From the sequence record NZ_CP012356.1: DNA of 53,985 nt. One strand, written 5' to 3'. This DNA is from a plasmid. Both the position numbers and the translations under genes were made by a program. Below the pieces are notes generated by a model, which searched no databases, was not told the origin of the DNA, and was given only the letters and a program-made list of their open reading frames with translations. This document shows positions 1 through 53,985 of the stretch, in pieces; the first letter of the stretch is position 1; every line of letters starts with the position of its first letter.

Positions 1-120
1 GGGGGCAGCCGCTGCCCTTCGGGCAGGGCCTGCCGACGCCTTCGGCGTCGGGTGAGCGCGTGGATAGGCGCCCCTTCGGGGCACCTGTAAGCCTGTATCG
101 CTGCGGTTTACAGCCTTGGC
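1..120. repeat. Telomere-like cluster of short GC-rich hairpins at the sequence terminus, several with TTCG-type loops
   Basis: Inverted repeats read directly: GGGCAG/CTGCCC (3-17), GCCC-ttc-GGGC (14-24), CCGACGCC-ttc-GGCGTCGG (33-51), GCCCC-ttc-GGGGC (70-82), CTGTAA...TTACAG (85-113); the window starts inside this structure. Confidence 0.4.
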
Positions 121-242
121 CACCCAAAGGGGCAGCAAGGGGCCCGGAGGGGGCATTCTGCGCCGCTGATGGCATCTCACATGTGAGTTATTCTCTCAAC
201 TATCCTTCAAGTCAAGCGTATTAGATTATTTATCTAGTACTC

Positions 243-271
243 TTGACAGTCCGTCTATCGGGCTATATATT
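243..271 (+). promoter_or_regulatory. Sigma70-like promoter (TTGACA -35, 17-bp spacer, TATATT -10) in an AT-rich tract upstream of the first gene; the CTCACATGTGAG palindrome at 176-187 lies just upstream
   Basis: TTGACA at 243-248, TATATT at 266-271, GGAAAGGA ribosome-binding site before the ATG at 308; local GC drop. Confidence 0.4.
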
Positions 272-307
272 TATAAGCAGAACGAGAGATCGGGAAAGGA
301 ATCAACG

Positions 308-808
308 ATGAAGTACACCGCACACGTCAACATGGTGACCAAGCCCTACATCGGACTTCCCACTACCCGAACCCCCTACACCCTCGTCGACGCCGACTGG
401 GCCACAACATGGATGATCGACGAAACCTACGAAGCCCACTACCACGGCACCAGCGTGGAGATCAGCATCTACGGCGAAGGCCCCAACTGCTCCGTACTCA
501 CCAACCGCATCTACACCGACCAGCCCACCGATGTGACCGCTGCACTCGCCAACTACGGCTTCACCATCGACACCACCAACACATCCAAAACCATCCTCAC
601 GCTCACCCGCACAGCCACCATCTCCCACCTACTAGCCATCCTCGATGGCCTACCCCAAGCCGAGGGGACTCACTGGCTCAACACTCAACCCGACCTCCAC
701 CACATCACCCTCGACGACTCCACCACCGGCTGGGCCACCAACCGCACCGACGACACCGACACCGGCGTCTGCTACGACACCAGCACCCACAACTGGCAGA
801 TCTGCTGA
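308..808 (+). CDS. Hypothetical protein (166 aa), Thr/Asp-rich, no recognisable domain
   Basis: ORF follows promoter and RBS; coding-like GC3 bias. Confidence 0.5.
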   Translation: MKYTAHVNMVTKPYIGLPTTRTPYTLVDADWATTWMIDETYEAHYHGTSVEISIYGEGPNCSVLTNRIYTDQPTDVTAALANYGFTIDTTNTSKTILTLTRTATISHLLAILDGLPQAEGTHWLNTQPDLHHITLDDSTTGWATNRTDDTDTGVCYDTSTHNWQIC

Positions 809-1088
809 CAGCATAACGGGCCTGCCCTTGAAGGGTTGGACTCTGCACCCATTTCAGCCGGGTACGTTGCCGGCTGGGCGAAGGAAGCAGACGGCGCCGC
901 GATTGAAGCTGCCGCCGAGCACGTCGCGAAGACCTCCCACGCGATCGCCGAGGCGTTGCAGCTCACCGCACAGTGAGCCCCACGGGGCGACCGGCTCACC
1001 CCGACAGGGGAACCGTTCCCGCCGCCTGAATCTCCATACCCCTGATACGTACTACGCGGGGTCGAGGAGTGGACTCCCCCACCCTCGT

Positions 1089-1105
1089 GTAGTACACTGT
1101 ACTAC
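1089..1105. promoter_or_regulatory. Palindromic operator GTAGTACAcTGTACTAC immediately upstream of the relB-like gene
   Basis: Perfect 8-bp arms around a single C, about 28 bp upstream of the antitoxin start; RelB-type antitoxins autoregulate at such sites. Confidence 0.5.
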
Positions 1106-1132
1106 ACAGTCATTGAGGATAGAGGTGACGTC

Positions 1133-1354
1133 ATGAGTTTTTCGATCCGTTTAACCGACCATGAGCGCCGCTTAGCTGATTCCTACGCCCGCCTGCACTC
1201 GCAGTCCCTGAGTGAGGCTTTCAAGCAAGCCCTCTTCGACCGCATCGCCGACGAGTTCGATCTGCAAGTAGCCCGTGAGGCACTCACCGACTACGCCCGC
1301 GACAACTACCAGTCTCGCCCCATCAGCGAGCTATGGGACGAGTGTGACCTATGA
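1133..1354 (+). CDS. relB: RelB/DinJ-family antitoxin (73 aa)
   Basis: Small acidic protein; its stop overlaps the start of the RelE-like gene (ATGA); N-terminal RHH-like segment. Confidence 0.65.
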   Translation: MSFSIRLTDHERRLADSYARLHSQSLSEAFKQALFDRIADEFDLQVAREALTDYARDNYQSRPISELWDECDL

Positions 1355-1617
1355 GCTGGCAGATCGAAACCACGAGCCGGTTCGATAAAGAATTCAAAAA
1401 GCTAGACCGCTACACCCAAAAACTCATTCACGGCTGGATCACGAAAAACATCGACAACACCGACGATCCCCGCCGCCACGGCAAGCCCCTCACCGGTGAT
1501 CTTTCCGGACTGTGGCGCTACCGCATCGGCGACTACCGCCTCATCTGCACACTCAACGATAACCGCCTCACCATCCTCGCCCTGTCCATCGGTCACCGCC
1601 GCGACATCTACCGATAA
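1351..1617 (+). CDS. relE: RelE/ParE-family toxin (88 aa)
   Basis: RelE/ParE core motifs (KEFKKLD, GDLSGLWRYRIGDYRLIC, LTILALSIGHRRDIY) and typical length. Confidence 0.8.
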   Translation: MSWQIETTSRFDKEFKKLDRYTQKLIHGWITKNIDNTDDPRRHGKPLTGDLSGLWRYRIGDYRLICTLNDNRLTILALSIGHRRDIYR

Positions 1618-2303
1618 GCCGTTGCAAGACTGCGGCGTCGACACCGCCGGGGCCAGCGGCTGGGCTACCTCGACGTCGACGTACAACGGGCCGAACGAAC
1701 CGTGCGCTGATTTACCACCGCTTCCGCACAGAGAACATGCCTCTGACTAGGAGAAATGACGTTTTCCACAGGGCCTCTATTACTAATATCCCTATTATCT
1801 CTATCCACGCGCGCGAGCCTCAGCGTTCAAGCTTCAGGTCTTGCTCGTCTCCCTCGCGCCTCGCTGCGCTCGTTGCTACTGCCGCCCCACCCGGCAAGCC
1901 GGGTGGGTTGCCATCGGAATACCGTGGACCATCCCGGCGCATACACCCAGACGGTCCAAGATCCAATCCACGCTCACCCGCGACGCCGCTAACGATCCTC
2001 ATACACCGTAGATGCCGTTCTGAGAGCCTTCCAGACCCGCACGTGGGTTTATTGCACCGAGACCCAAATCCCCTCAGAAGCGATCCTGAAACCGTCTACG
2101 CCCCATTTCCGACGGACGCTGGACAGGCTGGGCGGCTTGTCTCCCGCCGCAGACATGGCCCTGGCATATGCGGTTGCCGACTGGTGGGATCAGGGATTGG
2201 ATCACACGGCAGACGGCTGGTCCAAGGCGGGTGTGCAGGTGCGGTGAGCGGCAGACGTGACCGGTGGGGTGCACTGTCATGGCCGGGCATCTGCCGAGCC
2301 ACC

Positions 2304-3206
2304 ATGCGGGCCCTGGACCAGGAGGCAGCCCGCTGCGAGGACTGGGGGAAGACGGCGGCACGGATGGGCCGTCGGGATGCGGCGGCCGAATTCACCGAGA
2401 CTGCGGTGCAGCATCGTGGACAGATGCACCACCTCATGTCGGCACAAAAAGTGTGGGTGTCGACCGACATGGTGTCGGCTACACTGGACGCCGCAGGAGA
2501 CGTGCCGAGTTTCGAGGCCGTCGACGTCCCTGCCGCCGGGCTCATGGGTTTGGCCAGCCCCCTGCCGCCGGTTACCCTGCAGCATCCGCTGTATCTGCGC
2601 AGCGACGAGGGTGTGACAACCTTCACTGATCCGGTTCTCGTCGACGCGCTGGGATGGTGGATGGATTCTGGGCGTGTGCACGTGGTGATGTGCACACGCA
2701 CACCCCGGCTGCCCAACCCGGTTTATGCGGTGGCCTCCCCACTGACGGTGGTGGAGAAAATCACGGTGCCCACCGGCATCGAGTTCGAGACCATGGAGTC
2801 CAGGATCCTGACCCCCGGCGGCGTGACAGGCGTCTCACGGCAGGGCACACGCATGATGATCCGGTTGGCGTCATGGCTGGGTGCCGCGTGGGTGCTCATG
2901 GCGACTCCGACGGTGTCGGAGCCGCACCCTATGGATGGCCGGTGGGGAGGCCCAGCAACGGGGCAGACCCGGCCGCGTGATCGGGTGACCGTGGTCGACA
3001 TGCGGCCCATGAGGCAGGTGCACACCACCACCGACCCCACCGGCAGGCGGTTGACGACCCGGCATGTCGTGCGAGGACACTGGACACACCAACCCTACGG
3101 CCCGGCCCGCAGTCTCCGACGCCTGCAGTGGGTCGCCCCATTCATCCGCGGCCCCGAAGGGGCTCCGTTCGTCGGCACCGACACCGTCACCGTATGGCGC
3201 CGCTAG
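2304..3206 (+). CDS. Hypothetical protein; the reading frame stays open from 1737 but the upstream part is AT-rich or Arg/Pro-rich and probably non-coding, so the start (ATG 2304 or a GTG near 2245) is uncertain
   Basis: Good GC3 bias from about 2300 onward; C-terminal motifs HVVRGHWTHQPYGP and RRLQWVAPFIRGP not recognised. Confidence 0.35.
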   Translation: MRALDQEAARCEDWGKTAARMGRRDAAAEFTETAVQHRGQMHHLMSAQKVWVSTDMVSATLDAAGDVPSFEAVDVPAAGLMGLASPLPPVTLQHPLYLRSDEGVTTFTDPVLVDALGWWMDSGRVHVVMCTRTPRLPNPVYAVASPLTVVEKITVPTGIEFETMESRILTPGGVTGVSRQGTRMMIRLASWLGAAWVLMATPTVSEPHPMDGRWGGPATGQTRPRDRVTVVDMRPMRQVHTTTDPTGRRLTTRHVVRGHWTHQPYGPARSLRRLQWVAPFIRGPEGAPFVGTDTVTVWRR

Positions 3207-3257
3207 ATACGCGGGCGCGGGGGGTTGACGAACGATGCCCCCCTCTTTGTGTTGTGA

Positions 3258-3500
3258 TCAGTCGTGATCGGCGGGTTTTAGGTCGGGGTAGGTGTCGAGA
3301 ATGGCCTTGAGGACGAGGTCTTGGATTGTGGTGTCATTCTGGGCTGCCTTGACCTTCAGTCCAACGCCGATGTCCCGGGGGATTCTGGTCTGCAACTTGA
3401 ACAGGTCTGCCTCCTTGGTTTTGAACAGTTTGGCTGCAGGGTTGGCAACGGGCTGTTCTTGGCGCTGGCGTCCAAGGTTGCTTTTCTTTCGGGCGGTCAT
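3258..3500 (-). CDS. ParG-like ribbon-helix-helix partition protein (80 aa), partner of ParA-1
   Basis: Translationally coupled downstream of parA (ATGA overlap); C-terminal RHH similar to the partner at 6903-7160. Confidence 0.55.
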   Translation of the reverse strand: MTARKKSNLGRQRQEQPVANPAAKLFKTKEADLFKLQTRIPRDIGVGLKVKAAQNDTTIQDLVLKAILDTYPDLKPADHD

Positions 3501-4087
3501 GACATCATCTCCAACAGTTCGTCGGCAACATCGGCGAAGAAGGCGATAGTTTCCGGCTCAGGGGTACAGCCGTAGGCGCGCTTGATGACTTGACGCTTGG
3601 GGATGACGTGATCGACCAACTGCGTCTGGGAGTCGTTGGCTAGAAGGTCGCGACCTTCCTTGAACAGGGAGGTATTCGGTTCAGCTTTGGAAAGCAGCAC
3701 CACGCGCGGGGTTCCTGCGGCGGCGTCGTGCGTCTCCCAGGTGCGCGCCATGTCGAGCCCGGACGTGTCGGTGGGGATGATAACCAGATCGGCGGCGCGA
3801 ATGGCGGCGGTGATGATGTCACCGTTGCCCGGCGGGGTGTCAATGATGACAACTTCTTCGGGTCCGGCGACGAGGTGCTGGAGCGTCGCCTTGTTGGCCG
3901 GTTCCACGGGGAACCCCAAGGGGTCGGCGTTACTCAGTGTGCACTCGGCCCAGGATGATGCTGACCCTTGAGGGTCGGCATCTTTGACGCGGACCATACG
4001 GCCCGTCTCATGGAGAGCTGCAGCCAGCAGGATCGCTGCCGTGGTCTTACCGACGCCACCCTTGGCGTTGATAATGCTCCAGATCAT
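3497..4087 (-). CDS. parA: ParA/Soj-family partition ATPase (196 aa), copy 1
   Basis: Deviant Walker [27 protein letters not shown] motifs. Confidence 0.85.
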   Translation of the reverse strand: MIWSIINAKGGVGKTTAAILLAAALHETGRMVRVKDADPQGSASSWAECTLSNADPLGFPVEPANKATLQHLVAGPEEVVIIDTPPGNGDIITAAIRAADLVIIPTDTSGLDMARTWETHDAAAGTPRVVLLSKAEPNTSLFKEGRDLLANDSQTQLVDHVIPKRQVIKRAYGCTPEPETIAFFADVADELLEMMS

Positions 4088-4362
4088 GGTGACACCTTTC
4101 AGTGAGGATGCATATCAGTTTACCTGCAAGGAGTAAAGACGGCAAGCAGTTATGCCGTTTCTGCGGCAAGCCGTCTTGCATCCTTGGATGTATAGATAGT
4201 TGTCTACTTATGGTTGTGGATCGTGGTGTCTCGTACCAGGATTTAGTGTGCTCGCTGATATGCACGACTTTCGGGCGGCCTGATCTGGCGGTGGTGCCAC
4301 TAACCCAGGAGTCTGATCCGCAAGGTGTCCTCGACTTTGAGGAAGGGGTCTCTGCTTTCGTG

Positions 4363-4378
4363 TTGACCTAAAGTCAAC
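4363..4378. promoter_or_regulatory. GTTGACctaaaGTCAAC palindrome in the parA-1 upstream region (4088-4420), which also contains GCAAG/CTTGC partial repeats
   Basis: Perfect 6-bp inverted repeat read directly; location is a candidate par promoter/centromere. Confidence 0.35.
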
Positions 4379-4425
4379 GGCCCTGGGCGATCACTGAATC
4401 CTAATAACTTTGTATCCTTCCCTGA

Positions 4426-4668
4426 TTGCATCTTAGCATCCTTGAATTCAAACAGGGATGGAGCCATGCTGTTTTGACGACATGGATGCACTGGGGTTTG
4501 GTTGTTGCCGATGCGGAGCGTCAGGCGGCCCGGGACGCCGCCACCGCCGACACGCTGCGGGAGATCGTGGGACTGCTGGGCCGGGGCGGCGAGGTCCCGC
4601 CCGCCAAGACGGGGCGTAAGACGACCGGCAGGCCGGCCCCGGCCCGCAAGTCGTCGGCCACGCAGTAA
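4426..4668 (+). CDS. Small protein with a Lys/Arg-rich tail (possible DNA-binding), divergent from parA-1
   Basis: ORF only; no obvious RBS; basic C-terminus KTGRKTTGRPAPARK. Confidence 0.3.
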   Translation: MHLSILEFKQGWSHAVLTTWMHWGLVVADAERQAARDAATADTLREIVGLLGRGGEVPPAKTGRKTTGRPAPARKSSATQ

Positions 4669-4735
4669 AGGCAGGGATCCGTCCCTACGCAGAGAGCGGA
4701 GGCAGATCCTGGGGGATCCGACTCTTCGGTTCCGT

Positions 4736-4807
4736 GATCTTCCCGGAGATCTTCCCGGATCCCCCAGGGCTCATCCTGATACGGGGTCCGCCGACGGACC
4801 CCGTATC
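4736..4807. repeat. Tandem 12-nt repeat (GATCTTCCCGGA x2) followed by a perfect 13-bp-stem hairpin GATACGGGGTCCG-ccga-CGGACCCCGTATC
   Basis: Read directly; lies between convergent coding regions. Confidence 0.5.
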
Positions 4808-5161
4808 AGTGGGGGCGCTGCCACCAGTGATGGCGGGCGGGTCGGTCGGCGTCTAGGCCCCGCCCGATGGTCGCCTGGTCTACCTCGCAGGCCCGTGCTG
4901 TTGCCGAGGCCGAGAACGTCTGCCCACTTGTTGCCGATTCAGTCCCCTCTCCGTCTGCCATGTCGCCAACCTTTCCTATCTGGCGTGCTCATGGACATGC
5001 CCGGGCACGCCCTCGCTGCTCAGAGGCCTGCTCGTTCCACCTCTGGCCGCGAACCGTATTTCTGCTGACCACTCCTCGTGCGTGAATATTTGCCAGCCTT
5101 GGCCATTCATATTTGGACTACTCTGCACCAGATATCGGACTGGGAAACCTCTTGCACATCT

Positions 5162-5512
5162 CTAATTGTCATCTATTCGTTGGGCGCGCGCTGTTAGATC
5201 GTGATCATACCAATCAGAAGACAAAGCGACGCCCTTTTGAGCGGCTTTTCGAACGATTCTAGACCGCGCTATATCAGCATTTCTACCGCGCGGCCAGAGT
5301 GCTACACTAAATTCCTCTCTGCAATCCTTAAGTCCATTCTTTACTTCCTCATCCAATTTCTGCGACAGCATTTTTATGGAAGCATCGCACTCTGACTCAT
5401 CATCAAATGCCTCAATTGCGTGCGTTCGCCATTCACGGCGCGTATTATCGTAGCCGTAATGAAGTATTACCCACCGATCCACAGAATCATCGTTAGGATC
5501 TACAACTGTCAT
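5162..5512 (-). CDS. Hypothetical acidic cytoplasmic protein (116 aa) within the low-GC island
   Basis: ORF in an AT-richer segment; co-oriented just downstream of the secreted protein gene. Confidence 0.5.
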   Translation of the reverse strand: MTVVDPNDDSVDRWVILHYGYDNTRREWRTHAIEAFDDESECDASIKMLSQKLDEEVKNGLKDCREEFSVALWPRGRNADIARSRIVRKAAQKGVALSSDWYDHDLTARAQRIDDN

Positions 5513-5542
5513 GAATGGCCCAACTCTCGCTCTGGTGTATTC

Positions 5543-6082
5543 TCAATTGCAGTTCAGTGACTTTACTTGACCAGTCCCGGATTTAGTAGACGTAGACGGA
5601 GAGTACCCCGCCGGGAACTTGACTGACATCACTGCTGTACCGTACTGCTTTCCCGGGTGGCAACCATCGTAAGCAGCATTTGCCGTGACGTACCTAGTGC
5701 TCTTTCTCTGAGTGCCGGTAATCGCCTTATATGGTACAGGTGGGTGAATCGTAGCCGTTACGGCTACCGATGACACGTTTGCATCACATGAAGCTGTGGC
5801 GACATAATTAGTTGTCCCATTGACATGATGAGAGTCGTGGACATACTGTCGAGGATCGAGAGTGCAGGTTATTGTTGACGCCGTTGTTCTGGTACCAGCT
5901 GCTTTCGAGCTCTTTGTTGCAGTTACAGTCTGCGGCCCTGAAGGTTTTACTGACGCGACTGATGTGTTCGCGTGTTTTGCGGCAGTGCTTTGATTTGGTT
6001 GTGCTTGTGTAGCAGTTGCTGATGTCGCCAGTGATGCCCCCATTACCATAGCTGTGATTATGGCGTAGTCTTTACGCTTCAT
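5543..6082 (-). CDS. Secreted protein (179 aa) with a signal peptide, Ser/Thr/Ala-rich linker and a 4-Cys C-terminal domain
   Basis: Internal Met start MKRKDYAIITAMVMGASLATSATA (signal peptide) preceded by a GGGGG RBS; low-GC island. Confidence 0.55.
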   Translation of the reverse strand: MKRKDYAIITAMVMGASLATSATATQAQPNQSTAAKHANTSVASVKPSGPQTVTATKSSKAAGTRTTASTITCTLDPRQYVHDSHHVNGTTNYVATASCDANVSSVAVTATIHPPVPYKAITGTQRKSTRYVTANAAYDGCHPGKQYGTAVMSVKFPAGYSPSTSTKSGTGQVKSLNCN

Positions 6083-6199
6083 TGCGCCCCCAAATAAGCA
6101 TGTTAGTTTGCTATTTTGAATAGGATACGAGACATCGCCATGACTTGTCAAGGGCAGAAGTAGAAAGAATCGGGGGGTATCAAGAAAGATGTGCTTTCA

Positions 6200-6430
6200 T
6201 CAGGACGAAAGCGGATGGGTCCGTTCGACTTGGTGACGAATGATCCGGCCTTGCGTCGCGGAGACCAGGCCGGCGAGTTTGTCGAGCAGGGCCGCCGTGG
6301 CCTCATCGTCGGGCACATCACTAAAGGGACGAACAACCATGACGGCTAGGGCCAGAAACGACCGGAACTGAATCGCATGTGGACCCCCATCTGGCACCAG
6401 GCACACACCTACCGACCGGAAACCCTGCAC
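6200..6430 (-). CDS. Small hypothetical protein (76 aa); GTG start with a poorly spaced SD
   Basis: ORF only. Confidence 0.25.
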   Translation of the reverse strand: MQGFRSVGVCLVPDGGPHAIQFRSFLALAVMVVRPFSDVPDDEATAALLDKLAGLVSATQGRIIRHQVERTHPLSS

Positions 6431-6606
6431 CCTGTCGCTCCCAGTTCACCTCCTAATATGCGCCTATAGTCTGTGCTAGTAGACATTATTTTGTGTGTTG
6501 TTTCCCATCTGGCATGTCTGGCCCCGGACCCGCCGCGACACGCGGTGGTGGATAACAGACCAGGACCCCCGGACCATAGAGACCAGGGGGACGAGACAGT
6601 CCCCCG

Positions 6607-6831
6607 GTGAGGATGTCTCGATGTGCAGATCAGGAACAGAATCGCCGGGCACGACCCGGCGCCGGTGCCGGTGCAGTGAACCCGTGGCCCATCGACTCCA
6701 CGAACGAACGTCTCGCCTTCCTCAACTGGTGTTGGCGGCAAGGCTACTCAGCAGCCATCGTGGAAACGATGGACGCCGCGGGAGCCTACGACCACCTCGA
6801 CGACGACCAGACCAGCAACCAGCACGACTAA
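6607..6831 (+). CDS. Small hypothetical acidic protein (74 aa), ending just before a strong bidirectional hairpin
   Basis: ORF plus downstream terminator; GTG/ATG start ambiguity (6607 or 6613). Confidence 0.4.
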   Translation: MRMSRCADQEQNRRARPGAGAGAVNPWPIDSTNERLAFLNWCWRQGYSAAIVETMDAAGAYDHLDDDQTSNQHD

Positions 6832-6837
6832 CGCCGC

Positions 6838-6890
6838 TCCCAGCACGGGGGAAGGCGGCGCACCAGGTGCGCCGCCTTCCCCCGTGCTGG
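6838..6890. terminator. Bidirectional terminator-like hairpin CCAGCACGGGGGAAGGCGGCGCACC / GGTGCGCCGCCTTCCCCCGTGCTGG between convergent genes
   Basis: About 24-bp near-perfect stem read directly. Confidence 0.6.
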
Positions 6891-6902
6891 TGTCTCGTCG
6901 GC

Positions 6903-7160
6903 TTACTGGTGGGGGTCGTAGGGGAACCCGTAGGTGTGTTCCAGGGCCTTGCGGAGAAGGTCGTTCATAGTTGTGTGTTCGGCGACGGCCTTCATCTTCA
7001 GCGCCGTGTGGGTGGCGGTGGGTAGCTTGACGTTGAACGCGGTGATCGGGGTCTTGGCCGACTGGAAGGTTTCAGAGACACTGGCTCCCTGGCTGGCCGC
7101 CATTTGGTCGGCGTAACGGCTGGCTTTGTCGGCGGCGGTGGGTTTGCGGTTCTTACTCAC
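6903..7160 (-). CDS. ParG-like RHH partition protein (85 aa), partner of ParA-2
   Basis: Coupled downstream of parA-2; C-terminal [35 protein letters not shown] is paralogous to the 3258-3500 product. Confidence 0.55.
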
Positions 7161-7738
7161 TTCAGCATCTCCTTGATTCGGTCGGCAACCTGGGCGAACT
7201 CTCCTAGATCTGTTGGCCGGGTTCCGATGGCTTGCCGATAGGCGACCCGTCGATGAACCTCCGCATCGAGAACGTCTAGGCCCTCAACGGCGGCGGCCCC
7301 CTCGTGGGCATCACGGTATTGCCTGGTCCAATCGGCTTTGTTGAAGAGCAGGGCCCGGCGTGTGCCGTGGGCCACCTGGTAGGTCATTAGCGCTCGGTCC
7401 ATGTCCAGGTCCCCCGACTCGGTCGGGATGATGACCACATCGGCGATGTCGAGGGCTGCGGTGATCGTCTGAGAGTCACCGGGGGGAGTGTCGATGATGA
7501 CAAGGTCGGCGTCGATGTCACGGCAGCGCCTGACGATAGGGGCATTAGCCGGGCGGACCTCGAAGCCCAGCGGGTCACCAGTCTCGAAAGCGTCGGTAGC
7601 CCATGACGTCGCCGATCCTTGCGGGTCGGCGTCAAGCAAGATGACTCGGTACTGAGCTGCTAAGGCCGTTGCCAGGTAGACCGCCGTGGTCGTTTTCCCG
7701 ACCCCGCCCTTGGTGTTGACAATAGAAATACTACGCAT
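7157..7738 (-). CDS. parA: ParA-family partition ATPase (193 aa), copy 2; the longer ORF to 8203 is a Gly/Val-rich artefact
   Basis: Internal start [17 protein letters not shown] at 7738 directly downstream of an AT-rich region; Walker [17 protein letters not shown]. Confidence 0.85.
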
Positions 7739-7800
7739 AAATACATCATTACACATGTGCATCGATGTATCTGTATATATGTGTATCGGCGTGTTGTGAG
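7739..7800. promoter_or_regulatory. AT-rich upstream region of parA-2 with TGTGCATCGATG / ATGTATCTGT motifs (candidate promoter/centromere)
   Basis: Local GC drop; CATCGATG palindrome; the same motif family recurs at 28440-28520. Confidence 0.4.
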
Positions 7801-7954
7801 GGAAAACCCGGGCCACATACAACGATCCCCCAGCCACCACAGCCGGGGGATCTCTCAGTAAAGCCAGCAACTCCCACAGAAGTTGCACCCCCACGATACC
7901 CACCACATCCGTGTCAAGCCCCCACAACACCCACCAGCGCCCTAGGCTTCCCCC

Positions 7955-8275
7955 ATGAACATTGACATGGACACACCAACCGAAACCGAAGCCGACACCT
8001 TCGATGCCGTCCTCGCCGACATTAACCACATCAACCGCCTCACCGCCGACGAAATCGAGTGCTACTCCATGGGAGCCTGTCTCCTCCTCCTCAACCACCA
8101 CCCCTTCTCCGAACTCCGCCAACACTGGGCCGACAACCCCACCGACGAAACCACGTGGACCCTCTACGGGGCCATCATCGCCGCCTCCACCCTGGACCCC
8201 CACCTCAGCATCGACGCCCTAGCCCGCCTCTACCAGCTCCCCCTCGACCTCGTGACCCAAGCCCTCACCGTCTAA
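7955..8275 (+). CDS. Hypothetical acidic protein (106 aa)
   Basis: ORF followed by the hairpin at 8324-8364. Confidence 0.45.
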
Positions 8276-8323
8276 GCGTCGATGAGCGGGGGAGAGGTAG
8301 CGCACTATCGGCTAAGGAACCCC

Positions 8324-8364
8324 ACAAACACCAAACCCTTGTCACTGGGAAGGGTTTGGTGTTA
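8324..8364 (+). terminator. Hairpin ACAAACACCAAACCCTT-gtcactggg-AAGGGTTTGGTGTT
   Basis: 14-16-bp stem read directly, downstream of the 7955-8275 ORF. Confidence 0.5.
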
Positions 8365-8398
8365 TGCTGGTCTCACAACTCAACAGAGGAGGTGAGAC

Positions 8399-8608
8399 AT
8401 GGGAAATGAGTACCAGAAGTCGCTCAAAGTCCTGTTCAAGAAACTGGAATCTGAGCAAGGAGCCCGCATCGAGACCCGGCGCAAAGGATGGATGATCTAC
8501 CCGCCGGATACGTCACGATCAGCGGTCATGATCCACAAGACTCCATCAGATCGCAGAGCATGGGCCAACATGCTTTCCGAACTGAGACGCTCAGGATTCA
8601 CCGTCTAA
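8399..8608 (+). CDS. Possible HicA-like toxin (69 aa)
   Basis: GAGGAGG RBS; size and a KG..(I/V)H.T ... L..L...G-type layout resemble the HicA/YcfA family; weak, sequence-only. Confidence 0.35.
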   Translation: MGNEYQKSLKVLFKKLESEQGARIETRRKGWMIYPPDTSRSAVMIHKTPSDRRAWANMLSELRRSGFTV

Positions 8609-8681
8609 CTCAGTGAAGGGGGCTGGAGCTCCAGCCCCCTTTCAACCACCTCCCCCGGACACCACACAAGAAAAGGAGAAC

Positions 8682-9161
8682 ATGATGTGGCACGTTCGGT
8701 TGTCGCTTCGCGCAATCAGCGAGGACATGCTGTTCGACGCCCTGGACACCCTCGACCCCTTATCCCCGGTGGCCACACTGGGCCCCGATGAGCACACCGG
8801 ATCATTGGCGGTGTTCGTCGAGGCTGACTCACTGACAGACGCCATCGAGACTGCCCGCACAGCCATCACCAACGCATGCAACACCGCCACCATAACCGGC
8901 GTAGAAGCCCGCCCCGAAGACGAATGCTTCGCAGACGTTGACCGGCCCCTGTTCCCGCCAGTGGTCGGATACACCGAAATCGCTGAAACCGCAGGACTCT
9001 CACGTCAGCGCATCCGCCAGCTCGCAGGCACCGCCGGGTTCCCCGCACCTGTCATCAAGACCGCGGCCGGCCCGCTGTTTCCCAAAGCCGCCGCCGAGCA
9101 GTGGGCGCGGACACGCCAGCCTAAGGCAGGCCGCCCAAAACTCCAGACCACCACCTCATAA
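8682..9161 (+). CDS. HicB-like antitoxin: N-terminal RNase-H-like-fold segment plus a C-terminal MerR/excisionase-type HTH (160 aa)
   Basis: AAAGGAGAA RBS before MMWHV; SLTDAIETARTAI resembles the HicB core; HTH GYTEIAETAGLSRQRIRQL. Confidence 0.4.
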   Translation: MMWHVRLSLRAISEDMLFDALDTLDPLSPVATLGPDEHTGSLAVFVEADSLTDAIETARTAITNACNTATITGVEARPEDECFADVDRPLFPPVVGYTEIAETAGLSRQRIRQLAGTAGFPAPVIKTAAGPLFPKAAAEQWARTRQPKAGRPKLQTTTS

Positions 9162-9317
9162 CACATCCCGTGTGCTGAACCTGTTGGCCGGCCCAGCACA
9201 CACCCCCAGGGGCCGGGCCCAGCCCGGCCCCGCCCCACACCCAACCGCCCCCTGTTGCCGCCGTGGCGAAACGATCAGGCGAGCCACGACCATCGCCAAG
9301 CTGAATGGAGAGCGAGC

Positions 9318-9629
9318 ATGAGCACCACCCCTGCCGGGTTCGACTTCGACGCTCTGGCCGAGTGGGCCGAGAGCGATGAGGCGACCCACACCCCGCAAAC
9401 CAGCCCCGTGTTCCGGGGCAAGGACGCCGCGCGCGCCAGCCGCGCATTCCTCGGCCGAGGACGGCCCACCCTCGGCTCAGACCACGCCACCGGCGAGGGC
9501 CGGTCGCCCCGCCGTCAGGTACGGCTCGACGCACGCACCAACGCGCGACTCGACGCCTACGCAGCCGCAACCGGCACCAGCGCCTCCCAGATCATCCGCG
9601 ACGCCCTCGCTGACTACCTGCCCGCCTGA
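9318..9629 (+). CDS. CopG-family ribbon-helix-helix protein (103 aa)
   Basis: C-terminal RHH QVRLDARTNARLDAYAAATGTSASQIIRDALADYL; start at the internal ATG. Confidence 0.45.
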   Translation: MSTTPAGFDFDALAEWAESDEATHTPQTSPVFRGKDAARASRAFLGRGRPTLGSDHATGEGRSPRRQVRLDARTNARLDAYAAATGTSASQIIRDALADYLPA

Positions 9630-9771
9630 TCCCACCCCAATCCACTCGGGCGCCTGTCAGTGCCCCCTCTTCTGGGTGGTGGTCCGGGGCGTCACCGCCC
9701 CGGACCAGTTGGGTAGTCATCTCAGTTGAAATAAGCGATTAGTGATACGCCCCTCATGCTTTCCGGTGCTG

Positions 9772-10152
9772 TCATGAGCGTCTGACAACAGCGACACCTC
9801 GGGGCAGCCGACGGACAGTCCTCTGGCTGCCGCTCTGATCCCATGCCCACGGCACGAAGGTGTCGGACAGCTCGGTCTCGTCATGTGCCCAAATAGCGTC
9901 GTGGGCCTGTCGCCAAGCTTCTCGGGAGCCCCACACGGGCACGACCGGGCCACACCGGTGTCCTGGTCTCCAGTGTCGCGACACTGTCGATTTCGGTACG
10001 TGCAATGCGGCGGCGGTTTGACGGATCGACATCCCAGACTCCCGCGCGTCCCAGATCGCCATGTGGAGAGTATTTGCCTCCAGTGCGGCCGCCACACTTG
10101 CACGCTCTCGCGCACGCTCGAATGCCCGCCTAGTGCTCTCAAATGTCGTCAC
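9772..10152 (-). CDS. HTH DNA-binding protein (126 aa)
   Basis: HTH MSIRQTAAALHVPKSTVSRH; sits directly downstream of the 37-bp palindrome. Confidence 0.5.
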   Translation of the reverse strand: MTTFESTRRAFERARERASVAAALEANTLHMAIWDARESGMSIRQTAAALHVPKSTVSRHWRPGHRCGPVVPVWGSREAWRQAHDAIWAHDETELSDTFVPWAWDQSGSQRTVRRLPRGVAVVRRS

Positions 10153-10168
10153 GACGCCTCCCCCTGAA

Positions 10169-10205
10169 AATACTCAGGGTGTCCCACGGTGGGACACCCT
10201 GAGTA
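10169..10205. promoter_or_regulatory. Long near-perfect palindrome ATACTCAGGGTGTCCCAC-g-GTGGGACACCCTGAGTAT (18-bp arms), operator and/or terminator
   Basis: Read directly; lies between two co-oriented minus-strand genes, upstream of the HTH gene. Confidence 0.55.
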
Positions 10206-10224
10206 TTTCATACCCCAACTCGCC

Positions 10225-10596
10225 TCACCACACGTCGACCTCGACACCGATCAAGCGACCCGTATCAGCGACATTGCCGTACCGCTGCCCCGCCTGGTCC
10301 TCCAGCCACGACAACGCATCCCGAAACAGCCCGACGTCTTCCAAAGCTAAACCACAGTCGTAGCCGCCCTTATCCCCCAACCGCACCATCTGGAGCTCCC
10401 GACGGCCTCCCTCGTCGACCTCGATCCACAGTTTCGCGTGCATCCGCTGGCCGCGGCCCTCTGACAGGATCTCGGTGAGCAGGTCGGACGCCTGCCCTCG
10501 CGCATCCTCGTTACTGCGGGGGAATTGGAGTATGTGGGAAGAACGGTGGTGGGGCAAGTTTGTGACCTCGTGACGCAGCAGGTTGCGCTTGCGCAT
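10225..10596 (-). CDS. Hypothetical protein with an acidic C-terminus (123 aa); may be the C-terminal part of a frameshifted gene together with 10347-11018
   Basis: Protein-like composition; frame differs from the upstream HTH ORF. Confidence 0.4.
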   Translation of the reverse strand: MRKRNLLRHEVTNLPHHRSSHILQFPRSNEDARGQASDLLTEILSEGRGQRMHAKLWIEVDEGGRRELQMVRLGDKGGYDCGLALEDVGLFRDALSWLEDQAGQRYGNVADTGRLIGVEVDVW

Positions 10597-11018
10597 CTGC
10601 CGTTCGAGACGCTCGGGCTGACCTGTTGACGGGGTTGAGCCGTGGCGCCGCTTCCTCGGCGGGGTCTCGATCCGTTGCTCTTCCGGCGGTTCGGCGTCAG
10701 GTTGTGGTGCGCGATCTCCCCTAGGACGGGGGGCTCGCCACCTATATCCGAGGGACGATGAGACGGCCTTCCACGCTTGCTGCGCACTTTCGCAGCCCGC
10801 CCCTTGCGGTCACATCGACGCGGCGGCGGAGTGACGTCCTCACCGCGCGCTAACTGCGTCAACGCCGCCACCAGGTTGGTGCCCGGTTTCAGCCCTTTCA
10901 GCACGAACCGCACCAGGCGGGGGTCTCGGCCGATTCGTCGGGCAATCTCGGCTTGGCTCCACCCTTCGGCTAACAGGGTGCGCAACAAGTCTTGGGCCCG
11001 GTTATCACGCTCAGTCAC
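10347..11018 (-). CDS. HTH protein (GTG start at 11018 coupled to the upstream gene via GTGACTGA); the N-terminal 70 aa are convincing, the 3' part is low-complexity R/S/T-rich and the real 3' end is uncertain
   Basis: GAGGAGG RBS; HTH WSQAEIARRIGRDPRLVRFVLKG. Confidence 0.4.
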   Translation of the reverse strand: MTERDNRAQDLLRTLLAEGWSQAEIARRIGRDPRLVRFVLKGLKPGTNLVAALTQLARGEDVTPPPRRCDRKGRAAKVRSKRGRPSHRPSDIGGEPPVLGEIAHHNLTPNRRKSNGSRPRRGSGATAQPRQQVSPSVSNGRCASATCCVTRSQTCPTTVLPTYSNSPAVTRMREGRRPTCSPRSCQRAAASGCTRNCGSRSTREAVGSSRWCGWGIRAATTVV

Positions 11019-12717
11019 TGGTCGCCTCCTCGGGGAGTCCTGACTGCTCGGCCTGCTCTGATAGAGCAGCCCGCTCCGATCCGGTCTGAGGCGCTTCCAA
11101 AGGGCCCGGCAAGACACCTTTGACACGCAGCCGCCCGTCCTTGCCGTCATCGCCGCCCCCCTGGGCCACAGGGAGCGCCCAGGGGGGCACGTTGCTGGTG
11201 TAGATGGCGTCGCCGTGGATAGCCAGCACGGTGCGGGAGTTCATGCGTAGTGCTCCTCCCTTGGTTGTGGCGTTTTTTCCGGTGGTGGGGTCGGCGATGG
11301 GTGTGTTGAGGGTGCGTACGCGGGACAGGGCCCAGATACGGGCGGCGATTTCGGGGTGCCAGGTGTCGGGGTCGGGGCGGCGGCGGGCGGTTTGGTATTG
11401 GTAGGCGATGGTGTCACCGGTTTTGTTGCGGATGACGTCGAAGCCTTCGATGTCGGAGGGGATGTCGTCGGCGTCGTAGACGACGGTGGTGGTGACGGGG
11501 TTGGAGGCCGACATTTGGCCGATGGTCACGCGCAGCATGTTTTTCAACGCGGAGGTGAGGATTGTCGTGGCGGTGGGGTTCTTGTCTGCCCAGCGTTTCT
11601 CGGCGATGTCGATCATGTCTTGGATGGTTTTGACCCATCCTCGGATGGGATCGACTTTGGTCAGTTTGATCCCTCCAAGGAACTCGATGGGCTTAGTAAC
11701 GGGCCCGTCAGGACCGAATTCGGTGTCCCAGCCTTCGTCGATGGCTAGTTTCAGTTCGGCGGCGTCAACCCATGTTTCGTGGGTGGTGCCGGGCACGTTG
11801 GGCCAAAACCATCCTGCTCGTCCTTTGGTGCGTTTGACCGGTAGTAGGCCGATGTCGTCCCACCAGGATGGCACGGTGAAGCGGATGTGGTAGCGGGCCG
11901 GGTGCCAGGGGTTGTTGGTGAACAGGTCGTGAGCTTCGGTGGCGCTGAGCAGAGTGGCGGGTGCGGCACCGATCTCTCCGGTCACTGATCCGGCATACAT
12001 GAATCGGCCGTCGATGTACACGAAGTTAGGGATAGGGCCGGCAGGCACGGTGGGGCGCCAGCCCTTTTCGCGGTCCTCGGGGTTGCCGTCGTCGACGCAT
12101 AGTTCGTAGCGGTGCTGAGGGGAGGTGTGTTGGATGAGTGCGCCCAGTTCGGGGTCCATCGGCTCCATGCGATAGGACTCGGGGGTCCGTAGCTTCCAGA
12201 GGTTGATTCCTTCTGCTCCGGGGCGGTCCATGAGGGCCCAGTCGCGGTCGATTCTGGTGGCGATGATGTGGGTTAATTCGCGCCATGCCCAGCGGGCCTG
12301 GATTGGGGTGAGGGTCTGGCCAGGGAACCATTCATCAGCGACCAGAATGTCGAGGTTGCGGTCGGTTTCTTTGTGGGTGAACCGGCCTCGGGCGGGCCGC
12401 CCGGACAGCATGAACAGGCCCCGCACGTGCCAGTCCTGGTTGAACTCGCGGGTGTGAGCGGGGGTGTCAGGCAGCAGCCAGGATTGAGGCTGGTCGGGGA
12501 TGTTACCGCAGACGATCAGGCGTCGGGCGTTGTGGTGTAGCGCGGTTGTTAGCAGGTCTGACAGGGTCGCGTGCTTGGTGCGCCGCCCCCCCAGCACTGG
12601 CAGGATCTCGTTTCCGGCCGCGTCGACTCCCCGGGCGGTGTCGATGTCTAGCCACACTGTTTCGGGGTCGGGGGGCCGATGTGGGGCGGGACGGCGCTGC
12701 TCCTGGTCGTCTCTCAT
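11011..12717 (-). CDS. Large hypothetical protein (568 aa), unknown function
   Basis: Long ORF with coding-like composition, operonic with flanking HTH genes (4-nt overlaps); no motif I can name. Confidence 0.6.
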   Translation of the reverse strand: MRDDQEQRRPAPHRPPDPETVWLDIDTARGVDAAGNEILPVLGGRRTKHATLSDLLTTALHHNARRLIVCGNIPDQPQSWLLPDTPAHTREFNQDWHVRGLFMLSGRPARGRFTHKETDRNLDILVADEWFPGQTLTPIQARWAWRELTHIIATRIDRDWALMDRPGAEGINLWKLRTPESYRMEPMDPELGALIQHTSPQHRYELCVDDGNPEDREKGWRPTVPAGPIPNFVYIDGRFMYAGSVTGEIGAAPATLLSATEAHDLFTNNPWHPARYHIRFTVPSWWDDIGLLPVKRTKGRAGWFWPNVPGTTHETWVDAAELKLAIDEGWDTEFGPDGPVTKPIEFLGGIKLTKVDPIRGWVKTIQDMIDIAEKRWADKNPTATTILTSALKNMLRVTIGQMSASNPVTTTVVYDADDIPSDIEGFDVIRNKTGDTIAYQYQTARRRPDPDTWHPEIAARIWALSRVRTLNTPIADPTTGKNATTKGGALRMNSRTVLAIHGDAIYTSNVPPWALPVAQGGGDDGKDGRLRVKGVLPGPLEAPQTGSERAALSEQAEQSGLPEEATSD

Positions 12718-13235
12718 GGTTTCCTCCTTTGGGCCAGGGAGCGGCCGGCGTCGAGGGCGTTCATGCGCTCGCGTTGTTCTTCGCGTAGTTGGTAGACCCG
12801 GCCTCGTGACACTCCTGCTGCCTCGGCGATGGTGGTGGCCGGCAGGTGGCCGATGGCGGCAGCGTCGGCAAGGACGTCACGCCAGGCCAGGTCAATGGTT
12901 CCCAGCTGGGCTAGAGCTTCGTCGCGGCGGCGGGTGGCATCAGCCACTACGGAGGCCCACCCTGTGGGGTGGATGGTCTTGACGACGATTCGGTTGTGGC
13001 GGATGGGGCCCCATGCATCAGCGGGGACTTGCCAGCCGTGATTGGCGGCGGACTCGGTGATCTTGAGGCGTCGCTCAGGTGCGCGGGTGCGGGCAGTGAC
13101 GTCGGTGTTCCAGGTCTGGACTGGTACCCACGTCCCCTCTCGGATGCGTTCGATGACGCACGTGGTGACCTCGTCGGTGACTGTGATGACCAGACGATAA
13201 TCTTTCCCGTCTGGGGTGGTTCGGTAGCTGGGCAT
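12714..13235 (-). CDS. Hypothetical protein with a C-terminal HTH (173 aa); paralogous architecture to 15447-15992
   Basis: HTH LPATTIAEAAGVSRGRVYQL; first gene after an AT-rich promoter. Confidence 0.55.
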   Translation of the reverse strand: MPSYRTTPDGKDYRLVITVTDEVTTCVIERIREGTWVPVQTWNTDVTARTRAPERRLKITESAANHGWQVPADAWGPIRHNRIVVKTIHPTGWASVVADATRRRDEALAQLGTIDLAWRDVLADAAAIGHLPATTIAEAAGVSRGRVYQLREEQRERMNALDAGRSLAQRRKP

Positions 13236-13263
13236 GTCACCCTCCCCTATCTGTCAAATGAGC

Positions 13264-13299
13264 TAGACACAGTGTCTATTTAATTTGACGCAAAGTCAA
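13264..13299. promoter_or_regulatory. Promoter/operator region with palindromes TAGACAcagTGTCTA and TTGACgcaaaGTCAA
   Basis: AT-rich, read directly, immediately upstream of the minus-strand operon starting at 13235. Confidence 0.45.
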
Positions 13300-13304
13300 G
13301 TGTG

Positions 13305-13865
13305 CTAGACGCCTTTGTGTGGATCCGCCCGCCCAGACAGGCACTCACGTCTCATGACCCGCCGCGACGTCTTAACGAAACCAAACCGCTTATAGAACCG
13401 CTCCGCAGCGGGCCCGGAGGGCTTCAGTTCGAGGGTGAGACCGTGCTCGTCGGCCCATTGGCAGACTTGTGTGAGGATCTGTGAGCCGTAGCCCTGATTT
13501 CGGGGGGCGGCATGCACGCACATCAGCATGTGACCATGACGGCGGGTCGGCGGGCTGACATAAGCCCCACCACGCCAGTCCGGTGTGATCTGCCAACTTC
13601 GCCATGCCGCAGCGCGCCAGCGGCGGGCCTCGGTAGCCACCATGATCACCATGATGATGGACAGGGTTACGACGCCGACTATGGTCAGCTCACTCCAGCC
13701 AGGCCAGTTCCCGGAGATGATCCAGCCTCCCAGCGCCCAGATGATCATGGCTTCCACGCCCGCCGCAATCGGGACGAGTGGGGCAGTACGGATGCGGCCT
13801 GCCATGATCTCGGTGATCTCGCTGCGATGCCATGACAAGGAGAATTCCCACGACTCTTGAATCAT
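13305..13865 (-). CDS. GNAT-family N-acetyltransferase with an N-terminal hydrophobic region (about 186 aa)
   Basis: GNAT motifs RNQGYGSQIL and FYKRFGF; internal Met start coupled (ATGA) to the upstream gene. Confidence 0.65.
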   Translation of the reverse strand: MIQESWEFSLSWHRSEITEIMAGRIRTAPLVPIAAGVEAMIIWALGGWIISGNWPGWSELTIVGVVTLSIIMVIMVATEARRWRAAAWRSWQITPDWRGGAYVSPPTRRHGHMLMCVHAAPRNQGYGSQILTQVCQWADEHGLTLELKPSGPAAERFYKRFGFVKTSRRVMRRECLSGRADPHKGV

Positions 13866-14239
13866 GCTGATGTGTGAACGGCTTCCTCGGCTTCGCCCTG
13901 CCATAGCTTCTCTAGACGGCGCTCGGCTAGCTCGTCGGGGCACGGCGACAGCCTGCCGCACTCGGAGCAGACCCCGAAGTGGCGCGAGAGAGTGATGACC
14001 GGCTCATCGGGAGCATGAACCGATTCAACGACCGGGTGCTGCTCATCGGTGAGTCCTGAGGCGTGACCAATCTCGGCTAGACGGAGGTGAACCATACCGT
14101 CGTAGTAGTCGAGGCCTTCAACGTGGAACGGGTAGGAGCCGTCCGCGGTGTGGCCTGCAACCAGGTCCCCGACTTCCAGCTGACTGGCGGTCATGGTTCG
14201 CACCGGCGGCAGCGGGGTCCGGGTCGCGTTGATCCTCAT
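13862..14239 (-). CDS. Small protein with a CxxC...C motif (125 aa)
   Basis: AAGGAGAG RBS before MRINATR; CSECGRLSPCP. Confidence 0.45.
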   Translation of the reverse strand: MRINATRTPLPPVRTMTASQLEVGDLVAGHTADGSYPFHVEGLDYYDGMVHLRLAEIGHASGLTDEQHPVVESVHAPDEPVITLSRHFGVCSECGRLSPCPDELAERRLEKLWQGEAEEAVHTSA

Positions 14240-14357
14240 GGTCTCTCCTTGCTTCTGCGCCTTCATAGATGAAGGTGCCACAGCCGGGGTTGATGTGCGG
14301 AACCACAGCCACTTTTTCAATAAATCCATCACCACGGTCTCACCCCTTCCCAAATGT

Positions 14358-14373
14358 GTAAACCGTGGTTTAC
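14358..14373. promoter_or_regulatory. GTAAACCgtGGTTTAC palindrome in a divergent promoter region
   Basis: Read directly; sits between a minus-strand and a plus-strand gene start. Confidence 0.4.
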
Positions 14374-14383
14374 GCTTTAAGGC

Positions 14384-14833
14384 ATGATCGAACACACACC
14401 GACACCCGCCGCGCCTCGCGTGGCCATCATTTCCCCTAGCGGGCCACCACGGTTCTTGGCCGAGCCTCCCAGCGCCGCGCTGCGACGCCATGGTCGGACC
14501 CGCATGAGGTCCCTTCCCCTATCCCCTCACATTCGCGCCTGGGTCTCCACCAGCGGCCGTAAACCCAATCCCATAGCCACCGCCCTGATCTGGATGCATA
14601 CCGGAGCCCTGCTGCCGGTGTGGGACACCGCCGTTTTGACTGGGCCTGCCCTCGGCAGACGTGTGCGCCCTCTCAGCAGTGACGCCGAACTGACCTCTCG
14701 GCGGTGGCTCGACCAGGTTGCCGACCATCCCGGCTTTCTCGACACCCTTATCGAGGCCGCCCGCATCACCGATGGATGGCATCACGCGACGCCTCCGCAC
14801 ATTCAGGCCCCTTACCGGACCCTTCATCAGTGA
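14384..14833 (+). CDS. Hypothetical protein (149 aa; start uncertain)
   Basis: ORF only. Confidence 0.35.
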   Translation: MIEHTPTPAAPRVAIISPSGPPRFLAEPPSAALRRHGRTRMRSLPLSPHIRAWVSTSGRKPNPIATALIWMHTGALLPVWDTAVLTGPALGRRVRPLSSDAELTSRRWLDQVADHPGFLDTLIEAARITDGWHHATPPHIQAPYRTLHQ

Positions 14834-14849
14834 ACGGAGGTACAACGAC

Positions 14850-15431
14850 ATGACCAGCGACATTGACATTGACCGGACCCACAAACCCGACGACCGCGCC
14901 GAGGCTCCTCTTTACCGGTCCTGGGCCAGGAGACTCGTGCACGTCTCCGGGATGCCCTGGCGTATCGTCGCCGCCTTGGCCGGGGTCTCCCCCACCTCCA
15001 TGCACCGGCTTCTATTCGGCCGCAACGGTCGACCCGTGGAATGGATCGGCATCAATGATGCTCGCGCCCTGATGGATATCGGCATCGATGATCTCGCCTC
15101 AGCGTCCACCGACCGTATCCCGGCCCGCGAATCCCGCGAGCTGTTGGTAGCCCTGCACACCCTCGGCTGGACCGATGAGCATCTAAGCCGCTGGCTGACC
15201 AGTTCCGACCTCGACCTGACCACCGCCCCCAAAGCCCTCTACGTCACTCGACTATCCGCCGCCCGCATCCAGGCCACCTACGACATGCTCATCAGCCAGC
15301 CCGTCCGCCGCTGCGGCCACCCCCGCACCCCGCCCGTCTCGTCCCCGACCCCTGCTGTCCTACCCCAGCCCAGACCCAACAACACCGAACCGTTCCAACC
15401 CGCCCTGTTCGAGCTGGCCGACTGCGCATGA
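14850..15431 (+). CDS. Hypothetical HTH protein (193 aa)
   Basis: GGAGG RBS; HTH WRIVAALAGVSPTSMHRLLFG. Confidence 0.5.
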   Translation: MTSDIDIDRTHKPDDRAEAPLYRSWARRLVHVSGMPWRIVAALAGVSPTSMHRLLFGRNGRPVEWIGINDARALMDIGIDDLASASTDRIPARESRELLVALHTLGWTDEHLSRWLTSSDLDLTTAPKALYVTRLSAARIQATYDMLISQPVRRCGHPRTPPVSSPTPAVLPQPRPNNTEPFQPALFELADCA

Positions 15432-15446
15432 GGACCCTGCACAGAC

Positions 15447-15992
15447 GTGATTAAATCGAAGGGCTCAACCAGTCATCAGGAGTCCCCCGTGCGTTTGTAC
15501 CGCGCTGTTCTCGCCGACACCGACATCCATATCACCATCCGTATCTGGAACACTACCGATCGTGACTGGACCTGGGCCCCCCTTGACACTTGGGCCCCCG
15601 ACCCGGCCCCGACCACACCAGCCCAGTTAGCCGATGAACTTCACCGTCACGGATGGATCACCCCTGAGGTCCCTACTACCCTCACCGAGGTGGCTGTCAT
15701 CCCCGAGAACTGGCAAGCTTTCGTCGAGCATGCCCTCGCTGTCCGGAACCAGCAGGCTGACCAATTGCGCGTCGCCGAGAACATCCTCACCGACATCCTC
15801 GGCGACGCCGCCGACGCCGGCCTGTCTGTCACCGCTCTCGCCCGCACGACCGGACTATCCCGAGTCGCCGTCTACAAACGCAGCGCCAAAACCATCGACT
15901 CCATGAGACACGCCACCCAGGCCGGCGGAATCCTCACCCCCTCCTGTCTCACCCACGCTGAGAGAACAGCGCTCGGCCTGCCCGACGAGTAA
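15447..15992 (+). CDS. Hypothetical protein with a C-terminal HTH (181 aa)
   Basis: HTH TALARTTGLSRVAVYKR. Confidence 0.5.
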   Translation: MIKSKGSTSHQESPVRLYRAVLADTDIHITIRIWNTTDRDWTWAPLDTWAPDPAPTTPAQLADELHRHGWITPEVPTTLTEVAVIPENWQAFVEHALAVRNQQADQLRVAENILTDILGDAADAGLSVTALARTTGLSRVAVYKRSAKTIDSMRHATQAGGILTPSCLTHAERTALGLPDE

Positions 15993-16000
15993 CCCATCGT

Positions 16001-16291
16001 TTACATCCTCGACTGGTCCCTGCGACCAGTGAACCGTGCCCCCACTGCGCCCACAATGATCAGCACACCCACGGCGATCATCAGGTGGGCAGCACTAACT
16101 GATCCCAACGAACCAAGATCAAACAAGCCCTGCCCGGGAGCGTCGAGCAGTCCGTGGGCGCGAAGCCATGCTCCGAGATTGCCAATGATCTTGGGGATCA
16201 TCTTGTTCAGTAGGGCTATCCCTCCGATGCCGACAACGAGGAAGACGAGGATTTCTTCGCCTGCGTTGTTTCTTCCTGTGTTTGCGGTCAT
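16001..16291 (-). CDS. Small membrane protein (96 aa, two hydrophobic helices)
   Basis: Internal Met start coupled by ATGA overlap to the upstream gene. Confidence 0.45.
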   Translation of the reverse strand: MTANTGRNNAGEEILVFLVVGIGGIALLNKMIPKIIGNLGAWLRAHGLLDAPGQGLFDLGSLGSVSAAHLMIAVGVLIIVGAVGARFTGRRDQSRM

Positions 16292-16605
16292 GCTGCCTTC
16301 TCGGGGTGGATGGCCAGCCAGCTGATGAGGTTGTCGGTGATCTGCCCTGAGATTTGGATCAGTTCGACTTGCCCGGCCTGCCATGCCCGCGATGTGCCGG
16401 CCAGCAATGATGCTGGGACCCCTACTGCGCGGCCACGGGATGCAACCTCAGCCAAGGCGGCGCGTAACTCCTCGACGGTGCTTTCGATGTACCAACTGCC
16501 GTCAGTACTAGTCTCAGCGGCATCGGTGGTAGCGATAAGAGCATCGGTGAGGTCGTCGACGGCGCGGTCCAGATCAGCGATGTCCGGTAGGGCTACAGGA
16601 GTCAT
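16288..16605 (-). CDS. Hypothetical acidic protein (105 aa), first gene after leader element A
   Basis: GAAGGAAGA RBS then ATG. Confidence 0.5.
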   Translation of the reverse strand: MTPVALPDIADLDRAVDDLTDALIATTDAAETSTDGSWYIESTVEELRAALAEVASRGRAVGVPASLLAGTSRAWQAGQVELIQISGQITDNLISWLAIHPEKAA

Positions 16606-16668
16606 GGTGTGTCTTCCTTCTAGGGTGCCTTCACTGGTGAAGGGTCCCTAGCCCCGGCCGATGTGCGG
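16606..16668 (-). promoter_or_regulatory. Conserved leader element, copy A: CCGCACATCGG ... CCTTCACcaGTGAAGG hairpin ... RBS ... ATG
   Basis: One of three near-identical elements (16606-16668, 19781-19833, 28013-28063), each directly 5' of a minus-strand start. Confidence 0.55.
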
Positions 16669-16804
16669 TGCTGTGGGAAAAATGCTTCCCATTGGTCCGT
16701 CTTAGTTAGGAAACTTGGCCTAAGTGCTGTCGAGGGTCGCGTGTTCGTGACCGGTTCGAAGACACTGCCGCCTTGTCTTCTTGCCCGTGGCGCTTCCGAG
16801 ATGG

Positions 16805-17461
16805 TCAGTGGGCGATGGCTAGGCCGATGAGGGCGCCGCTGCACAGGCTGGGCGCCCAGGGAAGGAATCGGGTGGTGTGGTGTCGGAACCGGTCGATTAG
16901 GGCATATAGGGCGATCAGGGTGAGGCCGGCTATGACAGTGACCTGGATCGTGTCGATGCCGGTTGCTGCGGCCGGGGCTGCCCACAGTGGTGTGATGCGC
17001 ACATCAGAGAAACCGAATCCGCCTCGGGAGATGAGCCAGGCGATCATCCACGCTGCGAAGATGATGGCGGTAGCGATGACAGCACGTATCGCCGCAGTAT
17101 GGTCCGAGAGGGCGGTAACGACTACAGCCCCGATCCATCCGGCCCATCCGGTCCACGCTAGGACTGCCGGTATCCATGTGGTGATGGCGTCAATGACGGC
17201 AACCCATGCCCCGATGGTGGCTAGCAGAGCCCAGGCCGGCCAGGTGGGTGCTGGGGCCCACGCTACGGCGGCGATCATGGTTGTCGCAGATGCAGCACAG
17301 ACAGCGATCAAGCTTCGGAGGCTGTAGGTGTCGCGGTAGACGATCTTGTCGGGATTGGCGGTAGCTGGTTCTGGCAGGACGCGGGTGAGGGCAGGCCATC
17401 CTGCGACCGCAATAGCCGCGACGGCGACCACCCACACAATCTGTTGCATGGGTCTCATCAT
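16805..17461 (-). CDS. Type IV prepilin peptidase (A24 family, TadV/CpaA-like), 218 aa polytopic membrane protein
   Basis: Multiple transmembrane segments; GGFGFSDVRI matches the A24 GxGxGD(V/I)K-type motif; candidate first catalytic Asp in AVIDA. Confidence 0.5.
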   Translation of the reverse strand: MMRPMQQIVWVVAVAAIAVAGWPALTRVLPEPATANPDKIVYRDTYSLRSLIAVCAASATTMIAAVAWAPAPTWPAWALLATIGAWVAVIDAITTWIPAVLAWTGWAGWIGAVVVTALSDHTAAIRAVIATAIIFAAWMIAWLISRGGFGFSDVRITPLWAAPAAATGIDTIQVTVIAGLTLIALYALIDRFRHHTTRFLPWAPSLCSGALIGLAIAH

Positions 17462-17498
17462 GGCCCATCATCGATGAGTATGGGTGGCCGACATGGGG

Positions 17499-19505
17499 TC
17501 ACTCGTAGAGGGGATCGAGGGGTGTGCGGGCGAGCATGGCTTCCTGTGTGCCGAGCATGAGGGTGCCAGAATCCTCGCCAGCCGATTCCCAGTCGACGAT
17601 GACCTGGTCGCCGTCAACGCTGGATTCGGCGATGGTCACCCATTCTCCGTCGATATTGATGAGCACCCCAGCGGCCAGCTCCGTGGCAGCAACCGGGTGA
17701 GGTGGGTTGTAGAAGCGGTCGATGTCGCAGGCAGGGTCGTCGGGTTCCTCGACTACCGGAGGTGGGGTCGATCTGGCTGTCTCGGTGTCGTCGGCCAGGT
17801 CGGCTCCCAGGATGCGCTCCCATTCGGGGCTGGTTTTCTTGCCCGCTGAGGCCATCGTCTCGTCGATCTGTTCGTCAGTGGGCCACACAAATTTCTTTTT
17901 GGTCCAGGTCGTGGTGTCGGGTCGCAGCTGATCCAGCAGTTCCAGGTCTTGCGGGGAGTGGGCCTTGCGGGGGTCGGGGGTGTAGAAGAATTGGACTTCC
18001 TTGGGGGCTGATTCGCCGGATAGGTAGGTGCCGCGGCCGCGTTTGCCGAACGGGATGCCCACGCCGACGTGTTCGGAGCCGAACATCATGCGGGCTCCGT
18101 CAGCGGACAGGGGTCCGGTGGCGGCACGCCCGGAGAAGTTGTCTCGGATTTCGCCGCCCAGGAACTCGGCGTCGGGGCGTTGGGTCCCCAGATCGACGTG
18201 GATACGGCAGGCGGCTGCCATGCGCAGCAGGGAGCCGATCCAGCCGAAAACGGGGCATTCTCCGGGCATCCCAGAGACCTTGATCGTTGACCACCAGTTT
18301 TTCGCGTTGCCGTAGAACTGGCGGTACTCGTCGATGAGGACCAGCACGCGGGTGAAGTCGGTCTCGCGGGCCCCTTCTTCTTCGATGCGGCGGTAGCGGT
18401 CCTCCATGAGAGACCACAGCCAGTGGATGAGGGCGACCTGGTCGGGGACGGTAGTGGCGACCATCTCGATGTTGGGCCACTCCCGCAGGCCCAGGTACTC
18501 GATGCGTTTAGGGTCGATGACGAAGACGCGCCAGTTGCGGCGGGCACCCTCGACGGCGTCGCCGATCATGGACACCGTTTTTCCGGTACGGGTGCGGCCG
18601 GCCTTGAGCTGGTGGGCCATGACACCGGAGATGTCCCAGAAACAGGTGTTGCCGTCCTCGTCGACGGCCTGGGGGATTTTCTCCCAGTCTGGGGAGTCTG
18701 GGCCCGGAAGGGCCACGGGTCGGGGCACCATCGAGGGCAGGGGGTGGCGGCGGGTGACGGTGATGGTGTCGTGTTCCAGGTCGAAGTCGCTGCGCCACTG
18801 GCCGAGCATCATCGCCGAGGTCACCGCGGCCAGGCGCAATTGGATGTTCGGGCTGGACAAATGGGCGCCACGTTGGTGGTGAATGGTGAAGCCGTCCAGG
18901 TTCCCCCGATCGGTTTTCCAGGAATCGACGGTGACCGCCGACCCATAGATCTGAGTGGCTACTTCTTTAGCCCGTTCCTTGTCTCGGTCCAGATCGGTTT
19001 TGTCAGGGTCAGGGGTCGGGGCGCGGTATTGCAGGACGAACCGGCCGGCCGGGATCGTTGCGGATGTCACCGTGAACTCTGCCGGCGACCAGGCAGCCGC
19101 GGCCGCCTGGGTGAGGGCCATTGGCATGGTCTCGACGGCAGCCTCCTCGGGGGGGATGGTGAGGGTCAGGCGTCGCGGATGCGTCTTCTTGCGATTCCAT
19201 GTGACTTTCTGCCTCACCGGCACCTTCGCCGCCGACTGAATGGCTAGGCGAGCTGATTCGGCAGTTTCGGTACGCCGGCCAGCGCGTAGCGCCCGTCGTG
19301 CGTGAAGGCTGCCCACCACAGCACAGCCCATACACGGCAGCCACGAGCGCGGATCAGCGGCTGCTGCATAGCCCCCGGTAGCTAGTACCGCACCTGACCA
19401 GCCGGCCGCGATACTTTTCCACGCCGGTTTCGCGCCACCAGGACCAGCGTTATGGACGGTCTGCTTCGAGGCTGCGGAGGGACGAGACAGCGGAGTGCTG
19501 GTCAT
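17499..19505 (-). CDS. FtsK/SpoIIIE-family DNA translocase (TraB/TcpA-like conjugative coupling protein), 668 aa
   Basis: Walker A GRTRTGKT, Walker B VLVLIDEY; coupled downstream of whiB. Confidence 0.65.
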   Translation of the reverse strand: MTSTPLSRPSAASKQTVHNAGPGGAKPAWKSIAAGWSGAVLATGGYAAAADPRSWLPCMGCAVVGSLHARRALRAGRRTETAESARLAIQSAAKVPVRQKVTWNRKKTHPRRLTLTIPPEEAAVETMPMALTQAAAAAWSPAEFTVTSATIPAGRFVLQYRAPTPDPDKTDLDRDKERAKEVATQIYGSAVTVDSWKTDRGNLDGFTIHHQRGAHLSSPNIQLRLAAVTSAMMLGQWRSDFDLEHDTITVTRRHPLPSMVPRPVALPGPDSPDWEKIPQAVDEDGNTCFWDISGVMAHQLKAGRTRTGKTVSMIGDAVEGARRNWRVFVIDPKRIEYLGLREWPNIEMVATTVPDQVALIHWLWSLMEDRYRRIEEEGARETDFTRVLVLIDEYRQFYGNAKNWWSTIKVSGMPGECPVFGWIGSLLRMAAACRIHVDLGTQRPDAEFLGGEIRDNFSGRAATGPLSADGARMMFGSEHVGVGIPFGKRGRGTYLSGESAPKEVQFFYTPDPRKAHSPQDLELLDQLRPDTTTWTKKKFVWPTDEQIDETMASAGKKTSPEWERILGADLADDTETARSTPPPVVEEPDDPACDIDRFYNPPHPVAATELAAGVLINIDGEWVTIAESSVDGDQVIVDWESAGEDSGTLMLGTQEAMLARTPLDPLYE

Positions 19506-19780
19506 GCCGCGGCCTCCTTGTGGCAGGTCATTTCACAGGCATGCCGGCCAGCGATGATGCCGTGGCGCACCGCCCCGGTAGCCGCATAGACCGCGCACAA
19601 CTCAAACACGGGGCACCCATCGCAGGCCGCCGGGTTCATGCTTTCTTTGTCCCACGATGGTGGGTCATCGGTGCACGGCACGGCCAGGCCATCCTGTTGA
19701 GCGGCGCTGATAGCGGTGAATAGGCGCAGCTGGGCGCGAACTTGGTCTGGGGTCAGGTTGACGGTGCGGGCTACACGCAT
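19502..19780 (-). CDS. whiB: WhiB-family Fe-S transcription factor (92 aa)
   Basis: Four Cys in WhiB spacing (C..ACDGCPVFELC...C) plus a G(I/V)xxG motif. Confidence 0.7.
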   Translation of the reverse strand: MRVARTVNLTPDQVRAQLRLFTAISAAQQDGLAVPCTDDPPSWDKESMNPAACDGCPVFELCAVYAATGAVRHGIIAGRHACEMTCHKEAAA

Positions 19781-19833
19781 GGGGTTCCTTCCTCTTCACC
19801 AGTGAAGGTTCCCTAGACCCGGCCGATGTGCGG
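19781..19833 (-). promoter_or_regulatory. Conserved leader element, copy B, immediately 5' of whiB
   Basis: CCGCACATCGG plus CTTCACtgGTGAAG palindrome plus AGGAAGGAA RBS. Confidence 0.55.
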
Positions 19834-19840
19834 AGGGATT

Positions 19841-20392
19841 TCAGTGTTTTATCGAGGTGACCAGCCAGCCGGTCTGCGCTGCGGGTTCAGGTACCAGGGT
19901 CAGATGCAGCATGGTGTGGTCGGCTAGGGGCACGGCGACCAGGGGCCCGTCGGCGCTCGCCCCGGTGAGGGTGGGAGTTCCGGCCACGGTGGTGGCGGGA
20001 ATCTGGTTGGGTTTCGCGGCCATCAGGGAGCCCATGAGGGTCGGGGCGGCGATCTGGACGAGGGCGACTTTGCGGGCGGCGGGATCGCGGGTCAACCAGC
20101 CGCGGGTGAAGGTGAGCGCAGCCGACGTGATATCGGGGCTCAGCGGGGCTGGTGTGGCGGCGGGGTGGGCCGTTGAGGAGGGCCATACGCGCGGTAGCGC
20201 TGGCGACATCGAGCGGGTCGGAGTGGGGTCAGGTGTGGGGCTTAGGGTCCGATGTGGCGATGGGGCTACCGCCCCGGTGGTGGGAGACGAGACTGGTTGG
20301 GGGTGGTGTTGAGGGCGTGGGATCAGGGTGAAGGCAGCCAAACTGGCCGGGATGAGGATGACGGCCGCGCCGACACTTCGGAGCGAGGTCAT
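19841..20392 (-). CDS. Membrane-anchored/secreted Pro/Thr-rich protein (183 aa)
   Basis: N-terminal hydrophobic segment. Confidence 0.45.
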   Translation of the reverse strand: MTSLRSVGAAVILIPASLAAFTLIPRPQHHPQPVSSPTTGAVAPSPHRTLSPTPDPTPTRSMSPALPRVWPSSTAHPAATPAPLSPDITSAALTFTRGWLTRDPAARKVALVQIAAPTLMGSLMAAKPNQIPATTVAGTPTLTGASADGPLVAVPLADHTMLHLTLVPEPAAQTGWLVTSIKH

Positions 20393-21459
20393 GTGACGAT
20401 CCTTCGGTAGCTCGACGGGTTGCCGTAGATCTTTTCCACGTTGATGCCACTATGTGGGTTGTCGGCGCTAACCATTTGGCCTCCACCGATGTAGACGGCC
20501 ACGTGGTGGGCAGGGCTTCCCCAGAGGATGAGGTCGCCGACTTTGAGCTGGTCACGGGCCACCGCGGTGCCGACTTTCTGCTGGTCGGCGGCGGTGCGGG
20601 GAAGGCTAATGCCGATACGCCGGTACAGCGCCGAGGTCAGGCCTGAGCAGTCGTAGCCGCCATCGGCTTTGCCGTTGCCACCCCACACGTAGGCGTAGGA
20701 GTTGTTGTCGGCGATCGATTTGGCCCATGCCACGGCTTCGGCCAGGTTCTTCGACACACCGGTCTCGTTAGCGGCCCCGGTGGCACAGTTGTTTGACAGG
20801 TGCCCTGTAGTAGTGGATCCCACTATTTGTTTGGCCATGGTTTCCCATTTGGCGTAGGCATCGGGCAGGGCTGAGCCTTGCACTGCCTGAGCTGCCTGCG
20901 TCAGCGGCATCTTCTGCCAGTCAGCGATGTCGACTAAACCGGGAATGTGGAATCCAGGGCCGCCGGCCGATCCGGGGCCAGCGTAGGTGATGGTGTGGCC
21001 TTTCAAGAACGCCTCGGTGGCGTAGGCATCATTGTTGACCTGATCCAGAGTCCCGTACCAGCCCGGCAGGATGCGCTGCTGAAAGGGGCCGGCGTCACCG
21101 TCACCGTTAGCCTTCGCTGAGGTAGGGTCGGCCCCAAGATCTGATTCTTGTTTGGCGGTCATAATAGCGATGACCGCTGCCTGGGTAGGCAGTTTGTCAC
21201 GCTGGACCACAGTGACGATGGTGGTCACGAGCTGCTTCTGCCTGGCCGTGAGGCCTCCGGCACCCACAGTGCCTCCGGTGACGGTACCCACGCAAGCATC
21301 CCCGCCGACACTGCCACCGCCGACGCCAGAGTTGTCGTCGAGGGCCCCAGAGCCTACTGACAGCAGCGGCACAATGATCACGGTCGCGGGCAAGACCGCC
21401 AGGCCCGCCAGCATCAGCACTGCTGCACTCACCACGGCGATCACGTGAGATGCTTTCAA
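20389..21459 (-). CDS. Secreted cell-wall hydrolase: lysozyme/transglycosylase-like N-domain plus C-terminal NlpC/P60 peptidase (356 aa)
   Basis: Signal peptide; NlpC/P60 signature YVWGG...DCSGL...HHVAVYIG. Confidence 0.75.
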   Translation of the reverse strand: MKASHVIAVVSAAVLMLAGLAVLPATVIIVPLLSVGSGALDDNSGVGGGSVGGDACVGTVTGGTVGAGGLTARQKQLVTTIVTVVQRDKLPTQAAVIAIMTAKQESDLGADPTSAKANGDGDAGPFQQRILPGWYGTLDQVNNDAYATEAFLKGHTITYAGPGSAGGPGFHIPGLVDIADWQKMPLTQAAQAVQGSALPDAYAKWETMAKQIVGSTTTGHLSNNCATGAANETGVSKNLAEAVAWAKSIADNNSYAYVWGGNGKADGGYDCSGLTSALYRRIGISLPRTAADQQKVGTAVARDQLKVGDLILWGSPAHHVAVYIGGGQMVSADNPHSGINVEKIYGNPSSYRRIVT

Positions 21460-23567
21460 CGCTGCCCACCTTTCGCTGGTTTGAGGGGGCGACGCCTGCT
21501 GGTACGCACAGGCTTGGTTGGTCCAGTCCGCCGTTGGTTGGCAGGCCTGGGTTTGATCGGCTTGCTGGGACCCGGTTTGGGCTCCGGAGTCTTAGGCTCC
21601 GGCTTCACATGCCTAGGCACTTCGGCTGCGGTGGGAGGAGTCAGCACGTGGCGTACCGGCTTGGTGACCTTCTGGGCACCCGAAACAACCGGCTTAGACA
21701 CCACCTTGGCACCTTTGACCACCGGTGCGGCTGCCTTCGCGCCGGCCTTCTTGACTGCACGATGCGCTTTGATAGCCCCGGCCTCGGCCCGGCCAACCCT
21801 GCTAGCAGTAGCATCGAGGGCTCTGTGGCCCGTCGTTGCCCTCACCGGTGCATCCTTGCCCTGGCGGGTCTGCTTAGCGATCGCCGACATGCCGCCTCGC
21901 AATGCCGAAACATGATTGTGGGCGTGGGCGATCGCCGACATGCCGGCCGTCGCGATTTTTGACTGGCCCTGCGGGGCCCCTGCCCCAGCACGAATCTGCT
22001 GGTAAGCCGCCGACGTGCCACGAGCACCCGCCGCCATTCGCGCCACCTTCGCAGCCCTAGTCACTCCCGTCGACACGCCACCCGTGGCTACCGCAGCAGC
22101 ACCCGAGACCACAGTCGAGGCCATCCGCCTTCGACCCAATCCGGTGAGCTTGCGACCACCGCTGCGCACCATCCGGCGAGCACCCCGCCCAGCCCACTGG
22201 CCGATCACCGAGCCCCTTTCGGAACGCTTGCTGCGCATCCAATCGTTGATCTTGTCCCTCAGCCCCTTCTCGCCCTTGTGACGACGCCACATGGACATCA
22301 AGAACCCGATAATCCCCACGAGCTCGAGCATGTTGACAACCATGACCTTGATGGCGACATCACCGTCAGAGGCGAAAACCGACTTGATGATGAGCATGAC
22401 CACACCCAACATCACCATCGACCCGACAATGCCGATCATCGAGTACAAGATCGAACACAGATCCCGGATGAGCGGATCTGTGCGGCCAGGGATAGCCCGC
22501 AACACGTTGAGCATCGACATGAACGCCGACCACACCAACTTGCACACGTAGAACCAGCACATGCCCGCGAACACCAGCAGGACCACAGCCAAACCCGCCA
22601 CCGTCGACGAGTAAAAGAAGAACCCCACCAACCACGAACCATCCGCAATATCGCCGGCGTAATCCGACAACCCCTCATCACAGTCACCAAGGTCGTCGCG
22701 AGCATCCGAGACGTCATCGTAAGGGCCACCCTTGAGCACCTCGATGTACTTGTCGTGGCACTTCGCATCAATAATGCGGCCATAGTTGAGCTGCTGATGA
22801 ACCGGCGCCACGAACGAGTCCACAATGATCGCCGACAGCTTCGGATCCTTCGAGTCTCCCGTCGAGGTCATGTCATCAGGAATCTCGACCTCACCAGCGG
22901 TCGCCGTCGCAGGATCAACCGAACTGGTAATCATATGAGACAGCGCCACACCGAACTGCTGGGTGCGAGCCAGCGGAGTAGCCAACGTCGTCGTATCGCC
23001 TGCGAACTTCGCCACCGGGGCCGCCAAGAAACCCAACGCCAGCGCCGCAGCAATCGCCGCACGCGCACCCGTAGCCCACGCCCCTGCCGTACGTCCCCTC
23101 ATCATCTTGACGACCACGCCCACACCGGCGCACGTCGTCAGCAACGTCAACACCGTTCCACCCCAGCTGTCCGCTCCCAGCGGGGCCAAAACCTTGTCGT
23201 GGATGTCGTTCTGTAACCCCACCAGCGGTCCGGTAATCCACCCGACCCAGCTCATCGCCACGGTCCAGTCCAACAACCGGCACAACAGGGCAATGACCAT
23301 CAGGTACGTGTTCCAACACATGCCAATAATGGAGGCCCACATAGCCTTCAGCGGGGCCGTAACGCCACCATCGTCCATCGACATCTGGTACTGAAACAAG
23401 TGAATACCGTTGGAGTCAGTCACATTGAAACCGTCACCCATCCAGCCCAGCCCCGGGCCCGATGCCATGGCAGGCACACTGCTCAGCGCCACCACCAGAA
23501 CCAGCGTGGTGACGATGATACGGAACCGCCGCTCCCCGGCCCCGGGGCGGCGTGGATGACGGCTCAC
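21456..23567 (-). CDS. Polytopic membrane protein (703 aa) with a Lys/Ala/Pro-rich tail; VirB6/TcpH-like conjugation channel candidate
   Basis: Many transmembrane segments; sits between the VirB4-like and hydrolase genes. Confidence 0.5.
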   Translation of the reverse strand: MSRHPRRPGAGERRFRIIVTTLVLVVALSSVPAMASGPGLGWMGDGFNVTDSNGIHLFQYQMSMDDGGVTAPLKAMWASIIGMCWNTYLMVIALLCRLLDWTVAMSWVGWITGPLVGLQNDIHDKVLAPLGADSWGGTVLTLLTTCAGVGVVVKMMRGRTAGAWATGARAAIAAALALGFLAAPVAKFAGDTTTLATPLARTQQFGVALSHMITSSVDPATATAGEVEIPDDMTSTGDSKDPKLSAIIVDSFVAPVHQQLNYGRIIDAKCHDKYIEVLKGGPYDDVSDARDDLGDCDEGLSDYAGDIADGSWLVGFFFYSSTVAGLAVVLLVFAGMCWFYVCKLVWSAFMSMLNVLRAIPGRTDPLIRDLCSILYSMIGIVGSMVMLGVVMLIIKSVFASDGDVAIKVMVVNMLELVGIIGFLMSMWRRHKGEKGLRDKINDWMRSKRSERGSVIGQWAGRGARRMVRSGGRKLTGLGRRRMASTVVSGAAAVATGGVSTGVTRAAKVARMAAGARGTSAAYQQIRAGAGAPQGQSKIATAGMSAIAHAHNHVSALRGGMSAIAKQTRQGKDAPVRATTGHRALDATASRVGRAEAGAIKAHRAVKKAGAKAAAPVVKGAKVVSKPVVSGAQKVTKPVRHVLTPPTAAEVPRHVKPEPKTPEPKPGPSKPIKPRPANQRRTGPTKPVRTSRRRPLKPAKGGQR

Positions 23568-26086
23568 GCTGTCTCCTGGTCGTGCTCGGGCGGGTTGGAG
23601 CTGGCGGCTTCGCGGTGGGGAGCGTAGGCAGGTCTCAGTAGTCGAATTTCACCGACGTTGCCGTGTTGGTCGGCGTACAGGCCACAACCGGGGCCTCCGG
23701 GGTTGAGGGCAATCTTGACCAGGTCAGCGAACTCTTCAGGGGACGTTTTAGGGTCCACGCCCAGGAACTCGACACCTTTCTGGGCGAGGTTGATGTTGTC
23801 GCACAGCAACACGATGCGATGCTGAATGAGGTTGCGGACGGTCTCGTTGGGGTAATCGGCCTCGGGGTCGTGGGAGCCGGTGATAAGCCAGGCATTGGCT
23901 CGGCGGGATTCGCGCACGTACTCGTCAATGGCGTGGGAGGCTTCCGGCGAGGACGACATGTGATGAAACTCGTCAACAATGAAAGCGGCGTCGCGGGCCC
24001 GGTCGCTGAAGCACACCAGGCGAGCCAGACGGGCAATGAGCGCGTAGAGGGCTCGGCCAAACACCTTGTGCGGGGGCAGCTGCCGAAACAGATGTTCTGA
24101 CAGCATCTCCTCGGCGTTAGGAAGAGCGATGCCACAAGTGCCAATGATGAGGATGTCGGCACTCAGGTCGGCGGGAGGAAGGTCCGGGTCAAAGATGGCC
24201 GAAGCTAGGGAGGCCGAGTTCTCGATGTCAGCGAACACGGCAATCCTGTCAGCGATCGCGGTGGCCTCGGGAAGGTCGCACTCCTCGGCCAGGTGGCGGG
24301 CCAAACGCCCACACGAGGTGATCTGGTGGTCACGCATGTAGGCCGGTTTGAGGACCTTGGCCAGCGTGGTCCCGGCCACACCGATGGTCTCCAAGTTAAG
24401 CAAGGTCAGCAAGAACGACTGGGCGACCTGCCCGGCCATCTCCGGGGGAAGGATGCGCAGCGGGTCCAGCGACAGCTTGGGGTGGGCCGTGTCGACGATC
24501 TGGCGTCTAACCCCGTCGATAGAGTTGACAAAGGTTACCCACTCCCGCTCATCGGAGTTGTCGGTGGCAATAATGCGCCCGCCCCGGGCCGCGATGGCTG
24601 CGCACAGCCGCTTCTCGGCCATCGTCTTGCCCGCGCCCATCTTGCCGATGAACGCCACCGTGTTGCCTTTCTGATCCTGAGTGTCGGCATGCAAATCGAG
24701 GTAGGCCAGCGACTGCAACGGGGAGCCTGTGACCACAGCCAACGGGATGCCGGTGGTACGGCCCAACCGGTACTCAACCACCGGGATAGATGCGGCGAAC
24801 GCGGAGGCGTGAGTCAGCTGACGGTAGGCGTTAAGCGAGGAGGAGAACCGGCCACCGGGCCGGGCAGCCCACAGCAAGTCCTCCTGACGGCCCACGGGAC
24901 GCACCCACGTGAAGTCACCGAACACCGGATCATTGACGAACGCTCCTGCCAGCTCCTCGGTGGTCTCAAAGTCAGGAGACGAGACAGTGACGGTGATAAG
25001 AGCCTGGATCTCGACCTCACGCTCATCGGCGGCCAGCTCGGCGTTGTAGTCGACGAGCACCTGAGCGGAATGCTCGATAGACATGAGGGTCGAAGCCTGG
25101 GTCATCTCACCGCCCTCGACGTTGTCGAGCTGATCGACCGTTTGACGGATAGCCCGCTGATTTTTCTGCATCGCAGCGTGACGGGTCCGGGCCACTCCCC
25201 GGATCGCCACGTCGACCGGCACGCCAGTGTCGTCGATACGGCCCAAAAACTCGTAGGCAGGCCACGTCATCGTGCGGGGCACCTTACCCAGCACGATATG
25301 GGACTGGTAGACGGTCTCGCCGGTGTCGGCACCGATTTTGAGGACGCGACGATTCCACGCCTGAGCCGTCCGGGACATGTGGGAGACTCGCTTGTCATCC
25401 TCGCTGGCCAGCAGGTCGGAGGTCGCGGCCTCATCGATGACCAACTCCCCCAGCGCGGCACGTCCAACCTCATCCATGAGGGCGATTCCCTCGCCAGGGG
25501 CATCATCACGCAACCGGGTCGGGTGGCCTGACAGGTGCTGCCGAAGCCAGATCTGTTCATCAACGGTGACCGGGCGGGGTTGGAACGCTGCCGGCAGTTT
25601 CGCACCGAATTCCTTAGCCTGACGGAGGGCCCACTCCCGTGCGACACGGCCAGGAGCGGTGGTCATGAGTCCGGCGGCTTCGGTGATTTTGTTGAGGGCG
25701 GCGGTCCAGGCGGTGTGGGTGCGTATTTTCTGGTCTTGGTTGAGTTTGATCGATAGGAACCACACGCGCCGGCCTAGGGATTCGGTTTCAGGCTGGTCGA
25801 GGGTGGCGTCGATTTCGTCGGCCCACACGGGGTGTTCGCTCAGGTCAAGGCCGGCGGCCATGGCGTCGACGATTTCTGTGGGGTCGGTCCAGGTGAGGGC
25901 TCCGTTGAGGCAGAACTCGTGGCGGGCGAGGTGGCGGAATAGGTCGCGGTGAGCTGCGGCGACGGTGAGGGAGGCGTTCTCGGTGACGGGTCGCTGGAGG
26001 GGAGTGAGTCGCCAGGTGGCCCAGATGTCGCCGGTGGAGGTCCAGACGAGGTTGTCGAAGAGGAACCGTTCGGGGATGGACATCAT
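23564..26086 (-). CDS. VirB4/TraE/TcpF-like conjugative ATPase (840 aa)
   Basis: Walker A GKMGAGKT, Walker B AAFIVDEFHHM; size typical of VirB4. Confidence 0.6.
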   Translation of the reverse strand: MMSIPERFLFDNLVWTSTGDIWATWRLTPLQRPVTENASLTVAAAHRDLFRHLARHEFCLNGALTWTDPTEIVDAMAAGLDLSEHPVWADEIDATLDQPETESLGRRVWFLSIKLNQDQKIRTHTAWTAALNKITEAAGLMTTAPGRVAREWALRQAKEFGAKLPAAFQPRPVTVDEQIWLRQHLSGHPTRLRDDAPGEGIALMDEVGRAALGELVIDEAATSDLLASEDDKRVSHMSRTAQAWNRRVLKIGADTGETVYQSHIVLGKVPRTMTWPAYEFLGRIDDTGVPVDVAIRGVARTRHAAMQKNQRAIRQTVDQLDNVEGGEMTQASTLMSIEHSAQVLVDYNAELAADEREVEIQALITVTVSSPDFETTEELAGAFVNDPVFGDFTWVRPVGRQEDLLWAARPGGRFSSSLNAYRQLTHASAFAASIPVVEYRLGRTTGIPLAVVTGSPLQSLAYLDLHADTQDQKGNTVAFIGKMGAGKTMAEKRLCAAIAARGGRIIATDNSDEREWVTFVNSIDGVRRQIVDTAHPKLSLDPLRILPPEMAGQVAQSFLLTLLNLETIGVAGTTLAKVLKPAYMRDHQITSCGRLARHLAEECDLPEATAIADRIAVFADIENSASLASAIFDPDLPPADLSADILIIGTCGIALPNAEEMLSEHLFRQLPPHKVFGRALYALIARLARLVCFSDRARDAAFIVDEFHHMSSSPEASHAIDEYVRESRRANAWLITGSHDPEADYPNETVRNLIQHRIVLLCDNINLAQKGVEFLGVDPKTSPEEFADLVKIALNPGGPGCGLYADQHGNVGEIRLLRPAYAPHREAASSNPPEHDQETA

Positions 26087-26718
26087 GACTCCTTTTCGGC
26101 GGCGGCGAGGAAGGCTTCCAGGCCGCTGCGGCGTACAGCGTTCCCGGTAGGGTGCAGGGGTTTTCTGGGGGTGGGTTCAGATTTCGAATGTGGGAGGGGT
26201 TTGTGGATGGTATCGGTGTCCTCGGCGAGGGCTTGGTCGAGCAGGCAGGTGGCCGGGGTGTCGGTAGTCTCGTCCAGCTCGTCGATCATCTCGTCGAGGA
26301 GGTTGGGGGTGGTGGATGCGGCCCACACAGGTGGGATAGCCGGTGCGGGTCGAGGCGGTGTGGGGAGGCGGAGTTTGGTTTGGCCCCAGAGGGGTGTGTG
26401 GGTCATGCCGGCGGGAGTGGTGGCGGCGTGAGTGGTCACACGCCACCAGCCCGCCAGCCATGCCAGAGGTGACCAGGTCCAGTCGATGCGACCAACAACG
26501 AACTGGGCGAGCCATCCGGCAGCCAGCGCGAAAATGAAACCGCGGATGGTCATGCCCCCGTCGATAATTTTGAAGCCCATCATCGCGGCAGGAACTACGC
26601 CGCCGACAGCGAGCACCTGATAGATCGTGTAGGGCCCGCCAGGAATCCTTCGACCTGAGGAATCCTTACCGATAATGCGGGGCTGCTGGCGGGCCTCGGT
26701 GTGCCACTGAATATCCAC
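26083..26718 (-). CDS. Membrane protein (211 aa, GTG start), possible VirB3-like partner of VirB4
   Basis: Hydrophobic N-terminal half; immediately upstream of the VirB4-like gene. Confidence 0.4.
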   Translation of the reverse strand: MDIQWHTEARQQPRIIGKDSSGRRIPGGPYTIYQVLAVGGVVPAAMMGFKIIDGGMTIRGFIFALAAGWLAQFVVGRIDWTWSPLAWLAGWWRVTTHAATTPAGMTHTPLWGQTKLRLPTPPRPAPAIPPVWAASTTPNLLDEMIDELDETTDTPATCLLDQALAEDTDTIHKPLPHSKSEPTPRKPLHPTGNAVRRSGLEAFLAAAEKES

Positions 26719-26720
26719 GA

Positions 26721-26987
26721 TCAGCTCTTGCCCAATCCTTGCATCATCTGTCCGAAGAATTGGATCGCGTTACCTTCGATAAGCCAGTGCGCCATACCAC
26801 ACACAAACAGCATGGAGACGATCTTGGCCAGGCTCATACCGTGTTTGAAGATGTTGAACGCGGCAATGCCCACGACTACGACCATGGCGACGGCTCGCAC
26901 CGCGGACTGACCTTCACCTGCCTTGATCGTCGTCCATTCGAAGAGGTTCTGCGATTCCAGTGGCAGCAGGAGGAATTGATCGAGCAT
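26721..26987 (-). CDS. Small membrane protein (88 aa, internal Met start; coordinate +/-1)
   Basis: Two hydrophobic helices; start MLDQFLLLPLES. Confidence 0.4.
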   Translation of the reverse strand: MLDQFLLLPLESQNLFEWTTIKAGEGQSAVRAVAMVVVVGIAAFNIFKHGMSLAKIVSMLFVCGMAHWLIEGNAIQFFGQMMQGLGKS

Positions 26988-27001
26988 GAGAGGTTTTCCT
27001 T

Positions 27002-28012
27002 TCAGGAAGCCGACCGGGATGGTCCCGGTACTGACGGGCTGGACGGCACGGGTGTGCCGGCCAGGGGCAGAAGGCGTGACGGCTGGTCGAGGGAGGCAAC
27101 CTCCCAGCGGCCTGCACGGCTGACAAGAGTCAGGCCGTACTGGCTGGTCCGGGTAGTGGATTCGTCGCCGGTGGGCTGGCATGTCACGGTCACCGTGACG
27201 GTAATCTTCTGCCGGTCTGAGGGGGTGGGGACCTCGTCAGGTCCCACCACATGAGTGGTTTTCACTGATACGCATGGGGCTGGGTCAACCGCGGTGAAAG
27301 CGGTCCCTGGGCTGCTCCATCTCGACAGGTCGGTATTCCCGGTCAGCATGGCGGTTAGGAAGCCTGAAGAGGCTTGGGCGGCCGGGTCGGCGGTGCGAAG
27401 CTCCGAGGTGTCTAGGGTGGGGGCTGAGGCCGGTGCAGGCATGGGGATCTGTCCAGGTAGACGCAAGGCGATGGCCTTGCCGTTGGAATCGACGTGGACC
27501 GGGACTGACCAGGCCTGTCCGCTCCCGGATTGGCCGCCCATGGTGACCACGGTGACCTGCCACAGGCTCGGATCAGACGGGGAGACGGTAGCGTCATAGG
27601 CGGTGACGGTGGTGGGCGCTGGACCAGGTTTGCGGGGCATGCGCGCATCGGTGATCTTGGCCGCCACCAGGTGTTCCAGATTGTCCAAGTGCCCGGAGTC
27701 AGAGGTCAGCAGAAGAGTAGTCACCTCGACCGCGGTGGCTGAGGCGATCTGAGCTGTGCGGCGGTCGTGATGGGTGGTGTCAGTGCTGACAGCTGTGGTG
27801 GGAGCGGATGCCGGGGCCGCCGAACGGACCAGGGCAACGGGGCCGCATGCGACTCCGCACAGCACGAGGGCAAGGAAGCCTTTGGTGGCCATCGATCCGG
27901 TGTGGGGCCAGGGACCCACGTTTTCCTGTGCCTGTTTTTTCTTGGCCGACCAACGGCGGGACTTAGGGTTAGCGGATGCACCTTCTGGGGTGCATGCTCG
28001 TCTCAATCGCAT
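27002..28012 (-). CDS. Secreted/membrane-anchored protein (336 aa), possible VirB8/TcpC-like; first gene of the conjugation operon
   Basis: Start directly follows leader element C and a GGAGGTG RBS; basic N-terminal region then hydrophobic segment. Confidence 0.5.
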   Translation of the reverse strand: MRLRRACTPEGASANPKSRRWSAKKKQAQENVGPWPHTGSMATKGFLALVLCGVACGPVALVRSAAPASAPTTAVSTDTTHHDRRTAQIASATAVEVTTLLLTSDSGHLDNLEHLVAAKITDARMPRKPGPAPTTVTAYDATVSPSDPSLWQVTVVTMGGQSGSGQAWSVPVHVDSNGKAIALRLPGQIPMPAPASAPTLDTSELRTADPAAQASSGFLTAMLTGNTDLSRWSSPGTAFTAVDPAPCVSVKTTHVVGPDEVPTPSDRQKITVTVTVTCQPTGDESTTRTSQYGLTLVSRAGRWEVASLDQPSRLLPLAGTPVPSSPSVPGPSRSAS

Positions 28013-28063
28013 CGGTCACCTCCTTCACTGGATGAAGGGACCAAGGAGGTGACCGATGTGCGG
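28013..28063 (-). promoter_or_regulatory. Conserved leader element, copy C
   Basis: CCGCACATCGG plus CCTTCActggaTGAAGG plus GGAGGTG RBS. Confidence 0.55.
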
Positions 28064-28439
28064 TCGAACCCGAAAAAGTTCAAACTTTTTTCTGGGTCTG
28101 CCTCAAGTACGACAGAAGGCCTGCATCATCACGGCGTTGTGGTAGCAGATCTTGCGTCAGCGCAAATGTATGGGCCTCGTAGGAGTAGCTCTTAGGTGGG
28201 TCCCGGTGGTTGCGGCCAGGGCGAGGGTGTCGGGTATGTGTAGCGCTAGTCCCGGGTTCGTGGTGTGAGGGCTTTTGGGTGCTGACATGCACTACCCATT
28301 GCTAGACGCTGTGCTGTGGCATGGCTGGACGTCTAGCAGACGGGTTGACATCACCTTTAGGCTGGCAGCGCCCGAGGCCGCAGGCCAGAGGAAGCGGACA
28401 GCCTAACGATTGACGTCCCCCTCTCCTTTCCCCAACCTC

Positions 28440-28520
28440 CTGGAGTCGATGACCCGGAGATAGATCGATGTCTATGCATCTGTGCATCGATATACCTATG
28501 TATCTGTCTGTGGTTTTTAG
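28440..28520. repeat. AT-rich repeat tract (GATAGATCGATG, TGTGCATCGATATAC, ATGTATCTGTCTGT) related to the parA-2 upstream motifs
   Basis: Read directly; shares TGTGCATCGAT and ATGTATCTGT with 7739-7800. Confidence 0.4.
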
Positions 28521-28831
28521 AGGCCACTCCCGTCGCCCCGGGCCGCTCAGCGATACCGCAAGGCTGTGTGGGATCAGCTGTGCCGCTCTCCCGACATGGC
28601 AGACAGCACCCTGCGGACTGACTGACACTGTGGCGCCGCGGAGGTCTCCCGCGGCGTCCGCTGGGGCGAGTGCATGCCTGTCAGCTCATCTTTTATCGTC
28701 ATGTTTCCCCTTGTCAGAGCGGTCTTTGCAAAGTGACAACGTCAGGGGTCTTGACGACAACATCCTCGACAACATCGTGGCGGTGGTCTGTGTCTCGTCA
28801 GTTCAACGCACCGGGGAAAGAGGCACCGCTG

Positions 28832-29518
28832 ATGTTCACCACCACAAACACCCTCAACGATGAGTGGGACCAGATTCGCGCCACTGAGATCGATTGGCAT
28901 GACTGCCCTGAACTGATGCACTGCATCGACGTTGATGATGTGTTGGCCGTCATTCCTGCCGCCCCCGACGCCATCTTGGGCTACCTCATTGCCCGGGCTC
29001 AGGGCGGTGACGAGTTGGCCACCCGCACTATCATCCAAGCGTTCACAGGCAAGCTTATCTTGATGGCCACGGCCACCAAGGTGCGCCGTACTAATGACGG
29101 CTTCAATGATCTGTTGGCGGGTCTGTGGGAGACGATCATCACGTACCCGTTGGATCGTCGCCCTGACAAGATCGCTGCGAACCTCATCCTCGACACGTTG
29201 CACCGGGTTACCCGGTTCTGGCGTGCTGATTCCCCCGATGAGGAAGAGGCTCACGGTCTGGTGCCCTTCCCTGACACTCTCATCGCCCCAGAGCCCGATG
29301 AGGACGTCACAGCTAGCCAGGCCATCGCCTTGGCGGTGGACCGCAACTGGATTACCGAGGACCTAGCCCGCCTCATGAGCCATATTTACTGTGACGGTAT
29401 GACTGGAGCTGATGCGGGTCGTCTGCATGGCTGCGCTCCAGCTACGGTGCGATCTCGATGCCGTGATGGTCGGGCCGTGTTGCAGCGCAACGCCGAGACG
29501 ATCCTGGCCGTCTGCTGA
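28832..29518 (+). CDS. Sigma-70-family (ECF-like) sigma factor candidate (228 aa)
   Basis: GGGGAAAGAGG RBS; region-2-like segment ILGYLIARAQGGDE; region-4-like HTH GMTGADAGRLHGCAPATVRSRCRDGRAVL. Confidence 0.45.
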   Translation: MFTTTNTLNDEWDQIRATEIDWHDCPELMHCIDVDDVLAVIPAAPDAILGYLIARAQGGDELATRTIIQAFTGKLILMATATKVRRTNDGFNDLLAGLWETIITYPLDRRPDKIAANLILDTLHRVTRFWRADSPDEEEAHGLVPFPDTLIAPEPDEDVTASQAIALAVDRNWITEDLARLMSHIYCDGMTGADAGRLHGCAPATVRSRCRDGRAVLQRNAETILAVC

Positions 29519-29544
29519 TCCCTCTCTTGCTCATGCCTGCCGCC

Positions 29545-29680
29545 ACCCTACCCCTACCTGCTAGAAACATAGCCATGTCTCCAGCAACGCATCTAGCGTA
29601 TCTTCTAGCAATTGATCTAGCTATGTATATAGCTGATGATCTAGCTACCATATAGCTGTGTCTCCAGCCCAAAGGACAGC
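29545..29680. repeat. Iteron-like repeats upstream of the tad-linked parA-like gene: TGTCTCCAGC x2, GATCTAGCTA x2-3, multiple CTAG
   Basis: Read directly in an AT-richer tract. Confidence 0.4.
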
Positions 29681-29752
29681 CCAATGGCATGCTTGCCACA
29701 GGAAGGTGCGTCAGCCTCCCGAAATACTGGAAGGAGCTTTACCGTGCAGGAC

Positions 29753-30679
29753 ATGACCTCGACCAGACCGATTGACCGATCCCCGTTCGACCGCACTATT
29801 GCGGTGTGGAACCACAAAGGCGGCACGTTCAAGACGTCCGTCGTGGCGAACCTGGGATACCTGTTCGCCGCCGGTGGCAACAAGGTGCTGCTGGTCGACA
29901 TGGACCCCCAGGCCAATCTCGACATTGACTTCGGTATACCCGCGGGAGAACGTGAACGGGGCATGGGATTAGCCGAGGCGCTACGTGAGGGGACGGCCCT
30001 TCCCCCACCGCAGCATCTCAGCGAAAACCTTCACCTGGTCAGTGGCGGCGCTGCTCTCAACGAGTTCACCGACCCCGCATCCTTAGCGGCCATCCTCGAC
30101 CGAGTCACCACCGCACGCTACGACCTGCTAGCTCAGGCCCTTGCCCCGCTGGCCTGGGACTATGACCTCATCTTCATCGACTCCGGGCCGGCACAAACTC
30201 TGCTGTCCCAGACCATCCTTGGAGTAGCCCGCTGGCTGGTAGTGCCCACCCGCACCGATAACGCCTCAATCACTGGCCTCGTCGACGTTCAAGACGCCAT
30301 CGACGGGGTTGCCTCCTGCAACCCTGACCTTCAACTACTCGGCGTTGTCCTAGCCGGCGTGGGGGCCCGGGCCACCCGGATCGCCGCAGATAAACGCCAC
30401 GCCATCGACACAGTGCTGGGGGCAGGAACCGTTTTCGATGCGGTCATCCACTACTCCGAGAAGGTGTCCGTGCTCGCACGCCAGCAGGGCAAGACCGTCG
30501 CCGAGCTAGCCAACGAGTACCACAACACCCAGCCCGCCTACACCTACCTAGCTAAAGGCCAGAACATCCCCAACGTCGCCAAGGCAGCCGTCAGCATCGA
30601 AACTGATTATCTGAGGCTGGCCACCGAGATCAGCGACCGCATGTTCACCAGCGACGAGCAGGAGCCTGATCATGACTGA
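29753..30679 (+). CDS. ParA/MinD-family ATPase (about 309 aa; alternative GTG start at 29744)
   Basis: Deviant Walker A WNHKGGTFKTS, VDMDPQANL, FIDSGP. Confidence 0.7.
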   Translation: MTSTRPIDRSPFDRTIAVWNHKGGTFKTSVVANLGYLFAAGGNKVLLVDMDPQANLDIDFGIPAGERERGMGLAEALREGTALPPPQHLSENLHLVSGGAALNEFTDPASLAAILDRVTTARYDLLAQALAPLAWDYDLIFIDSGPAQTLLSQTILGVARWLVVPTRTDNASITGLVDVQDAIDGVASCNPDLQLLGVVLAGVGARATRIAADKRHAIDTVLGAGTVFDAVIHYSEKVSVLARQQGKTVAELANEYHNTQPAYTYLAKGQNIPNVAKAAVSIETDYLRLATEISDRMFTSDEQEPDHD

Positions 30680-31277
30680 CGATCCGACTCCATCCGAGCA
30701 GAACAACCCCACCAGCGACGACATGCGCTTGGCCGAAGAATGGGCCAACAGCGGCCGCACAGTGGGAGCCCTGCCGCGCCGTCAACGGCCTCAGCGACCC
30801 ACACCCCGCACCACCAGCCAACCCCCTGTCTCGTCCCCTGACACACCGGCTCCGAAAAAACCCCAGAAGACCCCCACCAGCCAGCCTGGCCGTCAACGGA
30901 TCAACGTCACCGTCTACGTTGTGCCCGAACTCCATGAGCGGCTGCGCTCCCGATCGGCGGCGACGGGGGTGACGGTCTCGGATCTGGTGGTGCATGCGTT
31001 AGCGTTCGTCGCCGATCATGCGGGGGAGGCGATCGCCGATGATCTGCGCGTCGAGACGGGCCCCGGCATGGGGGCCGGACTGTTCGATGTGACCCCATCG
31101 CGGCCAGTAGGGGTCGCCAAAACCCAGCTGGGGGTGCGAATGACCCGCCACAACAAGGATGGTTTGGACCAGCTGACCCGGACGAGTGGAGCCCGTGACC
31201 GCAGCCATCTTGTGTCTGTCGCCGTGCGCGACTATCTCGACTCCAACCCTGTAAAGAAAGGCCGACATGTCCGCTGA
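30672..31277 (+). CDS. DNA-binding protein with two ribbon-helix-helix repeats (201 aa), partner of the preceding ParA-like ATPase
   Basis: RHH-like segments RINVTVYVVPELHERLRSRS and VRMTRHNKDGLDQLTRTSG; 8-nt overlap with the upstream gene. Confidence 0.5.
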   Translation: MTDDPTPSEQNNPTSDDMRLAEEWANSGRTVGALPRRQRPQRPTPRTTSQPPVSSPDTPAPKKPQKTPTSQPGRQRINVTVYVVPELHERLRSRSAATGVTVSDLVVHALAFVADHAGEAIADDLRVETGPGMGAGLFDVTPSRPVGVAKTQLGVRMTRHNKDGLDQLTRTSGARDRSHLVSVAVRDYLDSNPVKKGRHVR

Positions 31278-31932
31278 TGAAACTCCTGCCGCCCGGGGTG
31301 GGCGACGCTTTGATACGACCGTCAAGCCCAGGCGCCGTCCCATGCTTATCGCCGCCGGTATCGCCATCGTGATAGTCGGCGCGCTCCTCATCACTCAGTT
31401 GATTCGCTCCGCCCAAACCGAGCATCGCGTGCTGGAAGTCCACGCCGATGTGGCTCGCGGCGAGGTCATCCGTGACACCGATCTGGTATCGGTGACTGTC
31501 GGCCAGGTCGACAACGTATCAACGGTTCCCGCAGACCAGCTCGACTCACTGGTCGGCAAACGCGCCACGGCAGATCTTCGAGCCGGATCACTCTTGCCTG
31601 CTGGGGCTATCGGCCCGGCCGATGTCGTTCCAGCTCCGGGCAAGTCGCTGGTCGGGCTGAAGCTAGCCGCCGGACAGATCCCTATCGGAGACCTTGCTGT
31701 CGGGACGAAGCTGCGCCTGATCCAGACGTCGGCACCCAGCGGCTCATCCACCACCACTGATAGCAGCACCAATACCGATGGCCAGTCGTGGGAGGCAACA
31801 ATGGCGACCGGCACCAAAAAGACCGAGCAGGTCACCTTGATCAACGCCGAAGTGAACTCGCGTGATGCCGCCCGGATCGCCCAACTGACGTCACAGGGCC
31901 GTATCGCCGTAGTGAAGGATCCGATCCGATGA
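31267..31932 (+). CDS. cpaB: CpaB/RcpC-like Flp pilus assembly protein (221 aa)
   Basis: N-terminal transmembrane anchor then SAF-like domain; sits in the tad locus. Confidence 0.55.
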   Translation: MSADETPAARGGRRFDTTVKPRRRPMLIAAGIAIVIVGALLITQLIRSAQTEHRVLEVHADVARGEVIRDTDLVSVTVGQVDNVSTVPADQLDSLVGKRATADLRAGSLLPAGAIGPADVVPAPGKSLVGLKLAAGQIPIGDLAVGTKLRLIQTSAPSGSSTTTDSSTNTDGQSWEATMATGTKKTEQVTLINAEVNSRDAARIAQLTSQGRIAVVKDPIR

Positions 31933-32747
31933 GCACCATTGTTTTGACCAGCGTCTCGGGAGCCCCAGGGGTCACCACGACAGCGATCGGGCTGGGCAGG
32001 GTCTGGCCACAATCGAGCCTGGTCGTCGAGGATGACACCCACCACGCCATGCTGGCGGGCTACCTGCGAGCCTCCCAGCACGCCGAACCGAACCTGGCCG
32101 CAGTGGCGAACCTGACGTCGACTCCAACCAACGCCCAAACGGTGTGGGAATCTATCGCCAGACCCCTACCCACCGATGACCCAGTCGGCGGGCTGCGACG
32201 CAAAGGCATCCTCGGCCCGCCCACGCCGTGGTCTCGCGCAGGCATCGACCCCCGATGGGGATTCATGCTGGCCCTGTGGCGGCAACTGGAGGAGGCTGGC
32301 ATCGACACCATCATCGATTTGGGTCGCCTAGCCACACCACTGACCTCAACGCCACACCTGATCGCCGCACCCATCGTCGAGGACGCCGACATGATCTTGG
32401 TGATGATCGAGGCGACACTACGCGACATCGCCGGCGCCCGCACGATGGTGGAGGGACTCGCTGAGCAGATGAACTTGGCCGGCGCCTACCGACGTCTCGG
32501 ACTGCTTGTCCACCGTGGCGGCCAGGCCCGCGGCGTCGCCGAGTTCAATGACAAGGAGATCACCTCGGCGTTACGACTCCCGGTCATCGGGGCCATTACC
32601 CACGACCCGGCCGGAGCCGCCCAACTCTCCGACGGGGTCGGGCAGCGGTTCGACAAGTCACGTCTGGCCCACTCACTATCAAAGGTGGCGGCCAGCCTCG
32701 TCGATGCCATAAACAAGCGCCACGCTGATGACGAGGAGGATCTGTGA
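31929..32747 (+). CDS. tadZ: TadZ/CpaE-like protein (272 aa) with a degenerate P-loop
   Basis: SGAPGVTTTAIGLG in place of a Walker A; position upstream of cpaF. Confidence 0.5.
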   Translation: MSTIVLTSVSGAPGVTTTAIGLGRVWPQSSLVVEDDTHHAMLAGYLRASQHAEPNLAAVANLTSTPTNAQTVWESIARPLPTDDPVGGLRRKGILGPPTPWSRAGIDPRWGFMLALWRQLEEAGIDTIIDLGRLATPLTSTPHLIAAPIVEDADMILVMIEATLRDIAGARTMVEGLAEQMNLAGAYRRLGLLVHRGGQARGVAEFNDKEITSALRLPVIGAITHDPAGAAQLSDGVGQRFDKSRLAHSLSKVAASLVDAINKRHADDEEDL

Positions 32748-34240
32748 TGGCCAGTTTTGCTGATAATCCGTTCGACAAGCTGCGCTCCCAGGATGCGGCA
32801 AGAGCTTCGGTAGAGCAGGAGCCTGATGCCGGATTAGCGTCGGAGTTGTTTTCGACGTCGTCGGGGTGGGCCAGCTCTCAGCAGGTGTCCCAAGCTCAAC
32901 CGGTGATGACCCGTTCGGAGAACGTGGATTGGCCGGTTGTCGCGGAGCTAGCCAGTACGGCCACTGATGAGGTTGAGGCTGAGATCAGCAGGTGGAGTTC
33001 CACTCATGATGGGGTGGCGACGCTAGACATTCGCCAGGCCATCGCGGAGCCTGCTATTGCCTCGGCGGTGTCTACGTATGCTGACCGACGCCAGATCGAT
33101 GTAGGGGAGACCTGGCCTGATCTGGTACGCCAGCGATACCGCAAGGCTGTGTGGGATCAGCTGTTCGGGATGGGGCGGTTGCAGCCGCTGTTCGAAATCA
33201 GCGACGCCGAAAACATCATCGTGGTGGGTAACCATGAGGTGGTTGTCGACCACAACGATGGTTCCCGGTCAACGCTGCCGCCGGTGGCCGACTCGGATGC
33301 CGAGCTGGAATCCCAGATCGCCCGGATGGCGAGGAATGCGACCCCGCGGCGAGCCTTCGACGCCGATCACACCGATGTGACGATCATGCACCAACAGAAG
33401 TTCCGTATCCACGCGATCTCTTCGGAGGTGTCGTTGCAACCGTCGGTGGTCATCCGCCAACATTTGCTCACCCAAATCAGTCTGGGGGACCTGTCCCAGC
33501 GGGGAATGATGCCGGTGGAAGTGGCCCGGTTCCTCGATGAGGCGGTACAAGCTGGCAAGTCCATCGTGGTCGCCGGCGAGCAGGGGGCAGGCAAGACGAC
33601 GTTTTTACGAGCGTTGATCCACGCCATTCCGATGCGGGAGCGGTTCGCCACGTTGGAGACCGATCAGGAGTTGTTCGCTCATCTGATGCCTGGCCGGGAA
33701 AACACGCTGGTGCTGTTCGCCCGTGATGGTAACGGCGAGGTGGATCCGGCGACTGGCACCCAGCACGGCGCTATCGAGATCGCCCAGCTGATTCCTCCTA
33801 GCCTGCGCCAGGCGTTAACTAGGGTCATTGTCGGTGAGGTGCGCGGCAATGAGGCTTCGGCCATGTTCCAGGCTATGCAGTCGGGGACTGGCACTATGAG
33901 CAGTATCCACTCCCCGCGAGCCTCTGAGGTGCCGTCCCGGCTAGCCCAAATGATTTCGATGGGCCCGGTCTACGATCTGGATCAGGCCATGCTGCAGATC
34001 GGTCATTCGATCGACTACATCGTCTTTGTTCGTAAGCGTGACCTGCCTGATGGGAGCCGGCTGCGATTTGTTGAGCAGATCCGTTCAGTCTCGCCTGGTG
34101 ATTCGACAACTCCCAGTCTTGGCGAGGTGTACACGGCTGACTCGTGGACAGGCCAGCCGCTTACGCCACTCATGCCTGGTTCGGCCGCCGACGAGCTGTC
34201 TCACTTCGCCCGAGACCTGGATTACTGCGAGGCCCACTGA
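32744..34240 (+). CDS. tadA: CpaF/TadA secretion ATPase (498 aa)
   Basis: Walker A GEQGAGKTTFLRAL; VirB11/CpaF family layout. Confidence 0.85.
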   Translation: MMASFADNPFDKLRSQDAARASVEQEPDAGLASELFSTSSGWASSQQVSQAQPVMTRSENVDWPVVAELASTATDEVEAEISRWSSTHDGVATLDIRQAIAEPAIASAVSTYADRRQIDVGETWPDLVRQRYRKAVWDQLFGMGRLQPLFEISDAENIIVVGNHEVVVDHNDGSRSTLPPVADSDAELESQIARMARNATPRRAFDADHTDVTIMHQQKFRIHAISSEVSLQPSVVIRQHLLTQISLGDLSQRGMMPVEVARFLDEAVQAGKSIVVAGEQGAGKTTFLRALIHAIPMRERFATLETDQELFAHLMPGRENTLVLFARDGNGEVDPATGTQHGAIEIAQLIPPSLRQALTRVIVGEVRGNEASAMFQAMQSGTGTMSSIHSPRASEVPSRLAQMISMGPVYDLDQAMLQIGHSIDYIVFVRKRDLPDGSRLRFVEQIRSVSPGDSTTPSLGEVYTADSWTGQPLTPLMPGSAADELSHFARDLDYCEAH

Positions 34241-35106
34241 TGAACACCCCAGCGCTGATAGCAGCCCTCATCGTGACCGGCCTGGGACTGATCATGGCCA
34301 TCAACGGCCTGATCCCGGCCACACCCAAACCCGGCACCACGCTGACGCTGTCACAGCGGTGGGCCCGGGCCACCCACCGCCCAGCCGGGGCAGCCGGGCG
34401 CCGACGCGACCTGCGCTGGGCGCTGGCCGGTCTCGTCGGCATCGTGCTGTTCGTCCTCACAGGTTGGGTCGCTGCCCTGGCCCTGGGCCCCATCACCGTG
34501 CTGCTAGCACCCACCCTGCTGGGGGCGGCCCCACCGACCGATATTCCGCTGATGGAGGCGTTGGATCGGTGGGTGCGTCAGGTCGCTGCGGTGCTGCCAC
34601 AGGGGCGAGACATCATCACAGCGGTGCGGATCTCACGGCCGCGGGCCCCGAAGCTGATCGCCGGGTCGGTGGATCAACTGGTGTCCCGGTTGGATGGCCG
34701 TATGGAGCCGAGGGAGGCGTTCCAGCGGATGGCCGACGAGCTGGACTCGGCTGAGGCTGACGCGGTGCTGGCCTCACTAGCGTTGGCGGCCACTCATCCG
34801 CGGGGAGCCTCGACAACGTTGAAGGCTATTGCTGGCAACATCCAACAGCGGTTGAAAGTGCTGCGGCAGGTGGAGGCTGAGCGGTCTAAGCCGCGTAACT
34901 CGGTGCGCCAGATCACACTGGTCACGATCGCCATGTTCGGGGGGCTGCTCGTGATCGGACGGTCGTTTCTGGCCCCGCTGGCGACCCCTCCCGGTCAGGT
35001 GCTGGTGGCCGTGGCGGTGGTCATGTATGTCATCGCACTAGTGCAGATGTATCGGATGGCGCGGCCCCGTCGACGCACCCGGATCATGGTCAGGAGGACC
35101 CGATGA
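34240..35106 (+). CDS. tadB: TadB inner-membrane pilus assembly protein (288 aa)
   Basis: TGATG coupling to cpaF; transmembrane helices; synteny. Confidence 0.65.
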   Translation: MNTPALIAALIVTGLGLIMAINGLIPATPKPGTTLTLSQRWARATHRPAGAAGRRRDLRWALAGLVGIVLFVLTGWVAALALGPITVLLAPTLLGAAPPTDIPLMEALDRWVRQVAAVLPQGRDIITAVRISRPRAPKLIAGSVDQLVSRLDGRMEPREAFQRMADELDSAEADAVLASLALAATHPRGASTTLKAIAGNIQQRLKVLRQVEAERSKPRNSVRQITLVTIAMFGGLLVIGRSFLAPLATPPGQVLVAVAVVMYVIALVQMYRMARPRRRTRIMVRRTR

Positions 35107-35996
35107 CCATTACTGCTTTGTCCCTGCTGGCCGGGGCCATCGTCACTGTCGGACTGCTGGTCATCGTGGCAGCGTTCCGCCCAGCCCCAGGCCCTGACCT
35201 GGTTGCCGCTCTGGAGGTGGTGTCGGGTCGCACCTCAAGCGTCGCCGAGAACGTCGACCAGACCCGGATCGGGCGGATAGGTCGCAGCGTGACCCGCACA
35301 TTCCATGTGTCGGTGTCCCCGGCCATGCGGGCCGCACTGCGACTCCAAGGCACGACCCCCGAAGCGTTCTACGGTCGACGCCTGATCTGCGCACTGATCG
35401 GGGCGATCCTGCCGTGGCTGCTCAACGCGGTAGCCATCGCGGTAGGGGCGAATTCCCCGAACCTACTCATCCCTTCGGCGCTGTGTGTGGCGTTAGCTGG
35501 CGCTGGATGGATGCTGCCGGCAGCACGGTTGAAGGCTGCGGCCGGGCCCACCAACGATGACTCGTTCGAAGCGCTGCTGGTATTCATCGATTTGGTCGTG
35601 CTGGAACGGCTCGCCAACGAAACCTCCGTCGACGCGCTCACCAATGCGGCAAACATGTCGGACTCGCCGCTATTCGTCCAGATCCGTCAAGTCCTCAACC
35701 GTGCCTCCCTGGAAAACGTCGACCCGTGGAACGGGCTAGACCGGCTAGCCGAGGACATCAAACTGCCCGAACTCACCGATGTGGTCTCCATCGCCCGCCT
35801 CCAAAACGAAGGCGCCTCCCTCGTCGACAGTTTCCGGGCCCGAGTCGCCGAGTTGCGCGACGCCTACCTGCTGCGCCTGCAACAAGAATCCACCGCCATC
35901 ACCCAGCGGCTTGGTTTGTGGACGATCCTGCAAGCCGGCTCGGTCATGCTCATCTTGCTGGGGGCGGCCGCCCTCACACTCATCACAGCCGGATAA
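35103..35996 (+). CDS. tadC: TadC inner-membrane pilus assembly protein (297 aa)
   Basis: Transmembrane helices; synteny after tadB. Confidence 0.65.
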   Translation: MTITALSLLAGAIVTVGLLVIVAAFRPAPGPDLVAALEVVSGRTSSVAENVDQTRIGRIGRSVTRTFHVSVSPAMRAALRLQGTTPEAFYGRRLICALIGAILPWLLNAVAIAVGANSPNLLIPSALCVALAGAGWMLPAARLKAAAGPTNDDSFEALLVFIDLVVLERLANETSVDALTNAANMSDSPLFVQIRQVLNRASLENVDPWNGLDRLAEDIKLPELTDVVSIARLQNEGASLVDSFRARVAELRDAYLLRLQQESTAITQRLGLWTILQAGSVMLILLGAAALTLITAG

Positions 35997-36096
35997 ACCG
36001 ACATCGTGTCGAGCCCCCATATGGGCCGCGAACCTTTCATAATGATGCCTGTAAGCACCACAATATTGATCACAACCTAACAATGAAGGAGAAATC

Positions 36097-36291
36097 ATGA
36101 TGACCGATCTCGACCTGGCTAAAAAACAGATCACCTGGCTGGCGGCGCACCTGCGTTCCCGGATCGTTGACGAGCGTGGCGGTGGTAGCTCTACCGTGGA
36201 GACACTGATTTGGATTGGTGTCATCGTGGCGCTGGTGATTGGTGTGGGCGTCGGGGTGACGGCCTATATCAGGTCGAAGATGCCTCACTGA
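36097..36291 (+). CDS. flp: Flp-family pilin precursor (64 aa)
   Basis: AAGGAG RBS; leader ...ERGGGSSTVETLIW followed by a hydrophobic stretch (Flp-type prepilin motif). Confidence 0.6.
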   Translation: MMTDLDLAKKQITWLAAHLRSRIVDERGGGSSTVETLIWIGVIVALVIGVGVGVTAYIRSKMPH

Positions 36292-36296
36292 CGACG

Positions 36297-36674
36297 ATGC
36301 GTAGCAGGTTCACAACTGATCAGCGTGGCGGTGGTAGCGCGTCGGTGGGGATGCTCCTGCTGATGCCTGCGATCATGCTGCTGGCATTCGGTGGGATCGA
36401 GGTCGGGATGTGGTGTCACGCCCATCAGTCGACCATCGCGGCAGCCCAAAGCGCCGCGGAGGCTCAGCGTGTCGTCCATCCGGTCCCGGGGTCGGCACAG
36501 GAGGCAGCCTCGCAGATCACTAGTCATGGCGGGGTGCGTGATACCCGGATATCGGTCAGTGATGACGGGGCCACTGTCACGGTGACCGTCTCAGGTCGGG
36601 CCCCATCGATGCTGGGGCTGCATCTTCCGGCTGTGTCGTCGACAGCGTCGATGCCCAAGGAGCGCCTGTCGTGA
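36297..36674 (+). CDS. TadE-like pseudopilin 1 (125 aa)
   Basis: N-terminal QRGGGSASVGMLLLMPAIMLLAFGG prepilin-like motif plus hydrophobic helix. Confidence 0.55.
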   Translation: MRSRFTTDQRGGGSASVGMLLLMPAIMLLAFGGIEVGMWCHAHQSTIAAAQSAAEAQRVVHPVPGSAQEAASQITSHGGVRDTRISVSDDGATVTVTVSGRAPSMLGLHLPAVSSTASMPKERLS

Positions 36675-37084
36675 GGCGAAGTGAGCGCGGTGGAGCAAGT
36701 CTAAGCGTCGAGGTGCTCATGTGGGCGCCGATCGCGCTGGTGATCATCGGGTTTGTTGTGGGTATCGGCCGGATGTCGATGGCCCAGGACGCGGTGAATG
36801 GCGCGGCGGGTGCTGCGGCCCGTGCGGCGTCGTTGGAGCGTGATGGACAGTCGGCTCAGTCTGCGGCGCAGCAGGCGGCGTCGGCGAACCTGTCGTCCGG
36901 TGGGCTGGCATGTGCGCCGAATGTGAGCGTGGACACGTCAGTGTTTGCCCGTCCTGCCGGGCAGGCGGGCACGGTTCACGCCACGGTCACGTGTGTCACC
37001 TCGCTGGGTCTTGGGTTCGGGTCCCGGACGGTGCACGCAACGGGGTCTGCCCCGGTAGACACCTATCGGGAAAGGAGAGGCTGA
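36671..37084 (+). CDS. TadE-like pseudopilin 2 (137 aa)
   Basis: N-terminal SERGGASLSVEVLMWAPIALVIIGFV. Confidence 0.55.
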   Translation: MRRSERGGASLSVEVLMWAPIALVIIGFVVGIGRMSMAQDAVNGAAGAAARAASLERDGQSAQSAAQQAASANLSSGGLACAPNVSVDTSVFARPAGQAGTVHATVTCVTSLGLGFGSRTVHATGSAPVDTYRERRG

Positions 37085-37085
37085 G

Positions 37086-37487
37086 ATGGCCCGTGATGAG
37101 CGTGGTGGCGGCTCGGTGTCGGTGTGGATGCTGCTCATGGTGCCGGTGATTCTGGTCATGGCCGGCCTGGTTTTTGACGGGTCCCGTCAGATATCGGCAA
37201 CCCAGGCGGCCCAGGACGCGGCGGTTGCGGCATCCCGCGCCGGAACTGATGCGGCAGCGACACCGCAGCTTGCTGGCCACGACGGGGCGGCCGTAGCAGT
37301 CCAAGCGGCCCGCCAGGCACTATCTGCTGCCGGGGTGGACGGGTCGGTGCAGGAGGACGGGTCGACCATCACGGTGACCACGTCTCAAAGTCGGCCGACA
37401 GTGTTCCTGTCAGCGATCGGAATCAGCCAGGTAAGGGGGCATGGGCAGGCCCATGCTCAGCTTGTGGGACCGGGAGAACGCCCATGA
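37086..37487 (+). CDS. TadE/TadF-like pseudopilin 3 (133 aa)
   Basis: N-terminal DERGGGSVSVWMLLMVPVILVMAGLV. Confidence 0.55.
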   Translation: MARDERGGGSVSVWMLLMVPVILVMAGLVFDGSRQISATQAAQDAAVAASRAGTDAAATPQLAGHDGAAVAVQAARQALSAAGVDGSVQEDGSTITVTTSQSRPTVFLSAIGISQVRGHGQAHAQLVGPGERP

Positions 37488-40400
37488 CAGTGATACGTCG
37501 TATCGGTGCCCTGGTGGCACTGCTGGTGGTGATAGCCGGCTTACCGGCCGGGCTCGTGGCCGCAGGCGCCCCGCTAGTACCGGCGGGCCTGTCATGGGCC
37601 CATGTGCGGCATCTGTTGGTTACCCCAGACATGACCGGGTCGGTGCTGGTGTGGCTGGTCAGCCTCATCGGCTGGATCGGGTGGGCATGGTTCGCCCTGG
37701 CCGTCGCAGCCGAAGCGGTGACGATGCTCTCAGGGCAGCGGCTGCACTGGCACATGCCCGGCCCTCGCCTAGTGCGCCGAGTGGCAGCCGGTCTTCTCAT
37801 TGCCGCGTTCGCGGCCGCACCGGCAGCCACAAGCACGGCTCACGCCGCCGAGGCCACCCATGTGGCGGTCGCCGCCCAGGCTGGACCGGCACACGCGGCC
37901 CCCGCCCAGGACAGCCCCGCCACCACCTCTCAGGCCCCGGACGCCTCCACCACTCCGAAAATCTGGAAGACCTACACGGTGCGGGCCAACGACTACCTGT
38001 GGAAGATCGCCGAGCACTACTACGGTGACGGCGCCCAATTCCGTCGTATCGCCGAAGCCTCCGGTATCGACCCGCACTCAGAGCTGAAAGTCGGCCAGAA
38101 ACTGATCCTGCCGGTTCCTAAGAACACGGCCGCAGTTCATTCGGTTAAAGCGGGGGAGTATCTGTGGGAGATCGCCGAGCACTACTACGGTGACGGCGCC
38201 CAGTACCATAAAATCGCTGAAGCTTCCGGTATCGATGCCCATTCCGATCTAGCCGTGGGCCAAAAACTCGTCATCCCCGGGCCCCTCCGCCACGACGCCA
38301 CGCCGCCACACCACTCGGCGTCGACCCACGCGAAGGCCGCCACCCCAGCCCACACGCCCACGCGACGGCCTGCGCCTGCCCACAAAGCCACGCCCGCCCC
38401 GACGCCGGCCACCCCAACTACTCCGACCCACACGGTGACCCCAGCTCCGGCCTCTGCCGGCCACTCGACCAGCGACGAGCACCCACTCCATACGGATACC
38501 GCCGCAGCGGACAAGGCCAGCAACGAGGACGCCCTGTCCCCAATCCAGGTGGGTTTGACCGCCAGCGTCGGACTGGTGCTGGTCGCCGGACTGATCACCA
38601 CCCTCAACCGCCGCTACCGGACCCGGTTCACCCGCCAGCCCCGCGGCAAGGCCATGACCCTGCCCAGCCCGGACGCCCAAACTGCCGAGATAGCGCTGCG
38701 CAGCACCGGGGCGACTGACACTCTGACGATCACCTGCCTCGACCAGGCGCTCCGCGCGATCGGCGCATGGTGCCACCACTGCGGGCACCCGCTGCCACCC
38801 CTGCTGGCCGCCCGCGTCGATGACGACCGGATCGACCTGCTGCTATCCCAGGCGGCCCCCGACCATCCCGAGGCGGTGGAGCTGGCCGCCGACGGATCGG
38901 TGTGGACCCTCACCGCCGACCGGATCGACGACCTGCTAGCCCACACCGATGACAACCAAGCGGCTCCGTGGCCGTCTCTGGTCACACTGGGACGCGACGA
39001 CGACGGCGCCCACATCCTCATCGACTTGGAAGCCGCAGGAACCTTGCACCTGATCGCCGATGACGACCAGGTCGACGCGGCCCTCGCCGCGATCGCCGTG
39101 GAACTGGCCACCTGCGACTGGTCCGACGAAGTCAACGTCACCCTCGTCGGCCAGGTGTGCCCGGGCCTAGAAGACGCACTAGAGTCTCCGACCCTGACCC
39201 GCGCCACCGACGTGGACACCCTCCTCACCACCCTAGAAGCTCGCGCCGACGACCAGCGACACATCCTCACCGAAGGAAACCCCCTCGCCGCTCACCGAGC
39301 CGACCCCGCCATCTCCGACGGGTTCGACGCCGAAGTGATCCTCCTCGACACCGAACTCACCGAAGACCACCGCAACCGCCTCGCCAGCCTCGTCGAGGCT
39401 CTTCCCCGCGTGTCAGTCGCCGCGGTAACAACCAGCCCCACCAGCTCAGACGAATGGTCCCTCACCCTGACAGGTGACCCACTAGCCGCCGACCTGGCTC
39501 CCCTCGGCTGGCACATCCACCCCCAAACCCTCTCCCCCGACCTGTACAACCGCATGGTTGAACTACTCGCCAACTCCGCCGCCGCAGACTACGAACCCGC
39601 CAGCTGGTGGAACCACGACGCCGACGACGAGCCCACCACCGACCCCACCAACGAGGAAGAATCTACCCCGAGCAGGCGAGCCCGCCCGAATATCCGCCTG
39701 ACCACCCTGACCGGCGGCATCGACCTATCCAGCGTCGACATCGACGACATCATCGACGAAGCCAACCAGGCCCTCGACAACACCGACCAGACCACCAACC
39801 AGGTTCGCGTCGACACCAACCAACCCGGCACCGACACCCCCTTCCCCATCGACGACATCGACCCGCTGAGCTCCGACCATCCGGTCCTATCCATCATCGG
39901 CCACCCCGACATCACAGGTGCCACTGGAACCGTTGGGCGCTCCCCGTGGCGCTGCCAACAGTTGGCTCTCTACATCGCTGAGCATCCGGGAGCATCGGGG
40001 GCGACTATCGCCGATGATTTGGGGCTATCAGCGTCGACGGTGCGCTCGATTGCTACACACCTGCGACACTGGTTGGGAGCCGACGATGCCGGGGTGGCTT
40101 ACATGCCGGCGGCGACGCGCGGCTACCGGCTCGATGAGCGGATCGTCACAGATGTGGACCTGATCGACGCTGCTGTGGCCGGGGCAGGCATTAACACCGC
40201 TGAGACGGCCACACTGGTGGCCATTTTGAAGCTGGGCCGCGGACGGGTCTTCGCTGGGGTTCCTGACTCGGAACTTCGCCAGTTCAGGGCGTCGATGTAC
40301 CACGTGGAGGCCCGCATCGTCGATGCTGCCCTCCAAGTGACAGACCGGGCCCTGGAAGCCGGGGACCTGGGGCTGGCCCGGTGGGCGTTGACCCAAGGGC

Positions 40401-40597
40401 TACTGGTGTCTCCCGATCATGAGGACCTGGTCACCGGTTGTCTGCGCACCGAGTACCAGGCCGGCAACATGGACAAGGTTTCCGAGCTGGTCGATCACCT
40501 GTCGGCTACCGCACGACGCCTGGGCGTCGATTTGAGCGCCGACACCACCCGGATCATCGACTCCGTTATTACCCATACACGCAGGAGAGCATCATGA
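37484..40597 (+). CDS. Large membrane protein (1037 aa): N-terminal transmembrane region, two LysM repeats, Pro/Thr-rich linker, second transmembrane segment, then a C-terminal winged-HTH plus BTAD (SARP-like) domain
   Basis: Two near-identical LysM units YxVxxxDYLWxIAEHYYGDGAQxxxIAEASGIDxHSxLxVGQKLxxP; C-terminal region with a BTAD-like layout. Confidence 0.6.
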   Translation: MTVIRRIGALVALLVVIAGLPAGLVAAGAPLVPAGLSWAHVRHLLVTPDMTGSVLVWLVSLIGWIGWAWFALAVAAEAVTMLSGQRLHWHMPGPRLVRRVAAGLLIAAFAAAPAATSTAHAAEATHVAVAAQAGPAHAAPAQDSPATTSQAPDASTTPKIWKTYTVRANDYLWKIAEHYYGDGAQFRRIAEASGIDPHSELKVGQKLILPVPKNTAAVHSVKAGEYLWEIAEHYYGDGAQYHKIAEASGIDAHSDLAVGQKLVIPGPLRHDATPPHHSASTHAKAATPAHTPTRRPAPAHKATPAPTPATPTTPTHTVTPAPASAGHSTSDEHPLHTDTAAADKASNEDALSPIQVGLTASVGLVLVAGLITTLNRRYRTRFTRQPRGKAMTLPSPDAQTAEIALRSTGATDTLTITCLDQALRAIGAWCHHCGHPLPPLLAARVDDDRIDLLLSQAAPDHPEAVELAADGSVWTLTADRIDDLLAHTDDNQAAPWPSLVTLGRDDDGAHILIDLEAAGTLHLIADDDQVDAALAAIAVELATCDWSDEVNVTLVGQVCPGLEDALESPTLTRATDVDTLLTTLEARADDQRHILTEGNPLAAHRADPAISDGFDAEVILLDTELTEDHRNRLASLVEALPRVSVAAVTTSPTSSDEWSLTLTGDPLAADLAPLGWHIHPQTLSPDLYNRMVELLANSAAADYEPASWWNHDADDEPTTDPTNEEESTPSRRARPNIRLTTLTGGIDLSSVDIDDIIDEANQALDNTDQTTNQVRVDTNQPGTDTPFPIDDIDPLSSDHPVLSIIGHPDITGATGTVGRSPWRCQQLALYIAEHPGASGATIADDLGLSASTVRSIATHLRHWLGADDAGVAYMPAATRGYRLDERIVTDVDLIDAAVAGAGINTAETATLVAILKLGRGRVFAGVPDSELRQFRASMYHVEARIVDAALQVTDRALEAGDLGLARWALTQGLLVSPDHEDLVTGCLRTEYQAGNMDKVSELVDHLSATARRLGVDLSADTTRIIDSVITHTRRRAS

Positions 40598-40633
40598 TCT
40601 CCCGTTGCACTCATCTCCGTCAGGAAGGTTCCT

Positions 40634-41221
40634 ATGCACCATTATCGTCTTGGTATCGGCACTGCCCTCATCGCGGTAGCAGCCGTGGCCGGCTGTCGCT
40701 CAACAGACTCGACACCCACACCACCTCCATCCCGTGTCTCCGCCACGACATCAGCGAGCTCTACCCTCAGCCCGACCCCGTCAGCCGGAGCGATCAGTGC
40801 CGCCGACGCCGAAAACATCTACCGCACCGTCCAAGCTAACAAGATCGCACTGTACAAAAAGGGTGGCCTGGCACCCGGGGAACCCGCACCCGCGACACTG
40901 TCGAACTACGCCACCGGCCAGGCTCTCACCGACTACATGACCTACATGCACCAAATCTCGGGGCAGGGCATCAAAATCACATCGGGGAACTCCTCGGTTA
41001 CCGCGGTGCGGGAGAAAAAGGGTGATACCACCTACCCCGAAGCCGCTATCGCCTTGGAATCGTGCGAAGACGACAGTTCGATTCGTACCGTGGACCGCCA
41101 CGGAAAGGCTGATCATGGACGCATTTTCCATGTCGACAGTTGGTATGCCCGCGATAAGAAGGGCACCGTCAAGATGATCGCATTCAACTCAACGGAGGTC
41201 CCCACATGCGACGTCAAGTAA
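40634..41221 (+). CDS. Lipoprotein (195 aa)
   Basis: Signal peptide with lipobox VAGC; AGGAAGG RBS. Confidence 0.55.
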   Translation: MHHYRLGIGTALIAVAAVAGCRSTDSTPTPPPSRVSATTSASSTLSPTPSAGAISAADAENIYRTVQANKIALYKKGGLAPGEPAPATLSNYATGQALTDYMTYMHQISGQGIKITSGNSSVTAVREKKGDTTYPEAAIALESCEDDSSIRTVDRHGKADHGRIFHVDSWYARDKKGTVKMIAFNSTEVPTCDVK

Positions 41222-42087
41222 TCACCGCGGCCGTACTGGGCCTGGCCCTGGCCACCACCTCCCTGCCCGCCCTCGCAGGCGGCGGCGACTTGAACGGCAG
41301 TGTGGACACGGATGGCCCTGGTTACGATGTGCGTACTGAGGTGGATTACCATCACACCACCGGTGGTGCGGGTGGGGGTGCCACGACAGGGGGCCATCAT
41401 GGGGGCAAAACCCACGGTGATGGTGAAGGTGAGGCTATTGATGGGCGTTCTCGCGCCGATGCCGAAGCCGAACTAGACGAAGCCGACCGTAACCAGGACT
41501 TGACTTGTGATGTCTTGCTCCCACCGGCGCCGAATACCCCAGCCGGCCAGGAATGGGCGAAAGAATGCAATCCCCCAGCGAAAAAGGGGCAGAAGGCCAC
41601 CCCGAAGCCCGATCCGGTGTTAGTGGGCCGTCACGCGGCCTTGCAGCTCACCCTTCCCGGCGCGGCCCCTCGTATCGATCCGTCCCCCGACCTTAACCGG
41701 TGGCACTCGGCAGCAGTGGGCCAGGCTTTGTGGTTGTCGGTTGATGACCCCACCGCCACTACGCAGAAATCGATCACGTTTATGGGCCAGGTTGTCTCGT
41801 TGAGCGCCAAACGTAACGGTTTGTCGTTTGATATGGGTGATGGTCATGTCGTGCACTGTGATGCCACGACGACATGGACGGAGTCGGTGGAACCGGGGAC
41901 CCCCTCACCCACGTGCGGTTACACCTACCAACAGGCAGCCCCGGCCGGGGGCTATAAGGTCACCGCAATCACGTCGTGGGATGTGACCTGGTCGGTACTA
42001 GGACACACGGGCACAGTCCACATCCAGAAGGCCGGTGGGCAGATGCTTCCGGTCGGCGAGTTGGAGTCTGTTGTTACACGGCGATGA
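41206..42087 (+). CDS. Secreted protein (293 aa)
   Basis: Signal peptide ending in ALAGGG. Confidence 0.5.
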   Translation: MRRQVITAAVLGLALATTSLPALAGGGDLNGSVDTDGPGYDVRTEVDYHHTTGGAGGGATTGGHHGGKTHGDGEGEAIDGRSRADAEAELDEADRNQDLTCDVLLPPAPNTPAGQEWAKECNPPAKKGQKATPKPDPVLVGRHAALQLTLPGAAPRIDPSPDLNRWHSAAVGQALWLSVDDPTATTQKSITFMGQVVSLSAKRNGLSFDMGDGHVVHCDATTTWTESVEPGTPSPTCGYTYQQAAPAGGYKVTAITSWDVTWSVLGHTGTVHIQKAGGQMLPVGELESVVTRR

Positions 42088-43082
42088 CTCCTGATAGTCC
42101 GACGCTGTATGAGGTGTTGGAGGTCTGCCCTGATGCCACTGATGACCAGATCAAGACGGCGTGGCGTCGTGCCGCGAAAGTGACTCACCCTGATGCCGGT
42201 GGCACTAGTGAGGCGTTCGCGGCCGCCCGGCACGCCTGGGAGGTGTTGTCTGATCCTGCCCGGCGCACCGCCTACGATGCCGACCTGGCGGGGGAGGATG
42301 ATCCCGACGACGAAGCCGCCGACGCCTTCGACGTTGATCCGTTCACGGCATGGCCCTGGTGCGCCCCGTACATCGACGCCACCCCCACCCTGCGCCACAC
42401 CTGCCCCGGCACGATCAAGGCCATCGTGGTCGCCATCGCCGGGATCATGGCCGGAATCGGCTGGCAGGAAGCGCTGGAGGCCGTGGTGTCGCCGCCGGGG
42501 TTTCTGGGGGCGTGCTGGATAGTCTCAGTGCCGGTTGTCGTCGCAGTGACATGGCTGGCAGCGGTGACGGGTCTGGCATTTTTCACCATGGCGGCCATCT
42601 GGTGTGGATGGTCGTTGATAGGTGGTGCGTTGCTGTGGGGCCAGACGTCGGTGGTGTGGCTGATTGCTGCGGGGTGGCTGGCATGGCTGGTGTGTGCGTG
42701 GGTGTGGTGGAACCGTCATCTGGCGTGGAGTAGCGAGCTGATGCAGGAAGGCAATTTGTACGGCCTTCCCGAGGAAGACCCGTTGTGGGGCGAGGCCGTG
42801 GAGCTGGTAGCGGGACTTATCCCCTCTGTGCGGGCGATGTGGTCGCACGATGGGCAGACCGTGACTGTGTCGGCTGGCCGGCGGGTGGCGACACTGGGGA
42901 TGCCGATGCGGGGATGGCGTGGTATCGAGATGCGCGGCTGGAATCCAGTGGGCGCCGATACGTGGTGGATCGTTGACCAGGTGGGTAGTTGGCTGGTCGA
43001 TCAGGATGAGCCGATGGTCGTTGACGGGAGGGTGCTCCATGAGGCGTGGGAACGGTCGCAGATGGTCCGTTCAGGCCGCTGA
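42084..43082 (+). CDS. J-domain (DnaJ-like) protein with C-terminal transmembrane helices (332 aa)
   Basis: J-domain LYEVLEV...AWRRAAKVTHPDAGG with the HPD motif; ATGA coupling to the upstream gene. Confidence 0.6.
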   Translation: MTPDSPTLYEVLEVCPDATDDQIKTAWRRAAKVTHPDAGGTSEAFAAARHAWEVLSDPARRTAYDADLAGEDDPDDEAADAFDVDPFTAWPWCAPYIDATPTLRHTCPGTIKAIVVAIAGIMAGIGWQEALEAVVSPPGFLGACWIVSVPVVVAVTWLAAVTGLAFFTMAAIWCGWSLIGGALLWGQTSVVWLIAAGWLAWLVCAWVWWNRHLAWSSELMQEGNLYGLPEEDPLWGEAVELVAGLIPSVRAMWSHDGQTVTVSAGRRVATLGMPMRGWRGIEMRGWNPVGADTWWIVDQVGSWLVDQDEPMVVDGRVLHEAWERSQMVRSGR

Positions 43083-43150
43083 GAAAAAATTTAGGTCCGC
43101 CCTGCATATCGGGGCCTCTTCATACCTTCAAAAGTGTGAAGGGAATACAG
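43083..43150. repeat. Copy 1 of a roughly 70-bp direct repeat (GAAAAAATTTAGG...CCTTCAaaagtgTGAAGGGAATA); copy 2 is at 45361-45433
   Basis: Read directly; together with the diverged duplicated gene 3' end (42975-43082 versus 45255-45360) the copies bracket a roughly 2.2-kb insertion. Confidence 0.55.
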
Positions 43151-43250
43151 ACTCTTCGACTGGAATTAAAATGGTATATGGCGTGTCCGGTCCGCACCCA
43201 GCTCCACGATGCGCCATAGGGGAGCCATAACTTCACCAATCGTATACGAT

Positions 43251-43517
43251 ATGAGTGTAGGTGAGCATCTACCGGTGGCCGACAGTCAGATACAAGCATG
43301 GGCGGATGAAGCAGAAGCTGATTATGACCTCAGCATGCTTCCGCCGTCTCGACGTGGTCGCCCACCGGTGGGGAGGGGCCCGGGCACTGTGGTCCCTGTG
43401 CGCTTCGACGCGGACACTCTCAAGGCGTTGTCACAACGAGCCCCTGACGAAGGATTGACCACGCGTTCTGACGCGATCCGTGCTGCGGTTAACCAGTGGC
43501 TCGGCCTCGGCTCGTAA
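43251..43517 (+). CDS. CopG-like ribbon-helix-helix protein (88 aa), antitoxin-like
   Basis: C-terminal RHH VVPVRFDADTLKALSQRAPDEGLTTRSDAIRAAVNQWL. Confidence 0.45.
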   Translation: MSVGEHLPVADSQIQAWADEAEADYDLSMLPPSRRGRPPVGRGPGTVVPVRFDADTLKALSQRAPDEGLTTRSDAIRAAVNQWLGLGS

Positions 43518-44085
43518 ACATTATCGGCGCGACAACCTTACTGATGACGCTGTTGGTTACGCCGTAGAGCACATCTTGTACTCGTGGGCGCTCGACGATG
43601 CTGATGATCCTCGTTGCTGGATGATGATTCGGTGTTGACCCAGCTGGCCTCCTCATGGAGCTAGTTATCCTCATCTACGACGATGGCTATGAACTCCTGA
43701 TCCACGCCATGAAAGCCCGCCCTCAGTATCTGAGCTACTTCGCTATCTAGTGTTGTTGGGCGAGTTGAACTCAACTTTTCTCCGACGCAAGCGCCAATAA
43801 AAGGCTGATCCATCCGAATACCACCAAACACGGCTGACGTGTGGAACAGATTCAGCAAGACAGGGTGCAGTGCTCGGGTGCGTTGGGGAGATGAGGATAT
43901 TCAGGCTTCTGGCGGGATGTGGCTTGATGACGTCCAGGATCACCGGTTCGGTTTTGAAGGTGCCTTGCATTAATGTCGACAGGGTCGTACGACTCGAGGA
44001 CTGGATCGACCAGCCCGTTGCGTCTGAAGAACTTCATCCACCCCGGTGGAGCTCCGGCCGCGTACTGGTGCAACGGATCATTAGC

Positions 44086-45060
44086 ATGGGTAGCGTGAGT
44101 ATGCCTTCGATCGTGGTCAGTGCTGTCATCATCCAAGGTTCTGACGGGCGGCTTCTCACTGTCCGTAAACGAGGCACCGAGGCATTCATGCTGCCAGGCG
44201 GCAAGCCGGAGCCCGGCGAGGACTCGCGTCAGGCAGTAGTCCGGGAAGTGCACGAAGAGCTCGGCGTCGCATTGTCTTCCGACGACCTGCGTCGGGTGGG
44301 AGTGTTCACCACGCGAGCAGCGAATGAGGCCGGCCATCAGGTGGTGGCGACGATTTTCACCCACACCCCGGTTGCGGTGAGTGAGCCAGCTGCTGAGATC
44401 GAGCAGATTCGTTGGCTCGATTGGAGTGTCGACGCCCTGCCTGATGACCTGGCCCCGCTGCTGGTCGAGGCAGTCATCCCGTGGCTGCGGCGCCGTATCC
44501 GGTCGGTCGCTGTATTCACGGGTGCGAAGGATGGAACCGACCCTCATTATCGTGTCGAAGCAACCGCCTTGGGCCGGGGTCTCGCACACGCCGGGATCAC
44601 CCTGGTTTATGGCGGCGGGAAGGTCGGGATGATGGGTGCTGTTGCTGATGCGGCCCTCGCTGCTGGCGGCGCTGTGATCGGAGTGATGCCGCAGCACTTG
44701 GTGGACGGGGAGATCGCCCATCCTAGTCTGACTCACCTCGAGGTAGTGCGGACTATGCATGAGCGCAAGCAGCGGATGAGTGACCTAGCTGACGCGTTCG
44801 TCGCGCTACCCGGCGGCGGCGGAACCCTTGACGAGCTATTCGAAGCATGGACATGGCAGCAGCTCGGTGTACACAGCAAACCCGTGGCCTTGTACGACTC
44901 GACCTTCTGGGCACCGCTGACCGCGCTACTCAACCACATGACCATCGAAGGCTTCATCCGCCCTGAGGACCGCGCCTCGCTCGTGATCGCCGATACCATA
45001 CATCAGCTGATGGCCGATCTTGAGGGATGGACCCCACCACCACCGAAGTGGCGCTCGTGA
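44086..45060 (+). CDS. Nudix hydrolase - LOG (lysine-decarboxylase-like / nucleotide 5'-monophosphate nucleosidase) fusion protein (about 324 aa; start could be 44101)
   Basis: Canonical Nudix box GKPEPGEDSRQAVVREVHEELGV; LOG motifs GGGKVGMMGAV and PGGGGTLDELFE. Confidence 0.75.
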   Translation: MGSVSMPSIVVSAVIIQGSDGRLLTVRKRGTEAFMLPGGKPEPGEDSRQAVVREVHEELGVALSSDDLRRVGVFTTRAANEAGHQVVATIFTHTPVAVSEPAAEIEQIRWLDWSVDALPDDLAPLLVEAVIPWLRRRIRSVAVFTGAKDGTDPHYRVEATALGRGLAHAGITLVYGGGKVGMMGAVADAALAAGGAVIGVMPQHLVDGEIAHPSLTHLEVVRTMHERKQRMSDLADAFVALPGGGGTLDELFEAWTWQQLGVHSKPVALYDSTFWAPLTALLNHMTIEGFIRPEDRASLVIADTIHQLMADLEGWTPPPPKWRS

Positions 45061-45360
45061 CATAGAACAAATGATTCTGACTATGGCTCATTGACATCTG
45101 CGCAGCGGCTACTAGCTCCATTGACTTCAAATCGGGCCTTGGCCGAGGCTCGGTTCAGGTGGCCCGGAATGGATCCCCACAAATTGAATGCTCATGATCG
45201 AGGTGATGAACGCCCACTCTATTGTCCTACGCCCGGTTGTATCCAGCGAGCAATTGAAGGTGCTGCGCCTGTTGGTCGACCAGGCCGAGCCACTCATCAT
45301 CGACGGGCGCATCTTGTACGAGGCATGGGACAGGCTGCAAACAGCCCGTCCGGCCCGCTA

Positions 45361-45433
45361 GAAAAAATTTTTAGGGCCCGCTCCGCACATCCCGGTCTGT
45401 ACCCACACCTTCAAGGGTGTGAAGGGAATAAAA
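45361..45433. repeat. Copy 2 of the roughly 70-bp direct repeat with the CCTTCAagggtgTGAAGG palindrome
   Basis: Aligns with 43083-43150; preceded by a diverged copy of the last about 30 codons of the J-domain gene. Confidence 0.55.
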
Positions 45434-45512
45434 ACACACCTAACAACAACTTTGTTTCATGATTTGGCGCGTCGGACCCTTTCTGACCGATGTCGTGCGC
45501 AACAATGGACCC

Positions 45513-45857
45513 ATGAGTTCGCCTACCAAGATGCGCCGGAAGGGGACACGCGGCCCGAAACCTCGCAGCGACGAGGAGCTAACGGCTGTGATGTTCCGCG
45601 TCCCAGAGTCAGTGGCCGAACGTGTCAGCGATATGGCTTGGGAGCTGAGGCTCTCCCGATCCGATCTTGTGGGCTGGTCGGCCCTCTATGCACTCAACTC
45701 GATGCTCAGACAGCGCGGAGAGGACACGATTCCGGTTCCGGAGTATCTGGACAAGGCCGTGCTCGCTGCGTTGTATCCCGATGGGTTGCCCTTCGACGAG
45801 GACACCGAGGAGCCGGGCGAGAATGCCGGGCAGGAGGAGCTTGCGATGACTGGATGA
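45513..45857 (+). CDS. Ribbon-helix-helix protein (114 aa)
   Basis: RHH MFRVPESVAERVSDMAWELRLSRSDLVGWSALYAL; acidic tail. Confidence 0.45.
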   Translation: MSSPTKMRRKGTRGPKPRSDEELTAVMFRVPESVAERVSDMAWELRLSRSDLVGWSALYALNSMLRQRGEDTIPVPEYLDKAVLAALYPDGLPFDEDTEEPGENAGQEELAMTG

Positions 45858-45972
45858 GCCCGAACATGGTTGAAGGCCGCCCCGCCAGGCGACCTTCAAT
45901 CAATGGTTTCGGTTGTCAGCTGCAGCCACCCTTGCCAGGTGCTGTGGTTCTTCTCCAGAGGAGGAGGGACCG

Positions 45973-46170
45973 CCATGAAGACCCAGAAGACCTAGAAGAT
46001 CCAAAAGAACCGGTTTCGGCTGTTGCTTCGGTCTTCATGGTAGCTGATAGCCCGCGTCGTTGGAAGTGCGACGACGCCGATCCTCATCGGTATCGCACCC
46101 TGTTCCAGGGTCGAGAATGTGAAGGATTAACAACCATGACAAGTCATGAGACGCCCTCCCGGAGGGCGTC
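45973..46170. promoter_or_regulatory. Regulatory region upstream of rep: inverted repeat CCATGAAGACC...GGTCTTCATGG (45973-45983 / 46030-46040), AGAAGA(C/T)C direct repeats, and the 21-bp palindrome GACGCCCTCCcGGAGGGCGTC (46150-46170) abutting the rep ATG
   Basis: Read directly; the palindrome overlaps the RBS/start region, typical of Rep autoregulation. Confidence 0.5.
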
Positions 46171-47742
46171 ATGACCGCTTTAATTCAAGCTCTGCCGACA
46201 GCTGAACTGTCTGCTGGACCTGGTGCTAGCAGTCCAGCTAGACCCTCTGCTGAGGGCTTCATCAAGATTCACCACGACCTCATTAGTGCGGGCGTGTCGG
46301 GTAACGCGATGGCGTTGTTCGTCGCGTTACGTAACCAGCCCGGCTGTGATCAGTGGACCCGTCACTCGTACCTGCGGCTAGCCCAATGGTGCGGCTGGGA
46401 TGGGCTGTCGGAGGCGGCGGGCTGTAAGCGGGTGCAGCGGGCCGCTGCTGAGCTCGCTAGCGGTGGTTGGCTGGAATCGCGGGTCGGCCATGATCGTCGC
46501 ACCGCTAAGACGCTGGTGTGGCATCGGTTGACCAGCCCCGACACCGACCGCTGGGAGCAATTGCCGCGGATTGTGTGGGCGAGGATCTGCCAGATCGCCG
46601 GGGAGACGTCGGGAGAGTGGGTGAGGCATTGGCTGGTGTGGCGGATGCTGGCCGGTCGTACTGGTGTGGCTCAGGCCCCTACGTCCATCGTGGCCCGGTT
46701 CCTGGGCTGTTCTTCGCGCCAGGTCTCTCATATCCGTGGGGCTCTCGTTGATGCCGGTCTGCTCGGCTGTGACGAGGTCTCGGGGGCGGCGAGCCGGGTG
46801 TGGTTCCCCTCGATGGCCGAGGAGTGTGAAGCGGATCGTGAGGTGGTCGATGGGGCCGTCGTCGATGCTGAGGTGGGCTCTGGTGAAGGTGTCGAGGAGG
46901 GCGGGGAACCCCTGTCGATTTTGTCCACCCACCCCTGTCGATTTTGTCCATCCACCCCTGTCGATTTTGTCCGCCAAGTATTAGACAAACCATTAGACAG
47001 TGAATTAGACCCTGGGTCGCGTCAGCGTGTGAACTCACCAACGCGCGCGCGCGCGGCGGCCGAGCCGCCGAAGCCAAAGAAACCCATACCACCAACGCCT
47101 GAACCAGCAGCCCCCGCTTCAGACAGTCCTGTGTCAGCGCACGCTGATGAGGCTGCCGAGTTGGCGTGGCAGTTCGTGGGGTGGTGTCCTCAGCTGGTAG
47201 GGGCACCGAAGAAGGTGCGTGGCCAGCTCCGCCAGATGGTCGCTGCCGAGATCCGCCGGAATCCGGGCTGGCTGGATGCGCCAGCGTTGGAGGTTGTTGC
47301 CCAGCGGGTACGTGCTGAAGGTGCGCTGGGGGTCCAGCACTGTGAGATTGTGCGAGCCGAGCTGCACGGGGTGATCGCCGACCAGAAGGCCGCCCCCGCC
47401 CGCCCCGACGCCCTGCACGCGCGGGAGCCCAAGTGGTGGGACGACGTGTACTACGAAGGAAACACAACCGTGTGGTACGACTCTGACGAAACCAGTGACG
47501 ACGACGAGGCGTGGAACCGGTCGCAGGTATGTCATGTTGCTGAGCGTGACGACATGGCTGGCGGGATTGCTACCAACCTGCTGGCCTCCCACGCTGATGA
47601 TCCGATGGCCTGGCTGACTCGCCGTCAAACCATGCTGATGGCTCGTTTCCCCCACGCCCAGAACGAGGTCATCGCGATGTGCCACATCGTGCGCACCGCC
47701 CTGGAGGCCGACATGGCCGCCGGAACCCGGTGGGAGGACTGA
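46171..47742 (+). CDS. Candidate replication initiator (523 aa): two N-terminal winged-helix-like segments, Pro/Lys-rich linker, C-terminal domain; iterons lie inside the coding sequence, an arrangement like lambda O
   Basis: N-terminal winged-HTH-like blocks; 3 x 23-bp iterons plus AT-rich 7-mers in-frame within the ORF; coupling to the downstream HTH gene. Confidence 0.5.
   Translation: MTALIQALPTAELSAGPGASSPARPSAEGFIKIHHDLISAGVSGNAMALFVALRNQPGCDQWTRHSYLRLAQWCGWDGLSEAAGCKRVQRAAAELASGGWLESRVGHDRRTAKTLVWHRLTSPDTDRWEQLPRIVWARICQIAGETSGEWVRHWLVWRMLAGRTGVAQAPTSIVARFLGCSSRQVSHIRGALVDAGLLGCDEVSGAASRVWFPSMAEECEADREVVDGAVVDAEVGSGEGVEEGGEPLSILSTHPCRFCPSTPVDFVRQVLDKPLDSELDPGSRQRVNSPTRARAAAEPPKPKKPIPPTPEPAAPASDSPVSAHADEAAELAWQFVGWCPQLVGAPKKVRGQLRQMVAAEIRRNPGWLDAPALEVVAQRVRAEGALGVQHCEIVRAELHGVIADQKAAPARPDALHAREPKWWDDVYYEGNTTVWYDSDETSDDDEAWNRSQVCHVAERDDMAGGIATNLLASHADDPMAWLTRRQTMLMARFPHAQNEVIAMCHIVRTALEADMAAGTRWED
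46909..47056. repeat. Candidate origin: three tandem 23-bp iterons (CCCCTGTCGATTTTGTCCA(C/T)C...; 46909-46975), three ATTAGAC 7-mers at 12-bp spacing (46980-47010) and a (GC)7 run (47041-47056)
   Basis: Read directly. Confidence 0.6.
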
Positions 47743-48497
47743 TGAGGGTCTCCCGGCGCGCCCTCATGGCCGTGGCCCGTGCCGACGCTGCCGCAGCAGA
47801 CCATGCCACCGGCCGATGGGTGGCCACAGCCAACGCCACCGTCGCCCGGCTGACCGGACTGTGCGAACGCACCGTCCAATACGCCCGCGCCACCCTGGTC
47901 CACCTGGGCCTGTGCCGCGTCGTGGCCACCGGCCGCTACCTCACCGCCGACGAGCGGCGCACGGCTGCTCGCACCCATGGCGGCCGCCAGATGCGCGCCG
48001 CCTCCACCCGCGTCCTCACCATGTCCTGCGCAATCGTTTGCGCCCTACCCCGAAGGGGTCACCACTACAGGAAAGTTAAGTTCCTAGATGGTCACCAACG
48101 CACGCGCAGGCGCGTGCGAAGGCCAGCAACACCAGAGAAGAAACCCCTGTGGCTGCAAAAACTCGCAGCCCTCCTCGACGCCATGAACCGCAGGAACCGT
48201 CGCCTCGGCCTCGACGTGCCATGCGCCGACGACCAGCACAACCCCTTGGGACTGTTCATCCATCAGGCCCGAGACACCCTCACCCACGACAACCCCCATG
48301 AACGCCGCCTAGCCCGTGACGCTGAACGCGCCCGGCTCATCGACGACCAACTCCGCCGCCGCGCAGAAACCGCCACCTGCGCAGCCCGCCTCGCAGCCGA
48401 GCACGCCGACCCCGACTACCAGACCCGCCGTCGTGAACGCAGGGAAACCCTGCGAGCCACACTCAGGGCCGCCCAGCAGCATGTCAGGACACACTGA
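47742..48497 (+). CDS. HTH protein, Arg-rich C-terminus (252 aa), translationally coupled to rep
   Basis: TGATG overlap; HTH VARLTGLCERTVQYARATL. Confidence 0.45.
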   Translation: MRVSRRALMAVARADAAAADHATGRWVATANATVARLTGLCERTVQYARATLVHLGLCRVVATGRYLTADERRTAARTHGGRQMRAASTRVLTMSCAIVCALPRRGHHYRKVKFLDGHQRTRRRVRRPATPEKKPLWLQKLAALLDAMNRRNRRLGLDVPCADDQHNPLGLFIHQARDTLTHDNPHERRLARDAERARLIDDQLRRRAETATCAARLAAEHADPDYQTRRRERRETLRATLRAAQQHVRTH

Positions 48498-48559
48498 TAC
48501 CCGCTCATACGCACACCATGAAACACGACAAGCCACCTGACAGTATCAGCTGCAAGACG

Positions 48560-48765
48560 CATGACAACATAGAAGGACATGATGAAATACACATAGACAC
48601 AACCCCGCACAGCAGTTTCGCAACAAATCATGATAGTCTCATGGCAGTATCGCTTGATACACACATAGCATCACTCCCACATAGGCAGTTATGCTGATAT
48701 ACTCCTACTAGGTTATCCGTCCAACATGCTGAGTGGGTTCCTGTACAGCATGAAAGGAGCATGGC
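48560..48765. promoter_or_regulatory. AT-rich region upstream of parA-3 with ACATAG-containing repeats (at least four copies)
   Basis: Local GC drop; repeats caACATAGaagg, acACATAGacac, acACATAGcatc, cACATAGgcag. Confidence 0.4.
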
Positions 48766-49362
48766 ATGATATGGGCCGTTCTCAACTGCAAGGGTGGTGT
48801 CGGCAAGACGACCAGTGCCCTCCTGCTGGCGGCAGCCGCCGCCAAGCAGGGCCACACCACCCTGGTGGCCGACGCTGACCCCCAGGGCACCGCATCCCAG
48901 TGGTCAGCCCTGGCAACCAAAAACGACGAACCCCTGCCCTTCCCGGTGCAAGCGGTCAACATCGCCACCATGGAGGCACTGCCCACCACCACCGACGCCC
49001 ATGATCTCATCCTCGTTGACACACCCCCCTCGGCAGGCGATCTGATGTTCCAGGCATGCCGCATCGCCGACCTCATCATCATCCCCACCGCCACCTCCGG
49101 ACCCGACATCTCCCGAACATGGGTCACCATGGACGCCACACAAGGCACACCACGCGCGATCCTCCTCACCCAAACCGAACACAACCGTGTCGTCTACCGC
49201 CAAGCTCGCACTGCCCTCGCCGCCGACGACACCGTCGTTCTCCTGGACCACGACATCCCCCGCCGTGAATCCATCCGCACAGCATGGGGCACCAACCCCC
49301 CAGACGACGTCATCACCTACTACCTGCCCGTCCTCAACGAACTCATGGAGGCCCTGTCATGA
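48766..49362 (+). CDS. parA: ParA-family partition ATPase (198 aa), copy 3
   Basis: [27 protein letters not shown]. Confidence 0.85.
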   Translation: MIWAVLNCKGGVGKTTSALLLAAAAAKQGHTTLVADADPQGTASQWSALATKNDEPLPFPVQAVNIATMEALPTTTDAHDLILVDTPPSAGDLMFQACRIADLIIIPTATSGPDISRTWVTMDATQGTPRAILLTQTEHNRVVYRQARTALAADDTVVLLDHDIPRRESIRTAWGTNPPDDVITYYLPVLNELMEALS

Positions 49363-49634
49363 CCACCAAGAAAACCGACCCATTCGCCCGCCAGAAAGCA
49401 GCAGAAGACCGCGCCCACCAACTCCAAGACGAAGCCCAACGCCACGCCCACCCCAAACGCGTCATCGGCCCCACCGCACGATTCCAGTTCGTCCTGCCAG
49501 CCGACGTGCTCACCGGCCTCAAACACCTCGCCCTCACCCGCGGCACCACCGCCCGCCAACTCACCCTCGACGCCCTCGACACCGCCTACGGCCTCGACAC
49601 CCTCGCCAACAGCGGGAAGAAAACCCACCCATGA
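49359..49634 (+). CDS. ParG-like RHH partition protein (91 aa), partner of ParA-3
   Basis: ATGA coupling; C-terminal RHH RFQFVLPADVLTGLKHLALTRGTTARQLTLDALDTAY. Confidence 0.55.
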   Translation: MTTKKTDPFARQKAAEDRAHQLQDEAQRHAHPKRVIGPTARFQFVLPADVLTGLKHLALTRGTTARQLTLDALDTAYGLDTLANSGKKTHP

Positions 49635-49992
49635 CCCGTGGGTCCCCCTGCCACCACCCCCTCGACGGCAACTGTGTGCGAGCCACAGGCCCGCACACAG
49701 GCGGCAGCCCAGTGCCGTCCCCGCCAGGAAAGGAACTGAACTTTTCTGGAGTGCTGGCTCCCTATCACCCCTTATGGTGCTATCAGATCCAGTAGCGCCA
49801 GCCCGAGAGGAAACCCATGAGCTACATCGTCCGCACCGGAAATCTAGCCGGCACCCCCGAGCTGCGCGAGGGGTAGCTGACACGGCGGACCGTGCCCCTG
49901 ACAGTAAGCGGCACTACTGGAGACATCACCATGACCGCTCAGATCCTCGCCCCGTGCAACCAGAAGGCTGCCGTCATCGAAGGAGCCCTGCC

Positions 49993-50280
49993 ATGAACCA
50001 ACCTACCCCCCACAAGGCCGACGAGTCACAGACGAGCAACACCACGAGGAAGTGGCGGCACAAGGTGTCGTTCTACCAAGACCCGGCCGACACCGACCGA
50101 GTCCGCGGAGCGATCCTCCACACCATGACAACCGAAGGCAACCGGAACCTGAGCCAGTTCGTCAACGATGCCGTCATGGCCAAGGTGACCGAACTGGAAG
50201 CAAAATACAACCACGGCGAGCCATTCCCCGCCGTGGGAGCCCGAGGACTCCCCCAGGGCGGCGCAGCCGCCAACAGATAA
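49993..50280 (+). CDS. RHH DNA-binding protein (95 aa)
   Basis: GAAGGAG RBS; RHH KVSFYQDPADTDRVRGAILHTMTTEGNRNLSQFVNDAVMAKV; preceded by a 21-codon mini-ORF overlapping its start (ATGA). Confidence 0.45.
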   Translation: MNQPTPHKADESQTSNTTRKWRHKVSFYQDPADTDRVRGAILHTMTTEGNRNLSQFVNDAVMAKVTELEAKYNHGEPFPAVGARGLPQGGAAANR

Positions 50281-50338
50281 GAGGGCGGGGACCACCAATA
50301 GCAGTCGATTTCGGATCCAGATCGGGTAGACAGGACCC

Positions 50339-50548
50339 ATGATGAATTTCATATCCTCCCTGCTCTCGGCCATCCTGACCCTCTTTGCGATGGTAGCCGT
50401 GGCGATAGGAGTGGTGAACATTGTGCCGGGAATATGCGCCATCATCGGTGCACGGAAATACGGCGACCAGGACCGTGTGCGGGCAGGACAACGAAAGATC
50501 CTTCTTGGTGCTATCGCCTTGGTGGTAGCAGTAGGCATTCACCCGTGA
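50339..50548 (+). CDS. Small membrane protein (69 aa, two transmembrane helices)
   Basis: ORF only; hydrophobic composition. Confidence 0.35.
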   Translation: MMNFISSLLSAILTLFAMVAVAIGVVNIVPGICAIIGARKYGDQDRVRAGQRKILLGAIALVVAVGIHP

Positions 50549-50855
50549 CCCACGGTTACCGGAAGCCCCGCCGCAATCGATACCACTGTCAGTACCATCA
50601 GGGGCGATAGGGGTCAAGCTCTCCTTGTCACAATCCCTTCCCCGGCAGCCCAGTAACCGTCGCTTACAGCCATACATGGATATGCGCCCATTCGTCGGCA
50701 CCGACGCCGTGCGGGTTGGCGACGCTGACCCGTCTGCTCACAAACGACCCTTCCAGCCCAGCACCACCCACTACACCGACACGATCCACGAAGCTGAAAC
50801 CGAACCTCCCATCCCTGTCCGAAACATCAACGAACTCATCAACCCCACCAACCAT

Positions 50856-50957
50856 GCATGAACGCACGATCGCCTACCGGCCAGCCTTCCTGCGCGACGT
50901 GAAGCGGCTCAAAAACAAGCACTACAACATGAACACACACTCAAATGGGCGGTAAGG
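50856..50957 (+). pseudogene. Possible truncated RelE/ParE-like toxin N-terminus (MHERTIAYRPAFLRDVKRLKNKHYNMN...stop), coupled by ATGCATGA overlap to the upstream 78-aa ORF (50625-50861)
   Basis: N-terminal RelE/ParE-like signature; stop after 33 codons exactly where the convergent hydrolase gene ends. Confidence 0.3.
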
Positions 50958-51695
50958 TCACGAAGTCGACGTGGCTGCCTCACGGATGGCTTCGGCGAGC
51001 TCTTGGGGTCGACTCCACATGGGCCAGTGGCCGGTTGGCAGATCCATCGCGGTGAAGTTGGTCAGGTGCGCGACGGCGCTGAACATCGGATTGCCTGCTG
51101 CGGCCAGCTCGAGGACCTGGACGCTAGGAATGGAGCAGCAGATCAACGTGGTTAGTACATCATGGCGAGCGCTATTGGACAGCGCGACCCGTGCCCGGGC
51201 CACTTGCGCGGGTTCAGGAACCGCCCGTGCCCGGAACCGGTCAAGGTGCTCGTTGCTGAGGCCCTCTAAACTGGCCTGCTTGCCGAGAGTATCGAAGTCA
51301 GGAAGTGGCAGCTCAGCTGTTTCCTCAGGTAGATCTGGTGCGAAGGCACCTCCATCGCTCATGGGACCGGAGTCCACCCAGACGATCCGATGGACCAACT
51401 CTGGGTGCCTGTCTACAACTAGGCTCACCGGCCCGTTCGCGCCACTGTGTCCCACCAGGACCGCATCGCCGCCCATCTCGTCCAGGATGGCTGAGATGGC
51501 GTCAGCTTGGTCGTCGAGCGTGCGCGTAGTGCGCTGGGTGTCCTCCTGATCGAGGCCAGGCAGCGTCAGCCCCACGGCTCGACTGCCAGCAGTGTTCAAT
51601 AACTCGACTACCTCGTCCCAAGCCCAGGCTCCGAGCCAGTAACCAGGAACGAGGACGATAGGCCGATGCTGGTCAGGTCGCGATGTCGAAGTCAT
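50958..51695 (-). CDS. Alpha/beta-hydrolase fold protein (245 aa)
   Basis: Nucleophile elbow VGHSGANG; IVLVPGYWLGAWAW N-terminal motif. Confidence 0.7.
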   Translation of the reverse strand: MTSTSRPDQHRPIVLVPGYWLGAWAWDEVVELLNTAGSRAVGLTLPGLDQEDTQRTTRTLDDQADAISAILDEMGGDAVLVGHSGANGPVSLVVDRHPELVHRIVWVDSGPMSDGGAFAPDLPEETAELPLPDFDTLGKQASLEGLSNEHLDRFRARAVPEPAQVARARVALSNSARHDVLTTLICCSIPSVQVLELAAAGNPMFSAVAHLTNFTAMDLPTGHWPMWSRPQELAEAIREAATSTS

Positions 51696-52251
51696 GGAGA
51701 CATAGTTGCACAGTGCGCGGACAAGGGAGTGGCACTATTTCTGGCATGAATTTAGATCTGGGTGTCCGGTGAGGCGATCAGAACGCCTCCATGTACTGTC
51801 CGAGTGTCTACGATGCAGCGGACACAGTCGAGCAGCTGGCTCACAAGTTTCCAGGTGTCCTTCTGCCCCTATGAGGGAAGTCGGCTGCTCTCGCAACCTT
51901 TGAGGGCTGCTCTGGGGTCGGAACCAGTTACAGATCGTTCAAGTTCCGGGAACTACCGCCGGTCACGCTGATTGATTCCCGGGCGATCTCGCTTCTGACG
52001 ACAGTGGTCGGTAACCGAGAGGCGTCCTACTCTGACCCCGCTGCTGCGGTGAGTAAATCACGGGCGTCCCGGATCCGGCCACCCGTCCAAGTGCCAGCCA
52101 GCTTGATCGGCTAGGCATCGTCAAGGAGCGACGATGAGGTGATGATGCGATGTGAGCGCACCGCGAAGTGAGGTATAAAGAAGCCTTCCCGGGCGCATGC
52201 GTCGCCCAGGAAGGCCAGGTTGGCCCCTGGACGGCTGAATGGTTGGGCGGA

Positions 52252-52809
52252 TCAGGCTGTAGCGGAGACGTGCAGTACCTCGTAGGCGATGGCGTTGGTT
52301 GGGCTCTGGTCTGCATCGTGGCTACTGAGTTCGACGAGGATGACGGTCCAGGTGGTGATGTCGACGGCGGTGACGCGGGCGATGGTGGAATCAGTGGATG
52401 CTGCAAGGAAGTCGGCGGTTATGTCTTCGATGCAGTGGGACGGAGCAGTGCTGGTGGGCAGGGGCACGGTCTTGACGGTCAGGCTTCGGGCAGCAGAGTA
52501 ATCGGCGGTTCCGTTAACAAGCTGGTGGACGGTCCAGTCCTGGATCGGGTGCCGGCCGAAGTCGCGTACGATAGCCGAGTAACCAAGTTCGCCCCAGCAG
52601 AACTGGCGCATCCCCTCTATGTCGCGCCAGACGTAGAAGGGCGCGTAGGAGTTCTGGGGTGCGCCTTTGACCTTTTCTTGGATGAGGTAGGCCTTGAACT
52701 CCAGTCCATGGTAGCCGTCCATGAGGTGTCCAGTCTGGATGACGCGGTCGCGGATGATCTGCATGTCATAGTCGGTGGGCAGGGTGATCTGATATTGCAT
52801 GGCGTACAT
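52252..52809 (-). CDS. DUF4865-like conserved hypothetical protein (185 aa)
   Basis: AAGGAGA RBS; N-terminal MYAMQYQITLPTDYDM resembles DUF4865 as I remember the family. Confidence 0.45.
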   Translation of the reverse strand: MYAMQYQITLPTDYDMQIIRDRVIQTGHLMDGYHGLEFKAYLIQEKVKGAPQNSYAPFYVWRDIEGMRQFCWGELGYSAIVRDFGRHPIQDWTVHQLVNGTADYSAARSLTVKTVPLPTSTAPSHCIEDITADFLAASTDSTIARVTAVDITTWTVILVELSSHDADQSPTNAIAYEVLHVSATA

Positions 52810-52863
52810 CAGCGGTTCTCCTTGGTTTCGTGGGAGTAGGTCGTGGGGATGACGGGTTCCTGC

Positions 52864-53403
52864 CAATCGATGGTTGACAAGTCGTCGGCGGCTTGTTGGT
52901 AGGTAAGGTGGATCATTGGCTGTTTGAGTGCAGCGCCATGCCAGTGTCTCTGGCCGGCGTCGATCCAGATGGATTCGCCCTTGGTCAGGTGCTGGGGTGC
53001 TTGTCCTTCAATATGGACCAGGGCAACGCCGCCCGTGACGTAGAGGCCCTGTCCCTTGGGGTGTGTGCCTCAGCGGCAAACGTGACGGCGTGGGCGGCAC
53101 GCCCGGCGTCTTCCGTGGCACGATCGGCCGGATCCATGGCGGCGCGCAGCTGCTGTTCTGCAGCCAGGCGTCCAGGTCACGGCGGGCAGCATCGACACCC
53201 AGGGCAGCCTCGACGGCTTCAGGGCTACGACGCTGGCCGGGCTGGTTGACCGCAGACCACTGGTGCCGGGCGTCGTCCAGATCATGGCCGGCGGCGTCGA
53301 TGAGGGCGGTGGTGGCTTCGGCGCAGCATCGCCTGATCCACTCCGAACGTGACAGGCCAGCTGTCTCGGCGGCACTGTCAATGCGCGCCAGGAGAGATTT
53401 CAT
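52864..53403 (-). pseudogene. Frameshifted HTH plus cupin-domain regulator
   Basis: Cupin C-terminus (GLYVTGGVALVHIEGQAPQHLTKGESIWIDAGQRHWHG) is open only from about 53045 with no start; an N-terminal HTH-like segment (MKSLLARIDSAAETAGLSRSEWIRR) is in another frame (53008-53403); TGATG coupling to the DUF4865 gene. Confidence 0.4.
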
Positions 53404-53630
53404 GGGCGCTCATCTGTAGCCTCCAGATAGGCGTTGATGTAGCGCAGAGCCTGATCCGTCATGTCGATGGCGGCTGCCTCGGCAGACGACACAACGGGCT
53501 GTGGATGATAAGACCACCCAACATAGACGGCGAACATCAATTTCTCGACAGCTTTCATGAGGTCCCCGGCGGCAACCGCATCCGCCTCATCATCCGAGGA
53601 GAACCACTTCAGGTCTGAACGGCTGTACAT
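53400..53630 (-). CDS. Small acidic hypothetical protein (76 aa)
   Basis: Internal Met start; ATGA coupling to the downstream gene. Confidence 0.35.
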   Translation of the reverse strand: MYSRSDLKWFSSDDEADAVAAGDLMKAVEKLMFAVYVGWSYHPQPVVSSAEAAAIDMTDQALRYINAYLEATDERP

Positions 53631-53798
53631 AGCCCCTAGGTCCTGATGTGGGTCGAGGTCCTTGGAATGATGGAAGTTCCTACACACCCATCGCCAAAGA
53701 CCTCAACATGGACAACGCTACCTTCACCACTCCCTCATCCGTGAAGAGCCAGTTTATGCACGGTGTTGAAAGAGGCGTCGGTCTACGACGAATGCGGG

Positions 53799-53985
53799 TT
53801 AATGGTCTTGCGGTGTGGGGCGCTGGGCGATGGCATCGAGAACGCGTGAGTGGGTGGCGATCCATTCGGCCGCGTCGGGGTTGATGTTGCGGGCGACGGT
53901 GTCGATCGCTGTTACGTAGTGGGCAAGCCTGCGAATCTCAGCTTGTTGGTCAGGGTGATCGCTGATGAGAGGCTCTTGATGGGAG
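53799..53985 (-). CDS. Hypothetical protein, 5' end beyond the window (C-terminal about 62 aa visible)
   Basis: Open frame running to the window edge; stop at about 53799. Confidence 0.3.
   Translation of the reverse strand, partial: SHQEPLISDHPDQQAEIRRLAHYVTAIDTVARNINPDAAEWIATHSRVLDAIAQRPTPQDH

Follow-up and report, generated by a model that had tools for sequence, protein, structure and literature searches.

The window, a stretch of 53,985 nucleotides (sequence record NZ_CP012356.1), stems from a large conjugative tad (Flp-pilus) plasmid of the skin bacteria Cutibacterium acnes/modestum which encodes FtsK/SpoIIIE-type and T4SS-type transfer proteins. Four Cutibacterium plasmids match the window at 94.9-97.5% identity. 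An insert of 2279 bp (43083-45361) separates its tad locus from the replication/ParA region. The features of the locus are as follows.

42087-43082, plus strand: gene for a J-domain (DnaJ-like) membrane protein, last in the tad/Flp-pilus locus (Pfam DnaJ, 2.6e-15)
42975-43082, plus strand: duplication copy A (tailA), the last approximately 35 codons of the J-domain gene, with the J stop at 43082
43083-43155, plus strand: leader element copy A, with the A/T tract AGAAAAAATTT, a degenerate CCTGCATATC box, a hairpin and GAATA
43251-43517, plus strand: RHH (CopG-type) predicted antitoxin gene, 88 aa from the ATG at 43251 (Pfam RHH_1)
43480-43750, plus strand: frameshifted toxin pseudogene, two halves in different frames
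43751-44085, plus strand: non-coding spacer upstream of the Nudix-LOG gene, about 336 bp
44086-45060, plus strand: Nudix-LOG fusion gene, 324 aa (Pfam NUDIX and LOG)
44098-44490, plus strand: Nudix domain, about aa 5-135, with the Nudix box at aa 39-61
44497-45051, plus strand: type-I LOG domain, aa 138-322, with MHERK (aa 224-228) and PGGGGTLDE (aa 242-250) intact
45061-45254, plus strand: spacer between the Nudix-LOG stop and the J-tail remnant, 194 bp of lower GC content (52%)
45255-45361, plus strand: duplication copy B (tailB), the 3' remnant of a J-domain allele, within a 57-aa ORF
45362-45435, plus strand: leader element copy B, with AGAAAAAATTT, a CCGCACATC box (45383-45391) and a hairpin
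45459-45857, plus strand: first gene of the replication/partition region, a 132-aa ORF for which shorter starts are annotated elsewhere

The end of the J-domain gene and the element downstream of it recur at about 70% identity, as an earlier note on this DNA had stated: the alignment of positions 42994-43147 with 45273-45430 has 159 columns, 6 gaps and 69.8% identity (blastn E-value 3e-14 for the two alone and 1e-12 in a search of the whole window), and blastn found no other comparable match to the repeat in the whole window. The repeat comprises the last approximately 35 J codons and an element of about 75 bp, and its copies lie 2.28 kb apart. TailB is contained in an open frame of 57 aa (45188-45361) which ends at the homologous stop codon. 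TailA and tailB share 17 of 30 residues with conservative changes, and their differences are distributed 12/6/14 over the codon positions, fewest at second positions. The J gene, homologues of which are annotated in RefSeq as 'J domain-containing protein', is hypervariable among plasmids, with alleles at 98, 83, 79, 64-66, 57 and 53% amino acid identity, and two functional alleles share 15 of the 30 residues, so that the divergence between tailA and tailB is no greater. Judged by this comparison, tailB falls within the range of functional J alleles and its divergence is of the coding type. The A and B copies have exchanged sequence patches across seven plasmids.

Both copies of the leader element share the pattern AGAAAAAATTT...CCTTCA-N6-TGAAGGGAATA, the hairpin being CCTTCA-AAAGTG-TGAAGG (43125-43142, followed by GAATA) in copy A and CCTTCA-AGGGTG-TGAAGG (45408-45425) in copy B. 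Copy A has an RNA fold of -23.4 kcal/mol (z = -2.8) and matches no Rfam family. The palindrome is part of a leader element present in six copies ahead of the plasmid's operons; the window contains 5 occurrences of CCTTCA-N4-8-TGAAGG where 0.02 would be expected, which substantiates the earlier claim that the repeat carries the palindrome of the other leader elements.

The plasmid lineage L018/L019 is colinear with the window, of which positions 34107-42289 match 1-8206 of L018 and positions 45364-47776 match 9146-11553 at 89.5% identity. In L018/L019 the J stop is followed directly by a copy-B-type element and then by the 132-aa gene, window positions 43083-45361 are absent, and the stretch examined holds neither RHH, toxin nor Nudix-LOG genes. 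The full-length J gene of L018 ends exactly at the position of the tailB stop, and in the empty-site plasmids copy B lies directly 3' of the J stop codon. The empty site of L018/L019 supports an insertion; together with the repeat match, this bears out the description of an insertion bracketed by a diverged duplication. Alternatively, the empty-site plasmids could have lost the segment secondarily through recombination of one repeat with the other, in which case they would not show the ancestral state. Identity breakpoints between plasmids lie at the repeats: against all four references a diverged patch upstream of approximately 43100 gives way to 99-100% identity beyond it, and the breakpoint with pKB17 lies near 45300 (both in 100-bp bins), while p11-79 diverges from the window somewhere in 45000-46000 (500-bp bins). 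The gene at 45459 lies outside the insert and is the one preceded by the ancestral element; it shares 95% amino acid identity with the gene directly after J in L018/L019 and is followed by genes for a 523-aa protein, a 'replication protein' and ParA. It matches RHH_1 only below threshold (E 0.16), is possibly RHH-like, and has no similarity to the RHH gene at 43251-43517.

The RHH gene, whose frame is open from an ATG at 43209 (102 aa), matches Pfam RHH_1 from either start (E about 1.4e-5 to 1.9e-5; 24.9 bits against a cut-off of 20.5), in agreement with the earlier identification of a CopG-like RHH gene between the copies, and has a weak match to BrnA_antitoxin (0.021). Its product is 67% identical to the RHH protein of the RHH-toxin pair on Propionibacterium freudenreichii p545 (WP_176703045) and 52-60% identical to those of 'toxin'-adjacent RHH genes on Rhodococcus, Arthrobacter and Cellulosimicrobium plasmids; each of the four reference plasmids carries the gene intact, at 93.5-98.9% conservation. 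What had been taken for an AT-richer spacer with a mini-ORF at 43637-43735 is a frameshifted toxin gene. The N-terminal half is a 52-aa ORF (43480-43638) whose GTG start overlaps the RHH stop, the C-terminal half (43631-43750) is read in a different frame and has the motif LIHAMKAR in a mini-ORF at 43655-43750, and the frameshift lies near 43630. Over 94% of its length, the reconstructed toxin of 77 aa shares 72% identity with a protein of p545 annotated as 'toxin' (WP_179892813), which itself matches phrog_36779 'toxin'. The reconstructed product also matches 'toxin' genes on approximately 30 plasmids from Rhodococcus, Dietzia, Arthrobacter and Cellulosimicrobium, and the family has no match among Pfam and NCBIfam models. 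It matches all four Cutibacterium plasmids in two pieces, so these share the frameshift, and pKB17-24694 has in addition lost the C-terminal half. Like the p545-type pair, the locus has the order RHH followed by a small toxin with overlapping or adjacent ends, and Dietzia plasmids carry homologues besides those of the other three genera. In contrast to the intact pairs on p545 and on Rhodococcus and Arthrobacter plasmids, the toxin frame is broken in all Cutibacterium plasmids examined. The RHH protein is therefore best described as the predicted antitoxin of a type II toxin-antitoxin pair which is dead as an addiction module because the frameshift inactivates the toxin, and it may at most still repress its own promoter. 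The addiction role considered earlier holds in so far as an addiction module is present, but the toxin is dead and the module is separate from the enzyme.

The spacer at 43751-44085 matches Cutibacterium plasmids only. A deletion of 299 bp (43685-43983) in pKB17-24694 removes part of it, and in C. modestum M12 the repeat spacing is similarly shortened; in both plasmids the element copies start 1994 bp apart, against 2278-2279 bp in other plasmids. The spacer at 45061-45254 has no homology to the J gene and is presumed to be the region of an illegitimate junction.

The Nudix-LOG protein carries Pfam matches to NUDIX (5.6e-14) and Lysine_decarbox/LOG (3.2e-41), both on an ORF of 43870-45060. Its start is the ATG at 44086 and not 43870, because homology to the closest relative sets in at 44075 and homologous proteins have 314-340 aa; that relative does not conserve the N-terminal 72 codons by which the long ORF is extended. 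The Nudix box G39-x5-E45-x7-R53-E-V-x-E57-E58-x-G-V is intact. Its TIGR00730 score is 188 bits (cut-off 96), and it scores 138 bits against the NCBIfam cytokinin-LOG equivalog, short of the cut-off of 300. Among solved structures, the type-I LOGs 5zbj/5zbk and 5its match the sequence best (E 2e-60 to 3e-59). In the AF2 model of the fusion (pLDDT 93, pTM 0.78) the LOG half superimposes on CgLOG and PaLOG (TMt 0.91-0.96, 48-57% identity) and the Nudix half on MutT-type structures (TMt 0.66-0.74). The HMMs and the model thus confirm the earlier assignment of a Nudix-LOG fusion with a canonical Nudix box and PGGGGTLDE, and the LOG catalytic motif, the possible lack of which the note had raised, is intact on alignment. 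The catalytic residues Arg99 and Glu122 of CgLOG and its prenyl-pocket residues Met96, His97, Lys100, Glu125 and Trp129 (PMC4979012) correspond, by our motif matching on alignments, to R227 and E250 and to M224, H225, K228, E253 and W257.

Like the type-I LOGs of C. glutamicum (Cg2612; 5ITS/5ZBL) and P. aeruginosa (PA4923; 5ZBJ), the C-terminal 185 residues conserve the MHERK and PGGxGTxxE motifs and the pocket residues, but the fusion adds an N-terminal Nudix domain in one polypeptide, and the first acidic residue of its motif (GTLDE) is Asp, not Glu. Residues 3-135 find their best matches among NTP pyrophosphohydrolases of the MutT type (MutT, NudG, mycobacterial MutT2), with which they share the canonical box and the fold, though at only 20-24% identity, with no equivalog cut-off reached and fused here to LOG; ADP-ribose pyrophosphatase models gave one match only (8.8e-4). 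The dN/dS value of 0.15 relative to the closest homologue points to purifying selection, and the gene is intact in all 17 plasmid loci out of 17. The few substitutions among plasmid copies are mostly non-synonymous, which could indicate relaxed constraint on the plasmid.

The two-domain architecture is shared by at least 120 clusters of relatives at 50-84% identity, many of them on chromosomes of 2-4 Mb. Chromosomal homologues at 50-66% identity occur on Mb-sized chromosomes of Corynebacterium, Glutamicibacter, Brevibacterium, Arthrobacter, Nakamurella and Leucobacter, and NCBI names the actinobacterial family 'TIGR00730 family Rossman fold protein' or 'LOG family protein YvdD'. The family alignment has approximately 56 invariant positions including both catalytic motifs and a family-specific AANE motif. 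The plasmid copy shares the size range and both catalytic motifs with the chromosomal family and differs from it in being placed inside an insertion beside a dead toxin-antitoxin pair, where its relatives stand alone. Four chromosomal neighbourhoods are mutually unrelated and contain no RHH, toxin-antitoxin, defence or mobile-element genes. By sequence, then, the fusion belongs to a widespread actinobacterial family of stand-alone chromosomal genes, largely removing the link to mobile elements on which the earlier reading depended; the distribution is at the same time patchy and not demonstrably that of a housekeeping gene. The closest homologue (L003, 84% identity) has no toxin-antitoxin pair beside it, and the two parts of the cargo would thus have been joined at some earlier step. 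Fusion of LOG proteins to Nudix hydrolases, or their location in a shared operon, has been reported in a secondary account (PMC7913349, citing Samanovic et al. 2015). The view that the module is not assignable to a described system has to be given up, as the architecture is that of a large TIGR00730-annotated family with fusions already in the literature. An enzymatic characterisation of fusion-family members was not found in the literature searched.

Judged by domain family alone, the MutT-like Nudix domain would strip pyrophosphate or phosphate from a purine nucleoside tri- or diphosphate, probably of adenine or N6-modified adenine, to give the 5'-monophosphate, the sole form that LOG enzymes accept, and the LOG domain would then cut the N-glycosidic bond. 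Most likely, a (modified) purine nucleoside di- or triphosphate would be converted via the monophosphate to the free base and ribose-5-phosphate. Plant LOG did not convert cytokinin di- or triphosphates, the beta- and gamma-phosphates of which must be removed first (PMC7913349). A narrower version of this reaction, in which C. acnes would release N6-modified adenine bases as a host- or community-directed signal by analogy to the LOG of Mycobacterium tuberculosis (Rv1205) and the fas LOG of the Rhodococcus fascians linear plasmid, is doubtful. By motif mapping, every prenyl-pocket residue that CgLOG, AtLOG3 and CpLOG have in common is conserved (PMC4979012), a Nudix step would provide LOG with the monophosphate it needs (PMC7913349), and the mycobacterial LOG is described at second hand as active on cytokinin nucleotides (PMC7913349, citing Samanovic et al. 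2015). However, isopentenyl-transferase and cytokinin oxidase genes are absent from the insert and its flanks, bacterial LOGs also hydrolyse plain AMP (PMC7913349), and the cytokinin-LOG equivalog cut-off is missed; this reading is a special case of the preferred explanation and no true alternative to it.

It is unlikely that the enzyme destroys immune nucleotide signals or toxic ADP-ribose derivatives after conjugation, with cADPR isomers, cyclic oligoadenylates and ADPR-derived molecules as candidate targets. Phages are enriched in SLOG- and Nudix-domain proteins, for which the degradation of ADPr-derived signals has been proposed (PMC9503650), IMG/VR viral contigs contain Nudix and LOG genes as separate neighbours, and the gene is borne by a conjugative plasmid, but the LOG half belongs to the classical type-I LOGs, shares 48-57% identity with AMP/cytokinin-nucleotide phosphoribohydrolases and lies outside the YpsA/ThsA-like SLOG clade implicated in cADPR biology (PMC9503650). 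The Nudix half is weakly like the PADLOC candidate PDC-S07 (E 9e-11), a generic Nudix similarity, and is of the NTP-pyrophosphatase rather than the ADP-ribose pyrophosphatase type. The closest relatives stand in the chromosomal contexts described above, and the gene adjoins the replication region and does not lie in a recognisable leading or anti-defence island. The anti-defence role suggested by the earlier note found no support in this analysis.

That RHH represses the duplicated leader element and so controls Nudix-LOG, or that both form a regulated unit or a new addiction pair with a toxic enzyme, is in either form highly improbable. The RHH gene has stayed intact beside the dead toxin, the three genes lie on one strand downstream of a leader-element copy, and nucleotide depletion by unregulated Nudix-LOG could in principle be harmful. 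Homologous RHH genes elsewhere, however, pair with a small toxin in stand-alone two-gene modules on other actinobacterial plasmids and never with Nudix-LOG, which speaks against the proposed regulation of the fusion, and Nudix-LOG homologues never have an adjoining RHH gene in the neighbourhoods examined. Between the toxin remnant and the enzyme gene lies the non-coding spacer, which the pKB17-24694 deletion cuts while leaving the RHH and Nudix-LOG genes untouched, and the chromosomal homologues show that the enzyme is tolerated on its own. Prevention of redundant transfer by the Nudix domain, as by the Nudix protein Pif of Streptomyces pSAM2, is very remote: Nudix genes are frequent on actinomycete conjugative elements and Pif works in conjugal immunity (PMC3218068), and the plasmid does encode the transfer proteins, but the nearest relatives are chromosomal Nudix-LOG fusions rather than element-borne stand-alone Nudix proteins and the LOG fusion has no counterpart in Pif.

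The locus as a whole is probably best explained by homeologous capture of the 2279-bp segment, with a dead toxin-antitoxin pair and a bifunctional enzyme as cargo. The ancestor would have had the order J-domain gene, leader element and replication-region genes, as kept in the diverged plasmid lineage, and would have recombined with another replicon bearing a different J allele. One joint would be a homologous crossover in or near the J gene and the other an illegitimate junction approximately 105 bp before the resident J stop, with no part played by a transposase, an integrase or terminal repeats; no recombinase or att-type core was identified at the insert. This would yield a complete J gene ending in tailA, a second leader copy, the cargo, the stranded tailB and the original element. 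The difference of approximately 30% between the copies would exist because they originate from different J alleles, and the two would still trade patches through gene conversion. A donor replicon with J, element, toxin-antitoxin pair and Nudix-LOG was not found. As in Campbell-type or homeologous insertions in mosaic plasmids, the insert lies between direct repeats copying the target region, with an empty site in a relative and identity breakpoints at the repeats, but here the repeats are diverged and one of them is a truncated gene end. We infer this recombination route, as we do the enzyme's substrates and any benefit to the plasmid; the anatomy of the locus, the empty site, the broken toxin, the intact domains and motifs and the occurrence of homologues on chromosomes are shown.

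Overall, the insert is an ordinary mosaic accessory insert of a Cutibacterium plasmid and less exotic than first thought, because the enzyme is a common chromosomal gene of related bacteria. Its cargo combines two unrelated things, a toxin-antitoxin pair and a chromosomal-type bifunctional enzyme, and given the two-step reaction proposed above the role of the latter would lie in nucleotide catabolism, in the clearing of modified nucleotides or in the production of free (cytokinin-like) bases.

The segment at 43083-45361 is a real insertion with real protein domains and can be accounted for by known kinds of element. The earlier note had regarded it as a module that could not be assigned to any described system, and this view is not supported: the module is reduced to three ordinary pieces, namely an accessory segment that a mosaic plasmid gained by recombination, an RHH-toxin pair in decay and a plasmid-borne version of a chromosomal-type Nudix-LOG enzyme that is widespread in actinobacteria. 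The diverged duplication that was said to bracket the segment is borne out by pairwise alignment and blastn, as 42994-43147 (copy A) and 45273-45430 (copy B) share 69.8% identity over 159 columns (pair E = 3e-14) and blastn finds nothing comparable in the rest of the window. The repeat is composed of the last 35 or so codons of the J-domain gene followed by an element of approximately 75 bp, which consists of AGAAAAAATTT, a GC-rich stretch and CCTTCA-N6-TGAAGGGAATA. A search with the J protein retrieves a series of alleles at 98, 83, 79, 64-66, 57 and 53% identity. The RHH and Nudix-LOG genes are present on every contig with the commonest allele, most of these contigs coming from human skin metagenomes, and also at the locus with the 57% allele (L020). 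The 53% allele is found in a related plasmid lineage represented by a 35-kb ENA contig (L018) and an independent Logan assembly (L019), both with a colinear tad locus, where the J stop codon is directly followed by a copy-B-type element and then by a gene for a protein of 132 aa. The plasmids of this L018 type correspond to ENA ERZ14211630 NODE_80 and SRR17738084. The product of this gene is 95% identical between this lineage and the window, and L018 9146-11553 matches 45364-47776 of the window at 89.5% identity. Compared with this empty site the window holds an extra 2279 bp, placed at 43083-45361 or in any equivalent register inside the repeat, which upholds the insertion. The empty site could reflect a secondary loss through recombination between the repeats; the stranded J 3' end in copy B (tailB) requires that an ancestor with the order J gene, element and replication gene underwent a rearrangement of the insertion type, and the derived state is therefore the arrangement in the window.

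The insert does not qualify as a transposon, insertion sequence or integron cassette: no ORF of 43083-45361 contains a transposase or integrase domain, no terminal inverted repeats or short target duplication were found, and the flanking repeats, diverged copies of about 180 bp of the J tail and element, are unlike a target-site duplication. The RHH-type proteins encoded beside the two copies (43209-43517 and 45459-45857) do not align to each other, and the duplication therefore stops short of the downstream genes. TailB is in frame and terminates at the homologous stop codon. It shares 17 of 30 residues with the corresponding end of the J gene in copy A (tailA), the replacements are conservative (M/L, V/I, H/Y, E/D) and the differences are distributed 12/6/14 over the three codon positions. 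Two functional J alleles, that of the window and that of the reference plasmids, agree at no more than 15 of the 30 residues there, so that the 30% divergence of the repeat is best read as an allele difference, with two J alleles joined by recombination between diverged plasmids, rather than as degeneration in situ. In a comparison of seven plasmids, copies A and B each occur in two types with patches in common; over 30 nt, copy A of pTP-CU411 has the sequence of copy B type 1, and the end of copy B type 2 resembles copy A type 2, which shows that gene conversion between the copies is continuing. The J-tail remnant lies inside a 57-aa ORF (45188-45361, a 'hypothetical protein' in RefSeq) that is open in both allele types; this ORF may be translated, or gene conversion with the functional J gene as donor may merely preserve its frame.

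Four Cutibacterium plasmids (C. modestum F0672, C. modestum KB17-24694, C. acnes pTP-CU411 and C. acnes p11-79) match 42900-45500 at 94.9-97.5% identity, and phage records gave no match to this region. In the plasmid records it is preceded by the last genes of the tad/Flp-pilus locus (TadG-related, LysM, two hypothetical and J-domain proteins) and followed by replication and partition genes (a 523-aa protein, a 'replication protein' and ParA). Identity profiles show the plasmid family to be a mosaic, with strain-to-strain identity of 98-100% over most of the plasmid and patches of 70-90%. The J-domain gene and the two genes preceding it (40500-43100) are only 57-90% identical to those of other Cutibacterium plasmids. 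In 100-bp profiles this left hypervariable patch ends near 43100 and the divergence of pKB17-24694 starts near 45300, in both cases at a repeat; the divergence of p11-79 begins within 45000-46000 (500-bp resolution). The J-gene tail and the leader element show themselves as recombination joints in a highly mosaic plasmid family. A reading of the insert as a recently spreading cassette, 99-100% conserved against flanks of 60-80%, was dropped, since 98-100% identity is the rule for most of the plasmid, with the J gene and a few further patches as the hypervariable exceptions. The insert does not stand out by its conservation; what stands out is the hypervariability of its left neighbour. Such variability in the J-domain membrane protein that closes the tad pilus locus hints at diversifying selection or at alleles that are often exchanged. 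Scanned for the element, genome contigs gave only two matches, one C. modestum contig and one scaffold labelled 'Clostridium leptum', each of which includes the insert. The latter (DS480336.1, 'Clostridium leptum DSM 753', 40 kb) contains both element copies, 2279 bp apart and identical to those of p11-79, and is most likely a Cutibacterium plasmid contamination of the Clostridium leptum assembly. The paper on the Flp-pili plasmid (PMC5696575) makes no mention of Nudix, CopG, recombination or mosaic. Within the ORF for the 523-aa protein, upstream of the 'replication protein' gene, three 23-bp tandem repeats in perfect register (ACCCCTGTCGATTTTGTCCACCC, 46908-46976) are iteron-like and may mark the replication origin.

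The product of 43209/43251-43517 is matched by Pfam RHH_1, in agreement with the domain assigned to it from the sequence. Translation of 43470-43900 gives two adjoining frames, together KHYRRDNLTDDAVGYAVEHILYSWALDDADDPRCWMMI / GVDPAGLLMELVILIYDDGYELLIHAMKARPQYLSY, and the toxin reconstructed from them is 72% identical over 94% of the query to the annotated 'toxin' of Propionibacterium freudenreichii plasmid p545 in tblastn, where it also matches 'toxin' genes on about 30 plasmids of Rhodococcus, Dietzia, Arthrobacter, Cellulosimicrobium and Corynebacterium. The alignment runs end to end. A search with the RHH protein retrieves the genes immediately upstream of those toxins, with 67% identity to the RHH protein of p545, and the order of RHH gene followed by toxin gene is found on at least 20 Rhodococcus, Arthrobacter and Cellulosimicrobium plasmids; the RHH protein is therefore assigned as the antitoxin of a two-gene module. 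The GTG start of the toxin at 43480 overlaps the end of the RHH gene, and near 43630 the toxin frame breaks, leaving a 52-aa ORF and a C-terminal half that is out of frame, for which reason the pair is classed as decayed rather than functional. All four Cutibacterium plasmids match the reconstructed toxin in two pieces, so the frameshift is common to them. The mini-ORF recognised earlier in the AT-richer spacer does exist (43655-43750), yet it is not an independent gene but the C-terminal half of the broken toxin. In pKB17-24694 43685-43983 is additionally lost, and C. modestum M12 shows the same shortened spacing of the element copies. Neither the reconstructed nor the intact p545 toxin is matched by a model of Pfam or NCBIfam, and the identification therefore rests on tblastn to annotated plasmids; the family has only a weak PHROG 'toxin' match. 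The RHH gene and toxin remnant are thus a predicted type II toxin-antitoxin pair in decay, in which 'toxin' is a label from annotation only.

The palindrome CCTTCA-N4-8-TGAAGG is present five times in the window against 0.02 expected, and its occurrence in a common leader element, as described earlier, is confirmed by the shared layout of the copies. Aligned toward the downstream gene, all copies consist of an A/T tract, a CCGCACATC box, 14-18 nt and a hairpin, CCTTCA-loop(4-6)-TGAAGG. The box occurs five times against 1.2 expected, and one occurrence exposes a sixth element, which precedes a WhiB-like ORF and whose hairpin has an imperfect arm.

Leader elements in the window (coordinates, strand, description)
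14260-14300, minus strand, A/T tract, box and hairpin
16628-16668, minus strand, A/T tract, box and hairpin
19790-19833, minus strand, A/T tract, box and hairpin
28022-28063, minus strand, 3' arm overlaps the Shine-Dalgarno sequence (ribosome-binding site)
43104-43142, plus strand, copy A
45383-45425, plus strand, copy B

From each element it is 10-110 nt to the first start codon of the gene or operon downstream, and every element points toward the leading gene of its operon. The six precede the T4SS operon, the WhiB-like ORF, two small genes, the RHH cargo and the replication region. The variable loop length favours a hairpin rather than a dimer operator. As the insertion duplicated one leader element, the cargo probably uses that copy, which makes the co-regulation hinted at in the earlier note reasonable, and the element may be a plasmid-wide regulatory hairpin. 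The sole Rfam match on 42800-46300 is at chance level, and the repeated element is therefore not a described RNA family. A scan for sigma-70 promoters and terminators gave no promoter-like sites, and terminator-like sites at chance level.

Pfam finds both the NUDIX and the LOG domain (PF03641, also SLOG cluster 4) in the ORF 43870-45060, in line with the fusion first noticed. A protein-collection search with this 396-aa ORF gave 1190 matches, of which the best 120 all combine NUDIX and LOG in 297-384 aa and cover about 80% of the ORF. The closest non-plasmid homologue (L003, 84% identity) shows homology at the DNA level solely from 44075 to the stop, and the gene is therefore 44086-45060, encoding 324 aa; the long ORF starting at 43870 was rejected, its first 72 codons having no counterpart in any homologue. 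Named matches lie on chromosomes of 2-4 Mb from Corynebacterium, Glutamicibacter, Brevibacterium, Arthrobacter, Plantactinospora, Nakamurella, Leucobacter and Oryzihumus. The four homologue neighbourhoods examined are mutually unrelated and contain no RHH, toxin, mobile-element or defence genes. The fusion family comprises more than 100 sequence clusters, and many replicons of Corynebacterium and Cutibacterium associated with humans are among its carriers. According to a review (PMC7913349), LOGs are found fused to Nudix hydrolases or in operons with them; a literature search returned no paper characterising the Nudix-LOG fusion. In an alignment of 36 sequences some 56 positions are invariant, among them those of the Nudix box, an AANE motif, MHERK and PGGxGTL(D/E)E; the gene is intact in 17 of 17 plasmid loci and its dN/dS against L003 is 0.15. 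Relative to 44086-45060, the copies in pKB17-24694 and C. modestum M12 have few substitutions, mostly non-synonymous, in numbers too small to interpret (7 nt and 6 aa differences).

The LOG motif PGGGGTLDE forms residues 242-250 of the 324-aa protein, of which P242, G243, G244, G246, T247, L248 and E250 are invariant in the 36 homologues. By motif matching, M224-H-E-R227-K228 and E250 correspond to the MH(E/A)RK and PGGxGTxxE segments of 5zbj and 5its, and the catalytic Arg and Glu of CgLOG (Arg99 and Glu122) and its five prenyl-pocket residues (PMC4979012) are all present when matched against the alignments. The solved structures closest in sequence to the LOG half are the type-I LOGs of P. 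aeruginosa and C. glutamicum. A confident AlphaFold model built on the alignment (pLDDT 93, pTM 0.78) superimposes its LOG half onto 5its, 5zbj and 5zbl with TMt of 0.91-0.96 at 48-57% identity (Foldseek). The protein scores 188 bits with TIGR00730 (cut-off 96) and 141 bits with PF03641 (27), and does not reach the cytokinin riboside 5'-monophosphate phosphoribohydrolase equivalog NF058542 (138.5 bits, cut-off 300); assignment to the type-I LOG family is secure, the exact substrate is not. The Nudix box, G39-KPEPG-E45-DSRQAVV-R53-E54-V-H-E57-E58-L-G60-V61, fits GX5EX7REUXEEXGU, with G39, E45, R53, E54, E57 and E58 invariant in the family, and PF00293 scores 52.7 bits (cut-off 21.1). The Nudix half of the model resembles the MutT-type structures 3hhj, 3r03 and 3grn (TMt 0.66-0.74), and its best matches are the NTP pyrophosphohydrolases MutT, NudG and MutT2, all far below equivalog cut-offs. 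The catalytic motifs are intact, and both predicted active sites are preserved in one chain under purifying selection. LOG can work on cytokinin nucleotides only once their beta- and gamma-phosphates have been taken off (PMC7913349). The fusion predicts a two-step conversion in which the Nudix domain would convert a nucleoside tri- or diphosphate to the nucleoside 5'-monophosphate, from which the LOG domain would release the free base and ribose-5-phosphate. Nucleotides of adenine, plain or N6-modified, are the probable substrates.

Other readings of the enzyme find limited support. [quoted passage not shown] A known anti-phage defence or anti-defence system was rejected, there being no specific model match and no conserved linkage of the homologues to defence genes in those neighbourhoods. 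On the IMG/VR contigs (L054 and L055, 49-80 kb, phage-like) Hsp70 (DnaK), Nudix and LOG are three adjacent separate genes at 3014-6040, near a T4-type RNA ligase; the unfused pair has a chaperone gene for a neighbour, a parallel, perhaps coincidental, to the position of the plasmid copy behind a J-domain gene. The pocket residues would allow cytokinin-type signalling, but a gene for an isopentenyl-transferase is absent from the vicinity. Control of Nudix-LOG by the RHH protein, as the earlier note supposed, or a new addiction pair of the two, fits poorly with the partner distribution of both genes, with the RHH homologues directly upstream of small toxins. Pif-like conjugal immunity through the Nudix domain, as in pSAM2, would be an analogy for which PMC3218068 is the lead.

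Two readings, independent of each other, are long shots: that Nudix-LOG dismantles adenine-based immune or alarm nucleotides, and that the six-copy CCGCACATC leader element is a plasmid-wide switch. If the first is true, Nudix-LOG would have been recruited from chromosomal nucleotide metabolism, would act by pyrophosphate cleavage and then base removal and would help the conjugative plasmid to settle in Cutibacterium hosts new to it, and the neighbouring Nudix and LOG genes of phages would perform the same job. If the second is true, the CCGCACATC...CCTTCA-loop-TGAAGG element would act, as RNA or as DNA, to bring the operons for transfer, replication and cargo under joint control. The parts that merit experiment are the leader element and the enzyme family, which is widespread on chromosomes and seemingly without biochemical characterisation. 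Its carrier here belongs to a tad plasmid family that the retrieved literature considers in connection with acne and with isolates from prostatic tissue and prosthetic-joint infections, and a released modified adenine or an altered nucleotide pool could therefore bear on host interaction.
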